Positions 1 to 31,869 of a DNA stretch of 31,869 nt are shown here, piece after piece. The position numbers and the translations under genes are program-made. Below the pieces are notes generated by a model. It ran no database searches. It saw only the letters and a program-made list of their open reading frames with translations, and was not told the DNA's origin. Each line of letters opens with the position of its first letter. Within the stretch, counting starts at the first letter, position 1. The stretch lies in IMG/VR virus record IMGVR_UViG_3300040971_000087, positions 1-31,869 of that record. The stretch is one strand, 5' to 3'. The stretch is from a virus (Duplodnaviria > Caudoviricetes).

Positions 1-59
1 CAGTTCCAACCTATGCACCTAGAACCAAACCACTAGTAAGATAAGAGGAGGGAAAAAGT

Positions 60-3000
60 ATGCCACTAAGTGCAGGACTTATAAAATCTCTGGGTGGTCC
101 AACTCTACGTAGTTTTAAAGAGGAGGATGAGAATAAGGCACTCAGTCAAACTCAGTCCAGGATAGATAATGCTAGATACAGATTAGATACTCTGGGCTAT
201 GAGGCTCCAGAACCCCAGGATAGCTTCTTAGTTGGTGTCCTTAAGAACTTAAGCCGGACTGGTTATGCAGCTAACAATGTTATTAGAGAATTTACTAGTA
301 AAGATGCTGGAGCTACTCCAGGTGAATTTGACCCCATAAAAGCCTTCGGAAGAGGGCTTAGTTTACAAGAGCAAGTTGATGGTAAAGATATCATGAGAGA
401 CCTTGGTCTCGAAGGTGATAAAGGTATCTTCGGTGGAGAAGCCAAAATCTACAATCCTTCTGTGGCAGGTGCAGCTGGTTTAGCATTGGACATTTTAAAT
501 CCATTGGACTTGCTAAACTGGCTTTCATTTGGTCTCGGAAAAGTTGCTGTTAAAGGTGGATCTGTGAGTACAAAAACCCTTGCTAAAACCTTTGGTAGTA
601 AAGTTGACGACATCATAGCCTCTGCAGGAGATATCAGTAAGATCCAAGCTAAAAACGTTGGAGACCTAGTTGGTCAATTAAGTAATAACTCTGGACTTGT
701 CGGGGACGACCTCGGCAAGTTCATTACTCAACTTAGAGAAGGACTATTAGAGACTGGTGCTAAAGCCAGTGATAAAGTAAGTGATATAGCTACTAAACGA
801 AGACTCACCTTAGGTATTCAAAACCCATTGACATTAGGTCGTGGAAAAGAATTTCTTAAAACTGAGGTTCCAGGTACTGGAGCAATCGGTGGAGCATTAA
901 CATCCCTAGGTGATACGTTCAAAAAATCACGATTGGGTAATGAATTAAGCAAACGATTTTCAACCAAGCATATACCTAAAGATGTACCGGATATTGTTGT
1001 AATGCGTAATTTAACAGGTTATCAATTAGATAATATCATCCGTAATGAAACTGTAGTAAGAGGTGGTTTACCTTTCAATACTGATGAGTTATTGACTATC
1101 AAAGGTACTTTAGACCAAGTTAAATCTCTTAATGGTCAAGCAACTATTAGAAATATTGCTGAAGCCACAGGATTTGATACTGCAGATTTAGTTAGCTTAT
1201 TTGAGAGTGAAGTTCCATTTACTTTTGATGTTATTGAGCTATTTGATTCCGTGAGAAAGTATCATCCTGACTTAGACCCTAAGGTAGCTTTCCTTCAGTC
1301 AGTGAAACTTAGAAAAGTAATGGATGATATTTATGGAGATATTCCTGAAGCTTTAAGAGAGAACTTCAAAGGAACTATTAAACTTCCTGAGCCAGTTAAA
1401 AGCTTCTCAGATACTCCTACAATGATGGACAATATAGACCAAGTAACTCCAGATAGCCCAATGCTTAGTTATGTATTTGACGTTAGAGGGGTTGACATTA
1501 TAGTCCCTATTCAGTCCACAATGGACTTTAATAAGGGTGGTATAGATAACGCAGCTAGAATAATTCAGGCTGTCAAACAGCTTGATGAGGGGAATCTCAA
1601 TGCAATCAAGGGACAGATTAGAGCAATGCCAGGAGAGTTAGGGGTTATCGACGGTGATACTATCAGAGGTTATTACCTTAACAGTGACATAGTTCTTAGA
1701 CAACCTGAGGCTGCAGGTGAGCTCCAGAAAACTTTACCTCATGAGTTTGGTCATAGTGTTAAGGAAGCTTATGACGTTGATCTCAACGCTTATGAGACTA
1801 ACGCAATGAAAGGAACCTTCATTGATGAGTATGCTCAGACAGGTGGAGTAGAGGAAGACTTTGCTACTTCTGTGGAATGGATGAAAAACCGACCTGAAGA
1901 ACTTAAGGCACAGTTCCCAGAAAGATACAATTTCATCGACGGAGTCATGAGAGAGAATCGAATGTCCGAAGATGAGCTCCTTAGAAAGTTAAGCGAACAA
2001 ACGGACAGAGCAGTCAAGATGGAACAAATGGGTCCAACTGGAATACAACTTGAAAAGGTTATAGACCAAATTGACCAGTACGTTTCCACGGGATTAGTCT
2101 CTAAGCCTGGAATAGAAGCTTACAAAGAATTTAAGGGCTCAATGCACGAACTGTATGAGAATGTATCTCTGAGTAAAGTTGAAGACTTTGTACAACAAGT
2201 TGAGCAGATCTTTAAACATGTTCCTGTGGAGGAAAGAAAAGCCATTATGGACATAGCTTCAGGATTGTATGATAACCCTAACTTCTTAGCTCCTACATTC
2301 TATTCTAAAGCCCAGAAAGTTGCTGAAGTTAAAATGAGCAATAAGATGACCAGTAATGACCTCGGCAAAATGTTGCGATCCAACGGGGTAAAAGAGGAAG
2401 AGCTTAAATGGCTTGGAATCAATGATTTACTGGCCTCTAAAGAAACAATAACCAAAGATGAGTTTATGCAACATATGGCTCTCAATAATCTAGAGATTAA
2501 AGAGGTAACATATGGTACGGCAAAACCGGATGAATTGGGTGGCTTAGCTGACAATCTTATTCTGGACCCAGAAACTCGTGCTTATGTACGTGACGAGATA
2601 GAGGGGGGTATAGATCTCGAAGATATTGCTCAGGACCTGTGGAACAGTGATGTTGAGCAGTTCAGTGAGATGACTCTGGGCGAGGTACGAGAGTTAGTAC
2701 ATCAAGTTGCAGGAACCCCGAGAGGTTTTGATGGCATGGTTAAGTACAATAACTGGCGCTCACAGAAAGGCTTAGCAGAAGACTATCAAGAATTACTACT
2801 TACACTCCCTGAAGGATATCAGTTAACAGGGGCTGAGAAGAACAACCCAGTGAATCAATTGTTTGGTCAGCAGCCTTATAAATCAGTTCACTGGGATCCC
2901 GAGAATGTAGTTGCTCACGTTAGGTATGATACTAGACGGGTTGGAGATGAGAAAGTACTCTTTATTCAAGAGATTCAATCTGACTGGCATCAAGCCGGAA

Positions 3001-6000
3001 GAAAGAAAGGATATAGAGGTGAAGTCTCTCCTAAGCAGAGACAGATACTAATAGATGGAGGAATTGATAAAAGTACTGCTGATACTATGATGGAGCAATT
3101 ATCCAACATAGACACTGGTGGACTAACTCCAGATGACGGCACCGAATGGTTAGAGGTTATGGGAGAAGTAATTCAGGAGGAACTAACTTGGCCTGACTAT
3201 TTAACTGCTGAGCAGGTTTATAATCTATCCGAGGAACTACTGAAAAACTTCGGCAATCTACCCCAGGCTCCATTTGCTAAAACTTGGCCTCAGATGTCAA
3301 TGAAACGAATGATTAGATATGCCGCTGAAAATGGGTATGACCGAGTTGCCTGGGCCACAGGTAAACAGAATGCTGATGTTTATGGCTTGGCTAAATCCTA
3401 CAGCGCTCTAGAATATGTTCCAAATCAAAAGAGACTGATAGCTACTACTGTGGATGGTGTTGGTAAGAAGATTGATAATGTTACTGCTGATAACCTGGCT
3501 GATTATGTCGGCGAGGAGTTAGCTGAGAGACTATTAAAAGCCGATAATACTGGAGTTAATGGATTAAGAATGGTTGAGGGTCCTAATGGTCAGTTTATTA
3601 TTGAAGACCAAGATGGGGTTATTAAGGAATTTGCTACCAGAGATGCAGCTGTTAATCACATGGATTGGTTAGAGACACTTAATGGGCCTAATCGGTTCCG
3701 TATAGATCCTCTAGACAGAGAAATTACTGATCTTTTGGGAGAAGAAACCTGGGCTGTATACACCCGAGATAATGAGTTAGTTGATGTATTTGACACTGAG
3801 TTAGATGCTAAGAAATGGATTGACGACCAGTCAGGCTCTAAAAAAATATCAGGTATTGATCTTGAAATCGGTGGAGAAGGAATGAAAGGATTCTATGACG
3901 AAATTCTCCCAAGTTTCAATGATAAATATCTCAAAAAGTTTGGTATCAAAACTGAGGACATTGATTTAGGAGGAGTTCCAGATATCCCTCGAGAATTTGG
4001 AGAACACATTTTCCAAGGAGATGATGGAGAGACTTTTGCACAGTGGTATCTAGACGGTAACTCATCAGTCTTCAAAAATGCTGTTGAAGATGATATAACT
4101 GATTTAGATGATTTTATGACTTACTGTTTCGATGTAGACGAGGCAGGACTAGGGGTTAGCCCTCTGTATGTGTCTGAAAATGAGTATTGGTTGACAGTAA
4201 GTAAAATTAAAAATACTCTCGGTGATAAATATACTGCTCCAGAGATTGATGAAGCTTTAACTGACTGGGTACAAGTGAGACCTGTAGATCCTGACCACAT
4301 AGGTAGTGTGCTTCAAGGTCCAGATGGTGAGAACTTTACTCAGTTCTTCATTCATAGTGATAGGATAGAAAGTCACTTTGATGATGTAGTAGCTGGACAA
4401 AGGACTATACCAGAAGCTATGGATGATATGTTTAACGTTATGGATGATCTTATTGTGGTAACGGAGCTTGAGTATAACACTGTACTTGATAGATGGCACA
4501 GATTTGCTCAGGACATTGGGTCTGAGTATGATATGGATGACCTTGATGAACTATTAGCAGATCATCTCGTAATCGGGGATCCAAATAATATACCTTCTAC
4601 CAAACCTCAGATAAACAAGTCAATCAAGCTTACTGACGACCTTAAGAACATGGTCCTTAATGAAGGCCAACCGATGTTTAAGAAAGGAGCTAAAGATACA
4701 CCTAGACCTGATAAACTTTCACCAGATGGAGAAGCTGCACTTAAAGCCTTCTATAACTGGCGTCAATCTGTGGTCAAGATGTACCAGGAAGCCCAGATAC
4801 CAATTGCTGAGATGGAGAAATACGTACCATTTATTCCACAGAGACCATTAAAAAGACCTGAGCAACAATTGTTGAACTCTATCTATGGTACTGGAACTCC
4901 TACTCATGAGGTTGACCCATTGATTCAAATGTTATCAGGAACTGACCCTAACTTACTCGAGAGAACCACAAAAGCCAATGTACCATCTGAAGTAAACAAA
5001 CTATTGGATAAACCTTGGTTGACTGAAGATGCTGCAATTGCTATGGCAACTCGTGGAGCTAGAGCTATTAAAACTACAGAACTAAGTAAGGCACTGGATG
5101 GGCTAGTAGCTCAGTATGGCATAAACTATGCTGATATCCTCAGTCGTTCAACTTCTGGTGGTATTCCTTCAGGCTACAAAATGTATACAATTTCCCAAGA
5201 AGGTGGAAGAAAGGTACTTAACGAGGTGTTTGACTCACCTGGATTAGCAAGTAAAGGAGTTAAATCATTCTTCATTCCTGAGGAGATGGCTAAGGTATAT
5301 AACATGTATGCTGACCTGATTCTCGGTGAGGAAAAGAAAGGTCCTTTATTGAAGCTCTTTGATAAAGCAACCTCAGGATACAAGAAAGTTGCATACCTGT
5401 GGAATCCAGGCCATATCTTTAGAGACTTCGAGGGTAACGTTTTTAACAACTACCTAATGGGTGTTGTTAATCCTGCTGCTTATGTAAGATCTGCTAAGTT
5501 GCTTATGAACTCTGATAGCTTAATTACTGTTGATGGAGTTGAAATCACAGTTAAAGAATTACTGGAGAAATCCAGAAAGATTGGGTTACTTGATGTTGGT
5601 GCAGCTACAGCAGAGTCTCCATATGACGTAATGAGCAAGTTGAAAAGCTCACAAAAGAATGTCCTTCAGAATGCTGGAAATAAGTATTCTCGTGCAATGA
5701 GGGAGGGAACTCGTAAGGCTGATATGTACACTCGTTTCACAGGTCTAGTTCACAACTTAGATCAAGGAATGAGTTTCAATGAGGCTGCCACAGAGGTGAA
5801 GAAGTTCTTGTTTGACTACTTTGAGTTGACACCTTTCGAGAGAAAAGTAATGAAAAGAATCATTCCTTTCTACACTTGGATGAGAAAGAATATTCCATTG
5901 CAAGTTGAGCAAGTAATGAAAAACCCTAGAAATTATTCCAGAATTGAAAGTGTTATGGCTGCGGCTGAGGGAGACTCAATTGACTGGGATGAGAGACCTG

Positions 6001-6572
6001 ATTATATCAATGACTCAGGAGCTTTCAAAGCAGGAAAGACAGGAGCTTATGTTTCACCTAACTTACCATTTAATGACCTAGCCAGAGTACCAACTAACTT
6101 AGATGCATTCTTACAACTTATGTCAGGTGTTAACCCTATCATTAAAGCTCCTATAGAGATGGCTACTAACCTTCAGTGGTTCAATAGTAGACCTCTGGAA
6201 GAGTATCCTGATGAGACACGAGAGATAACTTTTGCTGGGATACTAAAGATGTTAGGTGTGGAGGATAAAGACGTTCCACGGATTAGCAAGAGAACTACTG
6301 GGTACTTACTTGACCAGCTTCCTTTGCTTAGAAATCTTGATACAATAACTAATCCTGACAACCCAAGACAAACATCTAGAGCTTCAACGTTCTTAGGTGG
6401 TCCTGCATTTTACTCTCAGGAAGGCGTTGAGAAAAGTAGACTCTACGAAGTGGAAAGGATACTAAACAACTTCATTAGAAAACTCAAGGATGAAGGTATC
6501 GAGGTTCCAACCATTCGTGAGATCGAGAATGAACCTAACAAATTAATCAAAATACGTGACATGCTACGATGA
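60..6572 (+). CDS. Giant polyvalent-type protein, probable ejected/internal virion protein (zincin-like HExxH module, EIQSD module, acidic duplicated domain, LPD38-like C-terminus)
   Basis: 2170-aa ORF with GAGGAGG RBS. HEFGH...EEDFA at about aa 561. Motifs VKEEELKW, AHVRY...FIQEIQSDWHQ, APF..TW....MKRMIRYAAENGYD.VAW and GMKGFYDEILP resemble large phage polyvalent proteins. C-terminal FDY..LTPFERKVMKRIIPFYTW. Last gene of a + strand operon. Confidence 0.7.
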   Translation: MPLSAGLIKSLGGPTLRSFKEEDENKALSQTQSRIDNARYRLDTLGYEAPEPQDSFLVGVLKNLSRTGYAANNVIREFTSKDAGATPGEFDPIKAFGRGLSLQEQVDGKDIMRDLGLEGDKGIFGGEAKIYNPSVAGAAGLALDILNPLDLLNWLSFGLGKVAVKGGSVSTKTLAKTFGSKVDDIIASAGDISKIQAKNVGDLVGQLSNNSGLVGDDLGKFITQLREGLLETGAKASDKVSDIATKRRLTLGIQNPLTLGRGKEFLKTEVPGTGAIGGALTSLGDTFKKSRLGNELSKRFSTKHIPKDVPDIVVMRNLTGYQLDNIIRNETVVRGGLPFNTDELLTIKGTLDQVKSLNGQATIRNIAEATGFDTADLVSLFESEVPFTFDVIELFDSVRKYHPDLDPKVAFLQSVKLRKVMDDIYGDIPEALRENFKGTIKLPEPVKSFSDTPTMMDNIDQVTPDSPMLSYVFDVRGVDIIVPIQSTMDFNKGGIDNAARIIQAVKQLDEGNLNAIKGQIRAMPGELGVIDGDTIRGYYLNSDIVLRQPEAAGELQKTLPHEFGHSVKEAYDVDLNAYETNAMKGTFIDEYAQTGGVEEDFATSVEWMKNRPEELKAQFPERYNFIDGVMRENRMSEDELLRKLSEQTDRAVKMEQMGPTGIQLEKVIDQIDQYVSTGLVSKPGIEAYKEFKGSMHELYENVSLSKVEDFVQQVEQIFKHVPVEERKAIMDIASGLYDNPNFLAPTFYSKAQKVAEVKMSNKMTSNDLGKMLRSNGVKEEELKWLGINDLLASKETITKDEFMQHMALNNLEIKEVTYGTAKPDELGGLADNLILDPETRAYVRDEIEGGIDLEDIAQDLWNSDVEQFSEMTLGEVRELVHQVAGTPRGFDGMVKYNNWRSQKGLAEDYQELLLTLPEGYQLTGAEKNNPVNQLFGQQPYKSVHWDPENVVAHVRYDTRRVGDEKVLFIQEIQSDWHQAGRKKGYRGEVSPKQRQILIDGGIDKSTADTMMEQLSNIDTGGLTPDDGTEWLEVMGEVIQEELTWPDYLTAEQVYNLSEELLKNFGNLPQAPFAKTWPQMSMKRMIRYAAENGYDRVAWATGKQNADVYGLAKSYSALEYVPNQKRLIATTVDGVGKKIDNVTADNLADYVGEELAERLLKADNTGVNGLRMVEGPNGQFIIEDQDGVIKEFATRDAAVNHMDWLETLNGPNRFRIDPLDREITDLLGEETWAVYTRDNELVDVFDTELDAKKWIDDQSGSKKISGIDLEIGGEGMKGFYDEILPSFNDKYLKKFGIKTEDIDLGGVPDIPREFGEHIFQGDDGETFAQWYLDGNSSVFKNAVEDDITDLDDFMTYCFDVDEAGLGVSPLYVSENEYWLTVSKIKNTLGDKYTAPEIDEALTDWVQVRPVDPDHIGSVLQGPDGENFTQFFIHSDRIESHFDDVVAGQRTIPEAMDDMFNVMDDLIVVTELEYNTVLDRWHRFAQDIGSEYDMDDLDELLADHLVIGDPNNIPSTKPQINKSIKLTDDLKNMVLNEGQPMFKKGAKDTPRPDKLSPDGEAALKAFYNWRQSVVKMYQEAQIPIAEMEKYVPFIPQRPLKRPEQQLLNSIYGTGTPTHEVDPLIQMLSGTDPNLLERTTKANVPSEVNKLLDKPWLTEDAAIAMATRGARAIKTTELSKALDGLVAQYGINYADILSRSTSGGIPSGYKMYTISQEGGRKVLNEVFDSPGLASKGVKSFFIPEEMAKVYNMYADLILGEEKKGPLLKLFDKATSGYKKVAYLWNPGHIFRDFEGNVFNNYLMGVVNPAAYVRSAKLLMNSDSLITVDGVEITVKELLEKSRKIGLLDVGAATAESPYDVMSKLKSSQKNVLQNAGNKYSRAMREGTRKADMYTRFTGLVHNLDQGMSFNEAATEVKKFLFDYFELTPFERKVMKRIIPFYTWMRKNIPLQVEQVMKNPRNYSRIESVMAAAEGDSIDWDERPDYINDSGAFKAGKTGAYVSPNLPFNDLARVPTNLDAFLQLMSGVNPIIKAPIEMATNLQWFNSRPLEEYPDETREITFAGILKMLGVEDKDVPRISKRTTGYLLDQLPLLRNLDTITNPDNPRQTSRASTFLGGPAFYSQEGVEKSRLYEVERILNNFIRKLKDEGIEVPTIREIENEPNKLIKIRDMLR

Positions 6573-6589
6573 TTTTACGTTCCTAAATT

Positions 6590-6668
6590 GCTCCTGTATT
6601 GATTCCTTTTATATGTCAATGATTCATTATATGATTGACATTTATGGATTACAATACAGGAGCCTTTT
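6590..6668. terminator. Long imperfect hairpin at a convergent gene junction, probable + strand terminator
   Basis: GCTCCTGTATTG...CAATACAGGAGC 12-bp perfect outer arms, inner ATGTCAAT/ATTGACAT arms, followed by a T-run. Confidence 0.6.
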
Positions 6669-6676
6669 TAGCGCTT

Positions 6677-6700
6677 AAAAAAGACCCAGTTTCCTGGGTC
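6677..6700 (-). terminator. Intrinsic terminator of the leftward operon
   Basis: GACCCAG-tttc-CTGGGTC stem with an A6 run on its left (U-tract on - strand), just past the stop at 6709. Confidence 0.8.
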
Positions 6701-6708
6701 CTTGAGTA

Positions 6709-7170
6709 TTAAATTTCTTCAATGTCCTCGAGATTGATTTCGTCAACTTCTTCAATCTGAGCTTCAACAACTTCAGCTTTGTCAAGGGCTTTATCAGTCT
6801 TTGATTTCTTTGGAGCTGCAGCTTTAGCTCTGAATGCATCAACGATTTCTTGGATCTGTGGATCATCTTTCTTCCAGACATATCTTTGGGACTTTTCAGT
6901 CTCCATGTTTCTGTAGTTGTTTCTTAAGAATCCTCTCAAAACTCTTTGGTCAATTCCTAAGATTTCTGCGATGTAAGCTGCTCCAACTTCATCTTCAGCC
7001 AAAGCTTTGGTGGAGGACAATTTCTCACCTTTTGGCTCTTTAACTTTCTTAGCTTTCTTAACTTTCTTTTCTTCAACAGCTGCGATTTCAGCTTCGATTG
7101 GGTCAACTTCTTCAATTTCCAAACCTTCAATGTCAAGATCTTCCATTTCCATAACAACTTCTTTTTTCAT
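6709..7170 (-). CDS. Putative DNA-binding protein (HTH-like core, acidic ends, Lys-rich linker)
   Basis: Start moved to ATG 7170 (GGAGG RBS upstream). HTH-like VGAAYIAEILGIDQRVLRGFLR. Has its own consensus promoter. Confidence 0.6.
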   Translation of the reverse strand: MKKEVVMEMEDLDIEGLEIEEVDPIEAEIAAVEEKKVKKAKKVKEPKGEKLSSTKALAEDEVGAAYIAEILGIDQRVLRGFLRNNYRNMETEKSQRYVWKKDDPQIQEIVDAFRAKAAAPKKSKTDKALDKAEVVEAQIEEVDEINLEDIEEI

Positions 7171-7221
7171 GGTATGCCTCCTAAGCATTATTCCTGTTTA
7201 ACAGGTTTATTTGATACTTTA

Positions 7222-7250
7222 ATTATATCAGAAGTTAACACGATTGTCAA
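7222..7250 (-). promoter_or_regulatory. Consensus sigmaA promoter with extended -10 and UP element
   Basis: TTGACA-17 nt-TATAAT preceded by TGA; A/T tracts upstream at 7255-7285. Confidence 0.9.
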
Positions 7251-7311
7251 CTTCTTTTGTTAAATTTTTTTAAAAAATTTTAATAATTGGGTACCGCCCA
7301 ACACGAGTGAA

Positions 7312-7599
7312 TTACAATGTTCCGTTCCTTATAGCAAGAGATTCTTCGACGTTTCTAGCAATCCCAGCTCTACCGCCAGCTGCTAGTATCTGGTCTATTC
7401 TATAGAGCTGTAGTTTCGTTGGTTTACCTGTGGGTGTTTTAACTTCGATGGCTACAAAGTGACCTTTCCAGCATCCAAGGATATCAGGGATACCTGCCAA
7501 CTGGAAAGCACCCCCATGAACCTTGAACCAAAAACCCCCTTCAGCTGATAGCCTGTCCATTATTTTCTCGACTATCAGCGTCTCAGGTTTCTTAGGCAT
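7312..7599 (-). CDS. VRR-NUC family nuclease (Holliday-junction-resolvase-like)
   Basis: E..I...I; KVHG; GIPD; AIEVK; TKLQ...I..I..AGG pattern. Confidence 0.9.
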   Translation of the reverse strand: MPKKPETLIVEKIMDRLSAEGGFWFKVHGGAFQLAGIPDILGCWKGHFVAIEVKTPTGKPTKLQLYRIDQILAAGGRAGIARNVEESLAIRNGTL

Positions 7600-8105
7600 T
7601 AGATCTCAATCTCTTCAATCTCGTCCTCTTCCACCACAGTAGAAGGTGACTCGAATACTTCCTCGTCTTCAACTTCAGCAGGAGCAGCCTTAGCAGTTCC
7701 TACACGTTTCCAACCAGCATCAGTTTTCTGTACTCTGAACAGTTCAGTAATGTTAGCATTAGGTTTCTCAACTCCGTCTTTGACGTAAGTTCCATGAGTT
7801 ACCACGATACCAACGATCTTACCTTTAACTTGGTCAGTGTCCAGAGTCATAGCTGACTTAGGAACGTTTAATCCACAGGCAATAAGGAAATCTCTGAGAG
7901 CGAACAGAGCCTTTGGTGAAAGTGTAGTGATATTGTTGATTTTCTTGCCTTTCTGTGGTCCAATACCTACGGTAAGTTCCCACTTAAGATATGGAGCTTT
8001 AGTTCCGGGTTCTTTAGTTACGCCTGTAACTTTACAGATGTACTCACCCTCTGGTAGTAATTCAAAACCTTCTTGCACGTTGCTCATGTCGACATTAAGT
8101 TTCAT
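7599..8105 (-). CDS. Phage single-stranded DNA-binding protein (DUF669-like)
   Basis: FELLPEGEY.C.V N-terminal motif, strongly acidic C-terminal tail, adjacent to the AAA annealing gene. Confidence 0.75.
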   Translation of the reverse strand: MKLNVDMSNVQEGFELLPEGEYICKVTGVTKEPGTKAPYLKWELTVGIGPQKGKKINNITTLSPKALFALRDFLIACGLNVPKSAMTLDTDQVKGKIVGIVVTHGTYVKDGVEKPNANITELFRVQKTDAGWKRVGTAKAAPAEVEDEEVFESPSTVVEEDEIEEIEI

Positions 8106-9007
8106 TATTTGGTTCCTCCTTTTTTGTAGTTTCCATCCATAATAAGTTTAAGAGCTGCATAGCTTGGATTGACCAGTGATGTTGGAGACTTAGCTCCAAT
8201 TGGAAGTCTAATCTTAGCCATATAAGTGGTGTTCGGTAGTACTCTCATACAGAATTTAACGATTGATTTTCCTTCAGCATCTTCTGAGTCCACAACATAG
8301 GTTCTGCCAATAACATCTACAGCTGCTCCTAAGATAGCTTTAACTGATGCTATAACCTGTGGGAATACACTAACTTCGTCAGAGTCTAGATCTTCATCAT
8401 TAGTTCGTTTTTCTTGAGCGATGAAAACTACATTCATATCCAGATTTCTAAACTCAATTACCCATTTCTTCATGAGTTGAGATAAGTTACCCCAGTCATG
8501 TTTGTTTGGCATGTCCATGTCTTTGTTTAGGTCATTATCAGCCTCCTTCTTCATTACAAATCTCATACCAATCTCCTGCAGAGTAGTAGCATTATCAATG
8601 ACTACTGTCTTGTAAGGATGATTGCCTGTCTTTAGGTACCAATAGGCCATAACAAACATTTCAAAGGTATCTAAGAATCTCTTCTTAACATTACCTTGCT
8701 CATGACCAATCATGGATCGAGTACCTTTCTCATTGATATCTAGAACCAGAATAGGTCCTGGGAATGTCGATGCAATGGTGTTTTTACCTGTACCATTCGG
8801 TCCATAGATCAGAGCTTTCATGTAATCTGCAGCTAAACTGATATCCTCAATTCCAGCTTCAAATTCTGAGAAATCCATGATGTTCATACCTATTGGAGAC
8901 TTTGGTGTAGCTACTTGAATGTCGTCCATATCATCCATCTCTACCTTGTCAGACTCAAAATCTAGGTCAATGTCTTCAATCAATGGATTCTTCTTCTCTG
9001 CTTTCAT
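8105..9007 (-). CDS. AAA_24 / Sak4-like P-loop ATPase (single-strand annealing recombinase)
   Basis: LIYGPNGTGKN Walker A, LDINEKG, TVVIDN Walker B, DWG, VVFIAQE. Confidence 0.85.
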   Translation of the reverse strand: MKAEKKNPLIEDIDLDFESDKVEMDDMDDIQVATPKSPIGMNIMDFSEFEAGIEDISLAADYMKALIYGPNGTGKNTIASTFPGPILVLDINEKGTRSMIGHEQGNVKKRFLDTFEMFVMAYWYLKTGNHPYKTVVIDNATTLQEIGMRFVMKKEADNDLNKDMDMPNKHDWGNLSQLMKKWVIEFRNLDMNVVFIAQEKRTNDEDLDSDEVSVFPQVIASVKAILGAAVDVIGRTYVVDSEDAEGKSIVKFCMRVLPNTTYMAKIRLPIGAKSPTSLVNPSYAALKLIMDGNYKKGGTK

Positions 9008-10034
9008 TCTCTTCCTCCTCCTCTTGTTTGTACAATATTTTTATCATAGAACTAGTGTCATGACCCATTAAGTCAGCCATGCATAAGTCCCTATAATCAC
9101 ATCTCGGTCTATCACAGGTCCAGTTGAGATTAGCTACCACATGTAGTGGAGATAAGGTCTGAATCTGAGTTCCTGTATTGACCATGTTCTGAAGAATGTT
9201 TCTTACCATAACTTTTGATTTAGCCATGTAATGTCTGATGAAGAATGTTGAGTCCTTAAGCTTTTCTTTCATATCGAGATAATCTTCAGGGTCATTACCG
9301 TGTGCTTTAACTGTAGCTGCATAAGTGTACCAATCACAGTCAATCTTACGTCTGGAGGTTTCACCTTTTTGGAGTTTCTCAGGAATAGTAGGAGGTTTTG
9401 TTTTGATGTAGTCAAAAATGATTCCTGCTATATCTTCCTTATTGTATCCCAGATAAGGAGCCAGTTGCTCTCCAACCCAAGTATACATGGCAGTCTGAGT
9501 GTCTGTCATTCTGAAAGTCTCAGACGGTGGAGCACTCTTCATGGTTTTATGTTCCCATATCCAGACCTTACCTGATTGGTCTCGAGTAATTTTGTCAATC
9601 TTTCCTGTCAATACAATTTTGGTTCCTGGGAGTCTAATCATAAAGTCTTGCTCAACTTGAATCACTTCGTGTAAAGCATCGATCTCTTTGTAAGTTTGAA
9701 AGTATGCTCTCATCATGCGGAATACTTCCATAGGTAGGTCTCCTAGTAAGGCTTTCTCTTCATCAAAAAGTTTATTATACTCAGTGTCTCTGAGAGTCTT
9801 AATAGTGTCAACCCAATTCTTACCAGAGTCATAGTCCTCAAGTACTTTATGAACCCAAGAGCCTTTTCTTAAGGGGACAGCTGTTCTTTTAGGTCTTAAC
9901 TTATCCTCATACTTGTACTTATACTTCATTTGACAAGTTGCCCAAGTTTTAGCTTTTGAGTTGGAGAGTTCTTGTAATCCTTCCTCTCCTTCAACTATCC
10001 CAATCTTAATTATCTTGCTCGATTGGTTTTTCAT
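8976..10034 (-). CDS. PD-(D/E)XK exonuclease (Cas4/AddB-like, Fe-S cysteines)
   Basis: LSNS...W..C..KY, GSWVH..LE, GKID, WEHKT, Q..MY, C-terminal C....CDYRDLC. Start moved to ATG 10034 (AAAGGAG RBS). Confidence 0.85.
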   Translation of the reverse strand: MKNQSSKIIKIGIVEGEEGLQELSNSKAKTWATCQMKYKYKYEDKLRPKRTAVPLRKGSWVHKVLEDYDSGKNWVDTIKTLRDTEYNKLFDEEKALLGDLPMEVFRMMRAYFQTYKEIDALHEVIQVEQDFMIRLPGTKIVLTGKIDKITRDQSGKVWIWEHKTMKSAPPSETFRMTDTQTAMYTWVGEQLAPYLGYNKEDIAGIIFDYIKTKPPTIPEKLQKGETSRRKIDCDWYTYAATVKAHGNDPEDYLDMKEKLKDSTFFIRHYMAKSKVMVRNILQNMVNTGTQIQTLSPLHVVANLNWTCDRPRCDYRDLCMADLMGHDTSSMIKILYKQEEEEENESREEESID

Positions 10035-10064
10035 GATTTCTCCTTTCATATATGTTATATATTA

Positions 10065-10093
10065 ATTATATCATACTTCTGATGAAATGTAAA
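10065..10093 (-). promoter_or_regulatory. sigmaA promoter for the recombination genes
   Basis: TTTACA-17-TATAAT with TG extended -10. Confidence 0.8.
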
Positions 10094-10106
10094 CTAAAAG
10101 ATTTAA

Positions 10107-10397
10107 TTAATTAGTTGAAACTTTCCAATCAAGGTTGAAATAGTTCTCCCTCCACTCATTTATGAGTCTCTCGTAGAACTCTTCTGTGGGATTGTCCCAG
10201 ACATAAAGCAAATTATCTCTAATATCCAGCAAGTGGATCTTAGCCAATCGTTTTCCCAGTAACCTACTTAATGTCTGATATGTGGTACTTGTAGTGACTC
10301 CATCATCCTCATCCTGAACTATCCAGACATATCGGATAACATTAGGAGCTTTGTTGATCTCACTTGCGTTAGCTCTGAATTTCACTGCTTTTGACAT
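10107..10397 (-). CDS. Hypothetical protein
   Basis: 96-aa ORF with AGGAGGTG RBS, in operon. Confidence 0.7.
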   Translation of the reverse strand: MSKAVKFRANASEINKAPNVIRYVWIVQDEDDGVTTSTTYQTLSRLLGKRLAKIHLLDIRDNLLYVWDNPTEEFYERLINEWRENYFNLDWKVSTN

Positions 10398-10408
10398 AAT
10401 ATCACCTC

Positions 10409-12910
10409 CTATCTAGGTGTAAACGGGAACTCTTCTCCAGGTAGCCAGTCTTTGGCTGAACCCCAATGAGTTCCTATCTTGCAATCCCCAGTGATTGGGA
10501 TCGTCGGAGTATATCCAAACCACTTAAGAAGTCTGGAAGGGTCATCAAATACTTCCTTTAATTTGTGAGGCCAGTAGTCCAATTTATCATTTCTAATCAT
10601 GTAGTACTGAGCGTCATGTACTGAACCCACAGGTTTAATAGTTTCCAACTTAGGATCTTCAGGTAAAATGTGGTCTAATACCATTTCAATAAAGCCAGCT
10701 AATACATAGTCACTACCAAATCCTTGAACAGGTGAGTTAATTGCTTCACGTTCAGCAGCTGATCTCATACCATCATCACTTGAGTAAATATTAGGTAGGT
10801 GTCTTTCTCTTCCTATTGGTGAAACCACGTAGCCCATCATCTTAACTAACTTCTTCATCTTAAAATGCCAAGGACCTAAATCAGGATATAGTTCAAAGAA
10901 TCTCCTACGATAATCCTTAGCTTCTTTGTCAGTTAAGCGTACTCCATATTTTTCCCAGGCATATTGCTTGAATTTCTTCCAGCCCATGCCATATACAAAT
11001 CCAAAATTGACTGCCTTAGCTTTCTTTCTCTCATCATATGTGACATCTTCAGGTAGCTTCCCAGTTATTGCTGCAGCAGTCGCAGTATGAATGTCTCCTC
11101 CCATTGCAAATATTGAGAGCATCTTTCTCTCGTTTGCCACAATAGCAACAACCCTTAGCTCAATCTGAGAACCGTCAATTTCAAAGAACGACCATCCTGG
11201 AGGAGCACCTATCAATCCTCGGATAAAATCATCACGAGGTACCTGATGAGCTCCATCCTCACCTGAGAGTCTGCCTGTAACTGTCCCATGTAACTTAAAG
11301 GTAGGGTGTATCATATTGTTATCATCTACTTTGTGGGACCAAGGTTCAAGGTAGGTAGATCTGTATTTAGCCCACTTCCTATATTCCATGATACCATCCA
11401 TCATTGGGTGGTCAAACTCAGCATGAAGTTCCAGTAACACAGCCTCAGCAGTACTTGGTTTTCCTGAGTCAGTCAATTGTATAATAGGGAAACCCAACCC
11501 ATCATCCTGAAATAGTAACTTACCAAGTTGTTGAGGACTATTCCAATTGAACCCAGTTTTAAGTTGCTTTTTGTTGAGGTTGTTCTCAGCCCATCCTTTA
11601 GGTATTAAGCTATTAAGAAGCTTCAATGACTTCTCAATCTCCTCATCACATTGTATCTTAGCCTGGGCTATTTTGTCTGGGTCAATCCACATACCTTCTT
11701 CTTCAATCAGGGTAAATACTTTACTACCTTTCTCAAGTAAATGCTTATAAATCCTAGCTAATCTTGGTTTTTGAAGTAGCATGTCTTTGTATACAGGATA
11801 GTTATGCCAAGAATATAATGCGTCCAAAGCATTGTACTTCATCATCCTCCCTAAATCCATCCTGTGGAATTGTTTTACTACCTCAATAATGTCGTCATAT
11901 ACAGGGTCATACTTCTTAGGCCAATGAATATCCTTATCGTAATCAGGAGCATCAAAATTTACTGCAGCCTGATACTTTAGCCCATGTGGTATGTTCTCAT
12001 CTAAAATATAAGACATTAACATATTATCTGGCCCAAAGTTTACATTGGTATTATATTTCTTTCTCATCCATTTAACATCATACTTCCAGTTATTACCAAC
12101 CCACTTAATGGATTCAAAGAATGGTTTAATTAGGTTAACTATTGTTTGGGTCTGGTTTCTCCACGGAGACTGAGGATGAACCATAGGAATTGTCCACAGG
12201 TTGTATCCATCGACTGTCAAAGCCATTGTCATGACCGAGGTCTCAGGTCTCCAGTAATCAAAGGTAGTAGTCTCTAAATCTAATGCACCGTATATATTTT
12301 TATCATTTTTAACAGCGTCTTTAAGGTGTCTAATCATTCCTGTAAGGACTTCTTTCGTTGTCACGTAATGTATAACATATTGCAATTGATGAGATTTTCT
12401 TCCAGCCATGAAATTAGCTACCTTTTGCATGTCTGTATTGAACTCATGAGTGTATTTAGGGATTCGTAGTACTGACCCTGGACTGTAGGTAGCTATGACT
12501 GGGATTCCACCTTTACTTACTAACTCTTTTCCTCGGTAACTACTTATACCTGATCTACCTGTAACTGAGTTTAGTGCAATATTACCAAAGGTGAAGATCA
12601 GATCAGGTTTAACTGTCCTGATCTCCTCCTCTAAATATGGAGCACAATTCTTGATATGGTCTTTAGTTAGTTTCTCAGTTACCCTACATTTCACAGCAAA
12701 AGTGATGTAGTAATCTTTTATCCCATACTGTGCTAATGTGTTCTTTAGAAAAGACCCGCTGTTGTCACCTGCTATAACTCCCTCGAAGTCGTCAGTCAAT
12801 GATGGCATCTCAAGTACAATCATCAACCTGGCTTTTTTATACTCAGGAGTCAGTTGTATACTTTGGGGTTGTTCTACTAAATTACAGAGGTTGCAACTGT
12901 CTAACATCAA
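10409..12910 (-). CDS. polA: Family A DNA polymerase with N-terminal family-4 UDG-like domain and 3'-5' exonuclease
   Basis: UDG-like: CxxC, AVKCR, CAPYLEEEI..VKP..I..FG..A. Exo: DLET, KYD, YNALD. Pol: TVTGRLS, motif A DGSQIELR, motif B RKKAKAVNFGFVYG, motif C VHDA. Confidence 0.95.
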   Translation of the reverse strand: MMLDSCNLCNLVEQPQSIQLTPEYKKARLMIVLEMPSLTDDFEGVIAGDNSGSFLKNTLAQYGIKDYYITFAVKCRVTEKLTKDHIKNCAPYLEEEIRTVKPDLIFTFGNIALNSVTGRSGISSYRGKELVSKGGIPVIATYSPGSVLRIPKYTHEFNTDMQKVANFMAGRKSHQLQYVIHYVTTKEVLTGMIRHLKDAVKNDKNIYGALDLETTTFDYWRPETSVMTMALTVDGYNLWTIPMVHPQSPWRNQTQTIVNLIKPFFESIKWVGNNWKYDVKWMRKKYNTNVNFGPDNMLMSYILDENIPHGLKYQAAVNFDAPDYDKDIHWPKKYDPVYDDIIEVVKQFHRMDLGRMMKYNALDALYSWHNYPVYKDMLLQKPRLARIYKHLLEKGSKVFTLIEEEGMWIDPDKIAQAKIQCDEEIEKSLKLLNSLIPKGWAENNLNKKQLKTGFNWNSPQQLGKLLFQDDGLGFPIIQLTDSGKPSTAEAVLLELHAEFDHPMMDGIMEYRKWAKYRSTYLEPWSHKVDDNNMIHPTFKLHGTVTGRLSGEDGAHQVPRDDFIRGLIGAPPGWSFFEIDGSQIELRVVAIVANERKMLSIFAMGGDIHTATAAAITGKLPEDVTYDERKKAKAVNFGFVYGMGWKKFKQYAWEKYGVRLTDKEAKDYRRRFFELYPDLGPWHFKMKKLVKMMGYVVSPIGRERHLPNIYSSDDGMRSAAEREAINSPVQGFGSDYVLAGFIEMVLDHILPEDPKLETIKPVGSVHDAQYYMIRNDKLDYWPHKLKEVFDDPSRLLKWFGYTPTIPITGDCKIGTHWGSAKDWLPGEEFPFTPR

Positions 12911-13319
12911 TACCAGCTCCTATCAGTTTGTCTACTCTTGCTTTCACGTCATTCCCATAGACCTTGCCATAATAAAGTATTTTTGGTCTATGAATCGAGC
13001 CACAGATATATCGGATACAGTTATCACAAGGTAGGTGAGTAACATACATTATAGTGTCAGGATATCTGTAGTGCGAGATTTTAGATAGAAACTCTAGTGC
13101 ATTGATCTCAGCGTGTATAGTTCTTACACAATGACCATCCACCATAGAGTGACCAATATCATCACAATGAGGCATCCCATGTGGTGAGCCATTGTATCCT
13201 GCAGAAATTAATCTTCCACCTACAGTTATAATAGCTCCTACCTGAGCTCTGTCACAAGTGGATCTCTTTGCATAAAGTTTTGCTAACTCCATGTAGAAGT
13301 GATCTCTATCCATTCTCAT
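12882..13319 (-). CDS. dCMP deaminase
   Basis: RSTC.RAQVGA, GYNG, HAE, PCxxC zinc motifs. Confidence 0.93.
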   Translation of the reverse strand: MRMDRDHFYMELAKLYAKRSTCDRAQVGAIITVGGRLISAGYNGSPHGMPHCDDIGHSMVDGHCVRTIHAEINALEFLSKISHYRYPDTIMYVTHLPCDNCIRYICGSIHRPKILYYGKVYGNDVKARVDKLIGAGIDVRQLQPL

Positions 13320-14274
13320 GCTCTAACTCCTCTCTTATTCTTACAAATCGAGGGTGTCTTAGATTTCCATCAGATGTCCTCTCCATGAACTCCACTTCCA
13401 TGACTCTTCCAATATACTCCTCTTTTATTCCGTGGTTACCGTCACTTAACATCTCCCTGAGCTCATCAGTAATGCCTGAGCAGGAACCGACATTATCACC
13501 ATCCCTAAACTCAATTGAACCGAACCATCCTTTAACCCAAGGTTTAGTGTGCCTGGATATGTCTATGGTTCTAGTTACTGGGTCAGTATAGTGCTTATCA
13601 GGTAAGATTGAGCCAGTAATGATAACATCTACAGTATCTTTTTTCTTATACTTATACCAAGTGTGAGCAGGTTTAGCTGCTCTTTTGTGAGTACCAAACT
13701 GATAGAGAGATGCTTTATTTTTGAATACCATTCCCTCCATTCCTTTGGCTAACAGAGCATATAATAATGCTTCTTTTCTTGGTCCTGTCTCCACGTGAGG
13801 AACATACTCAACAGGGATGAATGGAAGATGATCTACTAATTTTCTGAGCATATCATCTCTCCTTATATTAGTCAGGTTGTATATTGCCTCATGTCGATAG
13901 AACAGAAAATCAAAAACTCTAAATACAATTGTATCAGGAACTGGAACCATCGAGCGATAGTTCAATATTCCAGCTACCTCAGCAGAAGTCATACTAGGTT
14001 CATATAACTCTCCATCTAAGACAGTTCCAGCCAAAGATCTAATTTTGTATTTAGTAAAGTGGGGGAGCCTATGGGAGATGTCAATTGGAATAGTTGGGTC
14101 AGCTTTGGTAGATCCTCTAGTAGTTATAACCATCTCACCGTCCTCGAGAAACTGTAATATTCCCCTAACCCCATCAATCTTCTCCTGACCAAAGTAAGAG
14201 TCATCTTCGATTAGTTTCTCTAGGGCTTCTTCACTTTCAACCTTTTTACAGCCCATAGGCCAAATGATTCTCAT
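13306..14274 (-). CDS. ATP-dependent DNA ligase
   Basis: EKIDGVR (motif I), LDGE, VFD, EGMVFK, KYK, LRHPRF. Confidence 0.93.
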   Translation of the reverse strand: MRIIWPMGCKKVESEEALEKLIEDDSYFGQEKIDGVRGILQFLEDGEMVITTRGSTKADPTIPIDISHRLPHFTKYKIRSLAGTVLDGELYEPSMTSAEVAGILNYRSMVPVPDTIVFRVFDFLFYRHEAIYNLTNIRRDDMLRKLVDHLPFIPVEYVPHVETGPRKEALLYALLAKGMEGMVFKNKASLYQFGTHKRAAKPAHTWYKYKKKDTVDVIITGSILPDKHYTDPVTRTIDISRHTKPWVKGWFGSIEFRDGDNVGSCSGITDELREMLSDGNHGIKEEYIGRVMEVEFMERTSDGNLRHPRFVRIREELEHENG

Positions 14275-14954
14275 TAAAATACTCCTTCCACATCCTTCTG
14301 ATAAATATGAAGACTGTTGATAGAATGGGTAAAATACCCAGGTTTATAGCCAGTCACATTAGCTATATATTGCATTAACTTCACACCCAAGTAAACATCA
14401 TTTTGGAAGTGTGTTACAAAGTCGCAAGATCTCATCATATAGGTAACATTAAGTTGTCCACCTCTAAGTTGAAACAGATAACCCAGTGAGCAAGGTACTC
14501 TGTATCGAGAACCCATTCTCTCATTATCAATATTAGGATCCCAGATTGAGAGATACAGTTGACGACTGTCAGGATACTGATGAAGCTCAGTGATTATCCT
14601 GTGGAGTTGACTTCCTATTCTTTCTGAGTAAGTGTATGCAAATTTCCCATCATGGAGAAACTCTAACCATACATCAGCTCTGGAGTGATAAGCCTCACCT
14701 GGATTAGTTCCAAACCCTTGAATCCTCTCAGAGAACTCAATGTCAGCCCAAGGTTGTGTAGGATTTAATTGATGTAATGAACCCACAGGATCTGTGACAG
14801 TGTAGGAATAGTTTTGTAACTCCAGTGTGGCATACTCAGGGTCATCTCCAATGTACTTATCTTGCATTGACTGAGTATGAACACTAACTCCCATCTCAGC
14901 TAGATCTCTTTTGATCTCATTAAGGGCTTCATCAAAATTAGTAAAAATTCTCAT
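14274..14954 (-). CDS. Thymidylate-synthase-fold enzyme with dCMP-type signature (putative dCMP hydroxymethylase/methylase)
   Basis: YTYSER, DSRQ..LSIWDP, catalytic PC, MRSCDFVTHFQND (Asp at the position of E. coli ThyA N177 / T4 gp42 D179), SLHIY. Confidence 0.85.
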   Translation of the reverse strand: MRIFTNFDEALNEIKRDLAEMGVSVHTQSMQDKYIGDDPEYATLELQNYSYTVTDPVGSLHQLNPTQPWADIEFSERIQGFGTNPGEAYHSRADVWLEFLHDGKFAYTYSERIGSQLHRIITELHQYPDSRQLYLSIWDPNIDNERMGSRYRVPCSLGYLFQLRGGQLNVTYMMRSCDFVTHFQNDVYLGVKLMQYIANVTGYKPGYFTHSINSLHIYQKDVEGVF

Positions 14955-15169
14955 TTAGCTGTCCCCTTTCTTATAAAGTGATAAATAATATCCACTTCTT
15001 CAGTGACCAGGTTACCACCTCTGATAACTCTCTTCGGTGAAGTAGTTATTTGCCAAGGAGTGTAACCCAGCTCGATAAACTTATTAACATCCTCTGCCGA
15101 CAAATTGTAGCCTCTGGTGTAGATAGGTAGTGGTTGCTCTTCAGGTGTATCAATCTTCTTTTCACTCAT
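14951..15169 (-). CDS. Small hypothetical protein inside the nucleotide-modification cluster
   Basis: ATG 15169 with GGAG RBS; overlaps both neighbours. Confidence 0.65.
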   Translation of the reverse strand: MSEKKIDTPEEQPLPIYTRGYNLSAEDVNKFIELGYTPWQITTSPKRVIRGGNLVTEEVDIIYHFIRKGTAK

Positions 15170-16040
15170 CTCCGTCTCCTCCAAACATTTCTAACTCATC
15201 ACAAGATAACTTATCCATGATGTGGTTGATATCGTACCCAGGTAAAGTAAGTGACTCTGTGGGTACGTAGTGTCCTTCCCTTTCTCCAATCAATACCTCA
15301 TAAGCTTTCATAACTCTTTCCTGAGTTCTAAAATTGGAGTAGTTCTTGTCAACAAATACCTTCTTATACCTCTTAATAGTTGCAACTTGCCAGTGAGGTA
15401 GTCCTACAGTTTCAGCTTCAATAAGTTCTCCCTCTTCATTAAAGAAGTCTTTGAGCCATTGCTCATTACCTTCAAAAGCTAAGAAGAATGGTGTTCCTGT
15501 AATAGACTGATATGAACTTGTCATATTCCACCTTAAGGTCATATAGTCAGGATTGAAGCCAACCTTGTCACCTATCTCTCTCAGCAATACATAGATAAAG
15601 ATTAAGTCAGCAAACCATCTTGTGGTTACTTCACTTGCTCTGGTATTGACTACTGCATGCCATTGTCCTTGATGAAAGCCAACTGATAGATTTAGTAAAC
15701 AGGCTCCAGAAGCATTATCTCGAGCATTAAATTGCATTGCAATATCAGGAACATACTTATTCTTGTGCTTTTTCTGACTATTGTAATGATTGAGTCTTTG
15801 AACCATCTTACCTAGTTCCACAGGATTGAGATACAATCTGATAAGCATTCTCCACTTGGCAGGAGCATAATTCATATCATGTAAATGAAGGTCACAAGCA
15901 GCTGACTCCATGAATATTGAGTCTTGAAATGAGTGAGCTGTTACTCCTCCTCTTATATACTGAAATGCATTATTCCAAAACAGGTAGTGATTGAACTTAA
16001 TATAGGCATCCCTCATGTCTTTCGCTTTTAAATTAAACAT
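15162..16040 (-). CDS. Divergent second thymidylate-synthase-fold protein
   Basis: N-terminus resembles TS/hydroxymethylase starts. GACLLNLSV...VVNTRASEVTTRWFAD parallels PC...YMMRSCD.......D in order and spacing. Confidence 0.55.
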   Translation of the reverse strand: MFNLKAKDMRDAYIKFNHYLFWNNAFQYIRGGVTAHSFQDSIFMESAACDLHLHDMNYAPAKWRMLIRLYLNPVELGKMVQRLNHYNSQKKHKNKYVPDIAMQFNARDNASGACLLNLSVGFHQGQWHAVVNTRASEVTTRWFADLIFIYVLLREIGDKVGFNPDYMTLRWNMTSSYQSITGTPFFLAFEGNEQWLKDFFNEEGELIEAETVGLPHWQVATIKRYKKVFVDKNYSNFRTQERVMKAYEVLIGEREGHYVPTESLTLPGYDINHIMDKLSCDELEMFGGDGDE

Positions 16041-16041
16041 A

Positions 16042-16662
16042 TTAGTACCCCGATCTTTGTCTGAATTGATTGACCTGATTCTTCCTCATATACATGTGGA
16101 ATAGTGACTCTGCTGTGAACCCTCCAGCCTTACATAAGTCAATGAAAGACTGAAACTCGATTTCGGTAAGTTTCTGAAACTTATTAATGTCAGTAAGCAT
16201 GTGAGTTGTCTTCCAAGGCTTATTCTTAAGTGTATTACATGCTAATCCAGCAGCAACTAAATAATCAGTAACTGCCGATTTGATAGACTCAGCAGGATTG
16301 CCCATTGAGTTGTCAAAATACCATTGCAATGGCTTGTTTGGGTTGTAACCTGCAATAAGCATTTTCTCAACTACAAAGTGAAATGCATCAGCTAGCTCCT
16401 CCTCAAAATGGAGAATATCCGTCTTAAGAATAGCTTCCATAGCCTCAGCAACTTCCTCCATAGCTCTCCATGTCATATCCTTAAGTCTTGCTTGAACGAA
16501 TCTGTCGTGGACATCACCTGGTATTCTATCTGACTGAAGTAGTCCATTCTGTTTCTCGATGTGTAGATACTTCTCAGCCAACTCATGCTGATACTGGAAG
16601 ATGTCCTCTAATGCATGTTTCTCATCATACGGTATCTTACTCTTAAAATCATTTACGTTCAT
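16042..16662 (-). CDS. All-alpha (MazG/dimeric dUTPase family) dNTP pyrophosphatase, possibly dCTPase/dUTPase
   Basis: EEVAEA..A, EELADAFHF, KPWK, C-terminal Y.RKN.VN.FRQ.SGY. Confidence 0.85.
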   Translation of the reverse strand: MNVNDFKSKIPYDEKHALEDIFQYQHELAEKYLHIEKQNGLLQSDRIPGDVHDRFVQARLKDMTWRAMEEVAEAMEAILKTDILHFEEELADAFHFVVEKMLIAGYNPNKPLQWYFDNSMGNPAESIKSAVTDYLVAAGLACNTLKNKPWKTTHMLTDINKFQKLTEIEFQSFIDLCKAGGFTAESLFHMYMRKNQVNQFRQRSGY

Positions 16663-17179
16663 TCTTCAATACCTCCTGGGCTTTTAGGTACATTTTAACC
16701 TCAAAGTCAATCTGCTCATAGTATGGGTCTTCTTCAATCGAGTATCCTACGGTTAACTCCCTAAATGGGAATCCTTGAATTAACCTAAAATACCTGATCT
16801 GTATTTCAGATACCTGAGAGATATCTAAATACTGTTTTCTTACATTATAGGTGGACTCAATGTCACCTGGCATTCTGTGACAAAGGATGATAAGTGGTTT
16901 CTGCTCAGCGATTAATCCATCTACAACCTTGATCTGATGTTTACTGATACCAATTTTACTTCTTACCACAGGACCATAAACAAGTTCGTCTAGGTAGAAT
17001 CTGTCGGCAATGAGTTCATAGTCTCGATCCAATACTCCTACTACCCATCGATACCAATCATCATAGTCTTTAGGCGGGAGTTCATGATACCTATCAATGA
17101 TAGGAATATGAAACTTGTTGCTTAGGTGGGTAGCTAGTGTAGTCTTACCACTATTGTCCACCCCAGTAATTATAATCAT
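16649..17179 (-). CDS. Deoxynucleoside monophosphate (thymidylate-kinase-like) kinase
   Basis: IIITGVDNSGKTT P-loop, IADRF...ELVYG. Confidence 0.85.
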   Translation of the reverse strand: MIIITGVDNSGKTTLATHLSNKFHIPIIDRYHELPPKDYDDWYRWVVGVLDRDYELIADRFYLDELVYGPVVRSKIGISKHQIKVVDGLIAEQKPLIILCHRMPGDIESTYNVRKQYLDISQVSEIQIRYFRLIQGFPFRELTVGYSIEEDPYYEQIDFEVKMYLKAQEVLKNERK

Positions 17180-17214
17180 TTTGGCCTCCTTACATTTTTT
17201 TATTGTATATATTT

Positions 17215-17244
17215 ATTATATCATAAAGTTGAATGACTTGTCAA
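17215..17244 (-). promoter_or_regulatory. sigmaA promoter heading the kinase-to-polymerase operon
   Basis: TTGACA-18-TATAAT with TG extension; AAGGAGG RBS downstream. Confidence 0.8.
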
Positions 17245-17459
17245 TAATGTTGGTCATAATATTCATAACCCCAATCATCGTCGTAGGTGTCTAAAGCTTT
17301 CATATACTCATCCATATGAAGGGAGATCCATTTACTCACGTACTTGAACTCCTCAGAGCCTTTATACTGAATACCCAGGACGTTTTCCATGTCCCATAGA
17401 AGTCTCCACATCTTCTCTGTGGGTTCTCCAACTCCTGTCATATTGAGATCTATCTTCAT
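17241..17459 (-). CDS. Small hypothetical protein, acidic/Tyr-rich C-terminus
   Basis: 72-aa ORF with GGAGG RBS, start overlapping the upstream stop. Confidence 0.65.
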   Translation of the reverse strand: MKIDLNMTGVGEPTEKMWRLLWDMENVLGIQYKGSEEFKYVSKWISLHMDEYMKALDTYDDDWGYEYYDQHY

Positions 17460-17623
17460 TACAACCTCCAGTCAGGGTCCTCAGATTCCTCTAGGCGTTT
17501 TTTCTGAGCTTCTCGGTCAAACAGTTCAATGAGACACTTGGTGATAATACTATCAAACGGGTCATCTGGTACTTCACCATTTAATACAGCTATTGCCTTT
17601 TGAAAATCTTTTGAAGTTAACAT
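17459..17623 (-). CDS. Small hypothetical protein (54 aa, MLTSKDFQKA...)
   Basis: ATG 17623 preceded by AAGGAGG. The track's longer start overlaps the helicase. Confidence 0.6.
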   Translation of the reverse strand: MLTSKDFQKAIAVLNGEVPDDPFDSIITKCLIELFDREAQKKRLEESEDPDWRL

Positions 17624-17624
17624 C

Positions 17625-19082
17625 TTAATCCTCCTTAAATTCAAATAAGTTTCGGTACTTAGATTGCTCAATGTGTTTAGTAGTAAAGTTCTCTTTAACG
17701 TGTAGTTTGTGATAGATGTCTCGGTCAATAGTTCCTTTAGCTATCAATCTAAATATAGTGACAGGTTTCTTTTGTCCTTCTCTGTGGATCCGTTTCAACC
17801 ACTGCCAATAGTCATCCCATTTAGTAGTACAAGAATATAGGATACCAATGTCAGCAGCATGTAGTGTCATTGCAGTGGCTGCAGATACCTGAAATATAAC
17901 AATCCTAAGCTTCTTATCTTCCTGAAATCTTCTTTTGATATCGGTTCTGGCCTGACCTGATACACCCCCTCTGATGGTGGCAAAATCGATACCCTTTCGT
18001 TTAAGCATTAGTTCAATCTGATTAATCTCCCACAGGAATCGGCAGCCAATGATAATCTTATGGTCTTCACTATACCTATTCAGTAGGTCCTCCAAGACCT
18101 CTAGTTTCTCACCTCCTAAAGGAAAATAAACCTTTTGTTTAATTACTTCATTATTGTCATTCAAATAGATATCCTCTTTTTGAAGAAATCCTCCCGTAAT
18201 CTGCTGAAGTTTCATCAGAGATACTGCTTTCATCTTAGCATCAATTACTGCTCCTGACTCTAGCATTACTATTAGCTCTTCAGCCATGTCTTTATAGATC
18301 TCCTTAGTCTTGTCCTTTAAATAAACTGGAATGTCCTGAAACCTAATGGGCGACATACCCTTAACTTCACTGTCCTTAACCCTGAATGATCTTCTGTGGA
18401 GCTTCTCCTCAAATTCATCCATACGTTTCCATTTAATAACCTTGCTCTTAAAGTCCTTGTGAGGTATTGCATACCTATAAAAGAACTTATTATAGTCATC
18501 TCCGAAGATGTCCTCATCAAGAACATAGTACTGACCAAATACATCAATCAAGTTCTTAGGTAAAGGAGTGCCTGTCAACTGCAATATCCTGTGGGCATCA
18601 CGAGACAACTCATAAACTGCTTTACTTCGTTGTGTCTCCTTATTCTTTATGAAGTGTGCCTCATCAATGATAACCAGTTGAGGTTTCCATACTTTCACCA
18701 ATCTTAAGGCATCATTAGGTTCCTTTTTATCAAATCCAAATAATTCATAATTACATATCATCACGTTCAATCCCGAGGAACGTAATACAGGTATAATGCG
18801 GGACGTACGGTCATCCCCTACGATTGGGGTTATTGTAATATCAATGTCATCTGGAAAATCTAAAGGAAACTCGTCTTCCCAGACCCCCATTGCTGAGAGT
18901 GGACATATAACGAGTATCCTATTGATACCATCCTTGATATGGTCTATGGCAGCTAAATCTATAGCTACTTTTGTTTTCCCTAAACCTGGGTCAAACCAAA
19001 TAGCTAAATTACCTACATCTAGAGCCATCTTAACAGCAGCTACTTGGTATGACTTTGGTTTTCTCTTAAACTTATATTTCAT
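17625..19082 (-). CDS. SNF2-like SF2 helicase/ATPase
   Basis: YQ, DPGLGKT, ICP, IIDEAH.IKN, LTGTP, KLQQI..G, Q...RIHR.GQ. Confidence 0.92.
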   Translation of the reverse strand: MKYKFKRKPKSYQVAAVKMALDVGNLAIWFDPGLGKTKVAIDLAAIDHIKDGINRILVICPLSAMGVWEDEFPLDFPDDIDITITPIVGDDRTSRIIPVLRSSGLNVMICNYELFGFDKKEPNDALRLVKVWKPQLVIIDEAHFIKNKETQRSKAVYELSRDAHRILQLTGTPLPKNLIDVFGQYYVLDEDIFGDDYNKFFYRYAIPHKDFKSKVIKWKRMDEFEEKLHRRSFRVKDSEVKGMSPIRFQDIPVYLKDKTKEIYKDMAEELIVMLESGAVIDAKMKAVSLMKLQQITGGFLQKEDIYLNDNNEVIKQKVYFPLGGEKLEVLEDLLNRYSEDHKIIIGCRFLWEINQIELMLKRKGIDFATIRGGVSGQARTDIKRRFQEDKKLRIVIFQVSAATAMTLHAADIGILYSCTTKWDDYWQWLKRIHREGQKKPVTIFRLIAKGTIDRDIYHKLHVKENFTTKHIEQSKYRNLFEFKED

Positions 19083-19872
19083 TGATTTCCCTGAGAGTGT
19101 CTAAAATGGGAAACATACTAATTATACTGCCTATTATTTGAACAGAGTCTATGGTTCTTACATTAAGTCCTGAGTCGATTACGTGAACTAATTCCCCTCT
19201 CTCCTCCATAACATAAAAACTATATTCTCTTCCCCCCTCGAGTTTCATGCAATATTTTTTACCGGGAGAAAGTTTAACCTGAACAGGGGACTCTTTCATA
19301 TCTGAGAGCCTGACTGACCATCTATTATTAAGCATAACGTTGGTTGCTACAATGGCTTCATTTCTATCAAAGTCATAAGCAACAGCAACAACTTTTCCGA
19401 GATTTTTAACTATATACTCTTTTTTTAACTCAACTACAGTATCAACCAATTTCTCCACATCCTCGACCGAGGTAGTGTCTGAATAGTTACCTTCAGTAGT
19501 CATGAATTTAACTTTTCTACCATAATCAAGATGCTCCATTATAAAGGCAGATCTTCCAACAGATTTAATCCAAACCACTTCTTTTCCTTTCATATCATAC
19601 CTCTTTCCTTTATTCATTAAAATTCTACTAACCAGGTCTATTATCTCATGATACACGGGGACATACACCACGTCGTCCAATTTGGTCATATACCATATAC
19701 CATATTCCTGAGTAATCCACTTTATCTTATCACCATACCCTAGTGGATTCTCAGGTAAATTGTTAGCCCAACTGTATATCTCTTTAGTTCTCTTGTACGA
19801 CCTTTCACCATATACCCATCCAGCCCCCGGATAAAGCATTTGAACTACCTTTCTCATCCAATAACTATTCAT
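19072..19872 (-). CDS. Hypothetical protein
   Basis: Long ORF; start moved to ATG 19872 (AAGGAGG RBS). Confidence 0.65.
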   Translation of the reverse strand: MNSYWMRKVVQMLYPGAGWVYGERSYKRTKEIYSWANNLPENPLGYGDKIKWITQEYGIWYMTKLDDVVYVPVYHEIIDLVSRILMNKGKRYDMKGKEVVWIKSVGRSAFIMEHLDYGRKVKFMTTEGNYSDTTSVEDVEKLVDTVVELKKEYIVKNLGKVVAVAYDFDRNEAIVATNVMLNNRWSVRLSDMKESPVQVKLSPGKKYCMKLEGGREYSFYVMEERGELVHVIDSGLNVRTIDSVQIIGSIISMFPILDTLREINEI

Positions 19873-19883
19873 TACATACCTCC

Positions 19884-20180
19884 TTACCAGTCTATAGGAG
19901 TACCACATTTAGGGCATATGTGAGTATCACCACTCCAGATCTTTTCACCACATGCTCCACAGACACAACCTTTGTGTCCGTTGGTGTATTCAATTACACA
20001 CTCGGCTTTTACTGGAGTTTTTTGACCATCTAATCCAGATAACAATCCAGTAAGTTCATACACCCACCCAAGAGGGATTTCAACATCAGCTTCTGTATAT
20101 CGGTTCATGGCAGAAACTATATCACTTACTCTACGAGCTTTCCAAATATAATTGGGCTCTAAACCTATCGGCAACTTCAT
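19884..20180 (-). CDS. Hypothetical protein with C-terminal zinc ribbon
   Basis: CGAC...CPKCG; GGAGG RBS. Confidence 0.7.
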   Translation of the reverse strand: MKLPIGLEPNYIWKARRVSDIVSAMNRYTEADVEIPLGWVYELTGLLSGLDGQKTPVKAECVIEYTNGHKGCVCGACGEKIWSGDTHICPKCGTPIDW

Positions 20181-20533
20181 TTTCTTCCTCCTTTCATATG
20201 ATTGTACTTGTGGACATAAAACTCATGTTTAGATATACCACATACACTACAACGATAAACATCAAGCTTATCATCTAAAACAAATACTCTTGGTTTAATA
20301 CAGTATGGACACCATAACTGTCCTCTAGGTATTTTTACATTCTCAGGTTTAGGAAATGCCTGAGTATGGGACACAACATCCACAGTAACGGGTTTGCCCT
20401 CGAATTGAGCTCTAATTCTAGCAGCTTGAGCTTTCACTCTTTTGTATGTCTCAATCGAGGACTCACCCTCCTGGGAGGTAATCAAAATGTCTTTTCTTTT
20501 GGTGTGCGTCCTCACCGATATAACCCATTTCAT
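20177..20533 (-). CDS. Hypothetical protein with zinc finger
   Basis: WCPYC...RCSVCG. Confidence 0.7.
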   Translation of the reverse strand: MKWVISVRTHTKRKDILITSQEGESSIETYKRVKAQAARIRAQFEGKPVTVDVVSHTQAFPKPENVKIPRGQLWCPYCIKPRVFVLDDKLDVYRCSVCGISKHEFYVHKYNHMKGGRK

Positions 20534-20625
20534 CTTTTGTCTTTTCTAGTTACCCAAAAGGCGAATACAAATATGATTATGGTAACTATGATCTGAAAAA
20601 GTACAAAATACATACCATCATGCAT
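20530..20625 (-). CDS. 31-aa single-pass membrane peptide (not in ORF track)
   Basis: MHDGMYFVLFQIIVTIIIFVFAFWVTRKDKR; fills the gap and overlaps both neighbours (ATGA junction at 20530-20533). Confidence 0.55.
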   Translation of the reverse strand: MHDGMYFVLFQIIVTIIIFVFAFWVTRKDKR

Positions 20626-20830
20626 TATCCATCACCACCTCGTGAGGCGATGCTTCATATAGATTGCCAAATCGAGTTTCAACTAAAATAACAATCTCAG
20701 CTGAATCACCGTCCTGATATTGGAATGCTCCATGTACTTTTACCGGATAAGATACTCCAGCTTCTAACGATCTGCGATTAATGGACGTAACGTACTTGGG
20801 GGTAAATACCCCTGTTCTGTAACCAAACAT
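20618..20830 (-). CDS. Hypothetical protein
   Basis: 70-aa ORF in operon. Confidence 0.55.
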   Translation of the reverse strand: MFGYRTGVFTPKYVTSINRRSLEAGVSYPVKVHGAFQYQDGDSAEIVILVETRFGNLYEASPHEVVMDNA

Positions 20831-21141
20831 AATATCTTCACATCCTTCTTTTGTATACCAAAGTTTAGTGCTTCTTGATGGGACTCAAAATAAATATCAA
20901 ATCTCCCATCAAACCTCTTTGCAGTTCTGTCTTGCAGTTCATAAACATGACCATCAACTTCTACTATAGTGCCAAGAGGAAGATTACGAGGACCAGCTAT
21001 AGTCCATCCTTCCTCAACGTGCGAGCCATCAGCAGTTATAACTGAACCACCAGTGCAAATATCACAATGGCAGTAAGCAGTTATAACATGGAATCCAATA
21101 CTAATAAATACAACGATCTTAGTTAAGCCCTTCATTACCAT
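20764..21141 (-). CDS. 3D-domain (MltA-like) cell-wall-associated protein
   Basis: ITAYC.C..C, TADG, TIA....LPLGT.V.VDG..Y..QDR, RFDIYF.SH.EA..FG. True start probably 21141 or 21135. Confidence 0.85.
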   Translation of the reverse strand: MVMKGLTKIVVFISIGFHVITAYCHCDICTGGSVITADGSHVEEGWTIAGPRNLPLGTIVEVDGHVYELQDRTAKRFDGRFDIYFESHQEALNFGIQKKDVKILCLVTEQGYLPPSTLRPLIADR

Positions 21142-21598
21142 CCTCGTCTTCATATTCCTTAGAGGCTCTGTATTCAACAGCATCCTCTTCAGGACAGAAA
21201 TCTCTGATGGCACATCTAGCACAGTCATGTTCTTGGTTCTCTGATTCAATATACTCTTCCCTGTCTTCAGTTTCAGGTTCAGACCCCATACCGAGTAATT
21301 GATTGAGCAGATCACTGAAGTTATTAGGAATTGAAGACATTAACAAACCTCTTCCTTCAAGTTCCTGAACCAATGCATCAGCAATGAATCTAAGTTCATT
21401 GGTCTGTCCTACAATAATACCTTCAGTTCTCATACCTTCTTCCATAGGTTGCTCATTAGCCTTAAATAAGCCAATACCTGAAACGTTGTCAAAAGTATTA
21501 ACTCCTAATGAGTTACCCTCTTTGTCAAATTTCTCAAGTGTCAATTTAACTCTAGATACTCCTAGTACTTCTTCCTCTTTCACTTTCTTAGTTAACAT
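21119..21598 (-). CDS. Hypothetical acidic protein with CxxCxxxxxC motif
   Basis: 159-aa ORF with GGAGG RBS, first gene after a promoter. Confidence 0.7.
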   Translation of the reverse strand: MLTKKVKEEEVLGVSRVKLTLEKFDKEGNSLGVNTFDNVSGIGLFKANEQPMEEGMRTEGIIVGQTNELRFIADALVQELEGRGLLMSSIPNNFSDLLNQLLGMGSEPETEDREEYIESENQEHDCARCAIRDFCPEEDAVEYRASKEYEDEDGNEGLN

Positions 21599-21649
21599 TT
21601 TTTTGTCCTCCCAGTCAATTTTTAATCAATGAATTTATTGATTTAATTA

Positions 21650-21736
21650 ATTATATCATAAAATGTTACCTTTGAATACTGTATTTTATCAAAATTTGAT
21701 AAAATGGTTTATTTGGGTTTTAATACATGATATAAT
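21650..21736. promoter_or_regulatory. Divergent promoter pair with a central perfect palindrome
   Basis: Leftward TATTCA-17-TATAAT (21678-21650) and rightward TTTATT-17-TATAAT (21708-21736), both TG-extended; ATTTTATCAAA-A-TTTGATAAAAT at 21683-21705. Confidence 0.75.
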
Positions 21737-21779
21737 GTAATTGTAATAATATGTCATTATTAAAAGGAGGTGAAATGAG

Positions 21780-21989
21780 ATGCTCACGGTGCAACAAGTG
21801 ATGAAGAAGTACAACAAGACCTACACTCAAGTAAGATATGCAACAGAGACTGGTCGGTTAAAAGGCATAAAGATTGGATGGGTTTGGATGTATAATCCGA
21901 GATCCTTACCAGCTGAATGGCCTGAAACGAAACGAAAATACACTAAACGGGGTGAGAAGCCAAATGAGCGAAGTAAACTCAATCTTTAA
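21780..21989 (+). CDS. Excisionase/MerR-like HTH DNA-binding protein
   Basis: MLTVQQV......TY..V......GRL.G.KIG..W; AAAGGAGGTG RBS. Confidence 0.8.
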   Translation: MLTVQQVMKKYNKTYTQVRYATETGRLKGIKIGWVWMYNPRSLPAEWPETKRKYTKRGEKPNERSKLNL

Positions 21990-23871
21990 AGTATGGGGTG
22001 ACCATGAAGGTTGGGTTGCACTTCCTCGCAAGAAAAGAGATGACAATCAACCTAAGGGGCCAAAGAACCACGACGGTAAGTGGGAAGAGAAAATGTTCCA
22101 ATGGCCTCAAGAGACTGAAAAGATTGTAGACTGGATAAAGGAAAGCCACAGAGGAAAGTTCGATCTCTACTGGTGTCCCTCAATATTCAGTTTACCCCGA
22201 AGAGTAAAGGAGAACATCCCTTATCTAACTGCTTTATATGCTGACTTAGATGAGAAACACCCAGACACTATTCCTGTGGATCAAAGACCCTCCATGTGTT
22301 GGGAAACATCACCAGGCAGGTATGCAGGAATATGGTTCCCTGACAGGGTTTTAGAACCCCAAGAGGGTGAACTTATTAACAAAGACTTAACCTACAGCAT
22401 AGGAGCAGACAAAGGAGGATGGGATCTTACTCAAGTCTTAAGAGTCCCTGGACTAAAGAATTACAAATATGAAGGAGCGCCTAAGGGGAGACTACTCTGG
22501 TTACACGAAGACCACAGGTATCACGTGGAGAAAGTAATCGTACCAGAGCCTGAGGAACCAGATGACCTAGACTTTGACATGTTAGAAGAAAGGCCATTAC
22601 ACGAGTTAATCAGACCTCACTTAGGTAAACTAGATACCAAAACTCTGGAACTGTTATTCACTCCTGAGGATGATGTATTACTATCAGACAGGAGTGCCAA
22701 GTTATGGGAGCTAGAATGCTCACTATTAGAGCGTGGACTATCACCTGAGGATACATTACAACTGGTATCAATGTCCGCCTGGAACAAGTATAAAGGCAGA
22801 AGAGATGAAACCCGACGGTTAGTCACCGAGATCAACAAAGCAGTAGACTATATTGATATTAAACCTACCCCTATCAACACTAAGAAAATGCTCACAACCT
22901 ACTCAGAGTTAATGAGCTCAGAGCATGAACAGCCTGGGTGGATGATAGAGGGAGTATGGCAACAAGGCTCACATGGTATGATAGCAGGAGAACCTAAAAC
23001 ATACAAGTCAGTCCTTGTAACAGACATGGCTGTCTCTGTGGCATCAGGAGAACCCTTTCTTGGCAGATTCCCCGTTCATCAACAGGGTCCTGTCATATAC
23101 ATTCAAGAAGAGAATGCTCCCTGGCTAGTAAAAGACAGAGTCATGAAAATAGCTCATACCCGAGGCCAACTCAACGGCAAAGCTGATCTCATCAATGGCA
23201 AACTAACCCTAGAGATGCCCCCAGATCTGCCCATGTATTTCCTAAATAACAAAGGCTTTGACCTAACCAATGAAGAAGACAGAGACCTATTAGAGGGCTT
23301 CATGAAAGAGATACGACCAGTCCTCGTAATATTTGACCCTCTGTATCTCATGTTAGGTGGCAAAGACGAGAACAGCTCAAAAGACATACGTCCTATACTT
23401 ACCTGGCTACTCAAAATGAGGTACGATTATAAGACGTCCATAATCGTCCTTCATCACTGGAATAAATCAGGCAAGTCAGAACGTGGCGGTCAACGTATGC
23501 TAGGCTCTGTACTGTGGCATGGCTGGGTAGAGTCTGCTCTATACACCAATGTCGTCAACGAAGAACAGCACGAGATCGCAGTCGAACGAGAGTTCAGATC
23601 CTTCGAGAAGCCTACAAAGATCCAAGTAAAATTTGAGTTCGGGGCACCAGGGGAACTGACATACAAAGCGACCATGTCTGACATGACACTCACCACAGAT
23701 GACAGCATCATCGATCTCTTTGAGACGTACGGCTCATTATCCCTCGAAGAAGTCAAGTCATATCTGGGTATCCCTAAGTCACAGACTATCAGTCGTCTAG
23801 CAAAATTAGTCAAGGACAATGTCCTCATAAACAACGGAGACAACTATAAAATTAACGGAGGTAAGAAATGA
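21964..23871 (+). CDS. Primase-helicase fusion (RepB-like AEP primase plus AAA_25/RepA-like helicase)
   Basis: LYADLD, ETSPGRY, VLRVPG..NYKY, DRS; GEPKTYKS Walker A, YIQEE, VIFDP, VLHH..K, R..GS. Start moved to ATG 21964. Confidence 0.9.
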   Translation: MSEVNSIFKVWGDHEGWVALPRKKRDDNQPKGPKNHDGKWEEKMFQWPQETEKIVDWIKESHRGKFDLYWCPSIFSLPRRVKENIPYLTALYADLDEKHPDTIPVDQRPSMCWETSPGRYAGIWFPDRVLEPQEGELINKDLTYSIGADKGGWDLTQVLRVPGLKNYKYEGAPKGRLLWLHEDHRYHVEKVIVPEPEEPDDLDFDMLEERPLHELIRPHLGKLDTKTLELLFTPEDDVLLSDRSAKLWELECSLLERGLSPEDTLQLVSMSAWNKYKGRRDETRRLVTEINKAVDYIDIKPTPINTKKMLTTYSELMSSEHEQPGWMIEGVWQQGSHGMIAGEPKTYKSVLVTDMAVSVASGEPFLGRFPVHQQGPVIYIQEENAPWLVKDRVMKIAHTRGQLNGKADLINGKLTLEMPPDLPMYFLNNKGFDLTNEEDRDLLEGFMKEIRPVLVIFDPLYLMLGGKDENSSKDIRPILTWLLKMRYDYKTSIIVLHHWNKSGKSERGGQRMLGSVLWHGWVESALYTNVVNEEQHEIAVEREFRSFEKPTKIQVKFEFGAPGELTYKATMSDMTLTTDDSIIDLFETYGSLSLEEVKSYLGIPKSQTISRLAKLVKDNVLINNGDNYKINGGKK

Positions 23872-24722
23872 ACCGAGGCAAGATTATTATAACCCACAAT
23901 GATTTAGACGGAGTAGGCTGTGCAGTTCTCTACCTAAAAGCCTTCCCCAACGCCCAAGTCTACTTCACAGACTACGACAAAGTCAACGAGCTAGTGATGG
24001 AGATAGTCACTGAGTCTCACTGGGCATCAGAAATAGTTATCACAGACATGTCACCTAACGAGACAGTAGCAGAGCTACTACACAAACGCACCAACGTCTC
24101 ACTAATCGACCATCACCCAACAGCAATGTGGCTCATGGACACATACCCCTGGGCAGTCGTCGACACAGCACACTCAGCAACACGCTTAGTCTTCGAGATG
24201 CTCAGCAACACTCACCTCATGCAAGATGCCAAAGACTTCACAATGCTCGTCGACAATTTTGATACCTGGGGTCACGGTAAAGGCCCATCACCCGAAGCCC
24301 ACCAATTAAATGCCCTCATGTGGTCAATGGGTCAGGAGCGATTCCTCAAACGTTTCGTCCTCCAGTCCTCCACTACAATAACCCCCACAGAAGAAATGAT
24401 ACTCACCCTGGAGAGAGAACGCGAACAGAAATACATTGAAGAAGCCTTACACCAAGTCAACATCCTAATCGACACCGAAGGTCACCAATACGGCATGATA
24501 GCTGCCGAGCAATACTCCAGTCAGTTGGGCAACGATATTCTCAAAGCCTACCCAGACATAGAGTATGTCATTATGCTCAATTTCCTCAAAGACAGAGCCT
24601 CTCTACGTGGCAGGGGAAATGTACACATGGGCGAGTTAGCCAAACAATTAGGTGGAGGAGGCCACCCTAAAGCAGCAGGATTTCCTCTGGAACAGTCTGC
24701 TTTAAAATACTTTCACGGATGA
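23868..24722 (+). CDS. DHH/DHHA1 family phosphoesterase
   Basis: THNDLDG, ITD, IDHH, SAT, SLR, GGGGHPKAAG. Confidence 0.92.
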   Translation: MNRGKIIITHNDLDGVGCAVLYLKAFPNAQVYFTDYDKVNELVMEIVTESHWASEIVITDMSPNETVAELLHKRTNVSLIDHHPTAMWLMDTYPWAVVDTAHSATRLVFEMLSNTHLMQDAKDFTMLVDNFDTWGHGKGPSPEAHQLNALMWSMGQERFLKRFVLQSSTTITPTEEMILTLEREREQKYIEEALHQVNILIDTEGHQYGMIAAEQYSSQLGNDILKAYPDIEYVIMLNFLKDRASLRGRGNVHMGELAKQLGGGGHPKAAGFPLEQSALKYFHG

Positions 24723-25123
24723 TAGTTCAAGGAATACGTAGCAACAAGCACGACCGAATGTGTAATCTCATCCTCTATGCAATCAACCACGACAATCAAT
24801 TCAGATCCTCAGACACTGACCATCACATTATTGAGAGATTGCTCAAAGAGGGTCTCATCACACGTATAGCCACAGGCAAGTACCAGCTCAACATGGACAG
24901 AGTACGTCAAGTGTCCTATATAGTCCCCGATACTCTGTGGGAGAAGCTCAGTGACCCAGAGTACCAGCGACAGATCAAAGGCACAAAGCCCAACAACGTC
25001 AAAACCAGTAAAGCCCGTCTAGCCCGTAAAAGAGCCAACAAGTACAGAACATCAGACAGCAATTCAACCTTTAAGCTGAGCGATATTATAATGGGAGGTA
25101 AACATGGAAAGAGTACCCTTTAA
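24719..25123 (+). CDS. Hypothetical basic protein, possible winged helix
   Basis: IERLLKEGLITRIATGKY wing-like motif; ATGA overlap with the upstream gene. Confidence 0.6.
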   Translation: MIVQGIRSNKHDRMCNLILYAINHDNQFRSSDTDHHIIERLLKEGLITRIATGKYQLNMDRVRQVSYIVPDTLWEKLSDPEYQRQIKGTKPNNVKTSKARLARKRANKYRTSDSNSTFKLSDIIMGGKHGKSTL

Positions 25124-25655
25124 CCCAACAGCAATAGAGTTCACCGAGTGTCTAGCAATCACTCGCTACGAAAAGTTCACAGAGCGAGCAGTCTTCAATA
25201 CTGCTATAGCTCTCTCACACGCCCTAATGGTCAAGGGCAAAAAATTAGTCTCCACCGAGCGAGACACCGTAGAGTTCAAGTTATTAGGCCCATCAGACAA
25301 CCTCAAGTACTGGAGAGAAAATAAGCCTCCACGCAAAAATGCCGACCTCAACGATCTAAACTTCAAAAGACTCCAAGAGCTCAAGTCTCATTACTATTTT
25401 GCCAATAACGCCGAAGCTCTCAGCTTCTGTCTCAGAACCTTAAGAGTCTACACTGACCAGCACGACGTAGGCATAATCTCCAAATTTGTAGCCGAGAAGT
25501 CAACCAGCAGTTATCAAAAGGCCACAGGAGATCTCCGACGAGTGAGAGTATATCTAGCTGACGATCTCGCAGATATCCTAACCGAAAGAGCCCAACAAGA
25601 GGGAAAAAGCATGAGTTTGTTGATAAATGAGCTCTTAAGGGAATGTATAGGATGA
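25104..25655 (+). CDS. Hypothetical protein with C-terminal ribbon-helix-helix-like motif
   Basis: RVRVYLADDL...L..RA..EGKSMS.LINELL; GGGAGG RBS. Confidence 0.65.
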   Translation: MERVPFNPTAIEFTECLAITRYEKFTERAVFNTAIALSHALMVKGKKLVSTERDTVEFKLLGPSDNLKYWRENKPPRKNADLNDLNFKRLQELKSHYYFANNAEALSFCLRTLRVYTDQHDVGIISKFVAEKSTSSYQKATGDLRRVRVYLADDLADILTERAQQEGKSMSLLINELLRECIG

Positions 25656-26040
25656 TGTATAAAAGTTTGTATGGTTTTTGAACATACATTGTATCTATGT
25701 AAATTGTATAATCATGATTCTTCATGTAGAACGTTGAAAAATCATATCTTTGACACGATTTGTATCTATGTAAAAGCCCCTGGTATAAATGGACGACCCA
25801 CATTATTCAACACTATACAAACTTATTTTGTATAGGAATGTATCGTGTTGAATAATTATTTGATTCTATGATGCTCAAAGATATGTAATTTCAACGTTTG
25901 TATAGATGTAAACTATGTTATTGTATAGGCATGTATGGTCATGTATAGTTTTAACCGCATCTATACATGCAAATACATCAATGCATATAATATGCATGAT
26001 GTATGCATGTAATGATTAATTCATTTTGGAAAGGAAGTTT
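25656..26040. repeat. AT-rich non-coding region with direct and nested inverted repeats (candidate replication origin)
   Basis: TTGTATCTATGTAAA at 25689 and 25760 (variant at 25898); inverted pairs 25730-25753/25875-25898 and 25802-25819/25839-25856. Confidence 0.6.
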
Positions 26041-26042
26041 AT

Positions 26043-26369
26043 ATGATAGGAAAGATAGATGGTCTAGGATTAGAGGGATTAGAGGATATACTGATAGAGA
26101 AGGATGGTAAGCGGTATAGGTTGACTGTTAGTGAGAGGTTAGTGTATGATCTTATGGTTGGGGATCTGGACCGTAGAGCTGTGGGAATCATTGACCGATG
26201 GGCATCTGAGATAATGCCTGGGATTCATGATGAACATATTCGTGAGGTATTGAGAGAGGATTCGAGGAGAGGGGAGAAGGGAGGAAAGAGTGAGCCTACG
26301 GGTACACGTAAGACTATGCGAGAATGTATGAGCAGAGCATCTGTACTCCTGTGGGACGGCAAATTGTAA
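26043..26369 (+). CDS. Hypothetical protein
   Basis: 108-aa ORF with GAAAGGAAG RBS; extremely G-rich strand. Confidence 0.5.
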   Translation: MIGKIDGLGLEGLEDILIEKDGKRYRLTVSERLVYDLMVGDLDRRAVGIIDRWASEIMPGIHDEHIREVLREDSRRGEKGGKSEPTGTRKTMRECMSRASVLLWDGKL

Positions 26370-26392
26370 GAAATGAAAATGGGACGCTAAAA

Positions 26393-26444
26393 GATGCCTT
26401 TATATTCATGACATATGAATTATCATCATGCATATAAAGGCATC
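26393..26444. terminator. Long imperfect hairpin at a convergent junction
   Basis: GATGCCTTTATA...TATAAAGGCATC 12-bp perfect arms plus inner CATGA/TCATG. Confidence 0.55.
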
Positions 26445-26466
26445 AATATGGACAAATCTAGGTACC

Positions 26467-26781
26467 TTAAAATAACATCAGCATATCATAAATGTCATTC
26501 AATTCATCATCATTGAATGGGATGATATCAGGACCTTCTTCTGTCATTCCTTCCTTTAATAGGTAGACATCTCCAACGATTGGGTTAGGGTATTCTAGGA
26601 ACTTGGTACCTATTTCATTGTATGGTAATCTCTTGAGTAAGCCACTATCATCGACTGCTCCGAGGATCTCTCTGGACTTACGAACGAAGCCAAACCAGAA
26701 TGGGATGTAGTGATGTAGTTCCTTATCTGTCTCAAACTTCTCAATCTGTCCATCTGTGGTTATTTTGATTCCATTAATCAT
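26467..26781 (-). CDS. DUF3846-like protein
   Basis: VDDSGLLK.LP.N.......Y...IVGDV.L pattern; AGGAGG RBS. Confidence 0.65.
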   Translation of the reverse strand: MINGIKITTDGQIEKFETDKELHHYIPFWFGFVRKSREILGAVDDSGLLKRLPYNEIGTKFLEYPNPIVGDVYLLKEGMTEEGPDIIPFNDDELNDIYDMLMLF

Positions 26782-26995
26782 CTTGTCTACCTCCTGATTT
26801 AATCATGACATCTGCAATCTCATCTACAAAATCATCAGGGATTGCGATGCCCTTACTTGTAGGACACCAGTTATCTGTGGCATCTTGAAAATACTTTCTT
26901 ATGTCTATATACTTCGTTGTGCCTTTGGTAACTTTCTTCACTTTAATGTTTCCTACTTCGAGGATAACTTCCTCTGTATCCCAGAATTTCGCCAT
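26774..26995 (-). CDS. PC4/YdbC-like ssDNA-binding protein
   Basis: YIDIRKYF......W.PTSKGIAI; start probably ATG 26995. Confidence 0.85.
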   Translation of the reverse strand: MAKFWDTEEVILEVGNIKVKKVTKGTTKYIDIRKYFQDATDNWCPTSKGIAIPDDFVDEIADVMIKSGGRQDD

Positions 26996-27097
26996 TTGTA
27001 TATACATCTCCTTTAAGTTTTCGCGGCCCTCGGTTTTTGGACTAAGGTATGATTTATGATTTGTGTGCAGGAATGTGCTAGCACTCTACACGCACTG

Positions 27098-27487
27098 TCA
27101 GTTGATTTCAATATACGAACCTTGCTCGAGACACCAGTTCACGACCTCTAGGATTGCATAAACGAAGGAACCTGCATAATCATAGCAAGTGTCGTCGCCT
27201 AACCATCCATCATTGTAATCCAACAGTTCTTGGTAATACAGTGGGGCAGTAAGTGTATCGTCCTCAATGTATGCCATGTATTCGTCAATCTCATCTGTTG
27301 CGAATTGAATGTCAAAGCCCTCATTCAATATGATTGTCCCACCTGTATACTCCATATTTAATATTTCCAATGCGTGACAACAATCTGACTCACCGAGGAA
27401 ATATTGAAGATCATCATCTTCCTCAAAATCGGTTATGCCAGCCAATATCATTTGTTCCACTGTAGGTAATGTCAATTGTAATCTCAT
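27098..27487 (-). CDS. Highly acidic early protein
   Basis: 129 aa, about 29 D/E versus 1 K/R by hand count; GAGGAGG RBS. Confidence 0.75.
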   Translation of the reverse strand: MRLQLTLPTVEQMILAGITDFEEDDDLQYFLGESDCCHALEILNMEYTGGTIILNEGFDIQFATDEIDEYMAYIEDDTLTAPLYYQELLDYNDGWLGDDTCYDYAGSFVYAILEVVNWCLEQGSYIEIN

Positions 27488-27511
27488 CGGTTTACCTCCT
27501 CATTTATAATG

Positions 27512-27529
27512 GAGGGAGTTGCCTCCCTC
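27512..27529 (-). terminator. GC-rich intergenic hairpin
   Basis: GAGGGAG-ttgc-CTCCCTC between early genes; weak U-tract. Confidence 0.55.
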
Positions 27530-27535
27530 ATTTGT

Positions 27536-27763
27536 TTACCAACTTTGTGTTTCGCCGACAACCCAATCAAAATCATTAGGTACATCGGTTGAACCATCCA
27601 TATCAATTTCATCATTATTGATGAGTGTCTCAGCCCATTGATAAAATTGACCCATTTCAAACATACGTTGCGGGCTCAATAACATGATTGGGCCATGACC
27701 GAATTGCATCATTTCATCAATGTCAGTGAAGGCATTGATTATGTCAACATTAGGCAATCTCAT
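27536..27763 (-). CDS. Small acidic early protein
   Basis: 75 aa, about 14 D/E versus 2 R; GGAGG RBS. Confidence 0.7.
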   Translation of the reverse strand: MRLPNVDIINAFTDIDEMMQFGHGPIMLLSPQRMFEMGQFYQWAETLINNDEIDMDGSTDVPNDFDWVVGETQSW

Positions 27764-27792
27764 TTGTGTTCCTCCATTTCATAATTGTGCAT

Positions 27793-27823
27793 AAAAAAAA
27801 ATGAGGGGGGTGATGTTCCCCCC
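27793..27823 (-). terminator. Intrinsic terminator after the first early gene
   Basis: G6/C6 stem with a long A-run on the left (U-tract on - strand). Confidence 0.7.
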
Positions 27824-27829
27824 AATTTG

Positions 27830-28207
27830 TCATTTTGCAATTACATATTTGGTTGCAAAATATGACAAAATGTCATTTAATATCGGGTCATTTAATGTCC
27901 AGGTCCAATTTGATTTGTATTCATGACCCATTGTTTCGGCGAAATGTTTACGTAAGTGGCGTCGGATTGTTTTGCCCCCATCATTCAAATTGAATAATTT
28001 GTCAAGGGTGGCGGGTGTTACATTTGAATCAGTTGGCAATTTTGCAATAATTGGAGTGAGGTCAATTACATTTGATTTCGGTTCGGGTGTTGCATTTGAT
28101 TTCGGTTTTGATTTTGATTTGGGTGCGGTTTTTTTATTCAATTTGTCATTCTCAATTTTGTCAACTGCCTCATTCATTTCAAACCCATTCATCACATTTG
28201 ATTTCAT
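27830..28207 (-). CDS. First early gene, putative DNA-binding protein with PKS-repeat linker
   Basis: ATG 28207 with GGAGG RBS; C-terminal half resembles the 6709..7170 product. Confidence 0.7.
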   Translation of the reverse strand: MKSNVMNGFEMNEAVDKIENDKLNKKTAPKSKSKPKSNATPEPKSNVIDLTPIIAKLPTDSNVTPATLDKLFNLNDGGKTIRRHLRKHFAETMGHEYKSNWTWTLNDPILNDILSYFATKYVIAK

Positions 28208-28275
28208 TTGATACCTCCATTTAAAATTGTACATGCATACAATATCACGATTGATATTGATTTGGTTTATAATTC

Positions 28276-28304
28276 ATTATATCATGAATTGAATGACATG
28301 TCAA
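28276..28304 (-). promoter_or_regulatory. Strong consensus sigmaA early promoter with UP element
   Basis: TTGACA-17-TATAAT, TG-extended, AT tracts upstream. Confidence 0.9.
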
Positions 28305-28360
28305 TAAAAAAATTAAATTATTTTGTTTAATTTGTAAATAATTTTATGCATTGATTATGC

Positions 28361-28494
28361 ATTGCATACAATGTATAAATGAATCATGAATATATTGTAT
28401 GCAATTGGGTTGCATGCAAATGACATGCGCCCAATCATATTGTATGCAATTCAAATATCATGCATGACACCCACGCAATTAAATTGTATGCAAT
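28361..28494. repeat. 12-bp repeat ATTGTATGCAAT, three direct copies and one inverted
   Basis: Direct at 28394, 28439, 28483 (45 and 44 bp period); inverted ATTGCATACAAT at 28361. Confidence 0.85.
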
Positions 28495-28703
28495 GTATAT
28501 AACATGCATGTATACATTGTAATCATTTCATCATTGCACCCGTGACATATTGACCCCGGTATGAGCCCCATGGGGGTGGGGGTTTGCATTATATAGTGAT
28601 AGCACTTCACAAGCATCGACGCACGCTCTCACAACGACTACCCCATGTGCCCAATACCCCATCCCCAGTTTTATATAGAGAATCGAAATATTTTTTAAAA
28701 GTA

Positions 28704-28732
28704 TTGACAAGTGAGCGTGGATTTGATATAAT
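28704..28732 (+). promoter_or_regulatory. Consensus sigmaA promoter for the packaging/structural operon
   Basis: TTGACA-17-TATAAT, TG-extended. Confidence 0.85.
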
Positions 28733-28796
28733 GAACATGTAAAATAGACGGTTTTTTTCAAAAACTAGTCTATATTTTTTTAGAGAGGAGGAGAAA

Positions 28797-29183
28797 ATGG
28801 CTGAAATACCTGATAGACTCAAGGATAAGATGACCTTAATTTTAGAAGAGTTTGCCAAAACCGGTGTCATAGGCATTGCTGTGGACCTGGCTGGCGTTCG
28901 GAGAAAAGACCATTACCAGTGGTTGAAGGACTATGAAGACTACAAAGAGATGTATGACATAGTTAAAGATCGATTCGTTGATGGACTCGAAAGGGTAGCT
29001 ATCGAGAGAGCCAAAGAAAAATCTGACTCTCTGCTACAGATGATGCTTAAGGCCCACAGAAGAGAGGTCTATGGCGATACCTCTGAGGTAAACGTCAAGG
29101 GCTCTAATGCTGGTGGGATTCAGTTGGTTTTCGCCAGTGGTATGCTGAGTGAAGAAGAGAAGAAAATTCTCAGTAAGGAGTAA
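28797..29183 (+). CDS. terS: Terminase small subunit
   Basis: HTH-like N-terminus (G.I..A..LAGV.R...Y.W), SD.LL..MLKA.R.E.Y motif; directly upstream of terL. Confidence 0.8.
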   Translation: MAEIPDRLKDKMTLILEEFAKTGVIGIAVDLAGVRRKDHYQWLKDYEDYKEMYDIVKDRFVDGLERVAIERAKEKSDSLLQMMLKAHRREVYGDTSEVNVKGSNAGGIQLVFASGMLSEEEKKILSKE

Positions 29184-29186
29184 ATT

Positions 29187-30611
29187 ATGAGTAGGAGGCG
29201 TAGGTTAAGTCCACCTAGGAAACTAGCTACTTATGACCCTCACCCTCACCAGGTAGTCTTTCATGAGGATGGTCATAAATACCGGGCTTTAGTGTCTGGT
29301 GTTGGTGCTGGAAAGACGAGGATGGGTGTTGAGGAGGTTATTAAGTGGACTCAGTTGTATCCTGGGAGTCTTGGTGTAATTGGAAGACTTACTTCTAAGG
29401 CATTGAGAGAGACTACTCAGAGAAGATTTTTTGAGGTATGTCCTCCTGAACTTATTGAACATTATAACAAGTCTGAGGAACACTTATGGATTAAGACCAA
29501 TGCTGAGGATGAGGATGGCTGGCCTGTATTTAGTGAGATACTATTCTTTCACCTAGATGAGCCTGGACCGCTTGGATCTTTGGACATTAGCTATTTCTGG
29601 ATAGATGAGGCGCATGAGCCTGATGGTGCGGCTGTACCGGAGGAAACGTTCCAGATGCTGACTGCTAGACTTCGGCATCCTGTGGGTCCTTGGAGAGGGG
29701 TCGTGACCTCGAACTCTGGGGGTAAAAACTGGGTGTGGAGACGATTCTTTGATAGGCCGGCGACTGAGTACATTGGCTGGACGGTGCCTACTGAGGCTAA
29801 TGCTAAGTATTTGCCGCCTGGTTATGTTGAGGAGCTGAGACGTAATAACCCGGAGACTTGGGTGAAAAGATTCTTGGAGGCGTCGTTTGAGGCTTTCGAG
29901 GGTCAGATATTTGTGGACTTTGACGAGGAGTTGCACACTTATAGAACTGGTGAGGTTGAGTTGTCGCCTTTCTGGGACTATGGCGTAGGGTTTGACTTTG
30001 GTGTCACAGCCCCTACCGCTGCTGAATACGGTGCTGTAGATAGGGATGATAACATCTATATATTCGACGAGGACTATGAGCCTGACGCCGATATAAGCAG
30101 ATTCGCAGCTGGAGTGAAGCGGAGGGGCTTTGATATGGTGTGTGCTGACCCTTCGACAGTGAATAAGGGACCTAATAAGAAGAGTCCTGCTGACCTGTAC
30201 AATGAGGAGCATTTGTACTTAGTGCCTGCTCCGAATGACGTGGACTATTTTATTAGCTTATTTATTAAACTGTTGAGGATGCGCAATAAGGATGGTAGTG
30301 CTAAGATTAGGATAAATAGGGATAAGTGTAAACACTTGATTGAGCAGATTAAATCGGCTGCTTGGGACCCTAAATGTCTGTCGAATAAGACACTGGATAA
30401 AATGAAGAGAGTTGAGGACCATGCCTTGGATGCTTTTAAGTATTTCTTGAATACTTATGGTATGAACCCTGGCATGCTGAATCCTGTGGACCCAGGAGCT
30501 AAGAAGACCCGGAGAACTTGGGAGCATGAGAGCTTCGAGGAGGATGAGGATTTTGACGACCCTGACTATGAGTTCCAACAAATTAAGATGGAGGTGGAAG
30601 GTCTATGGTAA
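29187..30611 (+). CDS. terL: Terminase large subunit
   Basis: PHPHQ, GVGAGKT Walker A, FWIDEA Walker B, TSN coupling motif, GFDFG, ADPS, DHALDA.KY nuclease motifs. Confidence 0.95.
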   Translation: MSRRRRLSPPRKLATYDPHPHQVVFHEDGHKYRALVSGVGAGKTRMGVEEVIKWTQLYPGSLGVIGRLTSKALRETTQRRFFEVCPPELIEHYNKSEEHLWIKTNAEDEDGWPVFSEILFFHLDEPGPLGSLDISYFWIDEAHEPDGAAVPEETFQMLTARLRHPVGPWRGVVTSNSGGKNWVWRRFFDRPATEYIGWTVPTEANAKYLPPGYVEELRRNNPETWVKRFLEASFEAFEGQIFVDFDEELHTYRTGEVELSPFWDYGVGFDFGVTAPTAAEYGAVDRDDNIYIFDEDYEPDADISRFAAGVKRRGFDMVCADPSTVNKGPNKKSPADLYNEEHLYLVPAPNDVDYFISLFIKLLRMRNKDGSAKIRINRDKCKHLIEQIKSAAWDPKCLSNKTLDKMKRVEDHALDAFKYFLNTYGMNPGMLNPVDPGAKKTRRTWEHESFEEDEDFDDPDYEFQQIKMEVEGLW

Positions 30612-30754
30612 CATACTTGATTGTAGTGACTATGCTAATATTCTCTGGGCTATGTTACTATGCCGGAACTAAAGCAGTTAAGACTAAGGTTGAGGTTATG
30701 GGGATTGAGGACTTCATAATGGACCCTGTAAGTCCGGGTGATGAGGATGAGTAA
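30605..30754 (+). CDS. 49-aa membrane-anchored peptide between terL and portal (not in ORF track)
   Basis: MVTYLIVVTMLIFSGLCYYAGTKAVKTKVEVMGIEDFIMDPVSPGDEDE; GGAGGTGG upstream; overlaps both neighbours. Confidence 0.6.
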   Translation: MVTYLIVVTMLIFSGLCYYAGTKAVKTKVEVMGIEDFIMDPVSPGDEDE

Positions 30755-31869
30755 ATTATTTAATAAGAATAAGGATGAGTATGAGACTCCGGAGAAGGAA
30801 GTTAAATTACTGGACAAAATTAATGTTAGGCTGAGAGCTTCGCTGGAGCAGAGAGACACGCTGGGTATGCCGTCGATCTGGGCTCAAAATGAGAAGTATT
30901 GGGCTGGTGAGGTTAACTTGCCGGTTGAGGATACTGACATTGGCAGTGAGACGAATATTATTCAGCCTATTATTGAGAGCCAGGTTGCTGAGCTTGTGGA
31001 CGGACAGAATGATATCTTGGTCAAGGGTACTGGCCCGTCGGATCAGCCTTTTGCTAAGGACGTTAACCACATTCTTAACTTTGTCTGGCGTAAAAATAAG
31101 ATGGTCGTTAAATTTGATGAGGCGGAGAGAGACAGACTTAACTTGGGCAGTGTTACTTGGAAGGTTTACTGGGACCCTGACGCTATGAGAGGTAGAGGCT
31201 TACCTGTAATGGCTCCTGTGGCCATTGACCTATTCTTGCCTGATGCTAGAGTGACTAACCCGAGGGAGCTTCAGAAGGGTGACTATTGTATAGAGCTAAT
31301 CCCAATGACTACCAGACAGCTTCGTAAACAGTTTGGTGCTAAGGGTAAATTGGTTCAGGGCAATGGCTTAGTCATGTCTAATGAGGCCAGAGTCTTTGAC
31401 GACTCATCCAATAATAATCCTGTTATGAGAGACCAGGTGATGGTCATTGAATATTGGGAGAAGGATGATGATGATAAACTCAGACGAGTGTATTGTACTG
31501 AGGATGTTATCTTGGCTGATAGCTTTGATGAGGGACATGAGAGTTTCTATGCTCATGGTAAATTCCCTTATGTTACTATTCCTTGTTATTTGAGAAAAGG
31601 CAAATACTGGGGTATGAGTGACACTGAGCAATTGATTCCTATCCAAGATCTGATTAATGACTTGGACGACCAGATAGTTACTAACGCTAGAATGACTGGT
31701 AACAATCAGACTGTTGTTGCTACGAGCTCTGGCATTAACCTTAAGAAATGGACCAATAAGCCTGGGTTGAAAATTCCGAGCAAGGATGTTCAGGGATTTA
31801 AACAGGTGGTTCCGTATCATATTCCTGCTTATATACCACAGAGACGCGACAAGGCATTTCAGGAGTCTG
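30747..31869 (+). CDS. Portal protein, P22-like (truncated by window end; not in ORF track)
   Basis: Frame from ATG 30747 reads MSKLFNK...; NIIQPIIESQVA.L, G..TWKVYWD, HGKFPYV, WG.S..E.LIPIQD.IN; follows terL. Confidence 0.85.
   Translation, partial: MSKLFNKNKDEYETPEKEVKLLDKINVRLRASLEQRDTLGMPSIWAQNEKYWAGEVNLPVEDTDIGSETNIIQPIIESQVAELVDGQNDILVKGTGPSDQPFAKDVNHILNFVWRKNKMVVKFDEAERDRLNLGSVTWKVYWDPDAMRGRGLPVMAPVAIDLFLPDARVTNPRELQKGDYCIELIPMTTRQLRKQFGAKGKLVQGNGLVMSNEARVFDDSSNNNPVMRDQVMVIEYWEKDDDDKLRRVYCTEDVILADSFDEGHESFYAHGKFPYVTIPCYLRKGKYWGMSDTEQLIPIQDLINDLDDQIVTNARMTGNNQTVVATSSGINLKKWTNKPGLKIPSKDVQGFKQVVPYHIPAYIPQRRDKAFQES

Follow-up and report, generated by a model that had tools for sequence, protein, structure and literature searches.

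The DNA analysed here, hereafter termed the window, comprises 31,869 nucleotides of a viral record that is a linear fragment of about 70% completeness, and 35 ORFs were counted in it. The cassette under study lies on the minus strand throughout, with neighbouring genes overlapping or abutting. Its order from the promoter is kinase, all-alpha dNTP pyrophosphatase, a divergent thymidylate-synthase-fold protein (TS2), a small ORF, a dCMP-type thymidylate synthase homologue (TS1), ligase, dCMP deaminase and a UDG-PolA fusion. Apart from the small ORF, these are the genes that a preliminary description had placed behind one promoter, and all of them were located. A sigma-70/sigma-A type promoter with extended -10 region is predicted to head the operon (17215..17244, minus strand); the sequence, TTGACA-18-TG-TATAAT at 17244..17215, agrees with the consensus at 12/12 positions and carries the additional TG. 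The promoter pattern has 49 matches between positions 6500 and 22000, of which just this one and one other are perfect; shuffling of the same region gave 47.6 matches in all. Comparison with Rfam yielded no match. Four DNA sequencing runs from a single hydrocarbon-metagenome sample may represent the source of the record; RNA data are not listed. The assignment to a podophage is supported by matches to an SU10-type portal and adaptor in two complete relatives.

The first gene (16649..17179) encodes a P-loop nucleoside monophosphate kinase (phrog_761 thymidylate kinase, E 6.5e-10; best PDB match YorR of B. subtilis SP-beta, E 9e-5), predicted to phosphorylate modified dCMP. It is followed by the all-alpha (dimeric dUTPase/MazG-like) pyrophosphatase (16042..16662; Pfam dUTPase_2 PF08761, 2e-12), a predicted dCTPase/dUTPase, and by TS2 (15162..16040, 292 aa), which was recognized by profile comparison and predicted structure. 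An ORF call of 77 aa (14951..15184), present in a few close relatives only and absent from the earlier gene list, separates TS2 from TS1 (14274..14954, 226 aa; PF00303, 2e-18). An ATP-dependent DNA ligase (13306..14274) represents a lineage-specific insertion. The ComEB-like dCMP deaminase family protein (12882..13319; PF00383; best PDB match 2HVV, E 2.5e-28) likely feeds the thymidine pool. Alignment with the deaminase of Xp12 gave 32% over 99 aa, and the protein resembles host-type ComEB more closely than it does the Xp12 enzyme; selectivity for 5mC is polyphyletic among deaminases. PolA (10409..12910), almost all of which lies beyond the interval 12882..17244 considered earlier, matches UDG, 3'-5' exonuclease and polymerase domains. 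Its N-terminus is a family-4 UDG-like domain that keeps the motif Glu, while the motif Asn and His are replaced in the window copy.

TS1 contains the motif RSCDFVTHFQND, the final Asp of which (D186, codon 14399-14397) aligns with N177 of E. coli ThyA and D179 of T4 gp42, just as had been proposed. In ThyA numbering the protein carries E58, W80, Y94, R126, Q127, R143, C146, S147, D169, H173, D177, H207 and Y209; Cys155, Asp186, R152 and D178 of TS1 itself correspond to positions 146, 177, 143 and 169. In all of 128 close homologues D177 and S/T147 are kept, position 143 is Arg, and D178 (ThyA 169) accompanies R152 (ThyA 143). The available part of one study names Asp177 together with S/T147 as marks of dCMP enzymes in experimentally enriched modified-cytosine contigs (PMC8670742). 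The TS1 model (pLDDT 95) has 9IQC/9IQU, MilA and ThyA as nearest structures (Z 23.2-20.6). Of the ThyA hallmarks, catalytic Cys146, Arg166, Asp169, His207 and Tyr209 are all present; Asn177 is Asp in 128/128, Leu143 and Gly173 are R143 and H173, and the long C-terminal folate-closing tail is cut to 10 residues past His207, compared with 57 in ThyA and 63 in Xp12. With T4 gp42 the protein shares Asp177, but at the two positions of the hydroxymethylase signature (PMC6400193), which calls for Asp/Glu three residues ahead of Cys and Ser/Thr two ahead of Tyr96, TS1 has Arg and Tyr. Asp177 and the adjoining deaminase are of the Xp12 type, and the DHFR, long tail and Asn143/Gly173 of that type are absent. 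The D169N and L143E exchanges of the 5-hydroxy-dCMP synthases RB69 gp48 and AfhB (PMC13326640) do not occur, since TS1 keeps D178 and R152. Nor does TS1 possess Asn177 and acidic 143 of SPO1/M6-type dUMP hydroxymethylases, as judged against the MW2 enzyme as annotated (Asn177, Asp143). The alignment with ThyA, T4 gp42, Xp12 and, for the SPO1 type, MW2 therefore upholds a dCMP-type Asp177, while Arg143, His173 and the short tail set TS1 apart from the published ThyA, T4, RB69/HY126 and Xp12 signatures. In a tree built from 26 TS proteins, one side of a branch holds all 18 TS1 proteins from cassettes, but its support is 66/32, a value that neither shows nor rejects monophyly of TS1 and sisterhood to the hydroxylases. 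The TS1 of Muddy and the Gordonia phages is a different subtype (H58, without W80, R172).

The preliminary description spoke of TS1 as the intact TS-fold enzyme, a view that requires amendment. None of 149 aligned TS2 members matched PF00303 in Pfam. Profile comparison nevertheless identifies a TS fold (hhalign 92.4%, E 5e-7), and the AlphaFold2 model (pLDDT 94) matches 9IQC (VIA Z 15.7, rmsd 2.8, 179 aligned). Y70, C114, R134 and D145 occupy the positions of Y94, C146, R166 and N177 in ThyA, so that TS2 possesses both the fold and the Cys, Arg166 and 177 positions by which membership of the TS superfamily was judged. The equivalents of Cys146, Arg166, Tyr94 and Asp177 are kept across the 149 diverse members. 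H207/Y209 and R126/R127 have no clear counterparts, the equivalences for Y94, 126/127 and 207/209 being drawn from spacing and secondary structure, not superposition; the C-terminal extension is helical. With these active-site equivalents and a place in the conserved core, TS2 is not obviously dead and no mere relic. The family comprises 502 clusters at 50% identity (E<=0.001). A second TS fold was not described anywhere in the open literature searched.

The core became apparent from a TS1-anchored tally of 85 related loci, in which TS2 was detected by HMM. Kinase (74/85), all-alpha pyrophosphatase (80/85) and TS2 (77/85) are widespread, and the complete four-gene set of kinase, pyrophosphatase, TS2 and TS1 occurs in 68 of the 85, together with PolA or DnaE. 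The deaminase was found in 53 loci. Ligase and family A polymerase, which had been counted as parts of the pathway, are both present in the window but stand outside this core (10/85 and 53/85, with DnaE in 14/85). Eleven loci encode a canonical dTMP synthase as well (8 ThyX, 3 N177 ThyA) and five a separate trimeric dUTPase; TS1 and the all-alpha enzyme are thus not needed for those tasks there. Among cultured phages, 85 records carry TS2 of the Muddy type and ten C. perfringens phage records the TS1 type of the window; the closest cultured type is CPD4, whose deaminase gene resides elsewhere in its genome. No DHFR was found in any of five complete relatives. In agreement with the earlier account, which recognized no glycosyltransferase in the window, Pfam gave no match to such an enzyme in its 35 ORFs or in another 65 ORFs from two complete relatives, a search that a divergent enzyme could escape and in which 30% of the source genome was absent.

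Restriction-site counts bear on the claim that cytosine is replaced in these phages, and they support it in part. The 6-mer palindromes that contain three C on each strand show observed/expected ratios (O/E) of 0.96 in GTE2, 0.98 in Cozz and Vine, 1.00 in Button, 0.99 in Muddy and 1.01 in JacoRen57, compared with 0.92 in Xp12 and 0.39 in D29. Six of eight cultured cassette actinophages thus retain C-rich sites like the 5mC phage Xp12, and the sites that Muddy, GTE2 and Cozz still avoid (ATCGAT; TGATCA in two) overlap those avoided by Xp12. Gibbous (0.24) and Azira (0.38), however, avoid C-rich sites despite a whole cassette with intact-looking motifs, so that full replacement of cytosine is not guaranteed. 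In these two the density of such sites is about 0.25 per kb versus 7-10 in six relatives, also within the cassette, about 30-fold below that of further phages in cluster CT that share these genes. For loci with GC>=0.5 the median O/E is 0.81 (14 cassette) versus 0.51 (45 control). The controls, mostly related D29-like phages, are not independent. Avoidance was absent from the only two control loci of low GC, and a PolA-anchored search for close cassette-free controls returned only six loci. CPD4 keeps GATC (0.94) and GGCC (1.02), whereas three other C. perfringens phages lose both (0-0.25). The complete relative G004 lacks C-free sites (AATT 0.00, TTAA 0.03). Serbin avoids C-rich 6-mers (0.32) and GATC (0.02), and GATC falls below an O/E of 0.3 in 21 of 73 cassette loci. 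For the window itself the signal is mixed: Markov O/E is 0.96 for one and 0.89 for two C, but against codon-shuffled sequence the ratio is 0.72 (z -3.0) where sites contain 2-3 C and 0.64 (z -3.6) where they contain none. Because the TS1 of Muddy and the Gordonia phages is of a different subtype, their counts apply to the window only indirectly.

What the analysis shows directly is which genes are present and in what order, their folds and residue signatures, how often they occur together, and the counts of restriction sites; the activities without exception, the identity of the product, the part played by TS2 and the extent of substitution are inferred. The probability is roughly 0.7 that the cassette yields a dCTP modified at C5, with 5-methyl-dCTP the likeliest form, and that this replaces most or all cytosine in the DNA as a shield against restriction. 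The all-alpha pyrophosphatase would convert dCTP (and dUTP) to monophosphates; Cys155 of TS1 would add to C6 of dCMP, with Asp186 selecting cytosine, before C5 is modified, and TS2 would act as a required partner of TS1 or in a second step. The kinase and host NDP kinase would then yield the triphosphate, which the phage polymerase would insert at most or all cytosine positions. The deaminase would act on dCMP or, like that of Xp12, on the methylated nucleotide, and so provide a precursor of thymidine. The type of pathway is already known from T4 and Xp12; the variant with two TS folds was absent from the papers searched. The central earlier proposal, pre-replicative C5 modification and not dTMP synthesis, is supported by Asp177, the 11 of 85 loci with their own dTMP synthase and the site signature in most relatives; its analogy to T4 needs changing.

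T4 gp56 has the all-alpha dNTPase fold, and with gp56/gp42/gp1 of T4 the cassette has in common this dNTPase, a D177 TS with shortened tail, dNMP kinase and deaminase. It differs from T4 by H173, the second TS fold, a family A or C polymerase, and the lack of Asp143, of Ser two before Tyr94 and of a recognizable glucosyltransferase. T4 Asp145 (ThyA 143), essential for hydroxymethylation, is Arg in all 128 close TS1 homologues, so that 5hmC of the T4 type is not favoured; it is at this residue that the analogy drawn earlier to T4 fails. The 5mC pathway of Xp12/Pamexvirus consists of dCMP methylase, 5mC-selective deaminase and DHFR. It shares with the cassette a D177 TS adjoining a deaminase, pyrophosphohydrolase, PolA, the lack of a recognizable glycosyltransferase and the site-count pattern of the relatives; unlike the cassette, Xp12 has a single TS with N143, G173 and long tail, DHFR and an HhH-GPD glycosylase, and no TS2-like gene aligned beside its TS. 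The nearest solved structures are the flavin-dependent dCMP hydroxylases RB69 gp48 and HY126 AfhB (9IQC, 9IQU; Z 23.2 for TS1, 15.7 for TS2). They resemble TS1 in D177, the very short tail and a replaced Gly173, but have N169 and E143 where TS1 has D169 and R143 along with E58 and W80, and the cassette lacks their arabinosyltransferase module. According to the available portion of a MetaGPA preprint, modified-cytosine contigs have a gene neighbourhood like that of the cassette, in which a TS(D177) lies no more than 3 kb from a dCMP deaminase and is accompanied by PolA and pyrophosphohydrolase, and five of seven such TS made 5mdC (Yang et al., bioRxiv 10.1101/2024.12.05.627091). Neither R143/H173 nor a second TS fold is mentioned in that portion; the cassette clade may be among the enzymes tested there, and the TS motifs of the clade gave no match in searchable supplement text. 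Nucleoside or restriction analyses of DNA from Muddy, cluster CT, CPD4-like or Serbin-like phages were not found in the open literature searched.

Provided that cytosine is modified, 5mC is the likeliest single product, if at somewhat less than even odds. It is preferred over 5hmC, which appears rather unlikely, and over 5hoC, which appears improbable, because position 143 is not acidic, D169 is kept and no glycosyltransferase was found. Against 5mC count the 10-residue tail, R143/H173 where Xp12 has N/G, the failure to find DHFR in five complete relatives and a deaminase nearer to host-type ComEB. An undescribed substituent is a tentative second choice. More specifically, TS1 and TS2 may form a two-step or heteromeric system that places an undescribed group on C5 of dCMP, a reading that we consider unlikely. 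The invariant Arg143 and His173 of TS1 would rebuild the cofactor pocket, and TS2, with its cytosine-activating Cys/Arg/Tyr/Asp but without folate-closing parts, would swap or extend the substituent before replication.

Could the cassette merely supply thymidylate, via dCMP, 5mdCMP and dTMP or conventionally from dUMP, with canonical virion DNA? The Gordonia CT genes are annotated as thymine synthesis in the part of the source available (PMC10353413), C-rich sites are avoided in Gibbous and Azira, and the deaminase is missing within the fetched region in 9 of the 11 loci with a canonical dTMP synthase, which ties it to dT supply. The same 11 loci nevertheless retain TS1 and TS2, Asp177 excludes dUMP by the published rule, and six cultured relatives freely carry C-rich sites; we consider this explanation improbable. 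We give similarly little credit to substitution that is partial or lineage-dependent, or to a modified nucleotide that mainly shields the dNTP pool from nucleotide-depleting defences (anti-phage dCTP deaminases are an example) with little masking of DNA. The density gap between Gibbous/Azira and their relatives and the site avoidance of Serbin speak for it, but six genomes in which 3-C sites are hardly avoided any more, together with the loss of C-free sites in G004, fit near-complete masking. A thymine modification of the kind made by SPO1- or SP-15-like phages, be it 5-hydroxymethyl-dU or some other, is very improbable as the product: the available part of one source lists UDG-fused PolA, deaminase, dUTPase-like enzyme, kinase and ligase as the kit of T-modified phages (PMC13697223), yet both TS folds carry Asp177 where the MW2 enzyme has Asn177 and Asp143, the UDG of the window lacks the motif Asn and His, and the sites released from avoidance are C-rich, not T-rich.

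If replacement of cytosine by a C5-modified form holds true, a widespread phage group would have modified cytosine where annotation says thymine synthesis, and the known signatures of the TS superfamily would be joined by another, R143/H173/D177 plus TS2. It would explain how the clinically used mycobacteriophage Muddy escapes restriction, and may yield new nucleotide chemistry or reagents. Should the two TS folds together make a new base, it would be present in the DNA of hundreds of phage lineages, Muddy and Gordonia cluster CT among them, and Gibbous and Azira would represent natural variants that have lost masking or do it differently. Phages with the cassette already grow in teaching laboratories, and the contrast to Gibbous and Azira provides a built-in control.

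In the window, a linear and about 70% complete virus record, a promoter with a 12/12 match and TG (17244..17215, minus strand) heads a series of genes that overlap or directly adjoin one another. They encode a P-loop kinase, an all-alpha dNTP pyrophosphatase, the divergent thymidylate synthase (TS)-fold protein TS2 (15162-16040, minus), a 77-residue ORF, the thymidylate synthase homologue TS1 (14274-14954, minus; 226 residues), an ATP-dependent ligase, a dCMP deaminase and a UDG-exonuclease-PolA protein. The preliminary description had placed a single promoter ahead of these genes and had assigned them to a podophage; the former is confirmed and the latter fits the SU10-type portal and adaptor proteins of two complete relatives. 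Further near-perfect promoters with an extended -10 element (12/12 and 11/12) lie on the minus strand at 7222-7250 and 10065-10093. In PolA (10409-12910) the motif Asn and His of the UDG domain are lost, the His being kept in about half of 49 PolA proteins from related loci. No Pfam glycosyltransferase was present among 65 further ORFs scanned in two complete relatives. The 2170-residue protein encoded at 60-6572 weakly matches phrog_7348 over residues 746-1106; since its positional counterpart in the relative G002 (3082 residues) carries an ART-PolyVal domain, it is likely a polyvalent protein injected with the virion.

TS1 was compared with E. coli ThyA, T4 gp42 (dCMP hydroxymethylase) and the Xp12, Mosigvirus, Pootjesviridae and MW2 enzymes from database records. 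In ThyA numbering the alignment yields E58, W80, Y94, R126, Q127, R143, C146, S147, D169, H173, D177, H207 and Y209, with the C-terminus 10 residues past His207. The TS motif quoted earlier is present, and its final Asp indeed aligns with ThyA N177 and T4 gp42 D179. According to the available text of one study, D177 indicates dCMP, an acidic residue 143 hydroxymethyl or hydroxyl products and N169 5-hydroxy products (PMC13326640). TS1 agrees with the first rule and with neither of the others. The T4 analogy proposed before is upheld at Asp177 but not at position 143, where Arg stands in place of an acidic residue; in the T4 enzyme even D145N abolishes activity, as stated in the accessible part of PMC6400193. 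Alignment with ThyA, T4 gp42 and Xp12, as proposed at that stage, likewise supports a dCMP-type D177 but separates TS1, with R143, H173 and a 10-residue tail, from the enzyme of the 5mC phage Xp12, which has N143, G173 and a long tail; Xp12 also encodes a DHFR. DHFR was not found in any of five complete genomes with these genes. The likeness to T4 and to Xp12 would lie in the logic of a pre-replicative pathway, but the defining residues place TS1 outside both enzyme classes.

R143, C146, D169, H173 and D177 are kept in 128/128 aligned homologues (the best 120 of 595 matches plus eight loci), that is among relatives of at least 40% identity, and TS1 of phages Muddy, Gibbous and Serbin, with an identity of about 29%, retains them too. 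Two subtypes (loci L021, L022, L023 and L008:14704-15516) have R143, H173 and D177 in common, one in the window and the C. perfringens phage CPD4 (E58, W80, T172) and one in Muddy, Gordonia phages and Serbin (H58, no W80, R172). Locus L008 encodes one TS1 of each subtype. The TS1 model comes closest to the structures of the flavin-dependent hydroxylase of HY126, of MilA and of ThyA, which lie within about 3 Z units of one another.

TS2 (292 residues) has no Pfam match. Its profile retrieved 502 clusters at E<=0.001, hhalign gave 92.4% against TS1, and its ESM Atlas neighbours are unnamed viral clusters and TS clusters. The top structural matches of its model (pLDDT 94) all belong to the TS family (the HY126/RB69-type hydroxylase 9IQC, Z 15.7; MilA, 12.8; ThyA, 11.5; T4, 10.7), the next fold scoring 5.3. 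Across 149 aligned members C114 (148), Y70 (148), R/K134 (149) and D145 (149) are near-invariant, whereas the positions that match R126/R127 and H207/Y209 do not retain these residues. Judged from its conserved residues, TS2 appears to keep what holding and activating a cytosine nucleotide requires, and it may act as enzyme, partner subunit or both. Five loci (L039, L041, L056, L079, L088) have two TS2-family genes each.

Of 95 related loci, 85 were left once each recurring contig was counted only once, and some of these 85 are near-identical. As TS1 patterns served to find them, TS1 is present in 85/85 by construction. TS2 occurs in 77, the pyrophosphatase in 80, the kinase in 74 and this complete four-gene cassette in 68; three of the eight loci without TS2 end at that gene. 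The order kinase-pyrophosphatase-TS2-TS1 is kept in the cultured phages CPD4, Gordonia cluster CT, Mycobacterium phage Muddy and Serratia phage Serbin. Deaminase and PolA each occur in 53/85 loci, DnaE in 14, ligase in 10, ThyX in eight, trimeric dUTPase in five and Asn177 ThyA in three. DnaE (Pol III alpha) adjoins the core in place of PolA (L037, L038, L040, L043, L050, L054, L056, L058-L060, L075, L088, L093, L094); five other loci have an unassigned gene of ~610 residues and a trimeric dUTPase. In the gut phage DP SC_6_H4_2017 (L017:8154-9774) an IspD-like cytidylyltransferase and a LicD gene, possibly a further modification module, lie between TS1 and PolA. CPD4 (L024 and L016) shows extreme CpG depletion (rho 0.14), and in a large part of its GenBank record the product names are displaced by one gene.

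If C is masked, purging of C-rich restriction sites is not expected. Six-mer palindromes were grouped by C count per strand and compared with a maximal-order Markov expectation (O/E), with general knowledge of which restriction enzymes cut modified DNA. Three-C palindromes reach 0.96-1.01 in six of eight cultured cassette actinophages, 0.92 in Xp12 and 0.39 in mycobacteriophage D29. One-C sites are still avoided in those six (0.51-0.77) and in Xp12 (0.56); the accessible text of PMC9206674 reports cutting of Xp12-like DNA mainly at A/T-only sites. At GC>=0.5, median O/E is 0.81 for 14 cassette loci (near-duplicates and five loci without TS2 left out) versus 0.51 for 45 controls (p 1e-6). This p is overstated, since most of the controls are related phages of the D29 type; in the two controls of low GC, avoidance is absent. 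For one-C sites the difference is smaller (0.75 versus 0.65, p 0.02). CPD4 retains GATC and GGCC, both lost by phiCP39-O, CPS2 and susfortuna, and lacks GAATTC, CAATTG, TGATCA and others. In the 60.7-kb cassette genome G004 (L010, L108-L111) AATT and TTAA are almost absent (0.00, 0.03). Against masking speak a GATC O/E of <0.3 in 21/73 cassette loci and three-C values of 0.24 in Gibbous, 0.38 in Azira and 0.32 in Serbin; in Gibbous and Azira sites are about 30-fold rarer than in related phages, inside the cassette too. In these two phages (L026, L222) about 20 classical 6-bp palindromes are purged genome-wide (0.2-0.3 per kb); four other cluster CT and two cluster AB phages (L117, L223, L224, L225, L025, L226) have the same cassette and 7-10 palindromes per kb outside it, and keep an Asp near the TS2 N-terminus that Gibbous and Azira miss. 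The window's own result hangs on the choice of null: 0.96 (one C) and 0.89 (two C) with the Markov null, 0.64 (zero C), 1.05 (one C) and 0.72 (two to three C) with codon shuffling.

The Gordonia CT genes are interpreted as thymidylate supply in the available text of PMC10353413. That the cassette supplies thymidylate only is nevertheless unlikely: 11 loci also carry a separate dTMP synthase, which argues that TS1 would have another job. Nine of the 11, probably one clade, have no deaminase nearby. Modification of T would be in line with UDG-PolA fusions, described as marks of T-modified phages in the accessible portion of PMC13697223, but with Asp177 in both TS folds and a degenerate UDG in the window's PolA we consider it very improbable. 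A partial or pool-level function of the modified nucleotide is likewise improbable.

We favor, with a probability of roughly 0.72, a pathway in which dCMP is modified at C5 before replication and the modified nucleotide takes the place of dC in the DNA. In this scheme dCTP would be removed by the pyrophosphatase, TS1 together with TS2 would act on dCMP, and the modified monophosphate would then be phosphorylated by the kinase, while dT would be supplied through the deaminase. A literature search, most subscription journals being outside its scope, returned no study of the TS1/TS2 pair or of the DNA of these phages. In the available text of the MetaGPA study, 104 of 149 deaminases of modified-C contigs adjoin a TS, and five of seven tested TS, which may include the TS1/TS2 clade, made 5mdC (bioRxiv 10.1101/2024.12.05.627091). 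Since TS1 lacks the residues that mark hydroxymethyl and hydroxyl enzymes, and since an acceptor-modifying enzyme was not seen, 5mC is the likeliest single product of the cassette. An undescribed C5 substituent is nevertheless a real alternative, given the missing tail and DHFR, the R143/H173 pair and the presence of TS2.

Follow-up and report, generated by a model that had tools for sequence, protein, structure and literature searches.

It is known already that restriction sites of 4-8 bp are avoided in the phage DNA that enters a cell first. According to the accessible part of PMC10644984, T5 and BF23 resist restriction only when the sites are absent from their first-step DNA; their first-entering DNA, which carries strong host-type promoters, must lack the targets of host defence, a feature that the phage described here would share. 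T7 offers a second comparison, as its first gene (0.3, Ocr) is annotated as anti-restriction. In phages with modified cytosine (Xp12 with 5mC, T4 with hmC, RB69 and DLP3 with 5-hydroxy-C) a thymidylate synthase (TS) homologue has Asp at the N177 site and is accompanied by a deaminase, a pyrophosphatase and a kinase. M6, ViI and phiW-14 show that a two-base context on phage DNA can be recognised, as described in the accessible part of PMC6449724.

We analysed a window of 31,869 nt, the whole stretch of DNA available, which makes up most of a phage genome (complete relatives are ~46 kb) and holds a giant protein gene, replication genes and then terS, terL and the portal at its right (Table 1). 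Upstream of terS lies a real, selected and family-wide ban on the two-base step AG/CT, on what is probably the entry leader. Similar to T5, three small leftward genes stand behind a 12/12 sigma-70-type consensus site, a predicted promoter. Whereas T5 avoids sites of 5-8 bp over 10 kb, in which the longest AG/CT gap is 74 nt, the phage here drops the two-base step entirely over 350-750 nt and does so at an amino-acid cost. It also differs from T5 in that no A1/A2 homologues were detected and genes 1-3 matched no PHROG, Pfam or NCBIfam family. The short-tailed-phage architecture, giant virion protein, short leader and small first genes are shared with T7, and the acidic genes 2-3 may be set beside Ocr. 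In contrast, AG/CT is not depleted in the first 6 kb of T7 (overall 1.10, longest gap 47 nt), and gene 1 here is basic, not an acidic DNA mimic, with no Ocr homology detected. The likeness to the modified-cytosine phages extends to the TS Asp and the accompanying enzymes, but the phage here has Arg at L143, Asp at D169 and a second TS-like gene. In M6, ViI and phiW-14 the context is TG/TC on hmU, whereas TG is enriched here; local avoidance is not described in the part of that source available, and the hmU DNA kinase and aGPT-PPlase families were undetected among 37 window proteins and 30 proteins of relatives. No gap was present in T7 (6 kb), SPO1 (14 kb), Xp12 (44 kb fetched) or API480 (whole), and the literature outside subscription papers, part of it accessible in portions, yielded no description of a dinucleotide ban in entry DNA.

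Table 1. Features of the window discussed in the text
Feature	Position	Strand	Remarks
Giant protein	60-6572	+	2170 aa; likely virion or ejection protein
Predicted cytosine-modification cassette	12882-17179	-	Beside DNA polymerase A (10409-12910)
dCMP deaminase (cassette)	12882-13319
DNA ligase (cassette)
TS1 (cassette)	14274-14954
TS2 (cassette)	15162-16040		TS-like paralogue
dUTPase_2/MazG pyrophosphatase (cassette)	16042-16662
Nucleotide kinase (cassette)	16649-17179
Gene 3	27098-27487	-	129 aa; very acidic (29 D/E, 1 K/R); candidate DNA mimic; gradient ends
Gene 2	27536-27763	-	75 aa; acidic (14 D/E, 2 K/R); candidate DNA mimic
Intrinsic-terminator-like hairpin	27805-27823	-	After gene 1
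Gene 1	27830-28207	-	125 aa; net basic; small helical domain; DGGKTIRRHLRK motif
Shine-Dalgarno GGAGG of gene 1	28214-28218	-	AG within closes the gap at left
AG/CT-free leader	28217-28563	.	Likely terminal, possibly a direct terminal repeat (from count and depth)
Promoter-like site	28276-28304	-	12/12 (TTGACA-17-TATAAT, extended -10); upstream of gene 1
Boundary motif	28553-28569	+	ACCCCGGTATG(AG/GA)CCCC; candidate terminase cut site; carries first AG past the gap
Second promoter-like site	28704-28732	+	12/12; upstream of terS, outside the ban
terS, terL, P22/SU10-like portal	28797-31868	+	terS 28797-29183; terL 29187-30611; portal 30738-end

Absence of AG and CT from the leader

An earlier note on this DNA, made by reading the letters, had reported no AG or CT at 28217-28563, about 11 at 27781-28563 and 2-5 per 60-nt line at 27541-27780. 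Exact counting on both strands gave 0, 11 and 11, respectively. Over 20,000 base shuffles of 28217-28563 the mean was 35.4 (sd 4.6) and the minimum 17, and shuffles of 27781-28563 gave a mean of 85.2 and a minimum of 56. Genome odds ratios fitted to the local composition predicted 40.9 AG/CT in the gap. The gap measures 349 nt between the CT at 28215 and the AG at 28564, and the next-longest gap within the window is 97 nt. The line at 121-180, previously taken as typical, does hold 12 but starts the densest 200-nt window; the total of 4454 AG/CT in 31,869 nt amounts to a mean of ~8.4 per 60 nt.

The depletion decreases inward. Upstream of the -35 box (28305-28563, 259 nt) there are 0 AG/CT against 27.1 expected. 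The observed/expected ratio is 0.00 there, 0.11 for the promoter and leader, 0.22 for gene 1, 0.37 for gene 2, 0.75 for gene 3 and 1.03 for the next two genes, bearing out the reported extension into coding sequence. The abrupt stop placed at about 28564 is a sharp edge, but 28570-28796, to the right of the boundary, is still slightly low (0.82) before terS (1.32); the rest of the window stands at ~1.20. Two AT-rich, promoter-bearing intergenic regions elsewhere, 21599-21779 and 25656-26042, are moderately low in AG/CT (0.48 and 0.54).

The A-N(1-5)-G ratios in the gap are 1.01-1.10, so the loss is restricted to the adjacent step. GA/TC stands at 0.91, AA/TT steps likewise show no depletion, and CA/TG is enriched (2.12). 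All 8 trinucleotide contexts are depleted. Where the earlier note had proposed an AG/CT-containing motif, AG/CT is indeed avoided, but a longer motif was rejected as the target: every CT context is depleted in strong leaders (0.05-0.40), and the least depleted, CTC and CCT, belong mostly to GGAGG ribosome sites. The target is the dinucleotide itself. A cause at the mRNA level was also rejected, since AG and CT are both lost and the untranscribed DNA is the cleanest; the ban holds on both strands, in coding and non-coding DNA. Primase sites are CT-containing triplets, and their avoidance was considered, but there seemed no ground for expecting it to affect a terminus on both strands.

The gap has a GC content of 29% and abundant short TGCAT/ATGCA repeats, as might be expected if it were a by-product of AT-rich repeats, of mutational bias at a genome end, of a DNA-structure need or of an assembly chimera. 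Such an origin is very improbable and already largely refuted. The shuffle minimum of 17 and the undepleted GA/TC and AA/TT steps speak against it, as do the codons, leaders and alleles presented below.

Codon and amino acid choice in genes 1-3

The 29 window genes of <500 aa were compared with expectation under genome codon usage. Gene 1 holds 9 AG/CT against 44.6±4.5, with a minimum of 1 permitted by its protein; gene 2 holds 10 against 20.7±2.9 and gene 3 holds 35 against 49.6±4.2. The other 26 genes gave z values of -1.1 to +3.0. In gene 1, 17 of 17 lysines are encoded by AAA, 8 of 8 serines by TCA and all arginines by CGN, while AGA is the preferred arginine codon of the genome. Where relatives have the conserved codons CCT, GCA and ACA, the window has CCC, GCC and ACC. 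The swaps run from CCT to CCC and from AGA to CGN and never from C to T, and for this reason C-to-T mutational decay was rejected; they likewise oppose a mutational by-product, as does the effect on amino acid pairs. AG-forcing dipeptides ([KEQ] followed by [ADEGV]) occur once in gene 1 against 5.7 expected. Because both codon choice and dipeptide use avoid the step, the loss of AG/CT is a matter of selection rather than composition. The earlier note had argued for selection and named three outcomes that would refute it, none of which was observed: neither composition nor codon shuffles reproduce the gap, related phages show the same depletion, and contigs bridge both edges (in the source sample only).

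The gene-1 protein has 14 D/E and 20 K/R. Its family holds the same position in relatives and comprises 42 homologues and, at 50% identity, 90 clusters; besides its own cluster, gene 3 has one homologue at 50%. The gene-1 fold gave no Foldseek match at E≤0.001, with a best VIA Z of 4.3 and Atlas matches <0.9. By their charge alone, genes 2 and 3 are candidate DNA mimics. A gene at 6709-7188 appears by eye to be gene-1-like in its C-terminal part; it has promoter-like DNA of its own and no ban (1.29). A further copy resembling gene 1 lies at L060:319-612.

Conservation of the trough in relatives

In fixed 250-nt bins upstream of terS the AG/CT ratio fell to minima of 0.00 (L059), 0.03 (L060), 0.05 (L061), 0.11 (L069), 0.17 (L071), 0.23 (L076), 0.30 (L058), 0.43 (L056) and 0.44 (L073), and it was 0.28-0.50 to the left of the boundary motif in G001, G002, G003, L004 and L018. 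Near-copies among these relatives are L004/L005/L056, L007/L012, L071/L076 and L060/L080, and L057, L016 and L070 were left out as too short. The trough was present in each relative in which the gene-1 cassette was found upstream of terS. No trough was seen in terS relatives with other genes upstream (L001, L011, L014, L017, L055 and L079) or in distant terS relatives at 35-45% (L062, L082-L085 and L087). The first five of the former are close terS/terL relatives with non-cassette genes directly upstream of terS.

Leader zones chosen by eye had AG/CT ratios of 0.00-0.63. The leaders are mutually unalignable except for G001/G003 (88% identical) and L071/L073 (stretches of 32-105 nt); smaller matches link L071 and L073 with the window (31 nt each) and L059 with L061 (17 nt). 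That unalignable leaders all lack the step is difficult to reconcile with a by-product. Among 10 dinucleotide classes, the most depleted 400-nt window was that of AG/CT at this site in the window, G003, G001 and G010 (z of -6.5, -4.6, -4.5 and -5.2, respectively). For the 13 remaining records of the 17 scanned, the minimum AG z was -2.2 to -3.7; it was -2.2 to -3.6 in ten TS1-bearing virus records other than the cultured phages. In 145 fetched loci, 1.74 Mb including overlaps, each of the 8 longest AG/CT gaps belongs to a leader of the family.

In L060 and L069 the leader breaks off sharply at its inner edge, and a ~250-nt block dense in AG/CT comes next (observed/expected 1.82 and 1.96). The blocks (L060:2700-2950 and L069:40-280) hold 50-51 AG/CT per 200 nt, where four long genomes reach maxima of 39-47; they are mutually unalignable and lie upstream of the next leftward genes. 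The L069 block has stops in all frames and short AGCT-rich repeats, and that of L060 lies under one doubtful open frame. Such a block is possibly an entry brake, a binding array or a decoy. The window itself has neither a dense block nor a sharp inner edge and shows the gradient instead. In L069 (300-760) gene 1 is inverted and points toward the presumed end, and the ban spans the same distance from terS. The ban thus tracks position and not the direction of transcription.

Short islands of 58-73% GC were noticed in four distant TS1-bearing phages of 47-50% GC (G015:62000-62308, G016:43500-44500, G017:46000-47000 and G018:8500-9500). They have lower AG/CT and CC and higher CG; wherever terL could be placed, the island lies ~2 kb upstream of it. 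Neither a prophage nor a host turned up in scans of species genomes, and scans with TS2 or gene 1 as single proteins found no viral contigs.

Variation of the ban among lineages

The strength of the ban differs between lineages. In the gene-1 core G003 has 20 AG/CT against 23.4 expected, and the window 6 against 23.3. AG-forcing dipeptides are nearly absent from 12 of 50 gene-1 proteins, which count as banned, whereas the other 38 count as unbanned. A low count at p≤0.05 was seen in 16 of the best 75 of 90 gene-1 cluster representatives, as compared with 0 of 17 TS2 controls. A gene-1 tree, built on 83 columns only and with long branches among its deepest banned rows, needs 5 on/off changes, and well-supported branches make 2 of these unavoidable. 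Across four long genomes the modification cassette stays the same while ban strength differs. A gene distinguishing strong from weak lineages was sought and none was evident, the window being the sole long genome with a strong ban.

This switching bears on whether the phage avoids a weapon of its own. A leader product or injected enzyme might attack or coat CT/AG of the host, so that entered phage DNA must lack the target; gene 1, which is conserved, net basic, small and helical and is present in the family leaders examined, would suit such a role. T5 may be a parallel, since its pre-early genes destroy host DNA and how it spares its own is stated to be unclear in the accessible part of PMC10644984, and its first-step DNA is mildly AG/CT-poor. 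We nevertheless regard self-avoidance as quite improbable. Six unbanned gene-1 proteins (P0002-P0007), 64-72% identical to that of the window, carry 10-14 AG-forcing dipeptides, and by eye none of the residues in the conserved domain distinguishes on members from off members. Moreover, a fully C-modified genome, as in T4, could let self be told from host without any sequence avoidance. The earlier note had offered two candidates, a host defence and a phage modification kept off the entry region, and of these the host defence fits the graded, on/off strength better than a phage mark.

Boundary motif, probable genome end and depth

The boundary motif stands 230 nt upstream of terS. Its exact pattern was found in 6 related loci and variants in L061, L071, L076 and L073, while L059, L060 and L069 lack it; 4 of 10 pattern matches were dropped as coming from unrelated viruses. 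The motif is similar to the final bases in the record of Gordonia phage Gibbous, which we take to be the cohesive end of Gibbous. A conserved motif at the right edge likely marks the genome end. Phages that start packaging at terS load the DNA immediately upstream of it last and eject it first, and for this reason the leader would be the entry leader. That it is the first-entering end, as the earlier note assumed, we infer from its position, the motif, the promoter with its leftward genes and the raised depth. No RNA datasets containing the window DNA were listed.

Depth was read at contig level from assembled unitigs in four runs of one sample, labelled a hydrocarbon metagenome and possibly the one from which the window came. 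Positions 28214-28578 form a separate 365-nt unitig with a depth ~1.7-fold or more above its flanks in all four runs: summed depths were 53.5, 65.7, 69.4 and 69.9, and the flanks, in the same order, 31.5/30.8, 33.4/20.6, 22.7/33.1 and 40.2/40.2. The raised depth fits a short terminal repeat, short of proof. A separate unitig with an alternative allele of 315 nt in the same sample could be taken as a sign of misassembly. Because both 30-nt flanks are common to the two alleles, the edges are not a chimera.

Predicted cytosine-modification cassette and giant protein

The cassette is conserved in G001, G003 and G010. D186 of TS1, which all 4 family sequences share, lines up with the ThyA Asn, so that the N177 site is Asp, and Arg152 occupies the L143 site, aligned with the Leu before x-P-C. 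TS1 lacks the Asp/Glu at the L143 site that marks T4-type dCMP hydroxymethylases, and it lacks D169N, the mark of 5-hydroxy-dCMP synthases, as its RSCD keeps the Asp. Judged by the signature residues given in the accessible parts of PMC13326640 and bioRxiv 10.1101/2024.12.05.627091, TS1 is predicted to act on dCMP and to be neither of the hydroxymethylase nor of the hydroxylase type. The linked dCMP deaminase, dNTP pyrophosphatase and dNMP kinase that characterize modified-cytosine phages are all present. The phage is thus predicted from sequence to carry a substitute for C, probably 5-methyl-C or one of its derivatives, 5-methyl-C being the simplest guess.

A tandem pair of TS-fold genes in the order kinase-pyrophosphatase-TS2-TS1-(deaminase)-polymerase A occurs across phages of many hosts (window 14274-16040, Muddy 46/47, Serbin 50/51, Gibbous 42/43, PMBT14, Zuko 75/76 and CPD4 74/75). 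TS2 keeps the Cys and R-x-S-E; it had no tblastn match in cultured phages and a weak HMM match in CPD4. We found no report in the literature on the base chemistry of the cultured cassette phages. The gap is absent from the DNA fetched for Muddy (right 33 kb), Serbin (28 of 43 kb), Gibbous (16 of 46 kb), PMBT14 (whole), Zuko (27 of 82 kb) and CPD4 (50 of 53 kb), a comparison that covers this DNA and in which the entry ends of Serbin, PMBT14 and CPD4 are not assigned. The first 500 nt from the right end of Muddy stand at 0.69, equalled by one internal bin. The cassette alone was rejected as the cause, because cultured phages with the same gene order show no gap in the DNA fetched; it is not sufficient.

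The giant protein has a weakly GNAT-like domain, encoded at 2679-3488 (model pLDDT 52). Most of the top Foldseek rows are GNAT acetyltransferases, with a best E of 0.028 and none ≤0.001. From this model it is, besides TS2, the only candidate for a DNA-marking enzyme, and it is also found in weak-ban relatives. The giant protein is modular: the G003 copy (L042:150-9395), of 3082 aa, has an ART-PolyVal ADP-ribosyltransferase domain missing from that of the window, and the weakly GNAT-like domain is in both.

These genes raise the question of a mark made by the phage itself. CT/AG on virion DNA might be marked, for example by TS2 in a second, context-specific step on modified C or by acylation through the GNAT-like domain; marked DNA would pass ejection or host RNA polymerase poorly, the leader would have to stay unmarked, and the dense blocks would brake or stop entry until a leader product releases it. 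The unalignable dense blocks at the inner edge in L060 and L069, upstream of leftward genes, agree with this, and so do the predicted C-modifying cassette with its unexplained second TS-fold protein, the weak GNAT-fold hint and the hypermodification in a TG/TC dinucleotide context in M6, ViI and phiW-14 (PMC6449724, accessible part). Low AG/CT in other promoter regions (0.48 and 0.54) would be expected from a mark that hinders promoters. The genome-wide AG/CT ratio of ~1.2 could be counted here as well, but SPO1 is enriched too (1.21). We consider a mark of this kind unlikely, although it is the main rival to a host factor. The cassette and the GNAT-like domain are common to strong-ban and weak-ban relatives, with gene 1 of G003 barely depleted; no methyltransferase, glycosyltransferase or hmU-kinase family was found among 37 window proteins and 30 proteins of G003 and G010; cultured cassette phages have no gap in the DNA fetched; and the window lacks a dense block.

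Discussion

The explanation that we prefer, though we would put it as about evenly poised between right and wrong, is that a factor of the host recognises CT/AG, possibly as modified C before T, on the first-entering DNA until the leader genes neutralise it. The motif at 28553-28569 would be the genome end that is packaged last and ejected first, and the gradient would reflect an exposure time that falls with distance from the entering end. The reader would be an enzyme of the host, with a modification-dependent nuclease or glycosylase recognising modified C before T as a plausible candidate. Such a reader is plausible because the phage is predicted to replace C, which would make a two-base target affordable to the host. 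Modification-dependent nucleases have specificities of 2-4 bp (PMC7461809, accessible part), and defence glycosylases target modified phage bases, with no sequence context given in the portion of bioRxiv 10.1101/2025.10.29.685425 available. Gene 1 and the acidic genes 2-3 are the candidates for counter-defence, and the strength of the ban may follow how often each lineage meets the host factor. Literature searches identified no host, defence gene or CT/AG-specific enzyme.

An exposure of this kind accounts for the cleanness of the untranscribed end, for the gradient and the sharp outer edge, and for the switching among lineages under a constant gene set. That the DNA upstream of the promoter is the cleanest is predicted by exposure and not by a pure block of transcription. 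As compared with it, a mark made by the phage does better on the dense blocks and the low promoter regions and worse on the switching. The dense blocks at the inner edge of L060 and L069 are poorly explained by a destructive host enzyme, and the basic nature of gene 1, unlike an Ocr-type mimic, also counts against a host factor neutralised by leader genes.

When a two-base step is banned completely, at a cost in both codons and amino acids, and the ban comes and goes among relatives, an unnamed enzyme of unusually short specificity is indicated. From sequence alone the ban also shows where the entry leader and the candidates for counter-defence lie, and even protein sequence reveals it. A wider proposal is that a widespread, undescribed reader of CT/AG governs phage entry, that unrelated phages purge the step from the DNA that enters before any protein is made, and that some lineages of this family brake or gauge entry with dense blocks. 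We hold this tentatively and are somewhat inclined to doubt it; if true, it would mean a new two-base anti-phage system or a new sequence-coded control of genome ejection.

Part of this can be tested in a laboratory strain, owing to a mild shift in T5. In T5 (NC_005859, L142) the AG/CT ratio is 0.79 in 1-10,200 and 1.13 in 10.2-14 kb and 60-100 kb. At codon junctions, AG/CT was counted 187 times against 251.9±10.7 in 13 first-step genes and 1108 times against 932±20 in 15 later genes. First-step DNA also has CG of 1.31 and GC of 1.52, against 0.79 and 1.13 later, and GA and AC are lower as well. The dinucleotide values of E. coli resemble this first-step signature, and the T5 shift may be a host-like signature. 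Being far milder than the loss in the phage here and accompanied by other dinucleotide shifts, it gives weaker support to a host factor that reads CT/AG on entry DNA. The dinucleotide switch of T5 falls at its injection stop signal.
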